Shown: positions 1-64,000, numbered from the stretch's first letter. The stretch is 64,000 nucleotides of DNA from Flavobacteriales bacterium (GCA_041691695.1 JBEPUG010000003.1:7445-71444), one strand, 5' to 3'. Notes: generated by a model from the sequence alone, not told the origin. A program made the numbers and translations.

Positions 1-386
1 TTCCAGCGTGCACTGAAACCGCTGCTGATCGGAAAGTCCACTCGGCGGCTGACAACCAAGGGTAGATCCATGCCGAATAACGTGTTGGCCAACACCGCCG
101 CTGTGTGCCCGTGGGAATCGTGCATGTGCACCAGGTCCGCCTTCCATTGAAGTGCGATATGCGACAAGCGACGCGCGTTCAACGGGTCGAAGGAGGCGCG
201 GAAGCCCAGTTCGCGATGTTCAACGCCGATCTTGGCACAGCTGGCCTGCATCGGTGAGCCGCTCGCGCAGACCACTAATTGCGGCACATCGAGCGTGCGA
301 AGTTCCTCCACGAGGTAGGCGACCTGCTGCTCTCCGCCGCGCCACGTGCGAGCGGTGCTGAGGTGCAAAACGCGCGGCACGATCAT
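1..386 (-). CDS. Glycosyltransferase family 4 (GT1 fold), N-terminal part; gene runs off the window start
   Basis: Reverse-strand reading from the ATG at 384-386 gives MIVPRVLHLSTARTWRGGEQQVAYLVEEL..., a typical GT4 N-terminal motif. The ATG overlaps the GT2 stop (ATGA). This ORF is not in the supplied track; I translated it by hand. Confidence 0.55.
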   Translation of the reverse strand, partial: MIVPRVLHLSTARTWRGGEQQVAYLVEELRTLDVPQLVVCASGSPMQASCAKIGVEHRELGFRASFDPLNARRLSHIALQWKADLVHMHDSHGHTAAVLANTLFGMDLPLVVSRRVDFPISSGFSARW

Positions 387-1141
387 GAGCGCATCCGGTT
401 CAGGCGAGCCAGCTCCGTGTACTTCAAGCGATTGGCCCGGGCGCTCAGGCGCGCGATGGAGTAGCCAGCCGGACCATCCCTAAATCCGCCGCGTACCAGA
501 TAGCCGTGCAAGAAGCGCCAAACGGGGGAGAATATAATGAGCATCGCGCCGGCTCGTCTACCCTTTTGGTGCATTGCTTTGGCAGCGATGTTCGCGAAGC
601 GCTCCACTTGCTTCGCATGTTCGGCCACCGTGTAGAAGCTGAAATGCAGGATGTCACCGCGCAGCATGCCGATGCGGGCACCGGCGTCCATCTCATAACG
701 GTCGTGCGGATTAGTTCCACCCCATCGCCCTTTCCGGCTGTCCCACAGGCGCAGTTTGATATCCGGATACCAACCGCCATGGTGGATCCACGTGCCGCAA
801 TAGTTTGTTAGCCGCGACATCGTATAGCCGTCGGCCGCGGGTGTTCCGCGCTTCACTTCCAGAATGGAACGGATCAACTCTTCATCCAGCGCCTCGTCCG
901 CATCCAAGGACAGGACCCACGGATACTTCGCCTGCGTGATCGCCCAGTTCTTTTGCTCGATGTGCCCGGCGAATGCGTGCTGCACGAAGCGCGCACCGTG
1001 CTCTCTCGCTATCCGTTCGGTAGCGTCGGTGCTGAAGGAATCCACCACCACGATGTCATCGGCCACCGCCTTCACGGAGGCGAGGCAGCGCGCGATGTTG
1101 CGCTCCTCATTGAAGGTGATGATGACGACGGAGAGTTCCAC
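383..1141 (-). CDS. Glycosyltransferase family 2 (LPS core/KdtX-WaaE-like)
   Basis: 252 aa. N-terminus VVIITFNEERNI...VVVDSFSTD...DADE is a classic GT2 DXD-containing fold. Confidence 0.85.
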   Translation of the reverse strand: MELSVVIITFNEERNIARCLASVKAVADDIVVVDSFSTDATERIAREHGARFVQHAFAGHIEQKNWAITQAKYPWVLSLDADEALDEELIRSILEVKRGTPAADGYTMSRLTNYCGTWIHHGGWYPDIKLRLWDSRKGRWGGTNPHDRYEMDAGARIGMLRGDILHFSFYTVAEHAKQVERFANIAAKAMHQKGRRAGAMLIIFSPVWRFLHGYLVRGGFRDGPAGYSIARLSARANRLKYTELARLNRMRS

Positions 1142-1171
1142 CGCGCCGAAGTTAGATGGCGCCGCGGCCGA

Positions 1172-3766
1172 TCAATGCACTACCATGAAGGTGCCACGAG
1201 CACGGTCCACGCCCTTGGAACGGATGTGATAGATGTACAGCCCCGTGCTCAGATCTTGTGTACGCAACGAAACGAAACCATTGGTGATGGGCACGTTCAG
1301 CAATGCACGACCGGACGCGTCCATCACGGAGAGTTCCGCGTTGCCGTTCTCCCCGGTGATGAAGTTCACCAGGTCGCTCGCGGGCTGCGGATAGACCTTC
1401 ACCGCAGTGGCTGCGGGGTTCTCACTTATTCCGGAAGGCGTAGTGACCAGGGAGACGCAATAGTCCTCGGTCTCACCGAAATCATAGGTGGTGCAACCGT
1501 TCGCCACGGCTTGGTCGTAGTGCATCACAACGCGCAAGCGTGCGGGGCCCGGCGTGGCGGTGACGGGTACAGTGAGGGTGCTGATCAAGGGCGCCATGAC
1601 CGTGGTTCCGGCATCGAATACAAGCTCGTTCGGAGAGAATTGCCCATCCCTATTCAAGTCCATCCACACGGTGAAGTACTCGGCGAACGCATCGGAGGAA
1701 TAGCCCGGGTTGAGCGTGATCGGATAGCTGTCACCGATCACCAGTTCAGTGGATTGGTTGGTTACATCCACATCGGCATAGCCACCATCCCCGGCCGAGA
1801 TTCGATCGATGGAACCGAGCTGCACCTCCGTGATCCATTCGTAACTATCATCACCTGAGCTGGAGCAGAACGTTCCCTCGATGCACTGCCCGCAGCCCGC
1901 GACGTGGAAGGTGGTTGAAGGCGACCAGTCCGCCATATTCGCGCCGCAGGAGCTGCGCATCTGTACCTCATGATCTGAGCAAGCTGAAAGGTTGCTCAGG
2001 GTCAGGCTGCTCCCTGTGAGGTTGTCCAGCTCGGTCCAATCCGTCGTGCCAAGCTCTCGGTGACGCAGGTCATAAGAGTCCGATGCCAGCACTGCGGACC
2101 AGTTCACCAAAGCACTACTGGTATCGCTGGAGGTGGCGCTGATAGAGATGGGAGCGGTGCAGCAGCCCTCACTGGTCCACAGGAACGAAGGGCTGAAGGT
2201 GCTGGAAGTGGTATCGCAATCCGCGGACACTTGGTACTCGTAGGGCTGACAGACGCTGAGGCCGGACAAAGCCAAGTTGGGATTCGAGAGTCCATCCACC
2301 TCTGTCCAAATCGATGTGCCCACCAAGCGATAGCGCACGTTGTAAGTGCCGGGCAAGGCGTTCCACGAAAGAGTGGCTTGACCAATAGCGGTGCTACTCT
2401 CGGCCAAGTTGTAAGGGACCGGGCAGCTTGCGCAGCTATCCATGATCAGTTGCATGCTGTTGTTCGCATTGATGCGTCCTCCGGTAACGGTTTGACCCGG
2501 CAGATTGCCAACTTGGTCCACACCGTTGAAGAGAGCTTGTCGCACTTGGAGGGCGGCCAGGGTCGGGTCGTTGTGCATCAATGCGGCCAAGCTGGGGCAT
2601 GGCGCACTGTAGAGCAGCGCGATCACGCCAGCGGTGAGTGGGCTGGCGAAGGAAGTGCCGCTGACCGTGGCGATGCCGCCGCCGAGTGCGGTGGACACTA
2701 CGTTCTGGCCGGGCGCCCCGACATCGATGGTGGTGAGGCCGTAGCCGGAGAAGGTGCGTTGGTCACTGCTGTTGGTGGCTGTCACGCTGATCATGAAATC
2801 GCTTGGGCAAGCCGTGGGCAGGTCTCCCACCACGTCCACGTTCACATTGTTATTGGCAGTGGCCCCGCAATTGAGGATACCCGCGGTGCCGAGCGTATCA
2901 TACATGGCGCACCAAAGGGGCGCGCTGGAAGGTTGGCCGCCGTCCACGCCCCAGCTGGCGTTGGTGGCCACCACGCAGGCGCCGCTGGCGCCTGCGGTTG
3001 AATTGTACAAACGGCGCATCACCAAGGGATAGGTATAGGCCGCGATCACATCGGATTCCACGGAACTGGCGTATTGCACCGGCATCATCTTCACATGCCA
3101 GTTGGCACCCACCACCTGCAGGCCGTTGTCGCCCGCGGCACCGATCATCCCGGCCACCTCCGTCCCATGCGAACCGCCATACACATTGTCATTGCCTGTC
3201 CCGGGGTTCCATCCACGCACGTCGTCGATGTAGCCGTTGCCGTCATCATCGATGCCGTTATTCGCGATCTCGTGGATGTTGTGCCATGCATTGGCCGCAA
3301 GGTCCGGGTGGACCAGGTCCGCGTTCTCGATGATCGCCACCACGATGGTGTCACCGGATGCCGTGAGGCCACCGGTGGTGACGTCCCACGCGCCTTCGCT
3401 GTCGATATTCTGATGCTGCCACTGTTGGCCATAGTTCGGGTCGTTCGGGATACTCCGCTCCTTGCCGATGTGGTTGTTTTGCGCCAACTCGATCCCGGCA
3501 TCCAGTTTAAAGGCTCTCAGCATCGTCGCCTGCGGAATGGTGGCGGGGTCGAAACGGAAGAGCCAAGCACGCATGGGCGCGGAGATCTCCTTCACCAAAT
3601 GAACAGAGGTGGAAGCACCGTTGACCGTTTGAAGGTCCTTCGCGACATCCATCGCAGATGCACCGGGCCGCATCATGACGATAATGTCACCGGGCACGAA
3701 ATTCTCTTGCGGGCGGGCAATGATCGCGATGCCGATCATCATCAGTAAAAGCAGGGACTTCTTCAT
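1172..3766 (-). CDS. S8 family (subtilisin-like) serine peptidase with FN3-like and GEVED domains and a T9SS C-terminal sorting domain
   Basis: 864 aa with an N-terminal signal peptide. Subtilase motifs DDDGNGYIDD, HGTEVAG and GTSFASP are present. The C-terminal ~80 aa (VKVYPQPASD...GLYIYHI...) match the T9SS sorting domain. Confidence 0.9.
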   Translation of the reverse strand: MKKSLLLLMMIGIAIIARPQENFVPGDIIVMMRPGASAMDVAKDLQTVNGASTSVHLVKEISAPMRAWLFRFDPATIPQATMLRAFKLDAGIELAQNNHIGKERSIPNDPNYGQQWQHQNIDSEGAWDVTTGGLTASGDTIVVAIIENADLVHPDLAANAWHNIHEIANNGIDDDGNGYIDDVRGWNPGTGNDNVYGGSHGTEVAGMIGAAGDNGLQVVGANWHVKMMPVQYASSVESDVIAAYTYPLVMRRLYNSTAGASGACVVATNASWGVDGGQPSSAPLWCAMYDTLGTAGILNCGATANNNVNVDVVGDLPTACPSDFMISVTATNSSDQRTFSGYGLTTIDVGAPGQNVVSTALGGGIATVSGTSFASPLTAGVIALLYSAPCPSLAALMHNDPTLAALQVRQALFNGVDQVGNLPGQTVTGGRINANNSMQLIMDSCASCPVPYNLAESSTAIGQATLSWNALPGTYNVRYRLVGTSIWTEVDGLSNPNLALSGLSVCQPYEYQVSADCDTTSSTFSPSFLWTSEGCCTAPISISATSSDTSSALVNWSAVLASDSYDLRHRELGTTDWTELDNLTGSSLTLSNLSACSDHEVQMRSSCGANMADWSPSTTFHVAGCGQCIEGTFCSSSGDDSYEWITEVQLGSIDRISAGDGGYADVDVTNQSTELVIGDSYPITLNPGYSSDAFAEYFTVWMDLNRDGQFSPNELVFDAGTTVMAPLISTLTVPVTATPGPARLRVVMHYDQAVANGCTTYDFGETEDYCVSLVTTPSGISENPAATAVKVYPQPASDLVNFITGENGNAELSVMDASGRALLNVPITNGFVSLRTQDLSTGLYIYHIRSKGVDRARGTFMVVH

Positions 3767-3782
3767 GAATGGGGGAAGGGTA

Positions 3783-3790
3783 CAAATTTA
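3783..3790 (-). promoter_or_regulatory. Candidate Bacteroidetes-type -7 promoter element (TAnnTTTG) for the S8 peptidase gene
   Basis: The reverse strand reads TAAATTTG about 17 nt upstream of the ATG at 3766. Exact match to the Bacteroidetes sigma-A -7 consensus (established knowledge); not tested here. Confidence 0.35.
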
Positions 3791-3867
3791 GACGCTTCAG
3801 AGGTGGGCTTCGTGGCCTGAGGTGCGCGGAAAATGTGCCTCAACTGAAGGCTTCGGGCTCCGTGCGG

Positions 3868-5340
3868 CTATCGCGCCACTATCACGCGCGCCGATCCAGA
3901 GGCGATCGTAGTGCTGAAGCGTAACAGGTATAAACCGTTAGGCACCTCATTCCCGAAGGTGCATTCAACGTTTCCATGCGAGCCGAGAATGGTCTCCCGT
4001 TTTACCGTGCGACCGTCCATGGCGATCATCCGAAGAGTGACGGTCCCATGTAATGCTGGGTCGATAATCCGCACCCGGTCCGTTGCGGGCTGCGGGAATA
4101 TCCGAGTTGCTGCTTGTTGAGGGTCGGTCACTCCCGCGCCCAAGCATGCATCAGGATCGCTGGCCATGGGCTCGAGGAAAGCGGCGATGTTCGTGGCGCG
4201 ATCCGTGATGTTGCCGGGGGCGTGATAGGCGCCGTTGTTGGCGTAGCGTATGCAGTCGAAAAGTGCGATGTCACTGTTGAAGGCATCGCAGGTGATGAAG
4301 TCCGTGGTGTAGACCGGAGGCTGTGCCATGGTTTGGAAGATGGTTGCGATGGCATTGCTGCCTGTGATGATCGGGTAGTTGTAGTGCCATGGCGTTGCTC
4401 CGAGGTTGCAATAGCCGGAGATCGTCTGGTAGGGGCGTCCGACATTGAACGGGACGATGCCATCACAGCTTTGATGGAACAGGTATACGGCTGGTGTATC
4501 CACGCCCTGCCACCAGTTCAGCGCCAAGGCATCCGTAGGGACGCCACCGAACAAGCTCGCAACGCCGCGGACGCGTGCATCCGTGCCATTGAGGTTCAGC
4601 GTCCCGTCGACCGGGCCCAGGTCGGGGCGTTCCAGCATAGTTGGGGTCACCGTCCAGGTCTGCACCGCGCATCCGTAGCCCGTCTGGTTCAACAAGTTCG
4701 CATCGGGCATGGGTGCATCCGCGATCGCTCCGCAAGAGGGAGGCTTCTCCTCCGGCCGATCCAGGAAGGCCACCGCCAGTGCCGTGAATCCGCCAGCACT
4801 CTCGCCGCCCACGAAGGTCTTTTCCGCGCACGTGCTATCGATTTCGGCGCGTCCCTTCAACCAGCGGATCGCGCCCTTCACATCCTGCTGCGACCGGTAA
4901 AGTGCCCGCACGATCTCCAAGGTATCCGCCGGATACAGACCTAGGGAGGATTCAGGCCAAACGGGTGGCCCGGCGGGAGTGGGAACGTAGTTTTCCTTGT
5001 GCCATCCCAAGCGATAGTCCACGCTGGCCACCACATAGCCGCGACCGGCAAATGCACGAGCCAAGGCGACGACCCCGCTGCCTGGATCGGCCTTGCATCC
5101 GGCGAGCCACGTGCCTCCATGCACCAACACCAGCAGTGGCCGGGCCGCATCCGGATCTCCGATCGGTTTGTAAAGGTCCAGCTGCAGCGTGATCGTGTTG
5201 CCGAGATAGTCCGGCGCTGTGCCATAGACCAAGTTGCTGTCCACGCTGAAGGCGAACTGGTCCGGCGTGACATGGCCCTGCGCGGAAACGTTCATCATCA
5301 TCATGAAGAAGATTGATGCAGCGATGTTCCGGCGATCCAT
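3868..5340 (-). CDS. Alpha/beta-hydrolase esterase/lipase (HSL family: HGG and GxSxG motifs) with T9SS C-terminal sorting domain
   Basis: The 583-aa track ORF is trimmed to the internal Met MDRRNIAASIFFMMMMNVSAQ, which begins a signal peptide (ATG 5338-5340). HGGTWLAG and GGESAGG motifs are present. The C-terminus FPQPATDRVRI...GLYLLRF is a T9SS sorting domain. Confidence 0.8.
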   Translation of the reverse strand: MDRRNIAASIFFMMMMNVSAQGHVTPDQFAFSVDSNLVYGTAPDYLGNTITLQLDLYKPIGDPDAARPLLVLVHGGTWLAGCKADPGSGVVALARAFAGRGYVVASVDYRLGWHKENYVPTPAGPPVWPESSLGLYPADTLEIVRALYRSQQDVKGAIRWLKGRAEIDSTCAEKTFVGGESAGGFTALAVAFLDRPEEKPPSCGAIADAPMPDANLLNQTGYGCAVQTWTVTPTMLERPDLGPVDGTLNLNGTDARVRGVASLFGGVPTDALALNWWQGVDTPAVYLFHQSCDGIVPFNVGRPYQTISGYCNLGATPWHYNYPIITGSNAIATIFQTMAQPPVYTTDFITCDAFNSDIALFDCIRYANNGAYHAPGNITDRATNIAAFLEPMASDPDACLGAGVTDPQQAATRIFPQPATDRVRIIDPALHGTVTLRMIAMDGRTVKRETILGSHGNVECTFGNEVPNGLYLLRFSTTIASGSARVIVAR

Positions 5341-5432
5341 GTGCTTGATTTCCCTGCAAGGTAAAGCTCTAGTCCGCTGCGTGGCCGTGCGATCTTCCGC
5401 GGAGCCGATCTGCGTTGGCTCGCTGCGGACGC

Positions 5433-5972
5433 TCAATACACGGTCTGGAGTCGCTTCTTGAAAAACAGCGACCAAAGTGCGGCCGATAGTGTGCCGATCA
5501 CGATCCCTCCCAATACATCGCTTGGATAGTGCACGCCCAAGGCCACACGCGACCAGCCCACACCGATAGCCCATAGCAACGCGGGAACCACGATCGTGTA
5601 CCTCCGGAATAGGAGACACATCGCCACGGCGATCGAGAAGGCATCGCCGGTGTGCCCGGAAGGGAAGGAGCCGCCTCCACCGCTGGTAAGCTTCACGATA
5701 GAGTCAAGGACCTCAAAGGGACGGGGACGATCCACCAGCGGCTTGATGATGTTGACCACGATGGCCGATGAGATCACTGTTGCAGCCGCGTAGGCAGCGG
5801 CCCAAAGGAGCCAGGTCTTCCTGCGCAGCAAGCCGATCAACGCGAATAGCACGGGCAAGCCGAAAGCGACAACTGCCGCCGAGGCCGTGAGAAGCAACTG
5901 CACATTGTCGAGTACGGGCCCCCGCTCACCATTCAAGAGCTTTACAAGCTCGACATCCATGTTGCCGCTCAT
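5433..5972 (-). CDS. PAP2-family membrane phosphatase (phosphatidic acid / undecaprenyl-PP phosphatase-like)
   Basis: 179 aa and multi-TM. Signature KPLVDRPRP...PSGH...SRVALGVHYPSD is present. Confidence 0.8.
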   Translation of the reverse strand: MSGNMDVELVKLLNGERGPVLDNVQLLLTASAAVVAFGLPVLFALIGLLRRKTWLLWAAAYAAATVISSAIVVNIIKPLVDRPRPFEVLDSIVKLTSGGGGSFPSGHTGDAFSIAVAMCLLFRRYTIVVPALLWAIGVGWSRVALGVHYPSDVLGGIVIGTLSAALWSLFFKKRLQTVY

Positions 5973-6082
5973 CGGAATTGTGTTTTGCGGTTCGCCTCAG
6001 AGATGAGCATGGCCGCAAAACTAGGCGCGGGCCTTTAGCGCTCTTCAGGTTCCGAACAGGATCCACTCGATAGCTTGCACGC

Positions 6083-6763
6083 ATGAAAGTGCTCCTCATC
6101 GAGGATGAAACGGAACTGCGTCGTTCCATTCGGCAGTACTTGCAGGACGAAGGCCACTTGGTGGAATCCGCCAACGACTTCCCTTCCGCCATGGAAAAGG
6201 CGCAGCTGCACAGTTACGATGCGGTGCTGGTGGACATCACGCTGCCTCAAGGGAATGGCCTCGACATCGTACGCGCGTTGCGCAAGGCAGACAACGCTTG
6301 CGGCATCATCATCATCTCCGCGAAGGGCTCTTTGGATGATAAAGTACTAGGCCTCGATCTCGGTGCTGACGACTATTTGCCCAAGCCTTTTCATCTGCCG
6401 GAACTCGTGGCGCGACTGCGGGCCTTGGTGCGACGCAAACAGGCGAAGGCACAGGACTCGATCACCATTGGGGTCTTGCGGATCATGCCGGATGAGCGCT
6501 TGGCGGAAGCCCAAGGTGTGCACTTGGATCTTACCGGGACCGAATTCGACCTGTTGCATTTCCTGGCCGTGAACAAGGACCGCGTGCTATCGCGCAGCGC
6601 TATGTTGGAGCACGTCTGGGGCGACCTGGCGGAGCGGATGGATCGCGATGATTTCCTCTATGCGCACATCAAGAACCTGCGGAAGAAGCTCGCCGCGCAG
6701 GGATGTGCCGAACTGATCAAGACCGTTTATGGGCTTGGCTACCGCATGAGTGACCGCGCATGA
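6083..6763 (+). CDS. Response regulator, OmpR/winged-helix family
   Basis: 226 aa. Receiver domain (LLIEDE...D...LPKP) followed by a trans_reg_C domain. Start at 6083 is preceded by TAGCTTGC. Confidence 0.9.
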   Translation: MKVLLIEDETELRRSIRQYLQDEGHLVESANDFPSAMEKAQLHSYDAVLVDITLPQGNGLDIVRALRKADNACGIIIISAKGSLDDKVLGLDLGADDYLPKPFHLPELVARLRALVRRKQAKAQDSITIGVLRIMPDERLAEAQGVHLDLTGTEFDLLHFLAVNKDRVLSRSAMLEHVWGDLAERMDRDDFLYAHIKNLRKKLAAQGCAELIKTVYGLGYRMSDRA

Positions 6764-8007
6764 AATTGCTGCAACGCACCGCGCTTTACCAGGCTTTGCT
6801 AGCGCTGCCCATGGTGGTGATCGGCACCGGCATAGGCTATGGACTGGTGCGCCACACGGTGACCAAAGCGGTGGATGAAGCGCTCGGGGATCATGCCATC
6901 CTGGTGCGCGAGCGGATGCGCAAGACGGACCTAGGCCTGGAAATATCAGTACCCGATGTGCTCGTGCGGATCGACCCCGGGGTGATCACCGGAGAACAGT
7001 TCTCCGATACCGTGATCTACGATACACTGCAGCAGGAGGACATCCCGTGGCGCATCGGGCGCTTCCCGGCGCGGCAGGCGGACGGCAACGCGGCGGTCCT
7101 CACCATCGGTCGGTCTCAATTGGAAACGGATGACCTCGTGATGGGCATCGCCCTCAGCATCGCGGCGGTTCTAGTGCTATTCACCTTATGCACGCTGCTT
7201 CTGTTCCGCTGGCTCTCTGCACGCCTGTGGCGGCCTTTCCATGCTAACCTGCGGGCCATGCAACACTTCCGTCCGGATGCACTGGCCCCTCCGCTTTCGC
7301 CATCCAGTGTGGATGAATTCGCAGGCATGGCGGACGCACTCGGCGACATGATGGCCAACATGCAACGCGACTTCACGGCACAGAAACGCTTCACCGAACA
7401 AGCAGCGCATGAGTTGCGCACGCCCTTGGCCATCGTGCGTGGCAGGCTGGACCAGCTGATCCAGAGTCCTGGCTTGGGCGAGCGCGAGGCAGAGGCGATC
7501 CAAGGCATGTACACGGCGAGCGATCGCATGGGTCGCACCATATCCGACATGCTCATGCTGGCCAAATTGGGCGATGGCGTATTCCCTCCACAAGAGGTGG
7601 ATTGGTCTCGGATGTTCCGGGAGGAGATCGAATTGCTGAAGGATCCGATCACGCATCGCAAGCTCACCGTGGAACTCGTTGAGGAAAGCCGTTGCAGGAT
7701 CCTACTTCACCCGATGCTGGCGCAACTGCTGGTATCCAACATGATGCGCAACGCCGTGCAGCACAATGTGCCGTGCGGCTCCATTTCCATGGTGATCGCG
7801 ATGGAAAGCATAACCGTGCGCAACACAGGCAACACACTTACCGTGGAACCTGCTAGGCTCTTCGACCGCTTCGCCAAGGGCGATCCCTCCAGCTCTTCCC
7901 CCGGCCTTGGCCTATCCATGGTGAAGGAGATCGCGGAGAGGAACGGGCTTGTTGTGGCATACACAGCGGCGAATGGGATGCACGAGATCACTGTGTGCAA
8001 GGCTTGA
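6760..8007 (+). CDS. Sensor histidine kinase (TM-HAMP-HisKA-HATPase)
   Basis: 415 aa. H-box AAHELRTPLA and G-boxes GLGLSMVKEIAE are present. Its start overlaps the response-regulator stop by 4 nt (ATGA). Confidence 0.9.
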   Translation: MKLLQRTALYQALLALPMVVIGTGIGYGLVRHTVTKAVDEALGDHAILVRERMRKTDLGLEISVPDVLVRIDPGVITGEQFSDTVIYDTLQQEDIPWRIGRFPARQADGNAAVLTIGRSQLETDDLVMGIALSIAAVLVLFTLCTLLLFRWLSARLWRPFHANLRAMQHFRPDALAPPLSPSSVDEFAGMADALGDMMANMQRDFTAQKRFTEQAAHELRTPLAIVRGRLDQLIQSPGLGEREAEAIQGMYTASDRMGRTISDMLMLAKLGDGVFPPQEVDWSRMFREEIELLKDPITHRKLTVELVEESRCRILLHPMLAQLLVSNMMRNAVQHNVPCGSISMVIAMESITVRNTGNTLTVEPARLFDRFAKGDPSSSSPGLGLSMVKEIAERNGLVVAYTAANGMHEITVCKA

Positions 8008-8076
8008 CCGGCCACGCCTTCAGGATCTCCACAAGTTCGCTCCGGTTCTTTGCCCCTGAACCAACAAGCAGATCCC

Positions 8077-8550
8077 ATGAAAACCCAATTGATGATCCTG
8101 TCGGTGCTGGCATTCAGCGCCACGGCCTGCGGGCAAAAAGTGAGCGAGGCAGATGTGCCTCAACCGGTCAAGTCCGCGTTCATGAAGCAATTCCCGAAAG
8201 CGGACCACGCCCATTGGGGAATGGAGTCGAAGACGCAGTACGAAGTGGAATTCAAGCAGGGCGACGAGGCCATGAGTGCCACATACGACAAGGTCGGCAA
8301 ATGGATGGAGACCGAGAAGGACGTCAAGGCCGATGCCTTGCCCGATGCCGTGCGCCGGACCTTGGCCGATAAATATGCGGGCAGCAAGGTGAAGGACCTT
8401 TCCCACGTCGATAATCCCAAAGGCACCTTCTACGAGGCTGACATTGAAAAGGGAGAGACCTCCATGGAAGTGGTCATGTCCCCCGACGGGACGGTGGTGA
8501 AAGAGAACGTGGAAGAGAAAGGAAAGGATAACGACGAGGACGGCGACTAG
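8077..8550 (+). CDS. PepSY-like (DUF2874/BLIP-like) lipoprotein
   Basis: Lipoprotein signal MKTQLMILSVLAFSATAC. The repeated KDLSHVDNPKGTFYEAD-type motif is typical of PepSY-like proteins often paired with two-component systems. Start trimmed to the internal Met of the track ORF. Confidence 0.6.
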   Translation: MKTQLMILSVLAFSATACGQKVSEADVPQPVKSAFMKQFPKADHAHWGMESKTQYEVEFKQGDEAMSATYDKVGKWMETEKDVKADALPDAVRRTLADKYAGSKVKDLSHVDNPKGTFYEADIEKGETSMEVVMSPDGTVVKENVEEKGKDNDEDGD

Positions 8551-8568
8551 GTTTGTCGTCTCCCGGAA

Positions 8569-9867
8569 TTGAGCGCGATGTCCTATCCAATGGCGATCCC
8601 CGCCCTGAATGCCCTACGGCGTTCCAGGGCGGGTGCGTTCTGGGGCATCCTTGCTGTCGCGTGCTCCTGTTCCGCATCCACGCTCAACGCTCAAACGAAT
8701 GGCTTGGACTTCTACCTCCACGCCGCGGAGGCATTCAGCCCGGTGCTGAAGGACCAAGCCTATCAACGGACGGCCTTGGCGCTGGACAGTTCCGAAGTGC
8801 GCGCTGCATACGGCCCGCAGGTGAATGGTAACGGCCAATTCCTTTATGCTCCGTATGGTGCACACTGGGGCTACGATCCGGCCATCACCAACGGCGGGCT
8901 CTATTCCGCAGTGGTGGGCGCCCAGGTGCCGCTCTTCACCGATGGTCGTAAACGAACAGGCCTGGACTCGGTCGCCTTGCGCGGTAATGCGCTGTTGCTC
9001 GCGCAGGAGGTAACGTTGTTGGACCTGCACCAACGGGTGACGGACCAGTACATCAATACCTATGCGGACCAGCGCACGTTGGCAGCCGTGCTCGATCGTG
9101 TAAGCATACTGGACGAAGAGGAGGCGGTGATGAAGCACCTTGTTGGGCACGGCATCTACCAGCAGATCGACCTGATGAACTTGCGCGTGAACGTCCAAGC
9201 GCAACGCATCGCCTCCAGTAGGTCGAAGGCATTGCTAAGCAACGACCTACTGACCTTGAACACGCTGTGCGGCATTGCGGACACCGCTATGGCGAAGCTT
9301 AGCCCGTTGGCCCTGCAGCCTCCCGCCACCTTCGATCCATCAGCATCGCCAAACCTGCGGCAATTCGCCGTGGATAGCTTGGCCAATGACATCGCCGACC
9401 GCCGCGTGGACCTGAACTACCGCGCGCGCCTTAACGCTGTCGGCGACGCCGGACTGAACGCCGTCGCCATCAGCGACCTGCCCGATCACTTCGGCGCCAG
9501 CGCGGGCCTCAACCTCAGCGTGCCCATCTACGACGGCGACCGGAGACGCAGCGAACATGAACGCATCACGTTGCGCGAGAAAAGCCGCACGGCCTATCAG
9601 GACAATTACGCCGAACAACTGCAACTGCGCCATCTGCGCCTCACCGAAGCGCTAACCCAAGCTGATTCCCTCATCGCGGGAACACAGCGCCAATCCGCCG
9701 ATGAGGAGCAGTTGATCGCACTCTACCGCGTGGAACTGGAGAGCGGGCTGGTACGGCTCACGGACCTCTTCCTTGCACTGGAGAACCATGCACGCACCGT
9801 CAGTGACATGATACAAGCCGAGGCCGACCGCTCGCGCATCGTCAACGCCTTGATCCATCTGCAATGA
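8569..9867 (+). CDS. TolC-family outer-membrane efflux protein (CzcC-like)
   Basis: 432 aa with a signal peptide and an alpha/beta-barrel composition. Sits immediately upstream of the adaptor and RND pump genes. Confidence 0.7.
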   Translation: MSAMSYPMAIPALNALRRSRAGAFWGILAVACSCSASTLNAQTNGLDFYLHAAEAFSPVLKDQAYQRTALALDSSEVRAAYGPQVNGNGQFLYAPYGAHWGYDPAITNGGLYSAVVGAQVPLFTDGRKRTGLDSVALRGNALLLAQEVTLLDLHQRVTDQYINTYADQRTLAAVLDRVSILDEEEAVMKHLVGHGIYQQIDLMNLRVNVQAQRIASSRSKALLSNDLLTLNTLCGIADTAMAKLSPLALQPPATFDPSASPNLRQFAVDSLANDIADRRVDLNYRARLNAVGDAGLNAVAISDLPDHFGASAGLNLSVPIYDGDRRRSEHERITLREKSRTAYQDNYAEQLQLRHLRLTEALTQADSLIAGTQRQSADEEQLIALYRVELESGLVRLTDLFLALENHARTVSDMIQAEADRSRIVNALIHLQ

Positions 9868-9928
9868 GGAATGTGGGGCCACGGATACACGCAGCGAACG
9901 CAAATGCTAAAACCGCTGATGAACACAG

Positions 9929-10882
9929 ATGAACGCGGATAATGCAAATACAGACCGGAACCACCTGACGACTATCGGGATGGCTGCGGTAGTGCTGGCG
10001 AGCTTGATGGTTGCCGGGTGCAGCTCCGGTGATCCATCGGACGGCGGTGATGCCACCGATAGCCGCACGCCAGTTACCGTGACGCAGGTGCGGATGGGGT
10101 CTATCCAGAATACAGTGACGCTCAACGCCACGGCGCGCTTCCTGCGGAAGAACACTGTCCGCTCCACAGTGAACGGCCGTGTGGAGCGCGCTGACATCGC
10201 TTTGGGTGATCAGGTGGTGGCAGGCCGACCGATCTATGTGCTGCGCACGAAGGAGGCCGAGGCCTTGAGCGCATTGGCCGCACGTGACAGCAGCTTTCGT
10301 ATCCACGGGTCCATCACCATCAACGCACCGAGCAGTGGCATCGCCGTGGAAGTGGACAAGTTGCTGAACGACTACGTGAACGACGGGGACCAGTTGGCCG
10401 TGATCGCCGATGCGAGCAGCTCCGTCTTCCTGATGCAGGTGCCCTACGAGTTGGCGAAGAGCGCGCATGTGGGCGCCAAGTGCGTGGTGCTTCTGCCGGA
10501 TTCCAGCACTGTTCCCAGCACCATCGCCACACCTCTTTCCTTGATGGACTCTGCCTCGCAAACGCAACGCTGGGTAGTGAAGCCTATCGGGTCCGCCGTA
10601 TTCCCGGAAGGACTTACCGGCACCGTGCGCATCACCGTGGACCAGCATGCCGGGGCACAGATACTTCCCGTAAGCAGCGTGCTCGGCAACGAGGAGATGA
10701 CGAAATTCTGGGTGATGCGCCTCACCAACGATAGCACCGCCGTGAAGGTGCCCGTGCAGCGCGGCATTGTCACCCACGACAGCGTGGAGGTGTCAAAACC
10801 GCAGTTCGCTGCAGGCGACCGCATTCTGCTCACCGGAGGCTACGGCCTACCGGACACGGCGAACGTGATCATCACGCACTGA
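9929..10882 (+). CDS. Efflux RND periplasmic adaptor subunit (HlyD/CzcB-like membrane fusion protein)
   Basis: 317 aa with a lipoprotein-like N-terminus (LMVAGCSS) and a beta-barrel/lipoyl-like layout. The true start may be the internal Met at about 9980. Confidence 0.8.
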   Translation: MNADNANTDRNHLTTIGMAAVVLASLMVAGCSSGDPSDGGDATDSRTPVTVTQVRMGSIQNTVTLNATARFLRKNTVRSTVNGRVERADIALGDQVVAGRPIYVLRTKEAEALSALAARDSSFRIHGSITINAPSSGIAVEVDKLLNDYVNDGDQLAVIADASSSVFLMQVPYELAKSAHVGAKCVVLLPDSSTVPSTIATPLSLMDSASQTQRWVVKPIGSAVFPEGLTGTVRITVDQHAGAQILPVSSVLGNEEMTKFWVMRLTNDSTAVKVPVQRGIVTHDSVEVSKPQFAAGDRILLTGGYGLPDTANVIITH

Positions 10883-10885
10883 AGA

Positions 10886-13800
10886 ATGAAAGACTTCTTC
10901 GTCCGCTATAAGAACCCCGTGACGGTTATGCTCGCGGTGGTGCTGATGGGTGGCCTCTTCACCTACACGCGTCTGCAATCCTCGCTCTTTCCAGAGGTCA
11001 CCTTCCCGAAGGTGAAGGTGATCGCGGACAGTGGGCTGCAACCGGCGGGGAAGATGATGGTGAGCGTGACGCGCCCGTTGGAAGCGGCGATCAAGCGGGT
11101 GCCTTCGTTGCGTAAGGTGCGCAGCGTCACCGGGCGCGGCAGTTGTGAGATCAGCGCATTCCTCGACTGGGGTACGGACATCGATCTCGCCAAGCAACAG
11201 GTGATCGCCGCCGTAGGCCAAGTACGTGGCGATCTGCCAGCGGGCACCACCATCACGGTGGAGAAGATGGATCCATCGATCCTGCCCGTGATGGGCTATG
11301 TGATCGGCGGCGGGAACAAGAGCGCGATCGAACTCAACCTCATCGCGGAATACACCGTGCGCCCCTATCTCTCGCAGGTGGAGGGCGTCAGCGATGTGCG
11401 CACCATCGGCGGGCGGAATAAGGAATACCGGATCACGCTGCGACCGGAGGTGATGAGCGCCTTGCACATCGCGCCGGACACCGTGATCGGTGCGCTCGGC
11501 CGCACCAACTTCCTCAGCAGCAACGGCTGGCTCTTTACCAACCACCGCATGTACCTCACCGTCACAGACGCCACGGTGGGCAGCTTGGCCGGCCTGCGCC
11601 AACTGGTGATCGCCAACGATGGCAGGCGCATTGTGCGGCTCAGTGACATCAGCACCGTGGACGTGGCGGAGGAACCGGCATACACCCGCGTGAACGCGAA
11701 TGGGAACAATGCCGTGCTGGTGGCGGTGGTCAAGCAGCCCAAGACCAACCTCATCGCCATCACGGACAGTGTGAAGCAACGCGTGAAGGAACTCAACAAC
11801 GGGCTGCTGCCGCAAGGCGTGAAGCTGACACCCTACTACGTGCAGGCCGATTTCGTGCACGACTCCATCCGCAGCGTGCAGGATGCACTGTGGATCGGGC
11901 TGCTGCTGGCGATCGTGGTGGCGATGATCTTCCTGCGTTCGTGGCGCTCCAGCCTCGTGCTGCTCATCACCATACCGGTGACGCTGGGCCTTTCGTTGAT
12001 CGTGATGCACGCGCTCGGGCACACGCTGAACATCATGACGCTCGGTGCGTTGGCGGCGGCGATCGGCCTCATCATCGACGATGCGATCGTGGTGACCGAG
12101 CAACTGCATCGCACGCATGAGGAGCATCCCGGCAGGCCCTCGCGCGAATTGATCGGCGGCTCAGTGAGATTCCTGTTCCCCGCGATGGTGGCCTCCTCCC
12201 TCAGCACCATCGTGATCTTCCTGCCCTTCGTGCTGCTCAGCGGCGTGGCAGGCGCATATTTCAAGGTCCTCACGGACACCATGATCATCACCTTGGTGTG
12301 CTCATTCCTGGTGACGTGGATCGGACTGCCAGTGTTGTATTTGCTGCTGGCATCGCCGGTAGCGGTCACCGATCAGGTCGACCCGCCGGTGCAAAAGTCC
12401 AGTGGCGGCTGGGTGCGTTGGTTCATCCGGAAACCTTGGTTGAGCTTTGCCTTCCTGGCGTTGATCGGCATCCTGGCCTATGTGGCCGCCAAGCAACTGG
12501 GAACAGGCTTCCTGCCGGAGATGGATGAGGGATCGATCGTCCTGGACTATTCCTCGCCGCCCGGCACCTCGTTGGAAGAGACGGACCACATGCTGCGCGA
12601 AGCCGAGAAGACCTTTGCCGCCGTGCCGGAGATCCAGAGCTACAGCCGCCGCACCGGTACGCAGATGGGCTTCTTCATCACCGAGCCCAACTACGGCGAC
12701 TACCTGATCCAATTGAAGAAGAGCCGGACGCGCACCACCACGGAAGTGATCGACGATATCCGCCAACGCTTCGAGGCTTCACAGCCCGCGCTGCGCATCG
12801 ACTTCGGCCAGGTGATCGGCGACATGCTCGGCGATCTGATGAGCAGCACGCAGCCCATCGAGATCAAGGTCTTCGGCAACGACCAGCACCAGTTGCAGGC
12901 CTTGGCACAAAAGGTGGCAAATGTGGTGGAGGGCGTCAACGGCACGGCCGATGTCTTCGACGGTATCATCATCGCCGGGCCTTCCGTGGACATCCGCACG
13001 GACGATCAGGCCTTGGCACGTCGCGGACTTACACCACAGGGTCTTAACGACCAGCTTGCCACGCAACTGCAAGGCACCAACGTGGGCAAGGTGTACGAAC
13101 GCGAACTGGTAACGCCGGTGCGGATGGTCTACCCTCACGCCGCCTCCACTTCGCTCAGCGACCTGGAGCATGCGCGCGTCTTTCTGCCCGATGGCCAGCT
13201 TGTTTCCGCCTCGCAGGTCGCGCAGATCAGCGTGACGCCCGGCGAGGCCGAGATCGAACGCGAGGACCTGCAACCGATGGTGCCCGTAACGGCGCGCCTC
13301 AACGGCCGGGACCTCGGCAGCGTAATGAAGGACATCAAAACGGGCATCAGCAAGGACGTGGCTCTGCCGCAGGGCTACCACATTGCCTACGGCGGCGCAT
13401 ACCAGGAGCAGCAGCAAAGCTTTCGCGAGCTCTTGATGATCCTCGGCGCCGCGAGCATGCTCGTGTTCATCGTGCTGCTCTTCCTCTTCCGCGACCTGCG
13501 GGTGGCCCTGGTGATGCTGGGCCTCGCGCTCTTCGGCGTCTGCGGCTGCATCCTCGCGCTCTACATCACCGGCACGCCGCTCAACGTGGGCAGCTACACC
13601 GGCACCATCATGATCGTCGGCATCATCGGCGAGAATGCCATTTTCACCTACCTCCAGTATGCGCATAACCGCAAGGAGCAAGGTGTGGATGATTCGCTCA
13701 CCTACGCGATCGGCACGCGTCTTCGGCCCAAGCTGATGACCGCGCTTGGCGCCATCGCCGCACTTTCGCCCATCGCGCTGGGCATCGGTGCGGGCGCGCA

Positions 13801-13945
13801 ATTGCACCGGCCATTGGCCATCGCTGTGATCGGTGGCTTCATCCTTGCGCTACCGTTGTTGCTCATTGTGCTTCCCAGCATGCTGCGGCTCGTGCATCGC
13901 GGCGAACGAGAAAAGCAACCTTCCTCGACCATCTCATCCGACTAA
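10886..13945 (+). CDS. CzcA/CusA-family heavy-metal efflux RND permease
   Basis: 1019 aa with 12 TM helices and two large periplasmic loops. The conserved transmembrane region AIGLIIDDAIVVTE is present. Confidence 0.9.
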   Translation: MKDFFVRYKNPVTVMLAVVLMGGLFTYTRLQSSLFPEVTFPKVKVIADSGLQPAGKMMVSVTRPLEAAIKRVPSLRKVRSVTGRGSCEISAFLDWGTDIDLAKQQVIAAVGQVRGDLPAGTTITVEKMDPSILPVMGYVIGGGNKSAIELNLIAEYTVRPYLSQVEGVSDVRTIGGRNKEYRITLRPEVMSALHIAPDTVIGALGRTNFLSSNGWLFTNHRMYLTVTDATVGSLAGLRQLVIANDGRRIVRLSDISTVDVAEEPAYTRVNANGNNAVLVAVVKQPKTNLIAITDSVKQRVKELNNGLLPQGVKLTPYYVQADFVHDSIRSVQDALWIGLLLAIVVAMIFLRSWRSSLVLLITIPVTLGLSLIVMHALGHTLNIMTLGALAAAIGLIIDDAIVVTEQLHRTHEEHPGRPSRELIGGSVRFLFPAMVASSLSTIVIFLPFVLLSGVAGAYFKVLTDTMIITLVCSFLVTWIGLPVLYLLLASPVAVTDQVDPPVQKSSGGWVRWFIRKPWLSFAFLALIGILAYVAAKQLGTGFLPEMDEGSIVLDYSSPPGTSLEETDHMLREAEKTFAAVPEIQSYSRRTGTQMGFFITEPNYGDYLIQLKKSRTRTTTEVIDDIRQRFEASQPALRIDFGQVIGDMLGDLMSSTQPIEIKVFGNDQHQLQALAQKVANVVEGVNGTADVFDGIIIAGPSVDIRTDDQALARRGLTPQGLNDQLATQLQGTNVGKVYERELVTPVRMVYPHAASTSLSDLEHARVFLPDGQLVSASQVAQISVTPGEAEIEREDLQPMVPVTARLNGRDLGSVMKDIKTGISKDVALPQGYHIAYGGAYQEQQQSFRELLMILGAASMLVFIVLLFLFRDLRVALVMLGLALFGVCGCILALYITGTPLNVGSYTGTIMIVGIIGENAIFTYLQYAHNRKEQGVDDSLTYAIGTRLRPKLMTALGAIAALSPIALGIGAGAQLHRPLAIAVIGGFILALPLLLIVLPSMLRLVHRGEREKQPSSTISSD

Positions 13946-13957
13946 AAAGAAACGCCC

Positions 13958-14983
13958 ATGAAAACGAAGATCATCGGCCTTTGCCTAGCTCTGCTGGCAA
14001 GCCACGTCTGTCTTGCACAGGGCGGCTATGGCGTCGTCAACAAATTCCCGATCCCAGGCGATGGCCATTGGGATCTGCTTGCCGTGGATGATGCCACCGG
14101 GCGCGTCTTCCTCTCACACGGCACAGAGACCAATGTGGTGGATGGGAAAACCGGCGAATTGCTCGCTACCATCCCACACACCAATGGCGTGCATGGCATC
14201 GCGATCGCTGCGGAAATGAAAAAGGGATTCATCAGCTGCAAAGACGATTCCTCGGTGGTCATCTTCGATCTTGATAGCTATAGCGAGCTGGCCCGCGTGA
14301 AGGTGAACGGCTCCAGTCCCGACGCGATCATCTACGATCCGTTCTCGCACGCTGTGGTGGTATTCAACGGGCATAGTTCCAATGCCACCGTGATCGATGC
14401 GAAGTCCAACGCGGTGATCAACAACATCGCTTTGCCCGGCCAGCCCGAACTTGCGGTGAGCGACGGCGAAGGGCACATCTACGTGAATCTGGAGGACAAG
14501 AGCAAGGTCTGTGCGATCGATGCGCGATCGTGGAAGGTGGAACACACCTGGCCACTGGCGCCCGGTGAAGGCCCCAGCGGTTTGGCCATGGACGTGAAGA
14601 CGCACCGCCTCTTCTCCAACTGCGACAACAAGCTGATGGTGGTGATGGACGCGCAAAGCGGCAAGGTGATCAAGACGCTCCCTATCGGCGAAGGTGTTGA
14701 TGGTGCCGCCTTTGATCCCGGCACCAAGCGTGCTTTTGCGCCCAACGGCGAAGGCACATTGACCGTGGTGCAAGAGGTCGGCGCGGACAGGTTCGAGGTA
14801 TTGGCCACCGTGCCCACGCAAAAGGGCGCGCGCACCATCGCCATCGATACGCGCAAGCACCACCTCTACCTGCCCACTGCGCAATTCGGACCCAAGCCCG
14901 CGCCCACTAAGGAAATGCCCCGTCCGAGGCCTGCACTTATTCCGGGCTCATTCATTTTGCTTGATGTGGCGCCGATGCCGTGA
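13958..14983 (+). CDS. YncE-like (YVTN) beta-propeller repeat protein, exported
   Basis: 341 aa with signal peptide ...CLAQ|G. Periodic propeller blades are visible (for example GVHGIAI, SPDAIIYDP). Confidence 0.75.
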   Translation: MKTKIIGLCLALLASHVCLAQGGYGVVNKFPIPGDGHWDLLAVDDATGRVFLSHGTETNVVDGKTGELLATIPHTNGVHGIAIAAEMKKGFISCKDDSSVVIFDLDSYSELARVKVNGSSPDAIIYDPFSHAVVVFNGHSSNATVIDAKSNAVINNIALPGQPELAVSDGEGHIYVNLEDKSKVCAIDARSWKVEHTWPLAPGEGPSGLAMDVKTHRLFSNCDNKLMVVMDAQSGKVIKTLPIGEGVDGAAFDPGTKRAFAPNGEGTLTVVQEVGADRFEVLATVPTQKGARTIAIDTRKHHLYLPTAQFGPKPAPTKEMPRPRPALIPGSFILLDVAPMP

Positions 14984-15034
14984 TCACCGGTGGCCTGTTA
15001 CCCACAACTGGATCGTCCGTTACACCAGCTTCCA

Positions 15035-15061
15035 CGATGACGCTTTTTTCTTACGTCATCG
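15035..15061 (+). other. Hairpin (8-bp stem CGATGACG/CGTCATCG, 11-nt T-rich loop) about 50 nt after the yncE-like stop
   Basis: Palindrome read directly from the sequence. There is no 3' U-tract, so terminator function is uncertain. The 3' arm is also the first module of the family-1 dispersed repeat. Confidence 0.3.
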
Positions 15062-15134
15062 CGACAACCCATCGTCATCGCGATGAGGCTTTGCGAAGAA
15101 GCGATCTCATTCTGGCGCCTACGGCACGGATCGG
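15054..15134. repeat. Dispersed mosaic intergenic repeat, family 1 (copy E1: CGTCATCGCGA...GCGAAGAAGCGATCTCATTCTGGCGCCTACGGCACGGATCGG)
   Basis: 29 of 33 nt identical to 20393-20426. Shares the CGTCATCGC / GCGAAG / GCGATCT modules with 20341-20426, 62907-62941 and 61273-61290. Confidence 0.7.
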
Positions 15135-15149
15135 ACGGGAGGTTCTTTT

Positions 15150-15174
15150 GACAGGATCACAGGATCTACAGGAG
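15150..15174. repeat. Tandem 8-nt tract GACAGGAT-CACAGGAT-CTACAGGA (family-1 module)
   Basis: Matches the reverse complement of 61313-61337 (ATCCTGTAGATCCTGTAATCCTGTC) at 22 of 25 positions. Confidence 0.7.
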
Positions 15175-15461
15175 AGATCGAAGGACACAGGACAACGAGA
15201 ACGGAACGCGGAGATCCAGATCTTGGATGCACATGGCGCGTCGTGTATCAGAATAGCTTCAAGGCATAAGAGTACTGATGGGCAAACAGTACAAGGCCCC
15301 ACAAGCCGCGCCGACCAGTTTCGGTGGAGCGCAAAGGGCGTTTATCTGGAAAGACCTAATGGAGTAGGGGCTGTATAAGTACGGACCGGACCCTCTGTCA
15401 CTAGCGTCCAGGCTAGGTTAGATCGTTTGCGCGCTTTTTATTGCGTGCGCGGATCCTGCCC

Positions 15462-17816
15462 TTAGCCATCCTCAGGCTCATCCAAGATCTTCAGCATCGG
15501 CTTCTTCTTGAAAGCACGCGTCGTCAAACGCTTGTTGAATGACAGCAGCATCGCGGGCAGAACGAGCAAGTTGGTGAGCATGGCAACGAGCAGGGTGATG
15601 GAGGTGAGCGTTCCCAGTGCGCGTATGCCGCCGAACTTGGATGCGGCGAACGTGATGAACCCGCAGAACAGGACCACCGAAGTGTAGATGATGCCTACAC
15701 TCACTTCGCGCACGGCCTTGTCCACGGACCGCGCCAGGTCCTGGCCGGTGAGCTTCAATTCCAAGCGGTAGCGGGCCAGCAGGTAGATGGCATTATCCAC
15801 CGCGATGCCCAGCGCGATGCCGAAGACCAGGATGGTACTCGGCTTGATGGGGACGTCGGTAAAGCCCATGAGCCCGGCCGTAAGGATCAATGGGATGAGG
15901 TTCGGGATGAGCGAGACGATGAGGATGCGCGCCGAGCCGAACAGCAGGGCCATGAGCGTGATGATGATGACGATGGCCCAGAACAAGCTCACAGCGAGGT
16001 TGCGCACCAAGTAGTTGCTGCCTTTGAGGAAGACGATGCTGGTGCCCGTGAATGTAACGGTGTACTTCGCCGGGTCGAAGATGCTGTCTACTTGTGGCGT
16101 CAACTTCTTCAGCAGTGCGTCCATGCGGGTGGTGCCGATGTCCGCCATCTGCACGCTGAGGTGCGTGATCCGGCGCGTGCTGTCCATGAAGGCTTTCGCC
16201 ATGTTCTGTTTCCGGTCCGCCTCACCGAGGTAGGGAGCGATGAAGGTCTTCTCACTACTTTTCAGCAGGGCGTATTTGCTCGGGTCGCCGCCGTAGAACC
16301 CTTGCCGCATGAACTTGATGGCATCCACGATGGCGAGCGGGCGCGAGAATTCAGGATAGGTGGCCAGCGTGTCCTCCAGCTTCTCGATGCGCAGCAAGGT
16401 AGCATCCTTCAGAACCCCTCCTTTCTTGTGCGTGTCGATGAGGATCTCGAGCGGCATCACGCCATTGAAGTTGTCCTCGAAGAAATGCAGGTCCGCCAGC
16501 ACCGGATTGTTCTTCGGCAGATCGTCCACGATGCGGCTCTCGTTCTGCAGCCGGGACACACCGAACAAAGCGACGGCCACACACACGAAGGTGACCACGT
16601 AGATCGCGGTGCGCCGCTTGTTCACCAGCCAGATGATGCGCTCCACCACGCGGTCCATCCAAGGCCGTTCCAGATGGCGCAGTTCGCGTGCCCGTGGCGC
16701 AGGCAAGTAGCTGAAGAAGATCGGAATGAGCACCATCGACAGCACATAGAGCGAGAGAATGCCCAGCGTGGCCACCAGACCGAACTCTTTGAGCACCGCG
16801 CTGTAGGTCACCATGAAGGCGGCGAAGCCTGCGGCTTTGGTGGCGTTGGTCATCAAGGCGGCCACGCCCACGCGCGAGATCATGCGGCTGAGCGCCTTCA
16901 TCTTATTGCCATGCCGCACGTACTCGTAGTGGTAGTTGTTGATGAGGAACACGCAGTTCGGCACGCCGGTAACGATCACCAGGGGAGCGATCACTGACAT
17001 GAGCAGGGAGATCTTGAAGCCCAGCAGGCCGATGAAGCCGAATGCCCAGATAACGGCCACGATCACCACTAACATGCAGGTCCATACCACCTGCATGGAG
17101 CGGAAGAAGAGGTAGAGCAGTATCGCGGAGACCAACAGCGAAAGGATCAGGAAGATCGGCATCTCCGCACGCACCAGCGAGGTGACCTCCATGCGGATGT
17201 AGGGCAGACCACTGTAATGCAGCTTCAAGCCTTCCTCCTTCTCGAACCGCGTGGTGCGTTGCAGGATGTTGGCGATCATGGCACCGCGCTCCTCGCTATT
17301 GAATTTCACCGGGTCCACGAAAACCATCATCAAACTGGCCTTCGTCTTCTCATTGTACAGCAGGCCCTTGTAGAACGGGAGGGCATGCACGCGCGCCATC
17401 AGTGTATCCATCTCCGCCGTTGTCCGCGGTGGATCCTTCATCACTGGCACCACACGGAAGCGCATCAACGAGTCGTCGCGCAGCAACGTGAACATGTGGG
17501 CCTCGCTGAAGACGGAATCAACGCCGTCGATCGTTCTCAGGTCCTTCCCCAAGGTGCTCCAAGCCGTGAATGCCTTTGGGGTGTACAAGCCTTCCCCCTG
17601 AACGCCCACCACGATCACGTTTCCATCCTCCCCGAATTGCTTTTGGAAGTACTGGTTCTCCACATAGGCACTGTCCGTTTTCGGGAGCAGCCCGCCATGC
17701 TCGTAGCTCATGCCCACCGTAGTGGCCTCGTAGCCCATGAACACGGTGACCAAGCCGATGGCGATGAGGATCGCCATCCGGTTGCGCAGTACGCGGCTTG
17801 CAAGCCAATTCCACAT
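15462..17816 (-). CDS. MMPL-family (RND superfamily) transporter
   Basis: 784 aa with a 2 x (1 TM + periplasmic domain + 5 TM) topology and an MMPL-type sequence. Confidence 0.8.
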   Translation of the reverse strand: MWNWLASRVLRNRMAILIAIGLVTVFMGYEATTVGMSYEHGGLLPKTDSAYVENQYFQKQFGEDGNVIVVGVQGEGLYTPKAFTAWSTLGKDLRTIDGVDSVFSEAHMFTLLRDDSLMRFRVVPVMKDPPRTTAEMDTLMARVHALPFYKGLLYNEKTKASLMMVFVDPVKFNSEERGAMIANILQRTTRFEKEEGLKLHYSGLPYIRMEVTSLVRAEMPIFLILSLLVSAILLYLFFRSMQVVWTCMLVVIVAVIWAFGFIGLLGFKISLLMSVIAPLVIVTGVPNCVFLINNYHYEYVRHGNKMKALSRMISRVGVAALMTNATKAAGFAAFMVTYSAVLKEFGLVATLGILSLYVLSMVLIPIFFSYLPAPRARELRHLERPWMDRVVERIIWLVNKRRTAIYVVTFVCVAVALFGVSRLQNESRIVDDLPKNNPVLADLHFFEDNFNGVMPLEILIDTHKKGGVLKDATLLRIEKLEDTLATYPEFSRPLAIVDAIKFMRQGFYGGDPSKYALLKSSEKTFIAPYLGEADRKQNMAKAFMDSTRRITHLSVQMADIGTTRMDALLKKLTPQVDSIFDPAKYTVTFTGTSIVFLKGSNYLVRNLAVSLFWAIVIIITLMALLFGSARILIVSLIPNLIPLILTAGLMGFTDVPIKPSTILVFGIALGIAVDNAIYLLARYRLELKLTGQDLARSVDKAVREVSVGIIYTSVVLFCGFITFAASKFGGIRALGTLTSITLLVAMLTNLLVLPAMLLSFNKRLTTRAFKKKPMLKILDEPEDG

Positions 17817-18194
17817 GTGGTTCTCTAGGGTACGGCGCTAAATGGTTGCGCGCGTGCGCTCTTCCTTACAGATCGTTGTTCAACCTTGGGTGCAGGCTGC
17901 CAACGCTGGCTGTTGCCCAGCGTCAACAAGGGATCAACGGTAAAAGTTCGCATGGACCGATCGTTTTCATGGGTCATGCACGATCTTCTGTCAGGGTCTA
18001 GGCCAACTCAACACCCGGGAAAAGGTGTTGTGGCTCTTATCCCCAACATCTCCTTTGGCCTCTATCTGGCGAGACCGTCCACGCTCGTGCCAGAGTCTAT
18101 GCGGTCAAGCACACACGAGCGAGTAGACTTGGTGAAAGCGGTGATAGACCGCTAAGTTCGTGGGATCCCCTACCCACAGAAGGCCCGGTACACC

Positions 18195-18539
18195 ATGAGC
18201 ATTCCCATTCCCTTCCAGATCACTGAATGGGCCGCAGTGCCTGTGACAGTGGTACCCGGCACCACCGGCACCGCATCGATGAGGACGCAGCAACTCGGAG
18301 GTATACGCATCCGCATGGTCGAATACAGCGCCAACTACTTCGCCGACCATTGGTGCCAGCTGGGTCACTTGGTCTTCGTGCTGGAAGGCGAATTGATCAA
18401 CGAACAGGAGAATGGCCAGACATCAGTCCTCGGGGCCGGTTCGTCCTATGCCGTTTCGGACGGGCTGAGCTCGCATCGCTCACGCACGGCAGGGCCCGTG
18501 AGATTATTGATCGTGGACGGTTCGTTCTTGAAGGGGTAG
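18195..18539 (+). CDS. Small cupin-fold protein (DHCW-motif-cupin-like; here DHWC)
   Basis: 114 aa. Sequence ...YFADHWCQLGHLVFVLEGEL... resembles the DHCW-motif cupin family. Confidence 0.5.
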   Translation: MSIPIPFQITEWAAVPVTVVPGTTGTASMRTQQLGGIRIRMVEYSANYFADHWCQLGHLVFVLEGELINEQENGQTSVLGAGSSYAVSDGLSSHRSRTAGPVRLLIVDGSFLKG

Positions 18540-18732
18540 GCCAACGGACATTCCCGCAAGGCTCAACTGTGGAGGGGGCATCCGCGCGCGCGAGTATGTG
18601 TGGTTCAGCAAATGCTGGCCAGGGAGGTCCTCTCATTACGGCCGTTAACGTTTTGCAAAACCACTGAACAGGGTGCGGTCTGCATGCTGCATGGTGGGTT
18701 CCTTTGTGTACACGGACCAAGGCACAACTCGG

Positions 18733-20292
18733 ATGGGGGCGCGAACCAACGAAAGCAACGCAGAGCAGACGGATGCGGAAGTGCTGATCGTTGGCGCTGG
18801 ACTGACGGGGCTTACGCTGGGGTGTGACCTGCAGCGTCGCGGTATCCGTTTCCGGATCATCGATAAACTGCCGCTGCCTTTTCCCGGTTCGCGCGGGAAA
18901 GGGCTGACACCCCGTTCGCTGGAGGTCCTGGAAGACCTGGGCGTGATCGACCAGCTCATGCCCTATGGCTATACGCATCCGATCATCCGCCAGTATGACG
19001 GGGCAAGGGTGCTGAAGGAGGTGGACATACACGATGGGCTTGCTCCAACGCCGAGCACGCCCTATGCTTCTCCGTTCTGGATACCGCAGTTCCGGATCGA
19101 ACAGACCCTGCGCGAGCAACTGGCCAAAGGAGGCCGGTATGTGGAATGGGCAAGCGAGTTGACGGGTATTGAACAGAACGATGATCGCGTTACGGCGACG
19201 GTGCGGAAGGAGGATGTATCGCAGCAGATCACGAGTTCCTACATGGTGGCGTCGGACGGTGGCCGGAGCTTTGTGCGGAAGTTCCTGCATGCAGGATTTG
19301 CCGGTGAGACACGTGATTCGATACGGGTACTGGTGGGTGATGTGCATACGGATGCGCTGGACCATGAGCACAACCATATGTGGAGCAAGCATCCGGATGG
19401 CGTTGTGGTGCTCACCCCATTCCCCAAGACGGACATCTTCCAGATGGTGGCACAGGTGGCACCGGACTTCGAGGCAGAACCCACCTTGGCGCTGTTCCAG
19501 CAGATCCTGTACGAGCGGACGGGCATGGATATCAAACTGTACGACCCCACTTGGCTATCCACCTTCAAGGTGAATATCCGAATGGTGGACCGCTCGATCA
19601 TCGGGAGAGTGTTCATCGCCGGGGATGCTGCCCATGTGCACTCCCCTGCTGGAGGCCAAGGCATGAACACAGGCATACAGGATGCCTATAACCTCGGCTG
19701 GAAACTGGGGCTGGTCCTGAGGGGGGCGGATGCCACGTTGCTGGATACGTACCAGGAGGAACGCCTGCCCGTGGCTGCCTCCGTATTGAAGTTGAGTACC
19801 AAGATGCTCGATAAACTGCAGTCGGCTGAAAGGACGATACCCAGCGATCCCGACAGGTTCCAGTTGAACCTGAACTACAGGAACAGCAGCTTGAGCGAAC
19901 AGGCCACTTCATCGCAATTGCCGTTGCAGGCGGGTGACCGTGCGCCTGATGCGCCGCTCCAGGATGGCAACGGTAAACCTGTGCGGCTCTTCGACCTGTT
20001 CCAGGGAACGCAGTTCACCTTGCTATTCACGGGCGATGCACCCAAGGATGAATGGACCCTGCTAAAGGATACTTACAGCGATATCAAGCAAGTGTGCATC
20101 CATATGGCCGGGCAAGCAGGGCATAAAGGCGCTGACTGCTTTGTCGACGTCGATGGTCATTTCGCTTCCGCTTATGGAACGCAACGGAACGTGATCTACA
20201 TGGTGCGGCCGGACGGATACATCGGCTTTATCGGTGAAAGCACCCGGCCGCAGGAACTGCTGGCCTATTTGGACCGGTTGTTCGCATCCTGA
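18733..20292 (+). CDS. FAD-dependent aromatic-ring monooxygenase (PheA/TfdB/UbiH-like) with C-terminal thioredoxin-like domain
   Basis: GAGLTGLTLGCDL (Rossmann dinucleotide motif), DGGRSFVRK and GDAAHVHSPAGGQGMNTGIQDAYNLGWKL motifs are present. Start trimmed to MGARTNE... from the 539-aa track ORF. Confidence 0.8.
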   Translation: MGARTNESNAEQTDAEVLIVGAGLTGLTLGCDLQRRGIRFRIIDKLPLPFPGSRGKGLTPRSLEVLEDLGVIDQLMPYGYTHPIIRQYDGARVLKEVDIHDGLAPTPSTPYASPFWIPQFRIEQTLREQLAKGGRYVEWASELTGIEQNDDRVTATVRKEDVSQQITSSYMVASDGGRSFVRKFLHAGFAGETRDSIRVLVGDVHTDALDHEHNHMWSKHPDGVVVLTPFPKTDIFQMVAQVAPDFEAEPTLALFQQILYERTGMDIKLYDPTWLSTFKVNIRMVDRSIIGRVFIAGDAAHVHSPAGGQGMNTGIQDAYNLGWKLGLVLRGADATLLDTYQEERLPVAASVLKLSTKMLDKLQSAERTIPSDPDRFQLNLNYRNSSLSEQATSSQLPLQAGDRAPDAPLQDGNGKPVRLFDLFQGTQFTLLFTGDAPKDEWTLLKDTYSDIKQVCIHMAGQAGHKGADCFVDVDGHFASAYGTQRNVIYMVRPDGYIGFIGESTRPQELLAYLDRLFAS

Positions 20293-20340
20293 TCGATCCA
20301 TTGACGCTCTTCATTGAGTGATCGCGAGGCTTCAATCTAA

Positions 20341-20426
20341 CGTCATCGCAAGGAGGATCGGAGCCTGCCCCGAGCGAAGCGAAGAGGACGAGGCGATCTC
20401 GTTCTGGCGTCCGCGGCGCGGATCAG
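20341..20426. repeat. Dispersed mosaic intergenic repeat, family 1 (copy F)
   Basis: CGTCATCGCAAGG...GCGAAGCGAAG...GCGATCTCGTTCTGGCGTCCGCGGCGCGGATCAG. Aligns with 15054-15134 and 62907-62941. Confidence 0.7.
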
Positions 20427-20468
20427 TTCCTGCGCCGTTTCCTTCCGATCACCGATCGGAATATTTGT

Positions 20469-22925
20469 TCACCCCCCATGCACAAACACCCGCTTCACCC
20501 GCGGGCTGATCGACGTGAGTGCCTCGTAGGGAATGGTGCCCAGGTCGCGGGCGTATTCCTGCACCGGATGTGCCGGTGAGAAGACAATGGCATCCTCGCC
20601 CGCTGCGCAGGCGATGTGCGTGACGTCCACCATGCACATGTCCATGCAGATGGCGCCGATGGTGCGGGCCTCCTTGCCGGCGATCCACACGCGACCGTTG
20701 CCTTCGCCGAGTTTGCGGGAGAGGCCGTCCGCGTAGCCGATGGGCAGCACGGCGATGCGCGTGGGCGTGGTGATGCGCGCCTTGCGTCCGTAGCTCACGC
20801 TGTCCCCGGCGGGGATCTCCTTCACTTGCGCGATCACGGTTCGTAGCGTTTCCACGGGTCGCAGCAGGTCGGTCTCCTTCGGGTCGGCACCGATGCCGTG
20901 CAGGCCGATGCCGAGCCGCACCATGTCGAAGCGGGCCTCTGGAAAGCGCGTGGCACCGGCGGAATTGGCGATGTGCAATAGCGGCGCATAACCGAGCGCG
21001 CCGATGATCGTCTGTGAGAGCGAACGGAAGAGCGCGATCTGCCCGCGTGTAAGATCATCTTGCGCAGGGTCCTCGCTGGCGGCGAGGTGCGAGAGGATCG
21101 AGGCCACGCGCAGCTTCCTGCTCCCACGCAACGCTTCGAGCAATTCGGGCAGTTGATCGGGCATGAAGCCCAAGCGGTGCATGCCGGTGTCCAGCTTGAT
21201 GTGGACGGCCGGCGCATCGGCCACGTGCTCCGCGAAATCCAGCGCGGCCTTCAGCGAGCGGGCATCATAGACCTCCGCTTCCAGTTGGTAGCGATGCAGC
21301 GTTTCCATCGGCACCGGCTCGGGATTCATCACCAGCACCGGCGTGCGGATGCCGTTTCGGCGCAGCTCGATACCCTCGTCCGCGTAGGCCACGCCGAGCC
21401 AGGCCACCTGCTCATGCGCGAAGAAGCGCGCCAGCTCCACGGCGCCGCTGCCGTAGCCGCCCGCCTTCACCATCGCCATGATGCGCACGGCCGGGCCGCA
21501 CAGCTCGCGGTAGTGGTTGAGGTTGTGGCGCATCGCCTCGAGGTCCACCTCCATCACAGTGCCGTGCGTGCGTTCTTCCCAGCGGGAAACGATGCGCTCC
21601 AGTCCGAAACGGCGCGCGCCCTTCACCAAGGTCACCGCGCCATCCAAGGGCGGGGCAGGCAATTCGCGGAGGGCTTCCTCCGCAGTGGCGAAGAACTGCG
21701 TGTTGGCATCGAACAGCGCGCGATGGGCCAGCATCATCGGTCCGATGGCGATCAAGCGGTCGATGCCCGCTGCTCGGATAAGGCCGGCGATGCGCGGGTA
21801 GAGATGGGCGGGCGCTTCGCCACTTTCCACGATGTCGCTTAGCACGACGATCTTTCTTCGTCCGGTGGCGGTGCGCGCCAATTGCGAAAGCGCGATGGTG
21901 AGCGAGGCGAGGTCGTTGCTATAGGCGTCGTTCAGCAAGGTGCCGTTGTTGAGGCCCGGCAGCATTTCCAGGCGCATGCTCACGGGCTTCAGAAGATGCA
22001 AACGTTGCGCGATCCACGCGGGATCTTTTCCTATGTGCAGCAGCAGGGTGATGCAATGCATCGCATTCTCCACGGAGGCGCTGTCGCTGAAGGGCAGTTG
22101 CAGCTCGAATGCGTTTCCAGCGTGAAGGAGCGAGAGCCACGTGCCGGAGTTCTCAGAGGTCTCCTTCTGCAAGCGCACGAAGGCATCTTGGCTTCGAGAC
22201 CAAGCAAGTAGTGTCGGCTTTTGCAGTGTGCTCAGCACCTCATGCACCACTTCGTGTTCGCGGCAATAGACCACGGCGTCGGCATGCGCAAAGAGCTTCG
22301 CTTTCTCCTCAGCCTTGGCTTGATCGCTTGCGAAATTCCCACTGTGCGCAGGACCGATGTTCGTGAAAATACCCAGCGTCGGCGCGATGATAGTAGCGAG
22401 CGCTTGCATCTCTCCCGGCTCGCTAATGCCGGCTTCGAAGAGGCCCAGCGTATGCGTGTCGTTCATCTCCCACACGCTCAGCGGCACGCCCACTTGGCTG
22501 TTCCAACTGCCGGGGCTGCGCACGATGTGCTCCTCTTCGCGCAGTAGTTGATACAGCCATTCCTTCACCACCGTCTTGCCGTTGCTACCGGTGATGCCCA
22601 CAACGGGAATGCTGAACTGCGCGCGATGCCATGCGGCCAAGGCTTGCAGGGCGAGGAGTGTATTCTTCACTTCGATCACGCTGCATTTCGCATCGGCCTT
22701 CGCCGTGCCTTGCTGCACGAGGAAGGCGCGCACGCCGCGTTGCTTCAGCTCCGGGATGTAGGCATGCGCATTGTGGTGCTTGCCTTGGATGGCGATGAAG
22801 AGTGTGTCCTCCGGTGCGAAGGGCTGGCGCGTATCGATCGAGAGGCCGGTGATGCGGCGGTCGGTGCCGCTCAATTGCCCGCCGGTCGCGGCCGCGATCT
22901 CGCTGAGAAGGTGGCCTGCTGACAT
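20469..22925 (-). CDS. murF: Bifunctional UDP-MurNAc-tripeptide--D-Ala-D-Ala ligase (MurF) / alanine racemase (Alr) fusion
   Basis: N-terminal MurF domain (GITGSNGKT) and C-terminal PLP-dependent alanine racemase domain (AMVKAGGYG). The track ORF is trimmed to MSAGHLLSE..., whose ATG at 22923-22925 overlaps the tdk stop (ATGA). Confidence 0.9.
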   Translation of the reverse strand: MSAGHLLSEIAAATGGQLSGTDRRITGLSIDTRQPFAPEDTLFIAIQGKHHNAHAYIPELKQRGVRAFLVQQGTAKADAKCSVIEVKNTLLALQALAAWHRAQFSIPVVGITGSNGKTVVKEWLYQLLREEEHIVRSPGSWNSQVGVPLSVWEMNDTHTLGLFEAGISEPGEMQALATIIAPTLGIFTNIGPAHSGNFASDQAKAEEKAKLFAHADAVVYCREHEVVHEVLSTLQKPTLLAWSRSQDAFVRLQKETSENSGTWLSLLHAGNAFELQLPFSDSASVENAMHCITLLLHIGKDPAWIAQRLHLLKPVSMRLEMLPGLNNGTLLNDAYSNDLASLTIALSQLARTATGRRKIVVLSDIVESGEAPAHLYPRIAGLIRAAGIDRLIAIGPMMLAHRALFDANTQFFATAEEALRELPAPPLDGAVTLVKGARRFGLERIVSRWEERTHGTVMEVDLEAMRHNLNHYRELCGPAVRIMAMVKAGGYGSGAVELARFFAHEQVAWLGVAYADEGIELRRNGIRTPVLVMNPEPVPMETLHRYQLEAEVYDARSLKAALDFAEHVADAPAVHIKLDTGMHRLGFMPDQLPELLEALRGSRKLRVASILSHLAASEDPAQDDLTRGQIALFRSLSQTIIGALGYAPLLHIANSAGATRFPEARFDMVRLGIGLHGIGADPKETDLLRPVETLRTVIAQVKEIPAGDSVSYGRKARITTPTRIAVLPIGYADGLSRKLGEGNGRVWIAGKEARTIGAICMDMCMVDVTHIACAAGEDAIVFSPAHPVQEYARDLGTIPYEALTSISPRVKRVFVHGG

Positions 22926-23533
22926 CAGGAACGAAGCGGTGGGGCGGCGGTCTTCGCCACTGCGCGCGCGGCGTTGAAGCAGGTGCGGCAGAGCGGCTGG
23001 TAGCTGTCGGTCTCCCCCAGCATGATCAGGTCCTTGTTGGCGTTGGTGCGGTGGCTGTAAACGGCCAGCTCGCCGCAACGCATGCAGATGGCGTGCACCT
23101 TAGTCACGAATTCCGCCATGGCCATCAGCTGTGGCATGGGGCCGAAGGGTCGTCCTTTGAAATCCATATCGAGCCCGGCGACGATGACGCGCACGCCCTT
23201 GGCGGCCAGTTTTTCGCACACCTTGATCAGCCCTTCATCAAAGAACTGCGCCTCATCGATGCCCACCACCTGGATGATGCCCACGCGTTGAAAGAGGTCG
23301 GCGCTGTCCAGCACGGCTTGGCTTTTCAAGGTGCTGTGGTCGTGGCTCACCACGTCGGTATCGTGGTAGCGGGTGTCGGTGATGGGCTTGAAGATCTCCA
23401 CCTGCTGCTTGGCGAATTCGGCGCGGCGCAGACGGCGGATCAGTTCCTCGGTCTTACCGGAGAACATGCTGCCGCAGATCACCTCGATCCATCCTCGGCG
23501 TTGGGCGCGATCACCGGTGTGTTCCAGGAACAT
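22925..23533 (-). CDS. tdk: Thymidine kinase
   Basis: P-loop GSMFSGKTEELIRR plus a C-terminal zinc ribbon (CMRCG...CRTC). The 295-aa track ORF is trimmed to MFLEHTG.... Confidence 0.85.
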   Translation of the reverse strand: MFLEHTGDRAQRRGWIEVICGSMFSGKTEELIRRLRRAEFAKQQVEIFKPITDTRYHDTDVVSHDHSTLKSQAVLDSADLFQRVGIIQVVGIDEAQFFDEGLIKVCEKLAAKGVRVIVAGLDMDFKGRPFGPMPQLMAMAEFVTKVHAICMRCGELAVYSHRTNANKDLIMLGETDSYQPLCRTCFNAARAVAKTAAPPLRS

Positions 23534-23620
23534 AACGCTGAAAGTGGTGTGGGGCTTGGAACTCGTGCATTTGGGAAGCGGCCCGAATTTAGCGAATTTC
23601 GCACGCAACAGAACCACGAC

Positions 23621-24346
23621 ATGTCCGAGCAAAAAGGCTATGAACGCATGCACGAGCTGATCGGCTCGCTGCGATCGGCCTTGGGCCGGTTGGAGGAAGG
23701 AAAGCTGGACCCGGAAGGTCTGGAGCACACGGTGGAAGAGGCGCGGAAGCTCTATGAGCGGCTCGTGGTGATCCGCCACAAGGCCCGCGAAGCGGCGTTG
23801 ATCGCTGCGCAAAAGCCCAAGGCGAATGCAGTGGTGGATCCATCAGTGGTGCCGGAAGCGACACCCATCCGTTTGGATACGCGCCCGCCGGAACCCTCCC
23901 CGCATCAGACCTCGTTGATCGATGCCATCGCTGAAACGGAAAGTGTACCGCCGGAGCTATCAATACCAGTATCAGTGCCAGCACCGGTGAAGGTCGAGGC
24001 CGAGAAGGTCGTCGCGGAGAAGATCGTTCCGGAGAAGCCACGAGTGGCCAAGCCCAAGCCGACACTTAAGGAGCGCCCGGAGACCGTGGCCGCCAAGCTC
24101 GAGCACGCGCCCGTAGCGGACCTCCACAAGGCGATCGCACTCAGCCAGAAATTCTGGTTCGTGGCGGAGCTTTTCGCTGGCCAGCGTGAACAGTACGACA
24201 AGGCGATCGTTGCCCTGAACAGCATGGACGGAATTGCCGAAGCACAAGCATACGTGGAGCGCGAGGTCGTCGGGAAATTGCCCAAGCCACCGGGCGAGGA
24301 CGTGCTGGCGACCTTCACCGAATTGCTGCAACGCCGCTATCGTTGA
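23621..24346 (+). CDS. Hypothetical protein with a central Pro/Glu/Lys/Val-rich low-complexity linker
   Basis: 242 aa from the ATG at 23621; the upstream part of the track ORF is antisense to tdk. The C-terminal region KAIALSQKFWFVAELFAGQRE looks structured. Its stop overlaps the next gene's start. Confidence 0.45.
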   Translation: MSEQKGYERMHELIGSLRSALGRLEEGKLDPEGLEHTVEEARKLYERLVVIRHKAREAALIAAQKPKANAVVDPSVVPEATPIRLDTRPPEPSPHQTSLIDAIAETESVPPELSIPVSVPAPVKVEAEKVVAEKIVPEKPRVAKPKPTLKERPETVAAKLEHAPVADLHKAIALSQKFWFVAELFAGQREQYDKAIVALNSMDGIAEAQAYVEREVVGKLPKPPGEDVLATFTELLQRRYR

Positions 24347-25617
24347 TGCGCTTCCGGTTCGTCGCGCTGGGCCTGCTGCTGTCACTGGGCCTGGGCGCGC
24401 AGGAACTTCCTTCCGTCAAGCAGACCGCTCGGGCGTATGTGGACACACTCGCCGGTCCGGCCATGCATGGTCGCGGTTATGTGCTGAGCGGGGATCGCAT
24501 CGCCGGTGATTGGATGGGGAAGCAGTTCGACCGCATCGTGTTGGAGCGTCTCGATGGACAACGCTTCGAGCCATTCAGCTTTCCGGTGAACACCTTTCCG
24601 GACAGTGTGAAGGTGGCGGTGGATGGGAAGGTGCTGAAGCCCGGCGTCGACTTCATCGTGGATCCCGCTTCTGGTCCTTCGGACGGCACATTCGATCTCA
24701 TGCGTGTACGGCTCGCGGATCTGACCGACCCCGGGATCCGTTCGCGGACGATGGGCGAGATCTCCGGACGAGCCGTCCAGCTGAACTTCCCACAGACGCA
24801 CAACGCGGACTCGCTGCAACTCTTTGACGAACTGCACGCGCAGCTTTCACGCTACGCCCCGGTGATCCGCCAAGTCGGTGAAAAACTCACGTGGAGTGTG
24901 GCGGGCGAATATGCGGGGCACGCGATCATCGAGTTGAAAGCAGGCACGGTTCCGGATACGGCGCGCACGGTGACGCTGCATGTTGCCGATGTCTTTGTTC
25001 CGAAGCACAACGCGCGTAATGTGTTGGGCGTGGTGAAGGCCAAGGGCAACAGCAAGGACTGGGTGGTGGTGACGGCGCATTATGACCATCTCGGCATGAT
25101 GGGCCCCGATGCGCTCTTCCCGGGTGCGAACGACAATGCTAGCGGCAGCAGCATGCTGCTTTGCTTGGCGCAATGGGCGAAGGACCATCCGCAGAAATTC
25201 AACATGCTCTTCGTTGCCTTCGCGGGCGAGGAAGCGGGCCTGAAGGGAAGCGAATTCTTTGTGAAGGACCATCCTTTGGACCTGAAACGCATCAAGCTGC
25301 TGATCAACTTGGACCTGAACGGGACTGGAGACGATGGCATCACCGTGGTGAATGCCGACTCGCAGAAGAAGGTCTACGACAAGCTGGTGGCGATCAACGA
25401 AAGCACGCATCGTTTCCCGGTGGTGAAGGCGCGCGGTGCGGCGTGCAACAGCGACCATTGTCCCTTCACGCAGGCCGGCGTGCCCGCCATCTTCATCTAT
25501 ACCATGGGCGGCGTCTCCTACTATCACGACGTGATGGATCGCCCCGAAACATTGCCCTTGACGAAGTTCGATGAGCTCTATCGCACATTGGCGGAATTGA
25601 TCGCCTCCCTGAAATGA
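24343..25617 (+). CDS. M28-family zinc (amino)peptidase, exported
   Basis: 424 aa with signal ...LGLGA|QELP. Zn-ligand motifs HYDHLG and NDNASGSS...GEEAGLKGS are present. Confidence 0.85.
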   Translation: MMRFRFVALGLLLSLGLGAQELPSVKQTARAYVDTLAGPAMHGRGYVLSGDRIAGDWMGKQFDRIVLERLDGQRFEPFSFPVNTFPDSVKVAVDGKVLKPGVDFIVDPASGPSDGTFDLMRVRLADLTDPGIRSRTMGEISGRAVQLNFPQTHNADSLQLFDELHAQLSRYAPVIRQVGEKLTWSVAGEYAGHAIIELKAGTVPDTARTVTLHVADVFVPKHNARNVLGVVKAKGNSKDWVVVTAHYDHLGMMGPDALFPGANDNASGSSMLLCLAQWAKDHPQKFNMLFVAFAGEEAGLKGSEFFVKDHPLDLKRIKLLINLDLNGTGDDGITVVNADSQKKVYDKLVAINESTHRFPVVKARGAACNSDHCPFTQAGVPAIFIYTMGGVSYYHDVMDRPETLPLTKFDELYRTLAELIASLK

Positions 25618-26300
25618 GCGAGCCCACATCCGGCGGCCGACTCTTCCTGGTCCCCACGCCCATCGGCAACTTGGAGGACATCACGGTCCGCGCGAAACGC
25701 ATCCTCGGCGAAGTGGACGCAGTGATCGCGGAGGACACGCGCGTGAGTGGAAGGTTGCTCCAGCACTATGGGATCAGCAGGCCATTCATCTCCTTCCACG
25801 CGCACAACGAGCACCGCATGACGGACCAGCTGGTGGCGCGCATGTTACACGGCGAGCGTTTCGCCTTGGTGAGCGATGCGGGAACACCTGCGATCAGCGA
25901 CCCCGGATTCCTCTTGGTGCGTGCCGCGGTGAAAGAGGGCATCGACGTGGAATGCCTGCCCGGTGCCACGGCCTTCGTGCCCGCACTGGTGAACAGTGGA
26001 CTGCCCTGCGACCGCTTCGTCTTCGAAGGTTTTCTGCCGGTGAAGAAGGGACGACGCACACGCATGGAAGGGCTTCGCGAAGAGCAGCGCACGATGGTGT
26101 TCTATGAGAGTCCGCATCGCATCGTGCGCACCTTGCGTGAGTTGGCGGAAGTCTTTGGTGCGGAACGACAGGCCAGCATTTCCCGCGAGATCAGCAAGCT
26201 GCACGAGGAGACCGTGCGCGGCACGTTGCCCGAGTTGGCAGAGCACTTCGAGGCGCATCCGCCGAAGGGCGAGTTCGTGTTGTGTGTTGCTGGGACTTGA
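25614..26300 (+). CDS. rsmI: 16S rRNA (cytidine1402-2'-O)-methyltransferase
   Basis: 228 aa, tetrapyrrole-methylase fold. N-terminus LFLVPTPIGNLEDIT is diagnostic of RsmI. Confidence 0.9.
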   Translation: MSEPTSGGRLFLVPTPIGNLEDITVRAKRILGEVDAVIAEDTRVSGRLLQHYGISRPFISFHAHNEHRMTDQLVARMLHGERFALVSDAGTPAISDPGFLLVRAAVKEGIDVECLPGATAFVPALVNSGLPCDRFVFEGFLPVKKGRRTRMEGLREEQRTMVFYESPHRIVRTLRELAEVFGAERQASISREISKLHEETVRGTLPELAEHFEAHPPKGEFVLCVAGT

Positions 26301-26405
26301 TAGCCCGCCACGAACAGCGATCCCACGATCTCCGGTGAGCAAGCATTTCGAGAGTTCCATTCTCCGGGCTGCGACGCCCTTACTTTCGTCAGGCATCCGC
26401 AACTC

Positions 26406-26987
26406 ATGCGCATCCTCTTCGCCGCCTTGGTCTTCTGTGTCTCGTTCGCGGTCGATGCGCAGAACGCGATCTTCCGCACCTACAAGGAGTATGTCGATAG
26501 TACAGGTGTGCCTGTGCAAGGGGTTATAGATGTGGTGCCACGCATGGGCCGCTTCGTGGTGACCTATAAGAAGGACGGCTCGCAGGAATGCATTTCCTGC
26601 AAGAAAGTGTGGGGGTTCCGGTACAACAACATCCTCTTCCGCATCGAGCCGGAGGGCGACTTGCCGGTGCGATTGATGTCACACGGCGCTGTGTACTACT
26701 GGGAGAATGGCTTCGCGCACTTGCACATGCAGCACGATAGCACGGAGGCTTCAAGTTTCGAATACGGGCGTGCCGCCTACCTCAGCAAGACCATCCAAAG
26801 CGCCATCGTACCGGCCAGTTTCAAGACCGGCGACACGAGCTCCGCCTCCGCGAAATTCCGTGATGCCAATCCGGCCTACGCCAGCATGATCAGCTGTATC
26901 GGAGAGGGCTCCGAATTGGACAGCGTGCGCCAATGCGTTGTGGAATACGAAGTGGACGTGGAGGAAGGGAAGGCGAGTATGCCCTGA
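26406..26987 (+). CDS. Hypothetical exported protein
   Basis: 193 aa with a signal peptide and cleavage at ...VDA|QNA. Confidence 0.5.
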   Translation: MRILFAALVFCVSFAVDAQNAIFRTYKEYVDSTGVPVQGVIDVVPRMGRFVVTYKKDGSQECISCKKVWGFRYNNILFRIEPEGDLPVRLMSHGAVYYWENGFAHLHMQHDSTEASSFEYGRAAYLSKTIQSAIVPASFKTGDTSSASAKFRDANPAYASMISCIGEGSELDSVRQCVVEYEVDVEEGKASMP

Positions 26988-26989
26988 TG

Positions 26990-27054
26990 CAGTCGCGAGT
27001 CCGAGCTTCGCCAATCACTTATCACCAATCACCAGTCACAGTTGGCAGCCTCCC
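26990..27054. repeat. Mosaic intergenic repeat, family 2 (copy A: CAGTCGCGAGTCCGAG...AATCACTTATCACCAATCACC...CAGTTGGCAG)
   Basis: Shares the modules GAGTCCGAG, TCACTTATCACCA and GTTGGCAG with 54781-54866, and AATCACCAATCACC / CAGTTGGCAG with 39740-39815 and 49085-49148. Confidence 0.65.
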
Positions 27055-27068
27055 ATTAGCTTTCGACC

Positions 27069-28082
27069 ATGAAAGCATGGCAGTTGACCGCTCATGGTGA
27101 TCCACAGAAGGTCTTAGCGTTACGCGAACTTCCGGATCCCTCTCCCAAGCCCGGTGAGGTATTGATCCGCAGCGAAGGTTTCGGTTTGAATTACGCCGAT
27201 GTGATGGCGGTGAAAGGACTTTATCGCGATGCGCCGCCGCCGCCGTGCGTGATCGGCTACGAGATCGTGGGCCGGGTGGAACGATGCGGCGAAGGCGTGC
27301 CTGCGGAATGGCTCGGCAAGCGAGTGCTGGCGTTCACGCGATTCGGTGGCTACGCTCAATTGGCCTGCACGGATCAGCGCGCGATTGCCGCGATACCTGA
27401 CGATCTGGGGATCGGCGAGGCCGTAGCGATGGGCACGCAAGGCGCTACGGCCTGGTATATGTCCATGCTCCGCTGGCCGGTGCAGCCGGGGATGCGGGTA
27501 TTGATCCACAGCGCTGCCGGTGGCGTTGGCCAGCTGCTCACACAGATCGCCGTGCATCAGCAATGCGAAGTGTTCACCGTCGCGCACGGTGCGGAAAAGA
27601 TGGCCTACTTGAAAAAGCTTGGAGCGCAGCACGTGATCGATCGTAAGGAGGGAGACTACGCGGAGAAAATCCGTAAGCAGCTCAGCAAGGAACGCTTGGA
27701 TGTTAGCTTCAACGCCGTCGGGGGTACGACCTTCAAGAAAGACCTTCGTCTCTTGGGCAGCGGTGGTGCCGTGGTGCTCTTCGGTGGTGCTGAACGTTCG
27801 GACGGCGCGCTGAGCTCCTTGCGCTTCGTATGGAACATGGGCCTCATCATCCCCATCTTCCTGATGATGCAATGCAAGAGTCTCGTCGGCGTGAACATGC
27901 TGCGCCTCAGCGAGCACCGGCCATTGATCGTGGCCGCCTGCATGAAAGGTGCATTGGGCGCGATGAGCGAAGGTTGGCTGAAACCCCGCGTCGATAAGGT
28001 CTTTCCCAAGGAACAACTTCCTCAAGCCTTGGAATTGCTCGGCTCTGGCAAGAGCATCGGCAAGGTCGCGGTGAAGTGGTAA
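27069..28082 (+). CDS. Zn-independent MDR-family NAD(P)H:quinone oxidoreductase / alcohol-dehydrogenase-like
   Basis: 337 aa. GroES-like N-terminus and Rossmann motif AAGGVGQ. Confidence 0.85.
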   Translation: MKAWQLTAHGDPQKVLALRELPDPSPKPGEVLIRSEGFGLNYADVMAVKGLYRDAPPPPCVIGYEIVGRVERCGEGVPAEWLGKRVLAFTRFGGYAQLACTDQRAIAAIPDDLGIGEAVAMGTQGATAWYMSMLRWPVQPGMRVLIHSAAGGVGQLLTQIAVHQQCEVFTVAHGAEKMAYLKKLGAQHVIDRKEGDYAEKIRKQLSKERLDVSFNAVGGTTFKKDLRLLGSGGAVVLFGGAERSDGALSSLRFVWNMGLIIPIFLMMQCKSLVGVNMLRLSEHRPLIVAACMKGALGAMSEGWLKPRVDKVFPKEQLPQALELLGSGKSIGKVAVKW

Positions 28083-28087
28083 GCGTA

Positions 28088-28297
28088 TCACTTCTTCTTG
28101 CCTCCCTTCTTGTCGTCCTCCTTGGCCGAATTGGGGTCGTCCATGGCGGGTGTAGGATCGCCGCCCACATCTTCTTCATCTTCCTCTTGGCGCAGCATCT
28201 CATGCAGTGAACCCGGAGGAAGCGCAGGGGAGAACGGGTCCGCGCTTTCGTTGCCCAAAGGTCTGGCTTTCGGGTCGGGGGTGTGCTTGGTGTCCAT
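28088..28297 (-). CDS. Possible small highly charged protein (69 aa); may be spurious
   Basis: ORF lying between convergent genes, of low complexity (EEDEEDVGGD...KKGGKKK). There is no supporting motif. Confidence 0.2.
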   Translation of the reverse strand: MDTKHTPDPKARPLGNESADPFSPALPPGSLHEMLRQEEDEEDVGGDPTPAMDDPNSAKEDDKKGGKKK

Positions 28298-28364
28298 GGT
28301 GGTCGTTGTTAGTGCTTACAAGGTACGCCGGGAAATGCGTGCCGATCCGCACGGTCCGCCCCAA

Positions 28365-28372
28365 TACCTTTG
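28365..28372 (+). promoter_or_regulatory. Candidate -7 promoter element TACCTTTG upstream of the DAHP synthase gene
   Basis: Exact TAnnTTTG match ending about 6 nt before the ATG at 28379. Implies a very short leader, as is common in Bacteroidetes. Confidence 0.35.
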
Positions 28373-28378
28373 CACGTC

Positions 28379-29512
28379 ATGGCGAAGATTGGTATTCCTA
28401 CACTCCCATTTTCAGAATGGGGACTCGGCATCGACCGTCCGCTGACGATCGCCGGGCCGTGCAGTGCGGAGAGTCGCGAACAAGTGCTGGCAACGGCCGA
28501 AGGCATCATCACCAACGCTCCGCAAGTGAAGGTTTTCCGCGCGGGAGTGTGGAAGCCACGTACGCGTCCCGGTGGTTTTGAGGGCGTTGGCGATGCCGCA
28601 TTTCCATGGTTGAAGGAAGCACGAGATCGTACCGGGTTGTTGCTGATGACCGAGGTAGCGACGCCCCAACATGTGGAGGCCGCGCTCAACGCCGGTATCG
28701 ACATGCTGTGGATCGGCGCGCGTACCACACCGAACCCGTTCAGCGTGCAGGGCATCGCCGATGCATTGCGCGGCACCGACATCCCGGTCTTCGTGAAGAA
28801 TCCGCTGAATCCGGACCTGCAGTTGTGGATCGGTGCGCTGGAACGTTTGGCGGAAGCGGGCATTACACGGTTGGCGGCCATCCATCGCGGCTTTCAATGG
28901 TTTGAAAAAACCGCCTATCGCAACAACCCGATTTGGGAATTCCCCATCCGGTTGAAAGCGGCATTCCCGAAACTGGAACTGATCTGCGATCCCAGCCACA
29001 TCGCAGGCAGCCCGGAATTACTGGCTGAGATCGCGCAGCAGGCGCTGGACCTGAATTTCAGCGGGCTGATGGTGGAGACGCACAGTGACCCTGCCCAGGC
29101 CAAGAGCGACGCGCGCCAACAGATCGACCCGGTTGGCTTGGGTGAACTTCTTAGCAGCCTCGTGCATCGCAGCGCATCGGCCGGTCCACACCTTCGGAAT
29201 GAGCTTCAGGAATTCCGGGACATGATCGATCAGCTCGACGAGGAGATCGCACAAAAGCTGGGTGCGCGCATGGAAGTGTCCGAGCGCATCGGACGATTCA
29301 AGCAGGCGCATAACGTGGCCATCCTTCAACCGGAATGGTGGGAGCATGTGCTGCGTGCGCAGATGGCGGCCGGTCTGGAATTGGGACTTTCGCCGCGATT
29401 CGTCCAATCCTTCATGGATGCCGTTCACGACGAGAGCATTCGCAGGCAGACCGCTATTTGGGAGAATGCCGAAGGGACCGTGGACGCGCAAAAGAAGGTG
29501 GACGGCCAGTGA
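28379..29512 (+). CDS. Bifunctional 3-deoxy-7-phosphoheptulonate (DAHP) synthase (KDO8PS-like type I-beta) / chorismate mutase
   Basis: N-terminal DAHPS/KDOPS TIM-barrel (GPCSAES...). C-terminal AroQ-type chorismate mutase helix bundle (RDMIDQLDEEIAQKLGARMEVSERIG). Start taken as the ATG at 28379; the track uses a TTG at 28370. Confidence 0.85.
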   Translation: MAKIGIPTLPFSEWGLGIDRPLTIAGPCSAESREQVLATAEGIITNAPQVKVFRAGVWKPRTRPGGFEGVGDAAFPWLKEARDRTGLLLMTEVATPQHVEAALNAGIDMLWIGARTTPNPFSVQGIADALRGTDIPVFVKNPLNPDLQLWIGALERLAEAGITRLAAIHRGFQWFEKTAYRNNPIWEFPIRLKAAFPKLELICDPSHIAGSPELLAEIAQQALDLNFSGLMVETHSDPAQAKSDARQQIDPVGLGELLSSLVHRSASAGPHLRNELQEFRDMIDQLDEEIAQKLGARMEVSERIGRFKQAHNVAILQPEWWEHVLRAQMAAGLELGLSPRFVQSFMDAVHDESIRRQTAIWENAEGTVDAQKKVDGQ

Positions 29513-29558
29513 AAGGACTAACTTGGTCATCACAAGGAACCGACCAAACCGGATCGAT

Positions 29559-32375
29559 ATGCTGAAAAACTACGCCCTCGCAGCGGCAACGCTGCTGATC
29601 GCCTCGCACAGTTTCGCGCAGCCCACCTTCACGGATGGCACCACCATACTTGGCCATGTGGCGCACAGCGGTGGCTGCATGGCGGTGACGGATATGGATG
29701 ACGACGGCCTGGACGACGTGATCCAACTGGACAACAGCAACCATGTGCATGTGCTGTATCAGGAGACCGACGGCAGCTTTACCGACTACGATTTTGGCAT
29801 CGTGGATACCGGTTCGGAATGGGGCTGGGCCATTGGGGACCTGACCAACGACGGCTTCAAGGACATCTGCAGCGGTTCCTATGGACAAACGCACTTCCTA
29901 AGCATCACTGCTCGCGGGGTGTCCACGCTCACCGACCTTGACGGTCCTGCCATCTTCACCCAGAACATGAGTATGGCGGACATCGACAACGATGGACGTG
30001 TGGACGTATTCGCCTGCCATGACAATGGACACCCGAATATCTGGTTCACCAACGCCAGTGGTGTGCCCGTCAACAACAACGACTACATCGATTGGACCAC
30101 CGTAAGCGACATGCCAGCAGGGGACATGAGCGGTAACTACGGTAGCTGCTTCACCGATTTCGACAACGACGGGGACCTCGACCTGTACATCAGTCACTGC
30201 CGTCAAGGAGTGAACGATCCCGGCGATGCGCGTCGATGGAACCGGCTATTCGTCAATGACGGGAACAACAACTACACGGACCAAGCGGCGGACTATGGTG
30301 TGCAAGACCATGAGCAGACGTGGACGACCGACTTCGGCGACTTCGACAACGACGGCGACCTCGACATGGTGAGCACCGAGCACAGCACCACGATCAAACT
30401 GTTCCTGAATGACGGCACCGGACACTTCACGGATGTGACAGCGGGCAGTGGCCTCGACGGTACCACTGGATTCATGCTGCAAGGAATGTTCCGCGACCTG
30501 GACAATGATGGGCATTTGGACATCCTCATCGCGGGCGGTATCCAACGCTATTTCAAGGGCAATGGAGATGGCACTTTCACGCAGGTGAATGGCGTTTTCC
30601 CATCCTCAACGGACATGCACGGCTTCGCTTTCGGCGATCTGAACCGGGACGGATTCGAGGACGTCTATTCCAACTACGGAAGCAACTATGTCGATCCCAG
30701 CAGCAGCACGGCCGACCGACTTTGGTTGAACACGCCGAACGGCAATCACTTCTTCCGCGTGCGGCTGGAAGGCACGGTCAGCAATCGCGATGCCATCGGG
30801 GCCAAGGTCACCATCACCGGTCCGTGGGGCACACAGGTGCGTGAGGTTCGTTCTGGGGAGAGCTACGGCATGGTCAATTCCTTCATACTCCCTTTTGGTC
30901 TCGGTTCAGCTACCATGGTCTCCACCATGACCGTGCACTGGCCCGCCGGCACGACGGAGACCTTCACCAACCTGCATGCCGACCAAACGATGACGGTGGT
31001 GGAAGGCACATGTATCTCACCGAACGTCGGCATTGATGCATCGCCGAGTGACATCCTCTGCACAGGTGGAGGTCCTATCACGCTTACGGCCGACCTAGGT
31101 TACACCTATGCTTGGAACACCGGCGTGACAACGCAGTCCATCAGCGTATCAACGCCGGGCGCTTATTGGACGATGGTGAGCGGCACGGGCGATTGCGTCA
31201 CACAAGCTAACGTCAACGTGCGTCTCGATCCCGATCAGACACCGACAGTGGCGCACATCGGCAACGGCAACATCTGCTCTCAGGACCAATTGGTGCTGAC
31301 CTCCAGTTCGCCGGACAATAATGTGTGGAGTACCGGAAGCACCGCGCAGAGCATCACAGTGAACTCGGCGGGCAACTATTCGGTGGCCGTGCAAGGTGCT
31401 TGTGCGAACTTCATCTCGGACACCGTCACGGTGACGGTATCCGCTACACCGGCACAACCAGTGACCGCGGATGTGACGATCCCGGTACCAGGCACGGCGG
31501 TGCTCAGCGCCTTTGGTGACAGTATCGCTTGGTACGATGCCCAAACGGGAGGGGATCTGGTGGGCACTGGAAGCCCATGGACCACGCCGTTCTTGAGCGA
31601 CTTCACAACCTACTGGTGTGCGGATGTGGCCCACTACGGTTCGGATCCGGTGCATGGCGGCAAGGTCGACAAGTCCACCAGCGGAGCGTATCAGAACAAC
31701 GCCAACTACTATCTCTACTTCAACACCACGCAGGATATGATGATCCATAGCGTGAAGGTCTATGCGAACGGTGCCGGAGACCGGCAGATCGGGATCGTCG
31801 ATCAGTCCACTGGTGCTACGGTGACCAGCGGTACCTATTCACTTCCCGACGGGGAAAGTGTGGTGGTGCTGGACCTGATGGCTCCTGCCGGTGGTTCATA
31901 TGGTTTGCGCGTGATGATCGGCGACCCGGAGTTATGGCGCGACGCGGTTGGCAGCAACCCGGTCTTTCCCTATGACCTGGGCGGCTTGGGCAGCATCACA
32001 GGCAGCAACGCCGGCTCCGACCAGTATTACTACTACTTCTATGATTGGGAGGTGAGTGCTGCCGGTACCTATTGTCCCAGCCCGCGCGCTTCCGCGACGG
32101 TGCTGATCGGCCAAGTGGGCATCGATGAGAACGCCAGTTCCGGGAATTTCAGGATCTTCCCCAATCCTGCCACGGACCGATTAACGATCCTCGGGGATCT
32201 GCCCACAGACAAGGTGGATGTCATCGTCCTCGACGTTGCAGGCCGCTCCGTGATGAGCACGCATCTCGACAAGACAGGGCGACCGGTGGATATTTCCACC
32301 TTGGCACCGGGTGCTTACACATTGCGGATGCACTCCACCACGCGGACCAGCACCGCTCGCTTCGTCAAGCAATAG
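29559..32375 (+). CDS. FG-GAP/VCBS-repeat (ASPIC/UnbV-like) protein with T9SS C-terminal sorting domain
   Basis: 938 aa from MLKNYALAAATLLIASHSFA|QPT. Repeated DxDxDGxxD calcium-binding FG-GAP units. C-terminus FRIFPNPATDRL...GAYTLRM is a T9SS sorting domain. Confidence 0.8.
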   Translation: MLKNYALAAATLLIASHSFAQPTFTDGTTILGHVAHSGGCMAVTDMDDDGLDDVIQLDNSNHVHVLYQETDGSFTDYDFGIVDTGSEWGWAIGDLTNDGFKDICSGSYGQTHFLSITARGVSTLTDLDGPAIFTQNMSMADIDNDGRVDVFACHDNGHPNIWFTNASGVPVNNNDYIDWTTVSDMPAGDMSGNYGSCFTDFDNDGDLDLYISHCRQGVNDPGDARRWNRLFVNDGNNNYTDQAADYGVQDHEQTWTTDFGDFDNDGDLDMVSTEHSTTIKLFLNDGTGHFTDVTAGSGLDGTTGFMLQGMFRDLDNDGHLDILIAGGIQRYFKGNGDGTFTQVNGVFPSSTDMHGFAFGDLNRDGFEDVYSNYGSNYVDPSSSTADRLWLNTPNGNHFFRVRLEGTVSNRDAIGAKVTITGPWGTQVREVRSGESYGMVNSFILPFGLGSATMVSTMTVHWPAGTTETFTNLHADQTMTVVEGTCISPNVGIDASPSDILCTGGGPITLTADLGYTYAWNTGVTTQSISVSTPGAYWTMVSGTGDCVTQANVNVRLDPDQTPTVAHIGNGNICSQDQLVLTSSSPDNNVWSTGSTAQSITVNSAGNYSVAVQGACANFISDTVTVTVSATPAQPVTADVTIPVPGTAVLSAFGDSIAWYDAQTGGDLVGTGSPWTTPFLSDFTTYWCADVAHYGSDPVHGGKVDKSTSGAYQNNANYYLYFNTTQDMMIHSVKVYANGAGDRQIGIVDQSTGATVTSGTYSLPDGESVVVLDLMAPAGGSYGLRVMIGDPELWRDAVGSNPVFPYDLGGLGSITGSNAGSDQYYYYFYDWEVSAAGTYCPSPRASATVLIGQVGIDENASSGNFRIFPNPATDRLTILGDLPTDKVDVIVLDVAGRSVMSTHLDKTGRPVDISTLAPGAYTLRMHSTTRTSTARFVKQ

Positions 32376-32394
32376 TCGAAAGCGTTTTTTTAGG

Positions 32395-32430
32395 GAACGG
32401 CTCCGAAGATCTCGGGGCCGTTCGCTTTTT
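32395..32430 (+). terminator. Rho-independent terminator after the FG-GAP gene
   Basis: GAACGGCTCC-gaagatctc-GGGGCCGTTC is a perfect GC-rich stem followed by GCTTTTTC. Confidence 0.6.
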
Positions 32431-32460
32431 CATAGCACTCCCGGGTGGTTACTTTGAGGC

Positions 32461-33123
32461 ATGGATGATGCGAGTGAAGAAGTTCCACAGCTGCGGTTGC
32501 TGGTGGTGGGTGCAGGAGGCCTCGGCAATACCCTGCTTCCGCGCGTGTTGCGCTGGCGATGGGAGGGCATCACTGTGATGGATGGGGATCGCGTGGAGGA
32601 GAAGAACCTGTATCGGCAAGAGCTCTTCGCACCCGTGGACATCGGCAAGTCGAAGAGCGAAGTGGTCGCGGCCTGGGTGCGCAACATGCCGATCGCAGTG
32701 CGCCTGATCGGGCGGGATGAATTCATCGATGTGAACAGTGCCGAAGCCGTCATCGCTATGCACGATGTGGTGGCGGATTGCACGGATGATGCGCATGTGA
32801 AGCGTCTTCTCGATCGCACCTGCGCGGATTACGGCGTACCGCTGGTGAGCGGATCGGTACATGGCAAGGAAGGGCAAGTGATGGTGCTGCACGCCGAAGG
32901 AGCTGATGAAGCGATCACGCGGGATGATATCTTCCAAGGAAAGCCCGGAATGGAGCAGGACGGTTGCGACATGCGGAAAGTGCCGCTAGTGACACTGGAA
33001 GAGACCGGCCGGCGTATGGCTCAACTGCTCCATGCATTGCTTCAGAATGAACCCGTGAAGAACGGCCGCATCGACCTCTTCGATGGAAAACGTTGGACCG
33101 CGATCGATCCACCGGAAAAGTGA
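32461..33123 (+). CDS. ThiF/MoeB/HesA-family E1-like adenylyltransferase (short form, no rhodanese domain)
   Basis: 220 aa. Nucleotide-binding motif VVGAGGLGN. First gene of the Moco cluster. Confidence 0.75.
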   Translation: MDDASEEVPQLRLLVVGAGGLGNTLLPRVLRWRWEGITVMDGDRVEEKNLYRQELFAPVDIGKSKSEVVAAWVRNMPIAVRLIGRDEFIDVNSAEAVIAMHDVVADCTDDAHVKRLLDRTCADYGVPLVSGSVHGKEGQVMVLHAEGADEAITRDDIFQGKPGMEQDGCDMRKVPLVTLEETGRRMAQLLHALLQNEPVKNGRIDLFDGKRWTAIDPPEK

Positions 33124-33126
33124 TCG

Positions 33127-33855
33127 ATGGACACCACGCTCTTGATCGTCTTGATCGCTTTTGTGGCCTTCGCCTATGCCATGGTGGGTCATGGCGGCGC
33201 GAGCGGTTATCTCGCGTTGATGGCGCTGGCGGGCATGTCCGTGGTGGTGATGCGCCCCACCGCACTCGTGCTGAACCTCTTTGTCAGCGCCATATCCTTC
33301 ACGCAGTACGCGCGCTCCGGCCATTTCAAATGGAGCACCTTCTGGCCCTTCGCGATCCTCTCCATTCCGGCCGCATGGTTCGGCGCGCACATCGTGCTAG
33401 ATCCTCAGATCTACAGGCGCATCCTTGCGGTCTGCCTGCTCTTTGCGGTGGCTCGGTTGTTCGGTCTCTTCGGCAAGGGAGGTGAGGGCATCAAGCCGGT
33501 GCCTTTGATCTGGGGCCTGTTGATCGGTGTGGTGCTCGGCTTCGTCTCCGGCATGATCGGCATCGGCGGCGGCATCCTACTGAGCCCGGTGTTGCTGCTC
33601 TGTAATTGGGCTGACATGAAGACCACGGCTGCGACCTCGGCGCTCTTCATCTTCGTCAACAGCACCGCTGGTGTCATCGGTGCTTTCGGAAGTGGGGAAA
33701 CGTTGAGCACCAGCATGGTGCCGTGGATCATCGCCGCGGTATTGGGCGGACTGCTCGGCAGTTGGATCGGCGCGAAGCGATTGAACGAATTGCGATTGAA
33801 GCAGGCGTTAGGCATCGTGCTGCTCTTAGCCAGCGTGAAACTGATAATGGCATGA
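33127..33855 (+). CDS. TauE/SafE (DUF81) family anion-exporter-like membrane protein
   Basis: 242 aa with 7-8 TM helices. Two GGGxxxxPxL-like repeats (GHGGASGYLAL, GIGGGILLSPVL). Confidence 0.8.
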   Translation: MDTTLLIVLIAFVAFAYAMVGHGGASGYLALMALAGMSVVVMRPTALVLNLFVSAISFTQYARSGHFKWSTFWPFAILSIPAAWFGAHIVLDPQIYRRILAVCLLFAVARLFGLFGKGGEGIKPVPLIWGLLIGVVLGFVSGMIGIGGGILLSPVLLLCNWADMKTTAATSALFIFVNSTAGVIGAFGSGETLSTSMVPWIIAAVLGGLLGSWIGAKRLNELRLKQALGIVLLLASVKLIMA

Positions 33856-35024
33856 TCGACGTGCAAGAAGCGAAGCGGCGTGTGATAGCGAACGTGCAGG
33901 TGATGCCGACGGAAGCGGTGCCGCTGATCGATGCATTGGGTCGCTTTGCTGCGAACGATGTGGCCGCGCCTTTCGATCACCCGCTCTTCGATTGCAGTGC
34001 GATGGACGGCTACGCGTTCGCGTTTTCAGAAGTAGTGAAAGAGTGGAAGGTGATAGGTGAAGTAGCCGCTGGCGATGCGTTTCCGCGAAGCCTGAATGCC
34101 GGTGAATGCGTGCGGATCTTCACAGGTGCCATGCTGCCGAAGGGCACCGACACTGTGGTGATGCAGGAACTCGCGCAACGCGATGATGATGTGTTGACGC
34201 ACAGCGACGTGAAGTTGAAGCGCGGCGGAAACGTGCGCTTCAAAGGAGAGCAGTTGCGTGCTGGCGATGTGGCATTGCCGAAAGGAATGCTACTTGATGC
34301 GGCTGCTATCGGGCTGTTGGCGTCGGTCGGTATACAAGAGATCAAAGTGGCGGAGAAGCCGCGCGTGGCATTGCTGATCAGCGGGGATGAATTCGTGGAA
34401 GGCACGGTTCCACAACCCGGTAGGATCTTCGGAAGCAACGGCGTGATGTTGCAAGCGGCGTTGCGCGAAGCGGGGATCGAAGCAAGCGTAGTGCAGGTCA
34501 GCGATGATCGTGAGGCCTTGATCGCTGCGTGGAAGCAAGCGACGCAGCGACATGATCTCATCATCTCCACCGGTGGCGTTTCCGTTGGTGATCACGATCT
34601 GATCCGGTCCACTTTGGAAACGCTTGGAGCGGAGATCATCCTGCACGGCGTGATGCAGAAACCGGGCAAGCCGATGCTTTTCGGGAAACTGGAAGACACG
34701 CTCGTCTTCGGACTGCCCGGCAATCCCCGCGCTGTGATGGTGCTCTTTTTGGAATACGTGCTGCCCTTCCTGCGCGCTATGCAAGGAGCGAGGGAACCGG
34801 GTCCGCACACGGACCATCTTCCGATCGAACACGAGTTGAAGGTCAAAGGGGATCGCGCGGAATTCCGTGCGGCGCTTGTGGCGAATGGCAAAGTGAAATT
34901 GTTGGCGGATGAGGGATCTCACATGTTGGGATCGATCACCGGGGCGAATGCGTTGGCATTCATTCCGGCGAACGTGCGCGAGTTGAAAACCGGAGACATG
35001 ATCGAAGTACATTACATCCATTGA
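33852..35024 (+). CDS. moeA: Molybdopterin molybdotransferase
   Basis: The 433-aa track ORF is trimmed to MIDVQEAKRRV... (ATGA overlap with the upstream gene). MoeA N-terminal and MPT-binding domains are present (GGVSVGDHD). Confidence 0.85.
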   Translation: MIDVQEAKRRVIANVQVMPTEAVPLIDALGRFAANDVAAPFDHPLFDCSAMDGYAFAFSEVVKEWKVIGEVAAGDAFPRSLNAGECVRIFTGAMLPKGTDTVVMQELAQRDDDVLTHSDVKLKRGGNVRFKGEQLRAGDVALPKGMLLDAAAIGLLASVGIQEIKVAEKPRVALLISGDEFVEGTVPQPGRIFGSNGVMLQAALREAGIEASVVQVSDDREALIAAWKQATQRHDLIISTGGVSVGDHDLIRSTLETLGAEIILHGVMQKPGKPMLFGKLEDTLVFGLPGNPRAVMVLFLEYVLPFLRAMQGAREPGPHTDHLPIEHELKVKGDRAEFRAALVANGKVKLLADEGSHMLGSITGANALAFIPANVRELKTGDMIEVHYIH

Positions 35025-35593
35025 TGGGAAGCAAATACGCTTGGACAGGAGTGGTGCTCGCTGGCGGCAAAAGCACGCGCATGGGCCAGGACAAGGCGCT
35101 GATGGAAGTGGATGGCAAGCCCTTACTGCTACATGCCATAGAGAAATTGAAGCCGCATGTGCGCGAGTTGCTGGTGATCGGTGAGCCGCGCCAGTACGGA
35201 CATATCTGGCTGGATGTGATGCCGGATGAGATCCCGGGGCTAGGGCCTTTGGGAGGTATCGTCACAGCAATGGGAGCGGCGCGGCACGATCGTTTACTGG
35301 TGCTCGCAGTGGACGTGCCCGGCGTGAATGCGAAACTTTTGGAACGGCTCACGCGCGAGATGCCCGAGAACGCCGATGCGCTCGTCCCGCGTCACGAAGG
35401 GAACCTCGAGCCTCTGGTCGCTGCCTATCATCGGCGTTGCGCGGATGCCTTCATGGACCACATCACGCGCAGCCAGCTTTCCATGCACAGTGCCTTGGCC
35501 GATGTGCGCGCCGCGTACCTCGACATTAATCCCGGCGAAGATGGTTGGCCCGAGGACCTCTTCCGCAACCTCAACAGTCCTGACGACCTTTGA
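35021..35593 (+). CDS. mobA: Molybdenum cofactor guanylyltransferase
   Basis: 190 aa. N-terminus GVVLAGGKSTRMGQDKAL is the MobA signature. Confidence 0.85.
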   Translation: MMGSKYAWTGVVLAGGKSTRMGQDKALMEVDGKPLLLHAIEKLKPHVRELLVIGEPRQYGHIWLDVMPDEIPGLGPLGGIVTAMGAARHDRLLVLAVDVPGVNAKLLERLTREMPENADALVPRHEGNLEPLVAAYHRRCADAFMDHITRSQLSMHSALADVRAAYLDINPGEDGWPEDLFRNLNSPDDL

Positions 35594-35821
35594 GTGATGG
35601 ACGTGCTGCTATTCGGATTGATCGCGGAGAAGGCCGGCACCGACAAGTTGTCGATCACGGCGCCTGACACGCAAGCATTGAAGCAAGCCTTGGAAGGACG
35701 GATCGAAGGGCTTGCATCGCTGAGCTACGCATTGGCCGTAGACCGAAAGATCACGCACGGGAATGTTGCATTGAACGGCAGCGAGGAGATCGCACTGTTG
35801 CCACCATTCGCAGGAGGATGA
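35594..35821 (+). CDS. moaD: Molybdopterin synthase sulfur-carrier subunit (ubiquitin-like, C-terminal GG)
   Basis: 75 aa ending ...PPFAGG. Adjacent to moaE. Confidence 0.7.
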   Translation: MMDVLLFGLIAEKAGTDKLSITAPDTQALKQALEGRIEGLASLSYALAVDRKITHGNVALNGSEEIALLPPFAGG

Positions 35822-36318
35822 GCGAGACGAAGGCGCAAAGGAAGCGCGACATCTTCACCGAAGGCCCGATCGATCCCGCCTTCATCGCGGAGAGCATCGC
35901 GAAGCACAGCACGCGCCACGACATCGGTGCGCACGAGATCTTCTTGGGCCAGGTGCGCGCGGACGCCATCCCCGATCGCACGGATCCTTCGGCGAACGCC
36001 CTGACAACTGACAACGGACAACGGACAACTGTCAAAGCCATCGAATACACCGCGTACCGTGACATGGCCAACGAACAGATGATCGCCATTCGCGAGGAGG
36101 CCTTCGCGCGCTGGCCCATCACCTGTCTGCACCTGCATCACAGCCAAGGCGTCATCAAGGCAGGGGAGCTGTGCTTCTTCGTCTTCGCATCATCAGCGCA
36201 TCGCCATACGGCGCGCGAGGCCGTGGCCTTCGTCACCGATGAAGTGAAGAAGCGCCTGCCGATCTTCGGGAAGGAGATACTGGAGGACAGCACGCACGTT
36301 TGGAAAGAGAACCGGTAA
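35818..36318 (+). CDS. moaE: Molybdopterin synthase catalytic subunit
   Basis: 166 aa with MoaE-fold motifs. Carries an internal heptamer-repeat insertion (see 36001-36035). Confidence 0.85.
   Translation: MSETKAQRKRDIFTEGPIDPAFIAESIAKHSTRHDIGAHEIFLGQVRADAIPDRTDPSANALTTDNGQRTTVKAIEYTAYRDMANEQMIAIREEAFARWPITCLHLHHSQGVIKAGELCFFVFASSAHRHTAREAVAFVTDEVKKRLPIFGKEILEDSTHVWKENR
36001..36035. repeat. Degenerate tandem heptamer tract inside moaE: CTGACAA CTGACAA CGGACAA CGGACAA CTGTCAA
   Basis: Read directly from the sequence. Encodes ...ALTTDNGQRTTVK... in a loop that, from memory, is about 16 aa longer than in E. coli MoaE. Confidence 0.7.
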
Positions 36319-36346
36319 GGGCGGGAGATCTCCCGCCCCAACGATC

Positions 36347-37264
36347 ATGATCGACATCACCCACAAACCCACCAGCCTGCGCGAAGCCATTGCCGAGGCC
36401 ACTGTCACCGTCAGCAAGGCGGAGACCATCGCTGCCGTAAGAGAGCGACGTGTTCCCAAGGGCGATGTGATCGAAGCCGCACGCATCGCAGGTCTCTTCG
36501 GCATCAAGCGTACCGCGGACATGATCCCGGACTGCCATCCCTTACCGGTGGAACACGCCGAGGTGACCAGCAGCGTGCAGGACATGTCCATCGTGATCAC
36601 CGTGAAAGTGCGCACCATCTACCGCACCGGTGTGGAGGTGGAGGCCATGCACGGAGCCAGTGTCGCGGCGCTCACCATCTATGACATGTTGAAGCCGATC
36701 GACAAAGGCATCACCATCGATCGCATCCGCTTGGTGGAGAAAAAGGGAGGCAAGAGCGATTGGAAAGATCAGTTCGAAAAGATGCCGCGTGCGGCGGTGC
36801 TCGTCATCAGCGACAGTGTTTCAGCAGGCAAGAAGGAGGACAAGGCCGGAGCGGCGATCGGCGAGCGGTTGAAGGCGATCGGTGTGGAGATCGCTGCCAA
36901 TGCGCTGATTCCTGATGAACCGGAACAGATCGCCGCACAGGTGAAGACCTGGGCCAAGCAAGGCATTGACCTCATCCTCACCACAGGAGGCACGGGCCTT
37001 TCACCACGTGACCGCACACCAGAAGCCATCGCCCCCATCCTCGATCGCGAGGTGCCCGGCATCATGGAAGCCGCGCGCAGCTATGGCCAAGAGCGCATGC
37101 CTCTTGCGATCATGTCCCGCGGCATCGCCGGCATGATCGGTCGCACGCTCGTCATCACTCTTCCGGGATCAACACGGGGAACACAAGAGACGATGGACGC
37201 GCTTTTCCCGTTCGTGCTGCATGTGGTCAAGGTGCAGGAACATGCATATCGGCACGGGAAGTAA
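36347..37264 (+). CDS. moaC: Bifunctional cyclic pyranopterin monophosphate synthase MoaC / MogA-MoaB-like molybdopterin adenylyltransferase fusion
   Basis: 305 aa. N-terminal MoaC domain (MIDITHKPTSLREA...) and C-terminal MogA/MoaB domain (GGTGLSPRDRTPEA). Confidence 0.85.
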   Translation: MIDITHKPTSLREAIAEATVTVSKAETIAAVRERRVPKGDVIEAARIAGLFGIKRTADMIPDCHPLPVEHAEVTSSVQDMSIVITVKVRTIYRTGVEVEAMHGASVAALTIYDMLKPIDKGITIDRIRLVEKKGGKSDWKDQFEKMPRAAVLVISDSVSAGKKEDKAGAAIGERLKAIGVEIAANALIPDEPEQIAAQVKTWAKQGIDLILTTGGTGLSPRDRTPEAIAPILDREVPGIMEAARSYGQERMPLAIMSRGIAGMIGRTLVITLPGSTRGTQETMDALFPFVLHVVKVQEHAYRHGK

Positions 37265-37270
37265 GAGTTC

Positions 37271-37316
37271 ACCGCCAAGACGCTAATGTTTCATCCCGAT
37301 CTTCTCGGGAGGACGC
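37271..37316. repeat. Left copy of a perfect 46-bp inverted repeat (ACCGCCAAGACGCTAATGTTTCATCCCGATCTTCTCGGGAGGACGC)
   Basis: Exact reverse complement of 38668-38713. Begins 7 nt after the moaC-mogA stop. Confidence 0.85.
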
Positions 37317-37346
37317 CAAGGAATGCGGTGAACCAGGAATACTAAG

Positions 37347-38590
37347 TCACGGGATCACAGCCAGACCGCTCCTCAGCTCATCCGGCTCGACAAACCGCCA
37401 TAATATGCATTGCCCGGAAGGCATCAGGATGCGTTGATCACTTCTTGCATCCACTCGAACTGATCGCAGAATACGACCCTGTACATCGAACAGTTGCAAG
37501 GTCCCCGCATCGCCGCTGTTGTGAATAGAAAGTCCTTGCGCATCGCTGGTCACACGGAAGGTGGTGGCGTGCATTTCATGGATCCCGACTACGATTCCAG
37601 GCACTACAAAGACGCTGGTGTCCGATCGACCGCAATCATCCATCGCGACATACGTGACCGTGTAGTCGCCGTTGCTGGTGTAGCTGTGCGTGAATGCGCT
37701 TTCCGTGCTGGTGCTGCCATCGCCGAGGTCCCAGAAGTTGCTGGTGGTGTTCGTTGAGGTTTCGCTGAACATCACTTGACCGCCACCGATGTCGGTGAAG
37801 ACCGGCAACGCGGATGGATCGTTCACTCCGATGTTCCACGTGTCCAAGCTGTCCACCACTACGGATGACGCGACCAGTTGCAGGGTGGCGGCAGTGCTCG
37901 CATCCAAGGTGGACATGTACGTGGCCCAACAGTGGTGCGGCGGAAGAAGGTACTGTACATCGTGCAGGCCACCAAGTAGGAACCGGCAATGCTGGGATGG
38001 CTGCCATCGGCAGCATACAGGCCGATCGAGGGATACTCCTCGCGCACTCGCTTCCACGCCATGCCGGCTGGCGCACATTCGGCGCTGTTGTCCTGCGCCA
38101 TTTGCAGATAGCTCAGCCGCAGTTGCTGCTGCATGCCGGTGTAGGTGCACACTGGAGGCCAGCTGGCGCAGTTGTCCGCATCACCGTTCTCGCGGCCCCA
38201 GGTCATGTAGAACAGGGGGTCGGCGCACGGGGAATGCGCGCGGATGCTATCCACCAATGCGGTGGCGTATGGGTAGCAGTCTGACGCCACTTGGCTTGGA
38301 GGAAAGGATGGGATCTGACTTTGTTCCTGAAGCACCACCACGTCCCAGTCGCCTTGGTCGATCAAGTTTTGCGTTATCGTGTTCGTGGTGTGCCCTTGAA
38401 AGGTGACGCCGCCCGGCATCGAACTGCTCACTGCCAACGTGTCGCCAAGGGATAGCGCCAGCAGGCGGGTCATCTCCGGAAGGTTGTTCACATTGGTATA
38501 GCTATTCCCGATGAATAGGACGTTCGTGGGTTGCGCGCTGGCGCTGCTGAGACCGGTAAAAAGCAGGATACTTGCGGATAATTGCTTCAT
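37347..38590 (-). pseudogene. Exported SGNH/GDSL-like hydrolase (DUF4886-like) - PKD - T9SS sorting-domain gene, apparently split by a frameshift near 37915-37945
   Basis: Track ORF 37859-38590 encodes signal peptide + SGNH domain (MKQLSASILLFTGLSSASA|QPTNVLFIGNSYT...). Track ORF 37347-38150, in another frame, encodes PKD-like + T9SS sorting domain but has no signal peptide of its own. The two frames overlap by about 290 nt. A single-nucleotide indel would join them. Confidence 0.5.
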
Positions 38591-38667
38591 AGCGCGAAGG
38601 TAGCCGGTAGGTCGGGGCTATCGGTCAAGCAACTCATTGCCAGAGCCCGGGGAAAGGGAGTTTCTTT

Positions 38668-38713
38668 GCGTCCTCCCGAGAAGATCGGGATGAAACATTA
38701 GCGTCTTGGCGGT
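38668..38713. repeat. Right copy of the perfect 46-bp inverted repeat
   Basis: GCGTCCTCCCGAGAAGATCGGGATGAAACATTAGCGTCTTGGCGGT. Ends 13 nt before the ndpA-like start. Confidence 0.85.
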
Positions 38714-38725
38714 AAAACAATCGAC

Positions 38726-39736
38726 ATGGTCAACGGCAAGGAAGCATTCACAGAAGAGTTCGTGTTGCACCGCATCGGTGCGGCGGGCGAGGCCAGCATA
38801 TTCAGCGATTTCAGCGCGGTGATCAAAGGTGAGGAGGAGCAGCAGTTCCTGCGGAAGCTTTTCCTGAGGCCGTTCGCGAACATGGCCTTCACCTGTGAAT
38901 TCGATTCGAAGCAAAATGCCTTGCAGGAGCTGTGCACCAAGATCTACGACGGCGAAAGCATCGTAGAGAATTCAGAGGCCATCGCCAAGCTCCTCATTGC
39001 CTCGACGCAGGACAGCAAGATGCCGGGCGGTGATCTCATCGTGGCGAAGTTCAGCGGTGTGCAGATCGGCAGCGCGGAGCATGAGGCCGTGGGCATCTTC
39101 AAGTTCGATGAGAAGGAAGTTTTCCTGGAGAGCAAGCTGAAGAACTATGCCATCGCATTGCGCATGCAGCGCGGGCTGGGCAACAACAAACCGAACAAGG
39201 CCTGCCTGGTCGTCTTCACCGGAAAGAGCAGCACGCTCTTCATCATCGACAACCAAGCGAGCACGGAATACTGGCAGCAGGACTTCATCGGATCACGCGC
39301 GAAGAAGGACAACGTGAACAGCACCAGCGACCTGATGAGCGTCACCAAGACCTTCATCACCGAGCAACTTCCGCAGGACTTCGTGGTGGAGAAGGCCGAC
39401 CAGATCGATCTGCTGAACCGCTCGGTCCAGTACTTCAAGAGCCACGACGAATTCGACAAGGAGGAGTTCGCCACCGAGGTCTTTCAGCAGGAGGGCACGA
39501 TCCAGTCGTTCAACCAGTACAGCGACCGCTTCCAGCAAGAGAACGACGTGAAGCTGCAGGACAACTTCGAGATCTCCGCCCATGCGGTGAAGCGCCAGGC
39601 GCGCGTCTTCAAGAGCGTACTGAAGCTGGATAAGAACTTTCACATCTACATCCACGGCGACCGCAACAAGATCGAGCACGGCGTGGACGAGAACGGAAGG
39701 AAGTTCTACAAGATCTTCTACGAGGAGGAGTCGTAG
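38726..39736 (+). CDS. Probable nucleoid-associated protein (NdpA/YejK-like)
   Basis: 336 aa, cytoplasmic. Length and C-terminal motif ...FHIYIHGDRNKIEHGVDENGRKFYKIFYEE resemble PF04245-type nucleoid-associated proteins. Assigned from memory only. Confidence 0.45.
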   Translation: MVNGKEAFTEEFVLHRIGAAGEASIFSDFSAVIKGEEEQQFLRKLFLRPFANMAFTCEFDSKQNALQELCTKIYDGESIVENSEAIAKLLIASTQDSKMPGGDLIVAKFSGVQIGSAEHEAVGIFKFDEKEVFLESKLKNYAIALRMQRGLGNNKPNKACLVVFTGKSSTLFIIDNQASTEYWQQDFIGSRAKKDNVNSTSDLMSVTKTFITEQLPQDFVVEKADQIDLLNRSVQYFKSHDEFDKEEFATEVFQQEGTIQSFNQYSDRFQQENDVKLQDNFEISAHAVKRQARVFKSVLKLDKNFHIYIHGDRNKIEHGVDENGRKFYKIFYEEES

Positions 39737-39739
39737 GTC

Positions 39740-39815
39740 CAGTGGCAGTTGGCAGGGGCAGATGGCAGCGGTCGTCAGTGGCTAATCACCAATCACCGGC
39801 AACCATTCACCAACA
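39740..39815. repeat. Mosaic intergenic repeat, family 2 (copy B: CAGTGGCAGTTGGCAGGGGCAGATGGCAG...AATCACCAATCACCGGCAACCATTCACCAACAC)
   Basis: Tandem TGGCAG-type and TCACC-type words shared with copies A, C and D. Confidence 0.6.
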
Positions 39816-39832
39816 CGCGCTTGCGGCGCCGC

Positions 39833-40831
39833 TTACCCTCCAATACTCACCATAGGCCGTGTACTCAGGTCGTGCAGCACCTCTTCCTGCTTGTCGGGAT
39901 TGAAGGGCGGCAATCCACCGAGCATCTTGTGCTTCGCGAGAACATTCGCTTCGATCAAGGGTGAGACATCCTCGCCGCGTCGTAGTGCGGAGAGCAGGTC
40001 GGTCTCCTCGCGGGCGAAGAGGCAGTTGCGCATCTTGCCTTCGGCCGTTAGTCGTAAGCGATCACAGTTTCCGCAGAAGGGTTCGGTCACGGTGCTGATC
40101 ACCGCGAAGGTGCCTTGCCAACCTTTTACTCGGTAGGACTTGGCGGTGCTGTGCGGATCATCGTCGAGCTTCTCGATAGCATGCATACTGCCGATGCGAC
40201 CGAGCATTTCGCCATAGGTGTACACGCGGTCACGGCCCCACTTGTTGCCAGCGAAGGGCATGAACTCGATGAAGCGGACATGCACTGTGCGGTCGCGCGT
40301 GAGCTCCACAAAACGGAGCAGCTCATCGTCATTCACGCCGCGCATCACCACCATGTTCAACTTCACATGTAGGCCGCGATCGATCGCTTGTTCGATGTTC
40401 GCCAGCACGCGACCGTGGCCTTCCCGACGAGAGAGTTGCTTAAACCGTTCCGCATAGAAGGTGTCCAGGCTGATGTTGAGGCTCTTCAATCCTGCGGTGA
40501 CCAGGTCGTCCAGAAAGAGATGCAGCCGCATTGCATTGGTCGTGAGGCCCAGCTTTACGGGGAGCTGCGCCATGTCGCGCACGATGTCCACCACGTCCGG
40601 ACGCATCAGCGGTTCGCCACCGGTGAGGCGGATCTTGGTGATGCCATATTTCTCAACGAAGAGCTTGGCCAGTGTGCCGATCTCCTCGCGCGTCATCAGT
40701 TCCTCGCGCTTGAGGAAGTGCTGATCCTCCGGCATGCAGTACGTGCAGCGCAGGTCGCACTTGTCCACGATGCTGATGCGCAGGCTGCGGTGGGTGCGGG
40801 AATGCAGGTCGGTGAGCAGGGCCATATCCAT
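39833..40831 (-). CDS. moaA: GTP 3',8-cyclase (radical SAM)
   Basis: ...SLRISIVDKCDLRCTYCMP carries the CxxxCxxC radical-SAM motif plus the C-terminal second cluster. The 462-aa track ORF is trimmed to MDMALLTDL...; the MSSAIAL start 33 nt upstream is also possible. Confidence 0.85.
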   Translation of the reverse strand: MDMALLTDLHSRTHRSLRISIVDKCDLRCTYCMPEDQHFLKREELMTREEIGTLAKLFVEKYGITKIRLTGGEPLMRPDVVDIVRDMAQLPVKLGLTTNAMRLHLFLDDLVTAGLKSLNISLDTFYAERFKQLSRREGHGRVLANIEQAIDRGLHVKLNMVVMRGVNDDELLRFVELTRDRTVHVRFIEFMPFAGNKWGRDRVYTYGEMLGRIGSMHAIEKLDDDPHSTAKSYRVKGWQGTFAVISTVTEPFCGNCDRLRLTAEGKMRNCLFAREETDLLSALRRGEDVSPLIEANVLAKHKMLGGLPPFNPDKQEEVLHDLSTRPMVSIGG

Positions 40832-40912
40832 CGCAAAGGTACCAAGGGCTATTGCGGATGACATGAACGATCTGCGGATGCTAGGCGTTGATGGACGAAC
40901 GATCACGATCCA

Positions 40913-41455
40913 ATGAAGACATCCTTCCTGCTGAGCGCCGCGCTGCTGGCCATTTCCTTGGGCCTGTCCGGCTGTATCAGCATTCCTGATAATGCGAAGG
41001 CCGTCAAGCCATTCGATGCGAACCGCTATGTCGGCAAGTGGTACGAGATAGCCCGCTTCGACTACAGCTTCGAGAAGAACTTGGAGAACGTGACCGCTGA
41101 ATATGGTGTGCGACCGGACGGAACATTGTCGGTGTTGAACCGCGGCTATTACGTGAAGAAGGGGAAGTGGCAGAAGGCCGAAGGCAAGGCTAAGTTCGTC
41201 GGTGCCAAGGACGAAGGCCAATTGAAGGTCTCCTTCTTCGGGCCGTTCTATGCGGGCTATAACGTGATCGCGTTGGACCCGGATTATCGCTACGCCTTGG
41301 TGATCGGCAAAAGCACGGACTACCTGTGGCTGCTATCCCGCGAGACCACGATGCCCCAGGAGATCAAGGACAAGTATGTGGCACAAGCCAAAGCCTTGGG
41401 CTGTAAGACGGACGCGCTGGTGTGGGTCGACCAGAAGCCGCGGCCGGAGAAATGA
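40913..41455 (+). CDS. blc: Bacterial lipocalin (outer-membrane lipoprotein Blc)
   Basis: Lipoprotein signal ...LSGC. The lipocalin SCR1 motif NRYVGKWYEIAR is present. Confidence 0.85.
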   Translation: MKTSFLLSAALLAISLGLSGCISIPDNAKAVKPFDANRYVGKWYEIARFDYSFEKNLENVTAEYGVRPDGTLSVLNRGYYVKKGKWQKAEGKAKFVGAKDEGQLKVSFFGPFYAGYNVIALDPDYRYALVIGKSTDYLWLLSRETTMPQEIKDKYVAQAKALGCKTDALVWVDQKPRPEK

Positions 41456-41484
41456 GCGATCCGATGGGCGTCTAACTTTCGCCC

Positions 41485-41991
41485 ATGGTGTGCATCACGG
41501 AGGTAACGAATGCGGAAGACCTGGTGAAGGCCCAGGTCCTGTTGCGTGCATTCCCGCCGCATCAGCGTCAACACTATGTCGAGCATCTCGATACTGTAAT
41601 TCGCTATTTCGATCTGCCCGCATACGAGAAGGAAGTGTCCGATCTGCATGCGTATTACCCGCCTCCGCGCGGCTTCGTATTGCTTGCCAGTGATGAAGGA
41701 GAGGCCGCGGGTGTGGTCTGCTTGCGCCCGATGGATGCGGAGACCTGTGAGATGAAGCGGCTCTTCGTTCCGATCGCGCATCGGCGCAAGGGGATCGCGC
41801 AGGCGCTGTGTACCACGCTCATCGCTACCGCGCGCCAGAAGGGCTACACGACCATGCGGCTCGATACGGGCGCCTTCATGACGGAGCCGCAAGCGCTCTA
41901 CCGCAAACTCGGATTCAACTTCATCCCGGTCCCCGAGTCAGTCCGCGAGGATCTGCGCGGTCATCTGGTGTTCATGCAACTGCATTTATGA
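41485..41991 (+). CDS. GNAT-family N-acetyltransferase
   Basis: 168 aa. Acetyl-CoA motif A is RRKGIAQAL. Confidence 0.8.
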   Translation: MVCITEVTNAEDLVKAQVLLRAFPPHQRQHYVEHLDTVIRYFDLPAYEKEVSDLHAYYPPPRGFVLLASDEGEAAGVVCLRPMDAETCEMKRLFVPIAHRRKGIAQALCTTLIATARQKGYTTMRLDTGAFMTEPQALYRKLGFNFIPVPESVREDLRGHLVFMQLHL

Positions 41992-42551
41992 AGAAGGAAT
42001 TGGAACGCTGCTCGTGGTGCATGAAGGACGCCATCTACATGCGCTACCACGATGAGGTGTGGGGCGTGCCGGAGCACGACGACCGCAAGCTTTTCGCGAA
42101 GCTGATCCTCGATGGCGCGCAGGCCGGATTGAGCTGGTACACCATCCTGATCCGCACGGAGAGCTATGCGAAGGCCTACGACAATTGGGACGCGAAGAAG
42201 ATCGCGCGCTACGACGAGAAGGACATCGAGCGGTTGATGAATGACGCGGGCATCATCCGCAATCGCTCGAAGATCATGGCGTCCATCGGTAACGCGCAGG
42301 CCTACTTGAAGATCATGGAGGATGGCCCTGGTTCCTTCGACCGTTTCCTTTGGAAGCATGTCGGCGGCAAGACCATCGTGAATCAGCGGAAGGGGCAGTT
42401 GCCCACTTCCACGCCGGAGAGCGATGCGATGAGCAAGGACCTGAAGAAGAACGGCTTCAAGTTCGTTGGCACCACCATCGTCTATGCCTTCATGCAGGCC
42501 TGCGGCATGGTGGATGACCACATGGAGACGTGCTGGAGGAGGAAAGGTTGA
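41988..42551 (+). CDS. tag: DNA-3-methyladenine glycosylase I
   Basis: MKKELERCSWCMKDAIYMRYHDEVWGVPEHDD... (Zn site C-x3-C...H) is diagnostic of Tag. The track ORF is trimmed; its start overlaps the GNAT stop by 4 nt (ATGA). Confidence 0.85.
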   Translation: MKKELERCSWCMKDAIYMRYHDEVWGVPEHDDRKLFAKLILDGAQAGLSWYTILIRTESYAKAYDNWDAKKIARYDEKDIERLMNDAGIIRNRSKIMASIGNAQAYLKIMEDGPGSFDRFLWKHVGGKTIVNQRKGQLPTSTPESDAMSKDLKKNGFKFVGTTIVYAFMQACGMVDDHMETCWRRKG

Positions 42552-42556
42552 AACAC

Positions 42557-43426
42557 ATGCGCACACCGGTATCGTCCATACACATCACTCGGGTCGAACA
42601 TGGCGCGTCCGTCGCAACCGATGACATCCTCGTCACCGAAGAGCCGCTGGAGATCCGACTTGGCCGCGGACCGGAAGAGGACCGGAAGGAAGTACGTCTC
42701 AGCGTCACCATGCGCACGCCGGGGAACGACGAGGAATTGGCACTCGGATTTCTGTTCTCCGAAGGCATCATCTCGGGTCTCACACAGGTCCTGCGCGTGG
42801 CCTATTGCGAAGACGTGAAGGAGGAGGAGCGCGGCAACGTGGTGCGCGTGGAATTGCATCCGTCCATGGAGCTTGATCCAGCTAAGTGGCAACGGAACTT
42901 CTACACCAGCAGCAGTTGCGGCGTCTGCGGAAAGACGAGCATCGACGCGGTGCGCACGCAGTGCAGTACAACGCTCACGCCTTTCGGACCCATTGATCCC
43001 AAGGTGACCACCGCACTACCGGACCGCATGCGCGAAGCACAGATCGTCTTCAAACACACCGGCGGCATCCATGCGGCGGCGCTCTTCGACCGCGATGGAA
43101 ATCTCCTTATCCTGCGCGAAGATGTAGGCCGCCACAACGCTGTGGACAAGGTGATCGGAGCGCTGCTCGCATCCCGGCGCACGACCTTGGAAAGTCCGCC
43201 CGGACAACTGACAACTAACAACTATCAACTGCTCGTCAGTGGCCGCGCGGGCTTCGAACTCGTCCAGAAGTGTATCATGGCCGGCATCCCCTTGATGGCC
43301 GCGGTTGGAGCACCATCATCGCTTGCTGTGCAACTCGCCAAGGAAGCCGGGCTCACGTTGATCGGTTTCCTGCGTGGCGAGCGCTTCAACATCTATGCGG
43401 AACCAGCGGTGACGGGGCAACGATGA
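42557..43426 (+). CDS. fdhD: Formate dehydrogenase accessory sulfurtransferase
   Basis: FdhD fold with the conserved motif SSCGVCG. Carries an internal heptamer-repeat tract (43201-43235). Confidence 0.85.
   Translation: MRTPVSSIHITRVEHGASVATDDILVTEEPLEIRLGRGPEEDRKEVRLSVTMRTPGNDEELALGFLFSEGIISGLTQVLRVAYCEDVKEEERGNVVRVELHPSMELDPAKWQRNFYTSSSCGVCGKTSIDAVRTQCSTTLTPFGPIDPKVTTALPDRMREAQIVFKHTGGIHAAALFDRDGNLLILREDVGRHNAVDKVIGALLASRRTTLESPPGQLTTNNYQLLVSGRAGFELVQKCIMAGIPLMAAVGAPSSLAVQLAKEAGLTLIGFLRGERFNIYAEPAVTGQR
43201..43235. repeat. Degenerate tandem heptamer tract inside fdhD: CGGACAA CTGACAA CTAACAA CTATCAA CTGCTCG
   Basis: Same C-N-GACAA unit as in moaE. Encodes ...PGQLTTNNYQLL.... Confidence 0.65.
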
Positions 43427-43497
43427 CCTGACGATCGTCAGCCAGCACCGTATCCGGTGCCGGTACCTTGCGGTCCAAATCGAAGGCCAAGTTGAAT

Positions 43498-43929
43498 ATG
43501 GATAGCAGTCTACCGGTCGGTCCCGACGAAAAGCAACGCGAGAAGGGCGATATCCGCACGATAGAGGATGTGCAACTCTTGGTGGACACCTTTTACGGTC
43601 GCGCCCGCTTGGACGAGTTGATCGGCCCCATCTTCAACGACACCATCCAGGATCGCTGGCCCGAGCATCTGGCCAAGCTCTACCGCTTCTGGCAGACCAT
43701 CCTGCTGGGCGAACACACCTACTACGGCAGCCCCTTCATGCCGCACTCCCAACTCCCGGTGGACAAAAGCCATTTCGATCGCTGGCTGCAACTCTTCCAT
43801 GCGACGCTGGAGGAACTCTTCACCGGGCCAAAGGCCGATGAGGCGAAGCAGCGTTCGGTGCTGATGGCACAGATGTTCCAATTCAAACTGGCCGAGTACG
43901 CCCGCACCGGCATCACGCCCATCCGGTGA
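43498..43929 (+). CDS. Group III truncated haemoglobin
   Basis: ...DIRTIEDVQLLVDTFYGR...WPEHLAKLYRFWQTILLGEHTYYGSPFMPH...HFDRWLQLF matches the trHb III pattern. Confidence 0.65.
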   Translation: MDSSLPVGPDEKQREKGDIRTIEDVQLLVDTFYGRARLDELIGPIFNDTIQDRWPEHLAKLYRFWQTILLGEHTYYGSPFMPHSQLPVDKSHFDRWLQLFHATLEELFTGPKADEAKQRSVLMAQMFQFKLAEYARTGITPIR

Positions 43930-44378
43930 TGGCCTTTGTGAAGCATCCGGTCACATTGGTCGCGGTGTTCACATGGCTGGGCCTCGTTGTGGGCATCGCC
44001 TTCATCGCATCGTGGTTGAAGTACAACGCATTCGGTGTTTCGCTTCCCGTGGGATTGAGCCTCGATAAGGTGATGTTCCAAGCCATGGTACGGGTGGAAT
44101 GGGTCTTCGCTTGCGCGGTGGTGGCGGATCTCATACTGGGCAAGGCCCCGGTCATTATGCTCGTTGTCGCCTTCATTCTTGTCGCGCTGCTTGCCCTTCA
44201 AACGATCTGGCTGCAACCGGCCCTCTACACGGATTCCCTGTCGGTGTTCCATGGCCAAGGCGATCCAGGTGCCGGCCTGCGCACGATGAATACTATCCTG
44301 GAAGTGTTGAAGGTCTCGCTGCTTGCCGTGCTCGGCATCATCCAGTTCCAACACATATCAACCCGCGCCGGGGTATAG
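43926..44378 (+). CDS. Hypothetical 4-TM membrane protein
   Basis: 150 aa and hydrophobic. Its start overlaps the trHb stop. Confidence 0.5.
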   Translation: MMAFVKHPVTLVAVFTWLGLVVGIAFIASWLKYNAFGVSLPVGLSLDKVMFQAMVRVEWVFACAVVADLILGKAPVIMLVVAFILVALLALQTIWLQPALYTDSLSVFHGQGDPGAGLRTMNTILEVLKVSLLAVLGIIQFQHISTRAGV

Positions 44379-44404
44379 GCGATCAACAACCAAACAACAC
44401 GATC

Positions 44405-45139
44405 ATGAAGATCACACCCGAACGGACCGTGGGGTCCATCGTCGCCGAGGACTATCGCGCGGCGGCCGTGCTCACCAAGTACGGCATTGATTTCTGCTGC
44501 AAAGGAGGCCGCTCCGTGCAGGAGGTCTGCGAGAAGAACAGCATCGACCAAGGAAAGTTGGCCGAGGACATCACCAAACTCCTGGCCCGCGATGCCAAGA
44601 GCGGTGATGACGCCCGCACCTGGCCCTTGGACCGACTGGCGGACCATGTGGAGACCGTGCATCACCGCTATGTGGAGGAGCGCGGACCGATCATCCAACA
44701 GTACTTGGCCAAGTTGTGCAAGGTGCATGGCGAGCGCCATCCGGAACTGTTCACTATCGCAGAGGAATTCAACACCTGTGTGGGTGCCATGGCCATGCAC
44801 ATGAAGAAGGAGGAGCTGATGCTATTCCCCTTCGTGCGCAACCTTGCAAAGAGCGAACGTAGCGGCGAGCCGTTCAAGAAGCCGCATTTCGGAACGGTGG
44901 AAAACCCGGTGCATGCAATGATGGCGGACCACAATGACGAGGGCGAACGCTTCGATCGCATGAACGCGGTGAGCGACCATTTCACCAGGCCGGCCGATGG
45001 ATGCGCCACTTACGCTACGGCGTTCTCCATGCTGAAGGAATTCGAGGATGACCTTCACCTGCACATCCACTTGGAGAACAACATCATGTTTCCCCGCGCT
45101 ATAGCGCTGGAGAAGCAATTGGAGAATCTCGCCGGTTGA
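44405..45139 (+). CDS. ytfE: Iron-sulfur cluster repair di-iron protein (RIC/YtfE/ScdA family)
   Basis: The 346-aa track ORF is trimmed to MKITPERTVGSIVAEDYRAAAVLTKYGIDFCCKGG.... This is the RIC N-terminal ScdA motif, followed by hemerythrin-like H...E repeats. Confidence 0.85.
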   Translation: MKITPERTVGSIVAEDYRAAAVLTKYGIDFCCKGGRSVQEVCEKNSIDQGKLAEDITKLLARDAKSGDDARTWPLDRLADHVETVHHRYVEERGPIIQQYLAKLCKVHGERHPELFTIAEEFNTCVGAMAMHMKKEELMLFPFVRNLAKSERSGEPFKKPHFGTVENPVHAMMADHNDEGERFDRMNAVSDHFTRPADGCATYATAFSMLKEFEDDLHLHIHLENNIMFPRAIALEKQLENLAG

Positions 45140-45227
45140 GCGACTTGCAGAATTAAAAGGGATCAGCCGCGAGCACCACGAGGGGCTCCTGCTATGCTGG
45201 AAGATCAGGGCGGGCACTGCGAAAGGT

Positions 45228-45593
45228 GTGGCACCCGCCCGCATCCGGAACTATTGCAAGCGCTTCCTTCGGGAACGGCTGAAGCCTCATTTCACCATCG
45301 AAGAGACCGTGCTTTTCCCGGTACTCGGCATGGATCATCCCGGGGTACGGAAGGCCATGGCAGAGCATCGGCGGCTGCAGCGCTTGATCAATGGCCGCAC
45401 CGATGCCATGTTGGCGATCTCCATGATCGAGGAGGAATTGGAGGCGCATATCCGCTTCGAGGAGCGGCAGCTGTTCAACCTCATCCAAGATGTGGCCACG
45501 CCTGAAGAGTTGAAGGAGATCGAGAAAGCCCATGCGAGCCTCCATCATCCTGCACCCAGCGCAGGAAAGCCCGAGGACGCTTTTTGGGAATAG
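45228..45593 (+). CDS. Hemerythrin (HHE cation-binding) domain protein
   Basis: The track ORF starts at the GTG at 45228. The same frame stays open back to about 45141 and there encodes the expected family N-terminus ELKGISREHHEGLLLCWKIRAG. No ATG/GTG/TTG start codon lies in that open-frame extension. Confidence 0.55.
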   Translation: MAPARIRNYCKRFLRERLKPHFTIEETVLFPVLGMDHPGVRKAMAEHRRLQRLINGRTDAMLAISMIEEELEAHIRFEERQLFNLIQDVATPEELKEIEKAHASLHHPAPSAGKPEDAFWE

Positions 45594-45594
45594 A

Positions 45595-45978
45595 TCAGCT
45601 CATCCGCAGCAGCCACGCATGGCTGTGGGCACCATCGAAGCTGGTCCAGCAGTAACACATGAATGATCCGGGATCGGCCAGCAAGGCCTGCAACTCGGGG
45701 TCATCAGCGCTGGAATAGTGCAGATGGATACGTTCGGCTTGACGGTCGTAATAAGGGGCGGGAGCTTCCCCTTCAAACTCCGCTAGCGTGACCAAAACGC
45801 TGTGCACCGTACTGTGCTTGGCACCCGGTGTTCCCCTGAATAACAGGAGGTCCGGCTGCTTGCGTGAGCGACGCTTGATCCGCAGCACTTCAACATGTCC
45901 GAAGGCCTTCAGCGATCGTGCCGTTTCAGGACTTGCGACCGGCGGCAACGTGGAAGGAAGGGTAGGAGAAGTGAACAT
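45595..45978 (-). CDS. Hypothetical protein (127 aa)
   Basis: Non-overlapping ORF with no recognisable motif. Confidence 0.35.
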   Translation of the reverse strand: MFTSPTLPSTLPPVASPETARSLKAFGHVEVLRIKRRSRKQPDLLLFRGTPGAKHSTVHSVLVTLAEFEGEAPAPYYDRQAERIHLHYSSADDPELQALLADPGSFMCYCWTSFDGAHSHAWLLRMS

Positions 45979-46049
45979 GGGATCTGGCTTCTGCCGTCTG
46001 TCAAAGGTGGTCCATTACTCGTCACTGACGGATGAGAGCCCCGAAAACT

Positions 46050-47279
46050 TTAATTAGGCTTGACTTTGGCGCGGTCTTTCCCTGTGCGTCGTAGCCAACC
46101 AGGTGCAACTATAGCGCCCACGAACAGATAGAGGTAGTAGGTGAAGAGCCGCCAGAGCAAGGCCACCACCACCAGCATCGCTCCGGCCGGGAGGAGATCG
46201 CGCATAAAGCCAATGAAGGCGAACTCCGCCGCGCCGCTCGCACCGGGAGTGGGGCTGATCAACAGGATCACCCAAAGCACGATCTGCCGCGCGTACATCA
46301 ACAGCGGATGGCTCACGGTGAAGAATGCGGCGGCGATGAGATTCAGCACAAGGAAGCGCGCACCCCAAGAGCACCACGTCGCGGCGATCGCCTTCAACCA
46401 AAAGCCTACGGAACGTCCCTTGAATTGGTCGCTGGCCGCGATGAGGTCGTCGCCGGCCTCGGCCATGTGTGGACGCAGGCGCCGGATCCAGCGGTGTTTG
46501 AAGAGGCTCACCAAGAGCAGTTTGATAGCGCGCGGACGGAAGAAGACCGAGTAGAACACGGTAACCTTCATCACGGCGATGAAGGCGTAACCGATCCAGA
46601 AGAGCGCCTGCACCGGCAAGCCCCACATCGCTGCGTCCAATTCCGGCGGGAACAATTTGTCGATGCCCACGAAGAAGAACACGGCCGGCGCGAAGATCAG
46701 GAAGAAGAGTTCGTCCAGCATGGCCGTCACAAGCACGATCGCGGCGCTTCGACCGAGCGGCGTGCCGTCCTTGGCCATGACGTAGATAGCCACGCTTGTA
46801 CCGCCTACCACTGCGGGTGCAACGGCCGTCGCGAATTCCCACAGCGCGATCACTTGGAAGGAGCGTTTCCAACCGAATTCGCCATCGGTGAGGATCCGCA
46901 ACCGGACGATGTAGCCGAAGTCGCGCAGGCCGTTCGCGATCAATGCGGCGAACAACAACAGCATTCCCCACGGTACGAGGTGCACGCTGCGCAGGCGCTC
47001 CATGCCGGTCATTAGGCGATAGTCGCCATGCGCTGCGGGCAAGAATTCCGCCGCAGTGCCGAGGTCCACTTCGCCGTTGTGGTTAGTGTCCACCCAAGCG
47101 TAGTTGCCGGTGCCCGCATCCACATGCTCGAATCCCGATTCCCGCAATTCGTGCCAGAGGAGGAAACCTACGGCGATCAATCCGAAGGCGATGGGCAGCA
47201 GGGATTTCCACGCGCGGAACGAGCGCCTCACTTCGCGCTCGTCCTTGGCATTCATATCCAGTTCCTCTTGCATGACCAT
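46050..47279 (-). CDS. UPF0104 / lysylphosphatidylglycerol-synthase-TM-region-like (flippase-like) membrane protein
   Basis: Polytopic membrane protein (MprF-like TM-region family). Start trimmed to MVMQEELDMNAKDE...; M51 at 47258 is an alternative. Confidence 0.7.
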   Translation of the reverse strand: MVMQEELDMNAKDEREVRRSFRAWKSLLPIAFGLIAVGFLLWHELRESGFEHVDAGTGNYAWVDTNHNGEVDLGTAAEFLPAAHGDYRLMTGMERLRSVHLVPWGMLLLFAALIANGLRDFGYIVRLRILTDGEFGWKRSFQVIALWEFATAVAPAVVGGTSVAIYVMAKDGTPLGRSAAIVLVTAMLDELFFLIFAPAVFFFVGIDKLFPPELDAAMWGLPVQALFWIGYAFIAVMKVTVFYSVFFRPRAIKLLLVSLFKHRWIRRLRPHMAEAGDDLIAASDQFKGRSVGFWLKAIAATWCSWGARFLVLNLIAAAFFTVSHPLLMYARQIVLWVILLISPTPGASGAAEFAFIGFMRDLLPAGAMLVVVALLWRLFTYYLYLFVGAIVAPGWLRRTGKDRAKVKPN

Positions 47280-47458
47280 TGCCACGGGGCCAAGGTATTC
47301 GCCACCCGCGACCTTCGCTTGTGCTTTTACAGACCTTTCGTCGCGGCGTGACCTATAAACTAAGAAGCCTGGCCCCTTGGATGGCCGAGATGGGCGCGAT
47401 ACGTACATTGTACGGCTCCGTCCAAGATCGATCCTGGCCGGGAAATGATCTTGCCTTC

Positions 47459-49075
47459 ATGAAAACACACAACCCTCTTAAAGGAATTTCGCTCATCGTC
47501 GCCTTTGCGGGTGTGCTCGCATCAACACAGACCGCTTCCGCCCAAGCTGGGCAATTGGACCCCACGTTCGGTACCAATGGACTGGTGACCCAGGACTTCG
47601 GCAATGTGGATGGTCTGGAGTGCATGGCCATCCAACCCGGAGACCAGAAGATCGTGACGGCGGGGACCGCCTCGAATGCGAATTATGGAGGCCGATTCCT
47701 GGTGATGCGGAACATGCCGGACGGCAGCTTGGACACCACCTTCAATGGCACCGGCTATGTGATCCTTCCGGACTACACCGAGTCTTACGCATACGCCTGC
47801 TTCATTGGCCATGATGGCAAGATCGTCGTGGCCGGCGCGGAGACGGGTCCGGATTACCAGTTCGCCTTGATGGTGATCTGTTTGAATCCGGACGGCAGTT
47901 TGGACAGCACTTTCGGGACCAACGGTATAGCCATCCATGACATAGGCCCTGGGGACGACTTCGCATACGGCGCCGTGGAAACCCCCGACCACAAGATCAT
48001 GTTGTCGGGAAGTACCACCGATACCACCACTTACAACAATGTGCCAATCGTGGTGCGCTTGATGGAGGATGGTTCCATCGACACGACCTACGGCACCAAT
48101 GGCATTGCGAGCATACCGGTCACCCAGATCGACAATGTATTCCAAGGTCTCGTCCTGCAGGCAGACGGCAAGGTGGTGGTTTGCGGACACAAGGACCAAG
48201 GGGTCACTATCGCAGGTGGGGAGGACTTCGATGTGCTAATGGCACGATTCCATACGGACGGAACGCTCGATACATCCTTCGGCACCGATGGCATCGTTGA
48301 TCATGCACTCTCCGGGAACGTCGATCAGGCGCGGGCCATAGCGATGACAACCGAAGGTAAATTCCTCCTGACCGGATTTATCGATGAGGATGATGGTTCG
48401 GTGGATGCCTTCGTGCTTCGTTACGATTCCACAGGAACGATCGACTTCAGCTTTGGCTCATATGGCTTGGAGGTCTTCAACAACTCCTCGTTTGACGCAG
48501 CCTTCGGTATGACACTTCAAGCAGACGGGAAGATCCTCATCACCGGTACATCCGGTGCATTCTTTGGATCCAGCCAGCAATTCCTTGCTCGCTACCTGCC
48601 GGACGGTGGCTTGGACTTGACCTTCAACAATATTGGTTTTGCCTTGGCCGGGCTCGGTACCGACCTGGAAGAGGCTCATGCGTGCGTGCAGCAAACGGAT
48701 GGTAAGATCTTGATAGCAGGCAAGGGAAGGAATCCCAACAACAACGATGCGACCATCATCCGGTTCCTGAACGACTTCACCACCGGTATCCCTGAGGCCT
48801 CCACCTTGAGCAACTCCGCGCTTTATCCCAATCCAGCAGCTGCGGGTAGCGAGGTCGCGCTGCGCACTTCTGGCGGGCAAAGCGGGATCGTCTCGGTATT
48901 GATGATGGATGCTTGTGGCAGGACTGTCGACCTTGGCTTGGGCATGCAGGGCCGTTTGATGAACGATGAGTTACGCTTCACCATCCCATCCAATGTGCTT
49001 TCTGGAAGCTATATGGTGCGGTTGACCGCACAGGATGGAACCGTGAGCAGCGCGCGTCTCGCCATAATGCGTTAA
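47459..49075 (+). CDS. Delta-60-repeat beta-propeller protein with T9SS C-terminal sorting domain
   Basis: Signal ...TASA|QAG. Repeated DxxFGxxGxV units. C-terminus ALYPNPAAAGSEV...GSYMVRL is a T9SS sorting domain. Confidence 0.7.
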   Translation: MKTHNPLKGISLIVAFAGVLASTQTASAQAGQLDPTFGTNGLVTQDFGNVDGLECMAIQPGDQKIVTAGTASNANYGGRFLVMRNMPDGSLDTTFNGTGYVILPDYTESYAYACFIGHDGKIVVAGAETGPDYQFALMVICLNPDGSLDSTFGTNGIAIHDIGPGDDFAYGAVETPDHKIMLSGSTTDTTTYNNVPIVVRLMEDGSIDTTYGTNGIASIPVTQIDNVFQGLVLQADGKVVVCGHKDQGVTIAGGEDFDVLMARFHTDGTLDTSFGTDGIVDHALSGNVDQARAIAMTTEGKFLLTGFIDEDDGSVDAFVLRYDSTGTIDFSFGSYGLEVFNNSSFDAAFGMTLQADGKILITGTSGAFFGSSQQFLARYLPDGGLDLTFNNIGFALAGLGTDLEEAHACVQQTDGKILIAGKGRNPNNNDATIIRFLNDFTTGIPEASTLSNSALYPNPAAAGSEVALRTSGGQSGIVSVLMMDACGRTVDLGLGMQGRLMNDELRFTIPSNVLSGSYMVRLTAQDGTVSSARLAIMR

Positions 49076-49084
49076 GCGGAATAA

Positions 49085-49148
49085 CAGTTGGCAGTCTGCA
49101 GTGGCACTTGGCAACAGTTGTTGATCGCCACTGCCAATTGCACTTGTA
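49085..49148. repeat. Mosaic intergenic repeat, family 2 (copy C, internally palindromic: CAGTTGGCAG...CAGTGGCACTTGGCAA...GCCACTGCCAATTGCACTTG)
   Basis: Shares the CAGTTGGCAG / CAGTGGCA words with copies A, B and D. Confidence 0.6.
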
Positions 49149-49280
49149 GGATGCCGTTTGGTAGGGTGAAGAAGATCTATCCTGGAAGAAGTCATCCCGA
49201 AAAGGCCGAGCGGCCCGCATCGGTCGATAACATGACCTTTGCCTCGAAACGAAGTCCATCCCTTTCGGCCACAGATTCAC

Positions 49281-50195
49281 ATGCCCTCCCTCTTGGACCG
49301 CCGCTACCTAGCGCTCGCCGCGCTCTTCATCGTGAACCTGCTCTACGGTATCAACTACGTTGTGGCGAAAGGGCTGATGCCCGGCGTGATCGGTCCTTCC
49401 GGATTTATCCTGCTGCGTGTCGCCGGGGCGAATCTTCTCTTCTGGCCGGTGTGGCTGATCAAACGCGAACGCGTGGCATGGGCCGATTCGGGTCGTTTCA
49501 TAATTTGCGGCGTCAGTGGTGTGGCCATCAACCAGCTGATGTTCTTCCATGGCCTCATGCGCACCTCGCCGGTGCATGCCAGCATCATCATGGTGGCGAC
49601 CCCCATTCTCGTTTTGGTGTTAAGCGGCGTGCTCATCGGTGAACGCATCACGCTGAACAAGGCCATGGGCGTGACCTTGGGAGCGATCGGTGCGCTGATG
49701 CTCATCTTCCTCGGATCAGGTAATGATGCGGGTTCATCGATGCTCGGTGACTTTTTCATCCTCATCAACGCCAGCTCCTACGCGGTCTTCCTGGTGATGG
49801 TGAAGCCGCTTATGTCGAAGTATTCCGCAGTGACGGTGATGGCGTGGTGCTTCCTGATCGGCAGTGTGATCGTGGTGCCTTTCGGCCTGCATGAGTTCAG
49901 TGCGGTGGAATGGTCGCACTTGAGTGGAACTGTGATCGGTGAGCTGCTTTTCATTGTGGTAATGGTGACCTTCGTGGCCTACCTGCTGAACACGTGGGCG
50001 CTACGCGTGGTACAGCCCAGTGTAGCGGGTACTTTCATTTATCTGCAACCGGTGCTGGCCTTGCTGTCAGCATACGTGTTCATCGGTGGCGATCTCGGTC
50101 TGGGATGGCCGCAACTGGCGAGTGCGATCTGCATCTTCGCCGGCGTGTGGCTCGTGGGGAGAAGGCCGAAGGGAAACGCTGCGGTATCGCGGTGA
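49281..50195 (+). CDS. DMT-superfamily (EamA-like) transporter
   Basis: 10 TM helices with two EamA repeats. Track ORF trimmed to MPSLLDRRYLALAALF.... Confidence 0.8.
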   Translation: MPSLLDRRYLALAALFIVNLLYGINYVVAKGLMPGVIGPSGFILLRVAGANLLFWPVWLIKRERVAWADSGRFIICGVSGVAINQLMFFHGLMRTSPVHASIIMVATPILVLVLSGVLIGERITLNKAMGVTLGAIGALMLIFLGSGNDAGSSMLGDFFILINASSYAVFLVMVKPLMSKYSAVTVMAWCFLIGSVIVVPFGLHEFSAVEWSHLSGTVIGELLFIVVMVTFVAYLLNTWALRVVQPSVAGTFIYLQPVLALLSAYVFIGGDLGLGWPQLASAICIFAGVWLVGRRPKGNAAVSR

Positions 50196-50207
50196 ACCCG
50201 GCTACCT

Positions 50208-51086
50208 TTGCGGCCCATGTTGCGCTCTATGACCGGCTTTGGCCGCGCTGAAGGTCTCGTGAACGAGAAAAAGGTGACCGTAGAACTGCGGTCTGTTAAT
50301 AGCAAACAGCTGGACCTGCAGGTGAAAATGCCTTCGGTCTGGCGTGAGAAGGAGACCGAATTGCGGCAATGGGCCGGTGAACGAGTTGTGCGTGGCAAGG
50401 CCGACCTCTACGTGGGCATCGATGGCACGAAGACCGCGAAGCGAACCACGTTCAACGCGGATCTCATTCAGGTGTATCACGACGAGTTGCGCGCCGTGGC
50501 CCGAGAGGTCGCGCCGGAAAGCAACACGGACCTGCTCGCCGTGGTTCTGCGCATGCCGGATGTGATGTCCGCGGCAAAGGATGAATTGGATCCCGCCGAA
50601 TGGACCGCCACGCAGAAGTTGATCGAGCAAGCTTGGCAGGCTTATGAAAGCTTCAGAAAGGCAGAAGGGGAGAAGCTGTACACTGAATTGAAGGATCGTA
50701 CCGCGAACATTATGCGACTGCTGGCCGACGTGGAGGCGATGGATGCCGGCCGCATCGACCGCACGCGCGAGCGCATCCTTTCACGACTGGAGGAATTGAA
50801 GGCGAAGGTGGACCAGGACCGCTTTGAGCAAGAGCTGGTGTTCTACTTGGATAAGATGGATGTCACCGAGGAAAAGGTGCGTCTTGCAGCGCATTGCAGC
50901 TATTTCACCGAGACCATGGACGCCGAGGATTGCCAAGGCCGCAAGCTCGGTTTCATCACGCAAGAGATGGGTCGCGAGATCAATACGCTCGGCTCCAAGA
51001 GCAACGATGCCGACATGCAGCGGACCGTAGTGCTGATGAAGGACGAGCTGGAGAAGATCAAGGAGCAAATGCTGAACGTGCTGTGA
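50208..51086 (+). CDS. yicC: YicC/YloC-family protein
   Basis: ...MLRSMTGFGRAE... at the N-terminus and a DUF1732 C-terminus. Stop overlaps the gmk start (TGATG). Confidence 0.85.
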   Translation: MRPMLRSMTGFGRAEGLVNEKKVTVELRSVNSKQLDLQVKMPSVWREKETELRQWAGERVVRGKADLYVGIDGTKTAKRTTFNADLIQVYHDELRAVAREVAPESNTDLLAVVLRMPDVMSAAKDELDPAEWTATQKLIEQAWQAYESFRKAEGEKLYTELKDRTANIMRLLADVEAMDAGRIDRTRERILSRLEELKAKVDQDRFEQELVFYLDKMDVTEEKVRLAAHCSYFTETMDAEDCQGRKLGFITQEMGREINTLGSKSNDADMQRTVVLMKDELEKIKEQMLNVL

Positions 51087-51667
51087 TGTCTTCGTCCGAG
51101 CCTACCGGCAAATGCATCATCGTCTCGGCGCCTTCGGGAGCGGGGAAGACCACCATCGTGCGTCATCTGCTCGGCCGCGACCTTGACCTGGATTTTTCCA
51201 TCAGCGCCACCAGCCGTCCCAAGCGTGACTACGAGCGCGACGGACACGACTACTTCTTCATCAGTGCGGATGAGTTCCGTGAGCGCATCGCGAAGGACGA
51301 GTTCCTGGAATGGGAGGAGGTCTATCCCGGTCGCTTCTATGGTACCTTACGCAGTGAGATCGATCGCATCTGGAGCGAGGGTCGGCATCCCATCTTCGAT
51401 GTGGACGTGGTGGGCGGTCTGCGCCTGAAGGAGAGCTTCGGTGAAAAGGCCTTGAGTCTTTTCGTATCGCCGCCTACCATCGGCGCGCTGGAGCAACGTC
51501 TGCTGATGCGCGGCACGGAAACACCGGAGACGTTGAGGGTCCGCGTGGATAAGGCGCATCATGAGCTCACATTCACGGTCCACTACGATCAAGTGGTGAT
51601 CAACGACGATATGGAGCTCGCTTGTGAAGAGGCCTATTCCGCCGTTCGTACTTTCCTGAACACATGA
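51086..51667 (+). CDS. gmk: Guanylate kinase
   Basis: Track ORF trimmed to MSSSEPTGKCIIVSAPSGAGKTT, which carries the P-loop. Confidence 0.9.
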   Translation: MSSSEPTGKCIIVSAPSGAGKTTIVRHLLGRDLDLDFSISATSRPKRDYERDGHDYFFISADEFRERIAKDEFLEWEEVYPGRFYGTLRSEIDRIWSEGRHPIFDVDVVGGLRLKESFGEKALSLFVSPPTIGALEQRLLMRGTETPETLRVRVDKAHHELTFTVHYDQVVINDDMELACEEAYSAVRTFLNT

Positions 51668-52254
51668 AGGTCGGCTGTCTCTTCGGATCTTTTGATCCTC
51701 CACACCTTGGCCATGTCGCATTGGCGAAGTACATGCTGGAGCGGCGAGGTCTCGACCAGATGTGGCTCGTGGTGACTCCCCAGAATCCCTTCAAGCAGGA
51801 CCGCAAATTGAGCCCGGAGAAGCATCGCTTGGCCATGGTGCACCTCGCTGTTCAGGGGATCGAAGGCTTGAATGCTAGCGGCTTGGAACTCGATATGCCC
51901 CGGCCGAACTACACTGCGGACACCTTGACCTTCATGCGCGAGCGCTGGCCGCAACATGAGTTCACCTTGATCATCGGTAGCGACAACCTCGCGTCGTTGC
52001 ATCTGTGGAAGGACGCTGGTGCGATGTTGGAGAAGACCCCGGTATTGGTCTATCCGCGGACAGGAGTAGAAGAGCATTTGGCTGCGGCCGATCTGCTCTA
52101 TCATCCCTCGGTGACCTTCATTCCGGAGGCTCCCCTTATGGAGATCTCCTCCACAGGTGTCCGGGTGCGCCTGCGCAATTGGAAGCCCGTGGAAGGACTG
52201 CTCGATCCGAAGGTGCTGGCCTACATCCGCCAGAACGGCCTCTACGCGGACTGA
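51664..52254 (+). CDS. nadD: Nicotinate-nucleotide adenylyltransferase
   Basis: MKVGCLFGSFDPPHLGHV carries the (H/T)xGH motif. Confidence 0.85.
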   Translation: MKVGCLFGSFDPPHLGHVALAKYMLERRGLDQMWLVVTPQNPFKQDRKLSPEKHRLAMVHLAVQGIEGLNASGLELDMPRPNYTADTLTFMRERWPQHEFTLIIGSDNLASLHLWKDAGAMLEKTPVLVYPRTGVEEHLAAADLLYHPSVTFIPEAPLMEISSTGVRVRLRNWKPVEGLLDPKVLAYIRQNGLYAD

Positions 52255-52754
52255 GCTTAGGCCATTTCGAGGCGTTATTCCGCATAGGTTGATCGCGGTC
52301 ACACCTGCAGCGGGATCGAAGGTGGAACTGTGGACCGTCCCCGTGGAAGGAACTCCACAACAAATCCTTGAAACGCCGCCGCCATGAGCTTTCCAAGGTT
52401 TGGCACGCTCGTTGAAAGAGGCTTTCCGAAACCCATTAAGACCACCCCGATGAACAATGCAGATCGTGCCCGGAAGTTGAAGGATGCTGCCGCCCGTTGG
52501 ATGGTGGCCGGTGATGTACAGCGCCACTTGCATGCGCTCCGCCTGCTGATCGACCTGCGCATGCGTCGCACGGTCGCTACGGGGTAGGACAGGAAGATCC
52601 AGGCCGCAATTGATGTGGCCTTCAAGCGAAGGACCGCTAGGGACCCGGGGGACCGGGAACGTGGCGGTCCTCCCGTTTTGACCCAACCGTGGGGCTCCCG
52701 AAAAAATTTCCTCCCGGATGGATCCTTTTGCTCGGGGCTGCCGTTGAAAGTGCC

Positions 52755-52931
52755 ATGACGAAGAAGGACAAAATAGCCTTCATCAAGAGCAGCAAACGCA
52801 AGTCGCATGTGTACAACGACCTGCTTCGATACTCGGACCAACAGCTCGATGAGCTGATCCGGGAAATCGTTCAGGGGCTGGTAAGGGAGAGCGAGATCAT
52901 CGCAAACGCTTACATCAACGGCTACCGATGA
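52755..52931 (+). CDS. Possible small protein (58 aa, MTKKDKIAFIKSSKRKSHVYNDLLRY...)
   Basis: Short ORF in a roughly 430-bp intergenic region. No supporting motif. Confidence 0.25.
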   Translation: MTKKDKIAFIKSSKRKSHVYNDLLRYSDQQLDELIREIVQGLVRESEIIANAYINGYR

Positions 52932-53033
52932 GCACTGTGATGAGCTGGCCCTCTTGATCGGGCTTAAAACGGCAGGTGGCAGGGCCCCGGCAAAAACGCC
53001 GGGGCTTTCTCACGTCCATGCCCTTCCCTCGGT

Positions 53034-54692
53034 TCAGCGCTTCCCGCCTTTCACTGCCGGAGGTGGAGCGCGCTTCACGGCTCCTTGCTCATACACCACT
53101 GTGGCGACCACTTTCCCGGTGCCGTCATACATCGTCATGGTGCCGTCCAGTTTGCCGGCCTTGTAGGTCATTTCCTGCGTTACGCGGCCGTTGCGATCGT
53201 ACACGGTGCACTTGCCGTCGGGTGCGCCATCGATGAAACCCTGCTCGCGCTGCTTCACACCGGCGTCATCAAAATAGGTCCATGCACCGGTGGGCGTGCC
53301 TTTGGAATAGTCCCCTTCACTTACGGGCAGGCCGTATGAATTGTACTCCAGCCAATGGCCGCTCTTCAGCCCGTTGGCGAAGCTGCCTTCCTCCTTCGGC
53401 TTGCCGCTATCGTACCAGCTTTTCCAAGGGCCGTTCTTCACGTCGTCCTTCCACGTGGCCAAGTAGTTCTGGGTGCCATCCGGAAGCCAGCCTTGCCAGA
53501 TCCCATCCATCCGCCCTTGTTTGTAGGAGCCTTTGTCCTTCTGCTGTCCGTTCACGAACCAGCTGTTCCACAGCCCCTCCTCCTTACCGTTCGCGTAGTT
53601 GCCTTCCTGAAGTTTCTGTCCGCTCTCGAACCACGTGCTCCAAAGGCTGTCCTTCTCGCCGCTCTTCCAGTTGCCGAGCTTCCACTTCTGGCCGCCGTCG
53701 TAGTAATAGAGCCATTGACCCTCCTGCTTACCAGCGCGGTAGAGGCCGGTGGAACTCAGCTGCCCATTGGGGTACCAGTACTTCCAGAGACCATCCTGCA
53801 GGTCATTTTTGAAGTGGCCTTGAATGTCCTTTGAACCGGTGGTGGTATACCACATCCAGGTACTGTCCTTCTTGTCCGCCAGATAGAAGCCTTCCACATT
53901 CACCGTGTCGTTGGTGAACCAGGTGGTGAAGGGGCCTTCGAGCTTGCCCTTGCTCCAGTTCTCGGTACGCTCCGGAGTGCTGTCAGCATACCAGTGCTCC
54001 CATTTCCCGTGCTTCACCCCGCCTAGCCAGTGGCCGCGGGCCTTGAGATTACCCGCCGGCCAATAGGAGCGTTCTTCCCCGCTGTGCACACCGAGATGGT
54101 AAAGGCTCACATCGGCGGTGTCGCCGGTCGGATACCACGTGCGTATGGTTCCTTCGCCGTTCTTCAAGGTCTGCGTGCTGTCGCGGTCCCAGGCATCGAT
54201 GCTGAGGCAGACATCCTTGTCGCATTGCTCGGTCATCATGCGGTGGCCATCGCCGTACCAATAGGTCCACGGCCCGCGCTTCACGCCCTTCATGTAGTTG
54301 CCTTCTTCCATCAATTGACCGCTGCGGTAGTAGCTGCGCATCAGGCTGTCCTGTTGGCCGAGGTGGAACCAGCCATCGTGCTGCACCTTGCCATTGTCAT
54401 AGTAGATCATCACGTGGCCCTCACGTTCACCGCTCTTGAAATCACTCTTCTCCGTGATATGGCCTTGGGGGTCCCAGAATTTCCATTCGCCCCACTCCCG
54501 GCCATTCACCAGCAGCCCTTCGCTCTTCTTCACGGTCTTCAGGCTGTCCCAGTGGTCCACGTAAGGCTGCACCGATTGGGCGCGGCCATTCTGTGGAAGA
54601 AGGCCGATCAGCCCGATGGCCAAGGCCAAGGTGGAAAGCCAACGCTGTGGGATCGCGTTGAATAGAAGTGAGTGCGGGTGAGATCGGTGCAT
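53034..54692 (-). CDS. MORN-variant (YwqK-family) repeat protein, exported
   Basis: Track ORF trimmed to MHRSHPHSLL...GRA|QSV. More than 20 tandem WxxWYxNGQ/WxYYYxNG repeats. Confidence 0.75.
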   Translation of the reverse strand: MHRSHPHSLLFNAIPQRWLSTLALAIGLIGLLPQNGRAQSVQPYVDHWDSLKTVKKSEGLLVNGREWGEWKFWDPQGHITEKSDFKSGEREGHVMIYYDNGKVQHDGWFHLGQQDSLMRSYYRSGQLMEEGNYMKGVKRGPWTYWYGDGHRMMTEQCDKDVCLSIDAWDRDSTQTLKNGEGTIRTWYPTGDTADVSLYHLGVHSGEERSYWPAGNLKARGHWLGGVKHGKWEHWYADSTPERTENWSKGKLEGPFTTWFTNDTVNVEGFYLADKKDSTWMWYTTTGSKDIQGHFKNDLQDGLWKYWYPNGQLSSTGLYRAGKQEGQWLYYYDGGQKWKLGNWKSGEKDSLWSTWFESGQKLQEGNYANGKEEGLWNSWFVNGQQKDKGSYKQGRMDGIWQGWLPDGTQNYLATWKDDVKNGPWKSWYDSGKPKEEGSFANGLKSGHWLEYNSYGLPVSEGDYSKGTPTGAWTYFDDAGVKQREQGFIDGAPDGKCTVYDRNGRVTQEMTYKAGKLDGTMTMYDGTGKVVATVVYEQGAVKRAPPPAVKGGKR

Positions 54693-54780
54693 GCGGCAAA
54701 AGTAGGAGCGCGCCGTTGCGGGCCTTTGTGATGAACGCTGAAGCATCAACGATGGTGTGCGTGAAAGTGGGGACCAGGTC

Positions 54781-54866
54781 GCAGTCGGGAGTGGTCTTAT
54801 GATCGCGAGTCAGTTGGTGTTGAGTCCGAGTTTCGTAGATCACTTATCACCAGTTGGCAGTAGGAG
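54781..54866. repeat. Mosaic intergenic repeat, family 2 (copy D)
   Basis: GCAGTCGGGAGTGG...GATCGCGAGTCAGTTGG...GAGTCCGAG...GATCACTTATCACCAGTTGGCAG. About 75% identical to copy A over roughly 60 nt. Confidence 0.65.
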
Positions 54867-54940
54867 TTCCACACAGCGGCTCTTTTCGTTTGGGATCTGA
54901 AGCACATTCCGCATAGGTCCACGTATACCTTGGCATCCCG

Positions 54941-56893
54941 ATGCGACGCCCTTCATTCATTCCAAAGCAACTTCGAGTGCTTGCCGGTCTTATTGGGTTG
55001 GTGCTCCTGCTCGTCGGCTGGACCGCTGCCACCACCCCCATCGAAGGTCCGCACAGTCCACTCGAACTGGCCATTCTGCGCGGCCAGATCCAAGGCCTCG
55101 ATGTTCAGTTCGGCACCTACTTCGTCACCGCTGGCCGATGCTCGGGCTGCCATGGACATGATTCCTTGGGCATCGCCATGGTGGCTGCCGAGGGCCAGGA
55201 TGTGAATGTGACCGACGATTGGCGCAGCACCATGATGGGCAACAGCGGCCGTGATCCCTTCTTCGAGGCCAAGATCGAACATGAGGGATTGGTGAATCCG
55301 GCGCACAAGGAAGAGATCGAACACGGCTGCCTGAAGTGCCACGCGCCGTTGGCGGTCTTCGAGGAGAAGATGCTCGGCCATCCCGACTTCACCATGGCGA
55401 ACTACGACACCAGCAAGTTCGCCCACGATGGCGTTTCCTGCCTCTCCTGCCACATGCAGGATCCCGATTCCGCGGGCCACTTCTTTTCCGGCGACCTGCA
55501 CTTCGACAGTGCGCGCGTCTGGGGGCCATACACGGACCAGCAGATCAACCCCGCGATCATGCAATACTTCGTGGGCTATACGCCGGATCAGGGGCAGCAC
55601 ATCCTGGACGGTCGTGTCTGCGCAGGTTGCCACACGTTGATCACACAGACCGCCGACACCAGTGGCAACTTCACCGGCGGGCATTTCACCGAGCAGGCCA
55701 TGTGGCAGGAGTACAAGAACTCGGTCTACTATGGAACGCAGCAGAACTGTCGCGGCTGCCACATCCCGCGCATCCAGGACTCGGTGATCCTGGCCTCGGA
55801 ATACATCTTCCTGCCCGGCCAATCCCCTTATGGGGAACACCACCTCGCGGGTGGAAATACCTTCATGTTGAAACTGCTCAAGGACCACATCGGCACGCTT
55901 GGCATCCCGGCCACGGCCACCGAGTTCGACAGCACCATCGCCCGCACCCGCTACAACCTGAGACATGCCGTGCAATTGGAGACCGTGACGCCCGAGCGCA
56001 CGCAGGACACGGTCTTCGTGGACGTTCATCTCACCAACCTCATCGGCCACAAATTCCCCAGTGGCTATCCGAGCAGAAGAGCTTTCGTGCAGGTGATCGC
56101 GCTCACCGACAACGGCGATACGCTCTTCCAAAGCGGGCGATGGGACAGCACCTACGAGCTCTACGGGCATGACCTCGGTTACGAGCCGCACCACGACGTG
56201 ATCACAGAAGGTGATCAGGTGCAGATCTATGAGATGGTGATGGGCGACGTGAACGGTAACGTGACGACGACCCTGCATCGCGCGGCCTATCCGCTGAAGG
56301 ACAACCGTCTAGTGCCGATCGGCTTCAGCACTTCGCACCCGAGCTATGACACCACGAAGATCGCCGGGCTGGCAATTACGGACCCCGATTTCAACCATGA
56401 TGCCAACGGCGTGGAAGGCAATGGGGGCGACATCGTGCATTACCACATCGCGACGAACGGATACACCGGCCCCGTGCAGGTGAAGACGAAGGTGTATTAC
56501 CAGCCTGTGCCGCCGCTATGGAACGCGGAAATGTTCAGCTTCCATGGCGCGCGCATCGACAGCTTCCGCACCATGTACCACGATGCCGACGGCACACCCG
56601 AACTGGTGGCGGAGGATTCGCTGATGGATGTGGAGGTCGGTATCCGCGAGGCGCAGGCCATCGCACCGAAGGTGTTCCCCAATCCAACGCGCGACGGCAT
56701 CGTGCTGATCACCATGCCAGCGATCACGCGGATCATCGCCTATGATGCAGCGGGCCAGCGTGTGCCGTTGCAAGCCACACGGCGCTCGGACGGCTGGCGC
56801 TGCGTGCTGCCGGAGCGGGCCGGAGTATACCATCTGGTACTCACGACCTCCAAAGGCGACCAGCTTGTTCGCGTGGTGCGGCTCGCGCCATGA
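54941..56893 (+). CDS. Pentaheme c-type cytochrome with T9SS C-terminal sorting domain
   Basis: Five CxxCH motifs: CSGCH, CLKCH, CLSCH, CAGCH and CRGCH. N-terminal signal/TM. C-terminal ~80 aa (VFPNPTRDGIVLI...IIAYDAAGQRV...GVYHLVL) is a T9SS sorting domain. Confidence 0.8.
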   Translation: MRRPSFIPKQLRVLAGLIGLVLLLVGWTAATTPIEGPHSPLELAILRGQIQGLDVQFGTYFVTAGRCSGCHGHDSLGIAMVAAEGQDVNVTDDWRSTMMGNSGRDPFFEAKIEHEGLVNPAHKEEIEHGCLKCHAPLAVFEEKMLGHPDFTMANYDTSKFAHDGVSCLSCHMQDPDSAGHFFSGDLHFDSARVWGPYTDQQINPAIMQYFVGYTPDQGQHILDGRVCAGCHTLITQTADTSGNFTGGHFTEQAMWQEYKNSVYYGTQQNCRGCHIPRIQDSVILASEYIFLPGQSPYGEHHLAGGNTFMLKLLKDHIGTLGIPATATEFDSTIARTRYNLRHAVQLETVTPERTQDTVFVDVHLTNLIGHKFPSGYPSRRAFVQVIALTDNGDTLFQSGRWDSTYELYGHDLGYEPHHDVITEGDQVQIYEMVMGDVNGNVTTTLHRAAYPLKDNRLVPIGFSTSHPSYDTTKIAGLAITDPDFNHDANGVEGNGGDIVHYHIATNGYTGPVQVKTKVYYQPVPPLWNAEMFSFHGARIDSFRTMYHDADGTPELVAEDSLMDVEVGIREAQAIAPKVFPNPTRDGIVLITMPAITRIIAYDAAGQRVPLQATRRSDGWRCVLPERAGVYHLVLTTSKGDQLVRVVRLAP

Positions 56894-57699
56894 CGTCCAT
56901 TACGCTTGCTTCCATTCACGTTTATCCGGTGAAATCGCTCGGGGGTTTTTCGGTCCCGGAGGTGCGATTGACAGACCGAGGTCTGGAGCATGATCGCCGC
57001 TGGATGCTCATCGATCCCGATGGCCGATTCCTCTCTCAACGCGAATGCGCGCCCATGGCCTGCTTGCATTGCGCGCCACACGGAAACGGATTTCAAGTGA
57101 CCGATTCGCGGAATGGGAATTCGGTTGAGCTGCCGTGGTCCCTTGTGGATGGAACACGCATCAACGCCAAGGTCTGGGCTGATGAAGTTCAACTGATCCT
57201 CGGCGATGCATCCATGCACCGCTGGTTTACGGGGGTGCTGGAGCGCCCGCTGCGACTCGCTTTCATGCCAGATAGCACGCTCCGCAGCACGGACCAGCAC
57301 TATGCGAACGTGCCTGTGGCACTCAACGATGCCTTCCCTGCGATGATGGTCTCGCAGGGCTCTTTGGATGAGCTCAACACACGGCTGGAAACACCCGTGC
57401 CCATGGAACTCTTCCGCCCCAACTTCGTGATCGACGGAGGCAAGCCTTTCCAAGAAGATCACTGGAAGGAGATCACCATCGGCGAGACGCACTTTTCCAT
57501 CGTGAAACCCTGCGCGCGCTGCATCATTATCACCACGGACCAATGGACCGGTGAGCGCTCGCAGGAGCCCTTGCGCACCTTGGCCACCTATCGCTCTGTG
57601 GGAAGCAAAGTGCGCTTCGGCATGTATGCGACGTTTGACGAAGGAGGAACGGTGCGGGTCGGGGAAGTGGTCCGACCAGACGATCAGAAAATCAGATGA
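56890..57699 (+). CDS. MOSC-domain protein (MOSC N-terminal beta-barrel + MOSC; Moco-dependent sulfurase/reductase family)
   Basis: IHVYPVKSLGG...RRWMLID...FRPNFVI...IVKPCARC is the MOSC signature. No signal peptide. ATGA overlap with the cytochrome gene. Confidence 0.85.
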   Translation: MTSITLASIHVYPVKSLGGFSVPEVRLTDRGLEHDRRWMLIDPDGRFLSQRECAPMACLHCAPHGNGFQVTDSRNGNSVELPWSLVDGTRINAKVWADEVQLILGDASMHRWFTGVLERPLRLAFMPDSTLRSTDQHYANVPVALNDAFPAMMVSQGSLDELNTRLETPVPMELFRPNFVIDGGKPFQEDHWKEITIGETHFSIVKPCARCIIITTDQWTGERSQEPLRTLATYRSVGSKVRFGMYATFDEGGTVRVGEVVRPDDQKIR

Positions 57700-57811
57700 T
57701 CAGACAATGGAATGCCTTTGCCGCGATGGATGCTCAGTTCACTTCGTTGTCGCATTTCATCTGCGTCCATCGGTGTTCATCAGCGGTTCGTATTCCTATG
57801 TCGCCTGTGGT

Positions 57812-58816
57812 TCACTGCACCTCGGCCGTCTTTTTTTCTTCCGCCGGTGACCAGTACTGCACCTTCGTTGCGGAGGCGGGCACCGTGCGCAGGTAGTCGT
57901 AGATCGCGCCCAGGTCCTGCTCCGTCATGCCGCCGTACATCATCCAGGGCATCACCGTCTGGAAGTCCTGTGCCTTCCAATCCACCTTCGGCGCTACGTA
58001 GCTGCTGTCCGTGAATTCCTTGAACTTGCGAATGAAAGTGACCTTGTCCCACGCACCGATGCCGTTGTCGGTGTCCGGCGTGATGTTCGCCGAGCGCACT
58101 GTGGCGCCGTTCGGAAAGTGGAATTCAAAGCCACCTGCGAAGGGTTCACCCACGGCTTTGCCCTTATCCATCTTCGTGTGGCATTCCCGGCACCCACAAG
58201 CGTTGACGAGGTATGCGCCGTAATCCGGATCCGCGACCTTGGGCAGCGACATGGGATGCGCCGGTTGCGGGATGGTTTGCAGGATGATGTTCATCGGGAA
58301 GTCCGCTTTGGAATCTTCCGGATGGCTTTCAACGGAAGGCAGGGTGCGCAGGTAGGCGATGATGCTGTACACATCCTCGGTCGCCAGTTTATTGTAGTAC
58401 GGATAGGGCATCACCGGGAAGAAGGGGCGCCCGTCCTTGTCCACCCCGCTGGTGATCGCGCGGTAGACCTCCCCGTCGGACCATCCCTTCAAGTTGAATG
58501 GCGTGATGTTCTTCGAGACGAAACGGCCGGGGAAATTCATGGTCTGGTCGAACACCTCGCCACCTTTCCCAAGCGTGCCAGGTATCGGAGGCGCGGTGAG
58601 CTTGTTCCAGTCGCGGGTGCTGTGGCAGTCCATGCAGACCGTCACATGGTTGGCGAGGTATTCCCCTCGGGCCACGCGCTCCGGTGTGAGTTCCACATGC
58701 AGTTCCTTCTGCACTGGAATGTCAGGAAGTGCTTTGGTGATGTAGGTGATGCCGCCGATGATGACGAGCACGATCACGGCCAAAAGAATGCCGAGGACTT
58801 TCAGAAACTTCTTCAT
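57812..58816 (-). CDS. Membrane-anchored dihaem c-type cytochrome
   Basis: The 507-aa track ORF is trimmed to MKKFLKVLGILLAVIVLVII... (TM anchor). Two CxxCH motifs: CMDCH and CRECH. Confidence 0.75.
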   Translation of the reverse strand: MKKFLKVLGILLAVIVLVIIGGITYITKALPDIPVQKELHVELTPERVARGEYLANHVTVCMDCHSTRDWNKLTAPPIPGTLGKGGEVFDQTMNFPGRFVSKNITPFNLKGWSDGEVYRAITSGVDKDGRPFFPVMPYPYYNKLATEDVYSIIAYLRTLPSVESHPEDSKADFPMNIILQTIPQPAHPMSLPKVADPDYGAYLVNACGCRECHTKMDKGKAVGEPFAGGFEFHFPNGATVRSANITPDTDNGIGAWDKVTFIRKFKEFTDSSYVAPKVDWKAQDFQTVMPWMMYGGMTEQDLGAIYDYLRTVPASATKVQYWSPAEEKKTAEVQ

Positions 58817-58951
58817 GCAAGGGTGGTTTTGCAGGGCGAAATCTAATCCCATGACAAGCCCATGTGCAAACGGGAAAGTGCGCAGGCACCGGTTCATGTT
58901 TCCCTCCGCACCGATGGATCTGCGTTCGCAATTCTTCCCAACTTCGCCGCA

Positions 58952-61273
58952 ATGACGAAGAAGACATACGCCGAGCCCAAGCCGGAAATGATGGAGAAGG
59001 ACGTGCTGGCCACGGTCCGTGCAGCAGGGCGCAATGGCATCACCGCCCAGCAAGTGATGCTGAAATTGGGCTACCGCAAGCAGCAACGCGAGCTCCTGCA
59101 TCAGGCCTTGGAGACGCTGATCGAAACCGACAAGGTCTCCCGCGGCATCAAAGGCCGATTCCATTCCCCGGAAGCTTCCGGTGCGACGGAGGCGACGATA
59201 GACATCATCATGAGTGGCGCGGGTTATGCGCGGCTCGGTCCCGGACTGGACGACGTGTACATCCCCGAGAACGCGGTGGGCACGGCGATGCACGGCGACC
59301 GCGTAAGCATCAGCATCGGCAGCGGACGCGGCCATCGTCCCGAGGGCAAAGTGCTACAAGTGATCGAGCGCCGTCGCAAGCGCTTTGTTGGAACGATCAC
59401 CAAACGTGGTGAACAGATCCTGCTGAAGGCGGATGACCAAAAGGTGAACCGCCCATTCCTGATCGCGGCGGAAGACCTTAATGGAGCGAAGCCCGGAGAG
59501 AAGGTGATCGCGGAAATGGGCGAGTGGCGCGATCCGCGCGAGATGCCCAAAGGCAAGGTGGTGCGCATCCTCGGAAAGGCCGGTGAGAATGATGTGGAGA
59601 TGCACGCCATCCTCGCCGAGTTCGATCTGCCAGCGGAATTCCCGACCGAAGTGGAAGAAGCCGCGGAGGCCATTCCCGGCGGCATCTCCAAGGACGAGAT
59701 CGCGAAGCGCCGCGATGTGCGCGACATCATCACGCTCACCATCGACCCGGACGACGCCAAGGACCTCGACGATGCGCTCAGCATGCGCAAGCTGCCCAAC
59801 GGTCTTTGGGAAATTGGCATCCACATCGCGGATGTTAGCCACTACGTGCGTCCCGGAACGGTGATCGACACCGAGGCCGCGGCGCGCGCTACCAGCGTCT
59901 ACCTCGTGGATCGTGTGGTGCCGATGTTGCCAGAGCACCTGAGCAACAACCTTTGCTCGCTCAACGCCGATTCGGACAAGCTCAGCTTCAGCGCCATCTT
60001 CGAGATGGACGAGAAGGCGCAAGTGACCGCCGAATGGTTCGGCCGCACCATCATGCGCAGCAACAAACGCTTCGCATATGCCGGAGCGCAGGCCATCATC
60101 GACGGTGGCGACGGCGAATTCAAGGACGAGGTGCTCACCTTGTACGAACTCTCCAAGGTGCTCCGCAGGGATCGCTTGGCCAACGGTGCGCTGGAGGTCG
60201 GCGGCAACGAAGTGAAATTCAAGCTGAATGAAAAGGGCCAACCCATCGAAGTGTATGAGAAGGTGATGGGACCTGCGAACTGGCTGATCGAGGAATTCAT
60301 GCTGCTGGCGAACAAGCGTGTGGCGGCCTGGGTGAGTAACCGCAAGGGCGGCGCGCCTCCGTTCGTCTATCGCATTCACGACCTACCGGATCCCGAAAAA
60401 GTGGCGCAGTTGCGCGTGCTGGCAAAGAGCTTCGGCCACGACCTGAAGACCGATGGAAGGCCCGAGGAACTACCCAATGCCATCAACAAATTGATGCGCG
60501 AGATCAAGGGCACCGAGGAGGAGAACATCCTCAAGCAGGTCACTATCCGCACCATGAGCAAGGCCATCTACAGCACCAACAACATCGGGCACTACGGCCT
60601 CGCCTTCGACGACTACACGCACTTCACCAGCCCCATCCGCCGCTACCCGGATCTGATGGTACACCGGGCCATGGCGCACTACCTCGCCGATGGCAAGCCG
60701 TTGGACAAGAACAAGCTCGAACTGAGTTGCGTCCACAGTTCGCAGATGGAGAAGCGCGCCGCCGATGCCGAGCGCGCGAGCATCAAGTACAAGCAAGCGG
60801 AGTACATGCTGAGCCGCGTGGGCCAGACCTTCGAAGGCCTCGTCAGCGGACTTACCGCGTGGGGCATGTACGTGGAGATCACCGCCAACAAGTGCGAGGG
60901 CATGATCTCGTTGCGCGACCTGCCGGGCGACAACTATTCCTTCGATCAGGTGAACTATACCGTCACGGGGCAGCGCACAGGACGTCGCTTCCGCTTGGGC
61001 GATGTGCTGGAAGTGATGGTGCGGGGCGTGGACATGGAGAAGCGCGTGATCGACCTGTCCATCGCCGATGGCGGTGTAATGCCCGATCCCGCTGAGCGGT
61101 CACGCCGGGGGCAGTGGGATGAAACGCGCCCCTTCGCCACAGGCAGTGGTGAACGACCGCGCGACGGCTTCCGCAGCGCCAAGGGCACGAATGCCAAGAA
61201 GAACAGGAATGACGGCGGGAAGCAAGGCGGTAATCCAGGCGCGAAGAAGAAGGGCGGAAAGAAGCGGCGATAG
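58952..61273 (+). CDS. rnr: Ribonuclease R
   Basis: Cold-shock domains, RNB domain (...HYGLAFDDYTHFTSPIRRYPDLMVHR...) and S1 domain, with a Lys/Gly-rich basic C-terminal tail. Start trimmed to MTKKTYAEP.... Confidence 0.9.
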   Translation: MTKKTYAEPKPEMMEKDVLATVRAAGRNGITAQQVMLKLGYRKQQRELLHQALETLIETDKVSRGIKGRFHSPEASGATEATIDIIMSGAGYARLGPGLDDVYIPENAVGTAMHGDRVSISIGSGRGHRPEGKVLQVIERRRKRFVGTITKRGEQILLKADDQKVNRPFLIAAEDLNGAKPGEKVIAEMGEWRDPREMPKGKVVRILGKAGENDVEMHAILAEFDLPAEFPTEVEEAAEAIPGGISKDEIAKRRDVRDIITLTIDPDDAKDLDDALSMRKLPNGLWEIGIHIADVSHYVRPGTVIDTEAAARATSVYLVDRVVPMLPEHLSNNLCSLNADSDKLSFSAIFEMDEKAQVTAEWFGRTIMRSNKRFAYAGAQAIIDGGDGEFKDEVLTLYELSKVLRRDRLANGALEVGGNEVKFKLNEKGQPIEVYEKVMGPANWLIEEFMLLANKRVAAWVSNRKGGAPPFVYRIHDLPDPEKVAQLRVLAKSFGHDLKTDGRPEELPNAINKLMREIKGTEEENILKQVTIRTMSKAIYSTNNIGHYGLAFDDYTHFTSPIRRYPDLMVHRAMAHYLADGKPLDKNKLELSCVHSSQMEKRAADAERASIKYKQAEYMLSRVGQTFEGLVSGLTAWGMYVEITANKCEGMISLRDLPGDNYSFDQVNYTVTGQRTGRRFRLGDVLEVMVRGVDMEKRVIDLSIADGGVMPDPAERSRRGQWDETRPFATGSGERPRDGFRSAKGTNAKKNRNDGGKQGGNPGAKKKGGKKRR

Positions 61274-61337
61274 GCTTTTGCGAAGCGCGGGGCCGCCGCC
61301 ATGCAGGTTCAAATCCTGTAGATCCTGTAATCCTGTC
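61273..61337. repeat. Family-1 repeat copy E2 (GGCTTTTGCGAAGCGCGG ... ATCCTGTAGATCCTGTAATCCTGTC)
   Basis: GCTTTTGCGAAG matches 15086-15098. The 8-9 nt tandem ATCCTGTA tract is the reverse complement of 15150-15174. Also contains a tRNA T-arm-like GGTTCAAATCC. Confidence 0.6.
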
Positions 61338-61421
61338 TGAGCAGGAAGGTCTTGTTTGCGATCCGGCCTTTAGCCAAGACGGCCCGTACTTTTACGGCTT
61401 CCACCGCAGACCGCACCGATC

Positions 61422-62906
61422 TTGATGGCATCACCGAAGCAAGCGCTCTTCCTCACCAACACCCTCTCGCGAAAGAAGGAGGAGTTCATCCCGTTGGACC
61501 CGCAGCATGTCGGTCTTTACGTCTGCGGCCCCACGGTCTACAGCGATGTCCACCTCGGCAACGTGCGCACCTTCCTCACGTTCGACATCCTCTACCGCTG
61601 GCTGAAGTACATCGGCTACACGGTGCGCTACGTGCGCAATATCACGGATGTCGGGCACTTGGTGGATGACGTCGATGCCGGCGAGGACAAGATCGCGAAG
61701 CGCGCGCGCCTGGAGCAGTTGGAGCCGATGGAGATCGTGCAGAAGTACACCAACGGCTTTCACGATGTGATGCGGCTCTTCAACATCGAGTCGCCAAGCA
61801 TCGAGCCCACGGCGACCGCGCACCTCATCGAGCAGATCGGCATGATCGAGAGGATCATCAAGAACGGTTACGCTTATGTCGTGAATGGATCGGTATATTT
61901 CGATGTTCCGAAGTACGCGGCGAAGCACTCCTATGGCGAATTGAGTGGACGGAAGATCGAAGACCTCATCGCCAACACGCGCGACACGGAAGGGCAGGAG
62001 GAGAAGCGCAGCCCACTGGACTTCGCGCTTTGGAAGAAGGCCGAGAAGGGCCACTTGATGCATTGGCCATCACCATGGGGCGAAGGCTTTCCCGGCTGGC
62101 ACCTCGAGTGCAGCGTGATGAGCACCAAGTATCTCGGCCGCACGTTCGACATCCACGGCGGTGGCATGGATCTGAAGTTCCCGCACCACGAATGCGAGAT
62201 CGCGCAGAGCGTTGCCGCTGACGGCGAGGTGCCGGTGCGCTATTGGATGCACGGCAACATGCTTACCGTGAACGGCCGGAAGATGTCCAAGAGCGAGGGC
62301 AACGGCTTCACTCCGGAAGAACTGATCACCGGAAACCACAAGCTTTTGGAGCGCGGCTACTCACCGATGACCGTGCGCTTCTTCATGCTTCAAAGCCACT
62401 ACGCCAGCACGCTCGACTTCAGCAACGAGGCCTTGCAAGCATCGGAGAAGGGTTTCAAGAAGATGATGGCCGCCGCCAAGATCCTGGACTCATTAAAACC
62501 GACGATCGGTGCAGAGACCTTCGATGTGGATGCCTTGGAAACTGCGTGCATCGCGGCGATGAACGACGACCTGAACACGCCAGTAATGATCGCGCAGCTC
62601 TTCGACGGTGTGCGCGCCATCAACTCCGCGAACGATGGCATACTGGCCTTGGACGCGATGGCGATCGAAAAGCTGCGCACACTGTTCCACGACATGCTCA
62701 CGGATGTCCTTGGACTGAAAGGTGAAGGCGATGACCGTGCGGACAACGAACTCGGCAACGAGCTAATGACCGTGTTGCTGGGCCTGCGTGCCGATGCGAA
62801 AGCGAAGAAGGATTTCGCCGCTAGCGACCTCATCCGCGACCGCCTTGCCGCCATGGGCATCACCGTGAAGGACACCAAGGAAGGCGTGGTGTGGGAACGC
62901 AATTAA
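61422..62906 (+). CDS. cysS: Cysteine--tRNA ligase
   Basis: Class I HIGN (HLGNVRT) and KMSKS motifs are present. The track starts at a TTG at 61422; the ATG at 61425 is the likelier start. Confidence 0.9.
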
Positions 62907-62941
62907 CCGTCATCGCAAGCAAAGCGAAGCGATCTTCAGCC
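62907..62941. repeat. Family-1 repeat copy G (CCGTCATCGCAAGCAAAGCGAAGCGATCTTCAGCC)
   Basis: CGTCATCGCAAG + GCGAAGCGATCT modules as at 20341 and 15054. Lies between cysS and the glutaminyl cyclase gene. Confidence 0.6.
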
Positions 62942-62942
62942 A

Positions 62943-63953
62943 ATGACACGAAACCATTTCCGTCTTTTTGCTCCTGTTCTGATCACAGTGCTTTTTGCGG
63001 CTTGCCAGCAGGAGGGATCCACCACCAGCACACCGACGGTCGAGCCGGTTCAACCACACTTGGCGCCTGCCCCGCTCTTCAACTCGGACAGTGCTTATGC
63101 CTTCGTTGCGAAGCAGGTCGCCTTCGGCCCTCGCGTACCGGGCAGTGCCGCGCACAAGGCCTGTGGCGATTGGCTCGTGGCGGAGTTGAAGAGCTACGGC
63201 GCGCGGGTGATCGAGCAGAACGCGCAGGTCACCATCTACAACGGGCAGCAGGTGCCGATGCGCAACATCATCGCCAGTTGGGAACCGGATAATAAGGAAC
63301 GCGTTCTGCTCTTCACACACTGGGATGCGCGTCCCTTTGCCGACCAAGATTCTGTGCGCAAGAACGAGCCGATCGATGCGGCAAACGACGGCGGTAGTGG
63401 GGTGGCGGTGCTACTGGAGATCGGGAGGCACCTCGCCAATGATCCACCGCACATCGGCGTGGACATCTTCCTGAATGATGTGGAGGACATGGGTGAGCCG
63501 GAAGGTGCCATGGGTGTGGACCAGAGCTCTTCCATCGACACGTGGTGCCTCGGCACGCAGTACTGGACGAAGAACCCGCACGTGCCGAACTACAAAGCGC
63601 GCTTCGGCATCCTGCTGGACATGGTGGGCTCGAAGGACGCCGTGTTCCCGCGTGAATCGTACAGCATGCAGTACGCGCCCAACGTGGTGAACAAGGTGTG
63701 GAAGGCCGCTGCGGCATCGGGCCATGGCGATCGCTTCCTCAGTGAGACGCGCAACTTCGTGGGTGCGGATGATCACGTCTTCGTGAACGAGACCATGGGC
63801 ATTCCCAGCATCGACATCATCGCTTGGGATCCCGCTACTGGTCGTTTCCCCTCGAGCTGGCACACGCATTCCGACAACATGGCGGGCATCGACAAGGAGA
63901 CCTTGCAAGCCGTGGGTGCCACGGTGACCCAAGTGGTGTGGGCGGAGAAGTAG
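62943..63953 (+). CDS. Glutaminyl-peptide cyclotransferase (M28-fold glutaminyl cyclase), lipoprotein/exported
   Basis: 336 aa. Signal ...LFAAC. M28-like Zn-site residues (HWDAR...DDGGSGVAVLLE...ED...HTHSDN) match the bacterial QC architecture. Confidence 0.75.
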   Translation: MTRNHFRLFAPVLITVLFAACQQEGSTTSTPTVEPVQPHLAPAPLFNSDSAYAFVAKQVAFGPRVPGSAAHKACGDWLVAELKSYGARVIEQNAQVTIYNGQQVPMRNIIASWEPDNKERVLLFTHWDARPFADQDSVRKNEPIDAANDGGSGVAVLLEIGRHLANDPPHIGVDIFLNDVEDMGEPEGAMGVDQSSSIDTWCLGTQYWTKNPHVPNYKARFGILLDMVGSKDAVFPRESYSMQYAPNVVNKVWKAAAASGHGDRFLSETRNFVGADDHVFVNETMGIPSIDIIAWDPATGRFPSSWHTHSDNMAGIDKETLQAVGATVTQVVWAEK

Positions 63954-64000
63954 GTCAACGATCGGAGCGGTGGTCCCAACCGCCACCGAGGAAACTGACC

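Follow-up and report, generated by a model that had tools for sequence, protein, structure and literature searches.

A stretch of 64,000 nucleotides from a Flavobacteriales bacterium (the window) encodes a pentahaem c-type cytochrome whose stop codon overlaps the start codon of a MOSC-domain gene. We lean towards the view that the cytochrome is a T9SS-exported electron carrier which is merely co-expressed with the MOSC protein. Following Sec export and attachment of five haems in the periplasm, the cytochrome would fold into a helical cap that holds the haems and sits on an Ig-like stem, like c552 of Thermochromatium tepidum and MccSep/ExtKL of Geobacter. A type A C-terminal sorting domain (CTD) would then pass it to the T9SS, with the cell surface or the medium as its final site, where it would carry electrons and convert no substrate. 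As the first gene of a putative operon the cytochrome gene would let the ribosome go straight via the ATGA into the MOSC reductase. The two products would reside in separate compartments and exchange no electrons; their pairing would represent inherited co-expression in one family-level Flavobacteriales clade rather than a two-part machine. A convergent dihaem cytochrome gene would be a conserved part of the synteny block around the pair, at its far end. As had been noted in the original prediction, the combination of a pentahaem T9SS cytochrome, a MOSC protein and a dihaem gene matches no described system.

The cytochrome gene (54941..56893, plus strand; ORF and translation) encodes 650 amino acids with five CxxCH motifs starting at residues 67, 130, 167, 227 and 270 (55139-55153, 55328-55342, 55439-55453, 55619-55633 and 55748-55762, plus strand). 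Five or more such motifs were found in 0 of 20000 shuffles of the protein, and all five were invariant across 78 homologues of 30-57% identity, which bears out the predicted pentahaem protein. A Sec-type signal peptide was assigned by reading to residues 1-30 (54941..55030, plus strand): R2, R3, K9 and R12, a hydrophobic 15-residue core at 13-27 and T-A-A at 28-30 in front of the putative cleavage site. The predicted model has a helix spanning residues 9-31, and typical signal peptides were found in the homologues. The α-helical haem cap with the five motifs (55112..55960, plus strand) was delimited by the motifs and a profile match to c552 over residues 93-189. It is followed by the β-rich, Ig-like stem domain (55961..56635, plus strand), set by model strands from residue 344 on and by alignments to 9wt8 and 5ze8, and by the CTD at residues 578-650 (56672..56890, plus strand) with PNP, D..G, G.Y.L and terminal R motifs.

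The original prediction left the haem domain unplaced. It maps to the c552/ExtKL 'PHC' fold family, i.e. a five-CxxCH helical cap plus an Ig-like domain with an H..P.G.P loop. The best Foldseek match of the cytochrome model was c552 of T. tepidum (PDB 5ZE8; E 1.8e-12, target-normalised TM-score 0.62), which was also the best profile match; the family profile detected 5ze8 at E 1.9e-5 and MccSep 9wt8 as well. c552 and the window cytochrome share about 15% identity, five CxxCH in the same order, the haem cap plus Ig-like domain and an H-x-x-P-[ST]-G-x-P-x-R loop in the β-domain, PHAMPTGAPFRN in c552 and GHKFPSGYPSRR in the window protein (56045-56080, plus strand), which contains the invariant H370. 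Yet c552 is shorter (435 aa), a soluble, low-potential protein from the periplasm of an anaerobic phototroph, whereas the window cytochrome has a larger β-region, an N-terminal extension with a conserved H38, a methionine (M99) aligned with a His of c552 and the additional T9SS CTD.

MccSep/ExtKL of Geobacter sulfurreducens (GSU2937-2936; PDB 9WT8), a periplasmic, tetrameric polysulfide reductase, shares the five-haem cap and the Ig-like stem with the window cytochrome, which differs by its T9SS tag. Its loop TNHAGHSIPDGUPT aligned with TNLIGHKFPSGYPS of the window protein. Sec325 of MccSep is replaced by Y376, leaving the D-G-U-P loop devoid of Sec or Cys, and C239, which ligates the His/Cys-coordinated haem 2 of MccSep, has no counterpart. 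The ExtKL model NF040886 matched 46 of 48 orthologues weakly and reached 22.8 bits with the window cytochrome, below the equivalog cut-off of 250 bits. An identity as MccSep-type polysulfide reductase was rejected on the missing Sec/Cys, the missing distal Cys and this score. NrfA nitrite reductase was dismissed as well, because NrfA chains in the PDB matched at E 0.26-0.89 only and all five motifs are CxxCH without any CxxCK.

The structural model is of moderate quality (pLDDT 73). With pLDDT below 50 in the haem-binding loops, haem ligation was derived from conservation. H370 and H417 are invariant family-wide, and H300, M99 and M207 reach 90% conservation or more in the 78 homologues; H38, H114 and H466 are each missing from no more than one Flavobacteriales sequence. 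Judged by this pattern, the conserved His and Met would about suffice to ligate all five haems. No conserved cysteine was found outside the motifs: the only Cys columns with more than 50% conservation were those of the ten motif cysteines, and no other Cys was invariant in the 78 homologues. At residue 376, the MccSep Sec position, 74 of 75 Flavobacteriales sequences have Y or F. Because the Cys/Sec of MccSep are absent and there are enough conserved His and Met, electron transfer appears likelier than catalysis. Thus we infer that the protein is most likely an electron carrier and not a substrate-converting enzyme. The invariant polar residues of the family (D105, E251, Q252, E257, R379, R456, D481 and D497) are also compatible with a site for a substrate or metal, as in an enzyme.

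The original prediction called the CTD unmistakable. For the single sequence this was overstated: TIGR04183 reached 22.7 bits with the C-terminal ~73 residues, just short of its cut-off of 23 (E 7e-5; model positions 1-70 of 72), and PF18962 gave no match. At the level of the family the assignment stood. TIGR04183 matched 41 of 48 orthologues with a best E of 2.5e-9; several orthologues carry the NCBI name 'T9SS type A sorting domain-containing protein'. The family profile matched the solved T9SS CTDs 8h97 and 8glk_D, and HBP35 was the second Foldseek match of the cytochrome model, in which the CTD is a β-sandwich with a pLDDT of about 90. Furthermore, the tail aligned motif for motif with the CTDs of two other cargo proteins in the window which pass PF18962; the presence of these two further cargo genes suggests that the organism uses T9SS. 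The characterised type A cargo proteins RgpB and HBP35 of P. gingivalis and ChiA of F. johnsoniae have an N-terminal signal peptide and a C-terminal β-sandwich of ~70 residues with type A motifs, as predicted for the window cytochrome. The data point to a probable T9SS type A CTD, with solid backing from the family. Described T9SS cargo comprises hydrolases, adhesins, nucleases and haem-binding proteins, whereas the window protein is a c-type cytochrome, for which we found no precedent as T9SS cargo in the literature searched.

One may ask whether the CTD is functional at all. The cytochrome could be periplasmic like c552 and MccSep, e.g. operating between the dihaem cytochrome and a periplasmic partner, with a CTD that is vestigial, for disposal or for a minor secreted fraction. 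Haem attachment to c-type cytochromes takes place in the periplasm, both characterised fold relatives are located there, the window CTD scores 0.3 bits under the curated TIGR04183 cut-off, a membrane-anchored dihaem gene lies in the fetched flank of 16 of 43 orthologous loci and an outer-membrane conduit was not found in the inspected loci. We consider this explanation distinctly improbable, because the CTD motifs PNP, G586, L623, P624, G628, Y630 and R644 are invariant or nearly so among orthologues and the CTD is kept in both paralogue clades and in homologues from Calditrichia; a tag without use would hardly be under such purifying selection. In homologues from outside the FCB group a lipoprotein anchor takes the place of the CTD, which indicates that tethering or export is a trait of the family.

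The predicted export of the cytochrome raises the question of its final location. A surface location and hence extracellular electron transfer had been predicted. Surface electron transfer by the cytochrome is plausible; the claim is weakened by the absence of a conserved conduit and the periplasmic location of c552 and MccSep. Besides, cargo of the T9SS is either anchored or released. In the proposed role the protein would resemble MtrC and OmcA of Shewanella, multihaem cytochromes which a dedicated secretion pathway brings to the outer face of the outer membrane and which are lipoproteins like the distant homologues of the window cytochrome. Yet MtrC and OmcA have ten haems, T2SS and a lipid anchor, while the window cytochrome has five haems, T9SS and no MtrAB-like conduit nearby, and the similarity is below threshold and limited to the surroundings of haems 4-5. 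A decahaem MtrC/OmcA identity was rejected based on 21.2 bits with PF22113 (cut-off 30), the number of haems and the lack of a lipobox Cys on reading the translation.

The dihaem cytochrome c gene (57812..58816, minus strand; 334 aa; translation, Pfam Cytochrom_C) converges on the cytochrome-MOSC pair as predicted. Its product has an N-terminal TM helix at residues 5-27 and two CxxCH motifs by motif search of the translation (58622-58636 and 58178-58192, minus strand). Its class I cytochrome c domains are similar (E 2e-21 to 1e-16) to those of the cytochrome subunits that serve membrane-bound dehydrogenases for glucose, aldehyde, alcohol and fructose, such as 8HDD_B, 8GY3_A and 7W2J_C. Unlike these flavo-/quino-dehydrogenase subunits, which carry three haems, it has two and is anchored by an N-terminal TM helix. 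Genes for dehydrogenase subunits do not adjoin it. The protein would be an ordinary inner-membrane electron carrier facing the periplasm.

It is conceivable that a new trans-envelope outlet runs from the dihaem cytochrome to the surface pentahaem protein through some periplasmic component, perhaps the MORN_2 protein encoded next to the cytochrome or another carrier; its electrons would go to minerals, humics or partner cells, or serve to acquire iron reductively. The exported MORN_2-repeat protein (53034..54692, minus strand; Pfam MORN_2, 122 bits), whose start at 54692 and signal peptide were inferred by reading, is encoded divergently from the cytochrome, and the MORN_2 / cytochrome … dihaem block recurs. 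Weak matches of MtrC/OmcA type (PF22113, 21 bits; TIGR03507 in 44 of 48 orthologues) and the gene for the iron transporter VIT1 in the block of some lineages are in line with such an outlet, as is a survey whose prediction is that Bacteroidota in wastewater have extracellular multihaem cytochromes (PMC11495043). However, the search for a nearby porin or periplasmic partner failed: no porin, porin-cytochrome or periplasmic/outer-membrane conduit was conserved near the cytochrome in the inspected loci, and an OMP gene was present in one of them only. The MtrC-type matches were under threshold, the dihaem gene of a common dehydrogenase-subunit-like family was inside the fetched flank in no more than 16 of 43 loci, and the hosts seem to be aerobic heterotrophs. 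Thus, an outlet of this kind is rather unlikely. That no route for electrons to a surface cytochrome is visible counts against the carrier reading, too.

The second gene of the pair (56890..57699, plus strand; 269 aa) starts within the ATGA overlap read from the sequence at 56890-56893 on the plus strand, as originally described. The protein contains MOSC_N (PF03476; 68.8 bits, cut-off 25) and MOSC (PF03473; 88.9 bits, cut-off 22.7) and matched mARC1 6fw2 at E 6.6e-27. It has no N-terminal extension before the β-barrel and no export signal, in agreement with the predicted lack of a signal peptide. Cys211 (57520-57522, plus strand), located within VKPCARCIIITTD, aligned with ACSRCILTTVD of mARC1, PCARC corresponding to ACSRC, and presumably coordinates Moco. 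The MOSC_N β-barrel, MOSC domain and Moco Cys are common to mARC1/2 and E. coli YcbX; the window protein lacks the 2Fe-2S (ferredoxin) domain of YcbX and the membrane anchor of mARC. The data support a predicted cytoplasmic, mARC/YcbX-like Moco reductase. Enzymes of this type reduce N-hydroxylated compounds.

Is the pair a joint system? The cytochrome belongs to a real, large and widespread family with more than 3367 homologues and, after clustering at 50%, 2373 representatives. The best homologues are ~650-aa proteins of Flavobacteriales MAGs, the close ones are all from Flavobacteriales or other Bacteroidota, and the homologues in Proteobacteria are lipoproteins encoded by solitary genes. 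Flavobacteriales MAGs usually encode two T9SS-tagged paralogues each. As to conservation of the operon, MOSC is directly 3' of the cytochrome in 33 of 43 loci of one paralogue clade, with overlapping codons in 31 of these 33 junctions, but absent from the other clade (43 loci). Even within its clade three lineages (L017, L023 and L038) have kept the cytochrome without MOSC. In this clade the genes form a block passed on by vertical inheritance, MORN_2 / cyt-MOSC-(VIT1/OMP)-Vut_1 / dihaem, in which MORN_2 is the most conserved neighbour (5' of the cytochrome in ~38 of 40 orthologous loci); the order MORN_2 / cyt-MOSC-Vut_1 / dihaem was seen in loci from contigs of 3.9 Mb and 2.4 Mb. The neighbourhood of the paralogue, with housekeeping genes, is equally syntenic, so synteny by itself is weak evidence in this lineage. 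Yet the stop/start overlap is retained among sequences that share 52-80% identity, which exceeds what most neutral neighbours show, and there may be a functional reason for co-expression. Co-expression as such is supported by the gene arrangement. The original idea of a surface pentahaem protein and MOSC as a joint system lost its footing, because the pair occurs in one clade, unrelated genes (Vut_1, VIT1) share the block, MOSC was lost in three lineages and distant homologues are solitary.

The overlapping junctions would also suit a stress operon for detoxification in two layers, in which a secreted pentahaem enzyme reduces or oxidises extracellular small reactive nitrogen species (hydroxylamine, nitrite, NO) or sulfur compounds and the MOSC protein clears N-hydroxylated compounds from the cytoplasm. 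The retained Moco Cys, the true enzyme MccSep among the fold relatives, the numerous invariant polar residues of the cytochrome and an ScdA/RIC gene in the window agree with this. MAG names of the hosts point to activated sludge, lakes and soil, where nitrifiers would release such compounds. On the other hand, the cytochrome has neither a conserved Cys/Sec nor an obviously open haem, NrfA matches are far under threshold, the cytochrome occurs without MOSC as outlined above, and unrelated Vut_1 and VIT1 belong to the same gene string, with Vut_1 overlapping MOSC by 4 nt, too (L001). Moreover, an enzyme outside the cell still requires an electron source. We therefore regard such a detoxification operon as unlikely and favor an exported electron carrier co-expressed with MOSC.

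Upstream of the cytochrome we noticed a candidate Bacteroidota -7 promoter element, TACCTTGGC (54926..54934, plus strand; read from the sequence, TAnnTTTG-like), with its last base 7 nt 5' of the ATG; a transcript from there would be near-leaderless. The k-mers TACCTTGCG and TACCTTTCG were present with at most one mismatch in 16 of 27 upstream regions of orthologues. A sigma-70 scan of the region upstream of the cytochrome gene gave no match, as expected for Bacteroidota. Finally, the window contains the full Moco pathway as predicted, 15-25 kb upstream of the cytochrome-MOSC pair, with a ThiF-family MoeB-like protein, MoeA, MoaC-MoaB, MoaA and FdhD identified by Pfam and MobA, MoaD and MoaE by reading alone.

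The 650-aa cytochrome encoded at 54941-56893 on the forward strand has CxxCH motifs at residues 67, 130, 167, 227 and 270, in agreement with the five-haem count of the original prediction. When the residues of the protein were shuffled 20000 times, no shuffle yielded five such motifs. All five motifs were invariant both in 48 orthologues and in a set of 78 more distant homologues. Across 27 orthologous upstream regions, a promoter-like TAnnTTTG-type element was the sole motif recovered by k-mer analysis; its conserved counterpart in the window is located at 54926-54934. Because this element ends only 7 nt 5' of the start codon, it suggests that the cytochrome mRNA is leaderless or near-leaderless. 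A sigma-70 scan and a terminator scan gave no match.

In Pfam the cytochrome matched Cytochrome_C7 weakly. A profile of its family matched the pentahaem cytochrome c552 of T. tepidum (5ZE8) with an E-value of 1.9e-5, and in Foldseek the AlphaFold model (pLDDT 73, pTM 0.67; haem loops poor as expected without haem) matched 5ZE8 with an E-value of 1.8e-12 and a TM-score of 0.62 normalised to the target. Membership in the NrfA, HAO or MtrC families was rejected because every match was sub-threshold; the fold is of the type shared by c552 and ExtKL. In a paper on cable bacteria c552, ExtKL and Gsu2801 are placed together in a 'PHC' family, whose members have a haem domain and an Ig-like domain. 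The cytochrome has the same architecture with a bigger beta region and a C-terminal T9SS sorting domain (CTD) in addition. According to a 2025 preprint MccSep, the ExtKL-type protein of Geobacter (9WT8), is a periplasmic homotetrameric polysulfide reductase with a His/Cys-ligated haem 2 (C239) and a catalytic selenocysteine, U325, in the loop TNHAGHSIPDGUPT. The loop aligns with TNLIGHKFPSGYPS of the cytochrome. Yet the selenocysteine position is occupied by Y376, a residue that is tyrosine or phenylalanine in 74 of the 75 Flavobacteriales sequences, and the only conserved cysteines are the ten of the haem motifs. Because both the Sec/Cys site and the cysteine haem ligand are missing, a polysulfide reductase of the MccSep type was rejected.

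There are many candidate axial haem ligands: H370 and H417, which do not vary anywhere in the family, H300, M99 and M207, with a conservation of at least 90%, and H38, H114 and H466, conserved in the Flavobacteriales sequences with at most one exception. M99 was aligned to a histidine of c552 in the profile alignment. We infer six-coordination for all five haems, probably with His/Met ligation in some of them, which would make the protein an electron carrier with a higher potential than c552.

The original prediction called the T9SS sorting domain unmistakable. Judged from the window sequence alone the evidence was borderline: TIGR04183 was covered over its whole length with an E-value of 7e-5 and 22.7 bits at a cut-off of 23 bits, and the tail was not reported for PF18962 in a Pfam search. 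The family, on the other hand, upheld the tag. TIGR04183 was matched by 41 of 48 orthologues (best E-value 2.5e-9), several of which bear the NCBI name 'T9SS type A sorting domain-containing protein', and the family profile matched the solved T9SS CTDs of a beta-agarase and an endonuclease I. The predicted structure shows a beta-sandwich at residues 578-650 (pLDDT ~90) preceded by a low-confidence linker, and the second Foldseek match of the model was HBP35, a T9SS cargo. As in-genome controls we used two T9SS cargo genes that pass PF18962; one (1172-3766, reverse strand) encodes a GEVED-domain S8 subtilase, the other (29262-32375, forward strand) an FG-GAP/ASPIC protein that contains Ig_7. 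The tail of the cytochrome aligned with the CTDs of both, sharing PNP, D..G, G.Y.L and a terminal basic residue. The family-level matches together with this alignment indicate that the organism uses T9SS and that the cytochrome carries a T9SS tag. An alternative is that the tag is vestigial and the protein stays in the periplasm, as MccSep does. The score just below the cut-off would suit such decay, the match in 41 of 48 orthologues speaks for a tag kept intact.

A word-indexed search returned more than 3367 relatives, the best being proteins of about 650 aa from uncultured Flavobacteriales, and an exhaustive search 2373 representatives at the 50% clustering level, of which 550 had an E-value below 1e-30. 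Annotations of the members seen read hypothetical, 'multiheme c-type cytochrome' or 'T9SS type A sorting domain-containing protein', and no cultured strain was among the family samples inspected. Members with a T9SS CTD belong to Bacteroidota and Calditrichia, while those of Burkholderiaceae, Thiotrichaceae and others are proteins of 550-610 aa with a lipobox and a long low-complexity linker. In Proteobacteria this haem core has another tethering device. The occurrence of both forms makes tethering or export a family trait that is served by phylum-specific signals. In the non-Bacteroidota homologues P0185-P0270 (e.g. P0190, P0197, P0208) the lipobox is followed by long Pro/Thr/Ser/Gly-rich linkers and there is no CTD. 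Three proteobacterial lipoprotein homologues were solitary genes. No conserved partner gene was found beside the distant lipoprotein homologues, the 224-aa neighbours at two of their loci (L087 and L089) being unrelated.

The MOSC protein (56890-57699, forward strand, 269 aa) clears the Pfam thresholds for MOSC_N and MOSC by a wide margin and matched human mARC1 with an E-value of 6.6e-27, C211 being aligned to the cysteine of the CSRC motif. Because it starts straight with the beta-barrel it lacks an export signal, and the ATGA at 56890-56893 is common to the cytochrome stop and the MOSC start, both as originally predicted. A scan of GTDB species representatives yielded 80 loci, all in Flavobacteriales or other Bacteroidota MAGs, which fell into two clean clades. 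With additionally fetched loci the orthologue clade (at least 52% identity) comprised 43 distinct loci. MOSC directly followed the cytochrome in 33 of these, the junctions being 24 ATGA, 3 GTGA and 4 TGATG overlaps and 2 spacers of at most 9 nt. It was 0.6-3.7 kb away in three loci and missing in another three, i.e. L017 with VIT1 instead, L023 with Vut_1 directly next and L038 with neither; in the remaining four the contigs were too short to judge. By contrast, MOSC was present in none of the 43 loci of the paralogue clade (46-51% identity, often from the same genomes). The stop/start overlap shows the pair to be a predicted co-transcribed unit, probably translationally coupled, that is conserved over family-level divergence.

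We argue that the pairing would reflect inherited co-expression and not a two-protein machine, because the string brings together a cytochrome that is secreted, a reductase of the cytoplasm and a transporter of the inner membrane, because housekeeping-gene synteny around the paralogue is equally stable and because MOSC was lost at least three times while the cytochrome was kept. The cytochrome and the MOSC product cannot exchange electrons as their compartments differ, and the MOSC link is probably incidental. A rival explanation takes the cytochrome as an extracellular enzyme that forms, together with MOSC, a two-compartment detoxification response. The invariant polar residues D105, E251, Q252, E257, R379, R456, D481 and D497 may leave room for a catalytic or metal site; the losses of MOSC weigh against it. 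On present evidence the coupling is a lineage-specific co-expression unit of lesser weight, and a warning that overlap alone is no guide to function.

The block order in orthologues is MORN_2 (divergent), cytochrome, MOSC, in some cases VIT1 or an OMP, Vut_1, in some cases an acetyltransferase, and the convergent dihaem cytochrome. The window lacks Vut_1, and for that reason MOSC and the dihaem gene are direct neighbours. The Vut_1/YhhQ-type transporter gene follows MOSC in many relatives, with a 4-nt overlap in L001 (L001:9941-11517). A VIT1/CCC1-type iron transporter replaces MOSC in L017 (7956-9080, forward strand) and follows it in L005 (10791-11909, forward strand), a possible hint at an iron connection.

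The membrane dihaem cytochrome predicted to converge on the pair was confirmed at 57812-58816 on the reverse strand: a 334-aa protein with an N-terminal TM helix and two CxxCH motifs. Its mechanical ORF extends to 59335; the start that fits the homologues is MKKFLKVLG at 58816. The protein resembles the cytochrome c subunits found in membrane-bound dehydrogenases of sugars, alcohols and aldehydes. The most conserved neighbour of the cytochrome gene (about 38 of 40 loci) encodes the predicted exported MORN_2 protein (53034-54692, reverse strand), 550 aa consisting nearly entirely of MORN_2 repeats. The recurrence of these two neighbours would be in line with a further rival reading, in which they take part in a novel trans-envelope outlet. 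On the other side, the partner search suggested with the original prediction found no porin-cytochrome or other conduit conserved near the cytochrome loci.

The paralogue has as neighbours a T9SS M28 peptidase, a T9SS-tagged cupredoxin, a DPP-IV-like peptidase and DnaB. Within the paralogue loci L042-L086 the cupredoxin is a small plastocyanin/azurin-type protein with a T9SS CTD, at most ~2 kb from the paralogue in about 22 of 43 loci (e.g. L056:9214-9858, L055:8941-9570 and L067:9321-9968, all reverse strand). With a second T9SS-tagged pentahaem cytochrome and this cupredoxin, the T9SS cargo of the lineage would seem to include several redox proteins.

Haem attachment to c-type cytochromes takes place in the periplasm. 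The cytochrome would be exported by Sec, in keeping with the signal peptide read from its sequence, receive its haems in the periplasm and fold into the PHC architecture, as the model and the fold match suggest. By homology its CTD would then be recognised and the protein passed through T9SS to the surface or the medium, where it would act as an electron carrier. Tentatively, and with the odds rather against it, we propose that T9SS places holo-multihaem cytochromes (two paralogues per genome, one beside a T9SS-tagged cupredoxin) on common aerobic sludge, lake and soil Flavobacteriales, forming an undescribed extracellular redox layer without an Mtr-like porin-cytochrome conduit. Shuttles, contact, iron acquisition or oxidative polymer breakdown are examples of how such a layer might work or be used.

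Taken singly, T9SS tags, MOSC enzymes and the fold family are already known. To our knowledge the T9SS cargo list so far holds hydrolases, adhesins and nucleases. If the cytochrome truly exits via T9SS, redox proteins join this list, T9SS is able to carry a cofactor-loaded multihaem protein, and Bacteroidota have a route to extracellular cytochromes unlike the T2SS/lipoprotein route of Shewanella and Geobacter. Because the family is abundant in Flavobacteriales of wastewater, freshwater and soil, it could play a part in the fluxes of electrons and iron in flocs. The T9SS-tagged cytochrome is a clear, testable prediction on a widespread protein. Full-text literature searches on T9SS or type IX secretion and multihaem or c-type cytochromes yielded no paper in which a c-type cytochrome is T9SS cargo, and 'MOSC domain' with 'multiheme' gave incidental co-mentions only. 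Extracellular multihaem cytochromes have already been predicted for wastewater Bacteroidota in a survey (PMC11495043), which does not name T9SS.

The Moco pathway attributed to the window stands: Pfam matched a ThiF-family MoeB-like protein, MoeA, MoaC-MoaB, MoaA and FdhD, and MobA, MoaD and MoaE were identified by reading. The cluster occupies 32461-37264 and 39833-43426 and includes a MoaC-MoaB fusion, MobA and FdhD; MobA and FdhD point to a putative bis-MGD enzyme elsewhere in the genome, beside the MPT-type MOSC protein. A TauE/SafE-family permease gene lies between the MoeB-like gene and MoeA. At four related loci (L001-L004) an NAD-dependent formate-dehydrogenase-like gene set is located a few kb downstream of the operon. 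The window also encodes an iron-centre repair protein with ScdA_N and hemerythrin domains (44099-45139, forward strand), whose RIC/YtfE-like family is as a rule associated with nitrosative or oxidative stress, and an 869-aa protein (20469-23078, reverse strand) in which the middle domain of a Mur ligase is fused to a complete alanine racemase.
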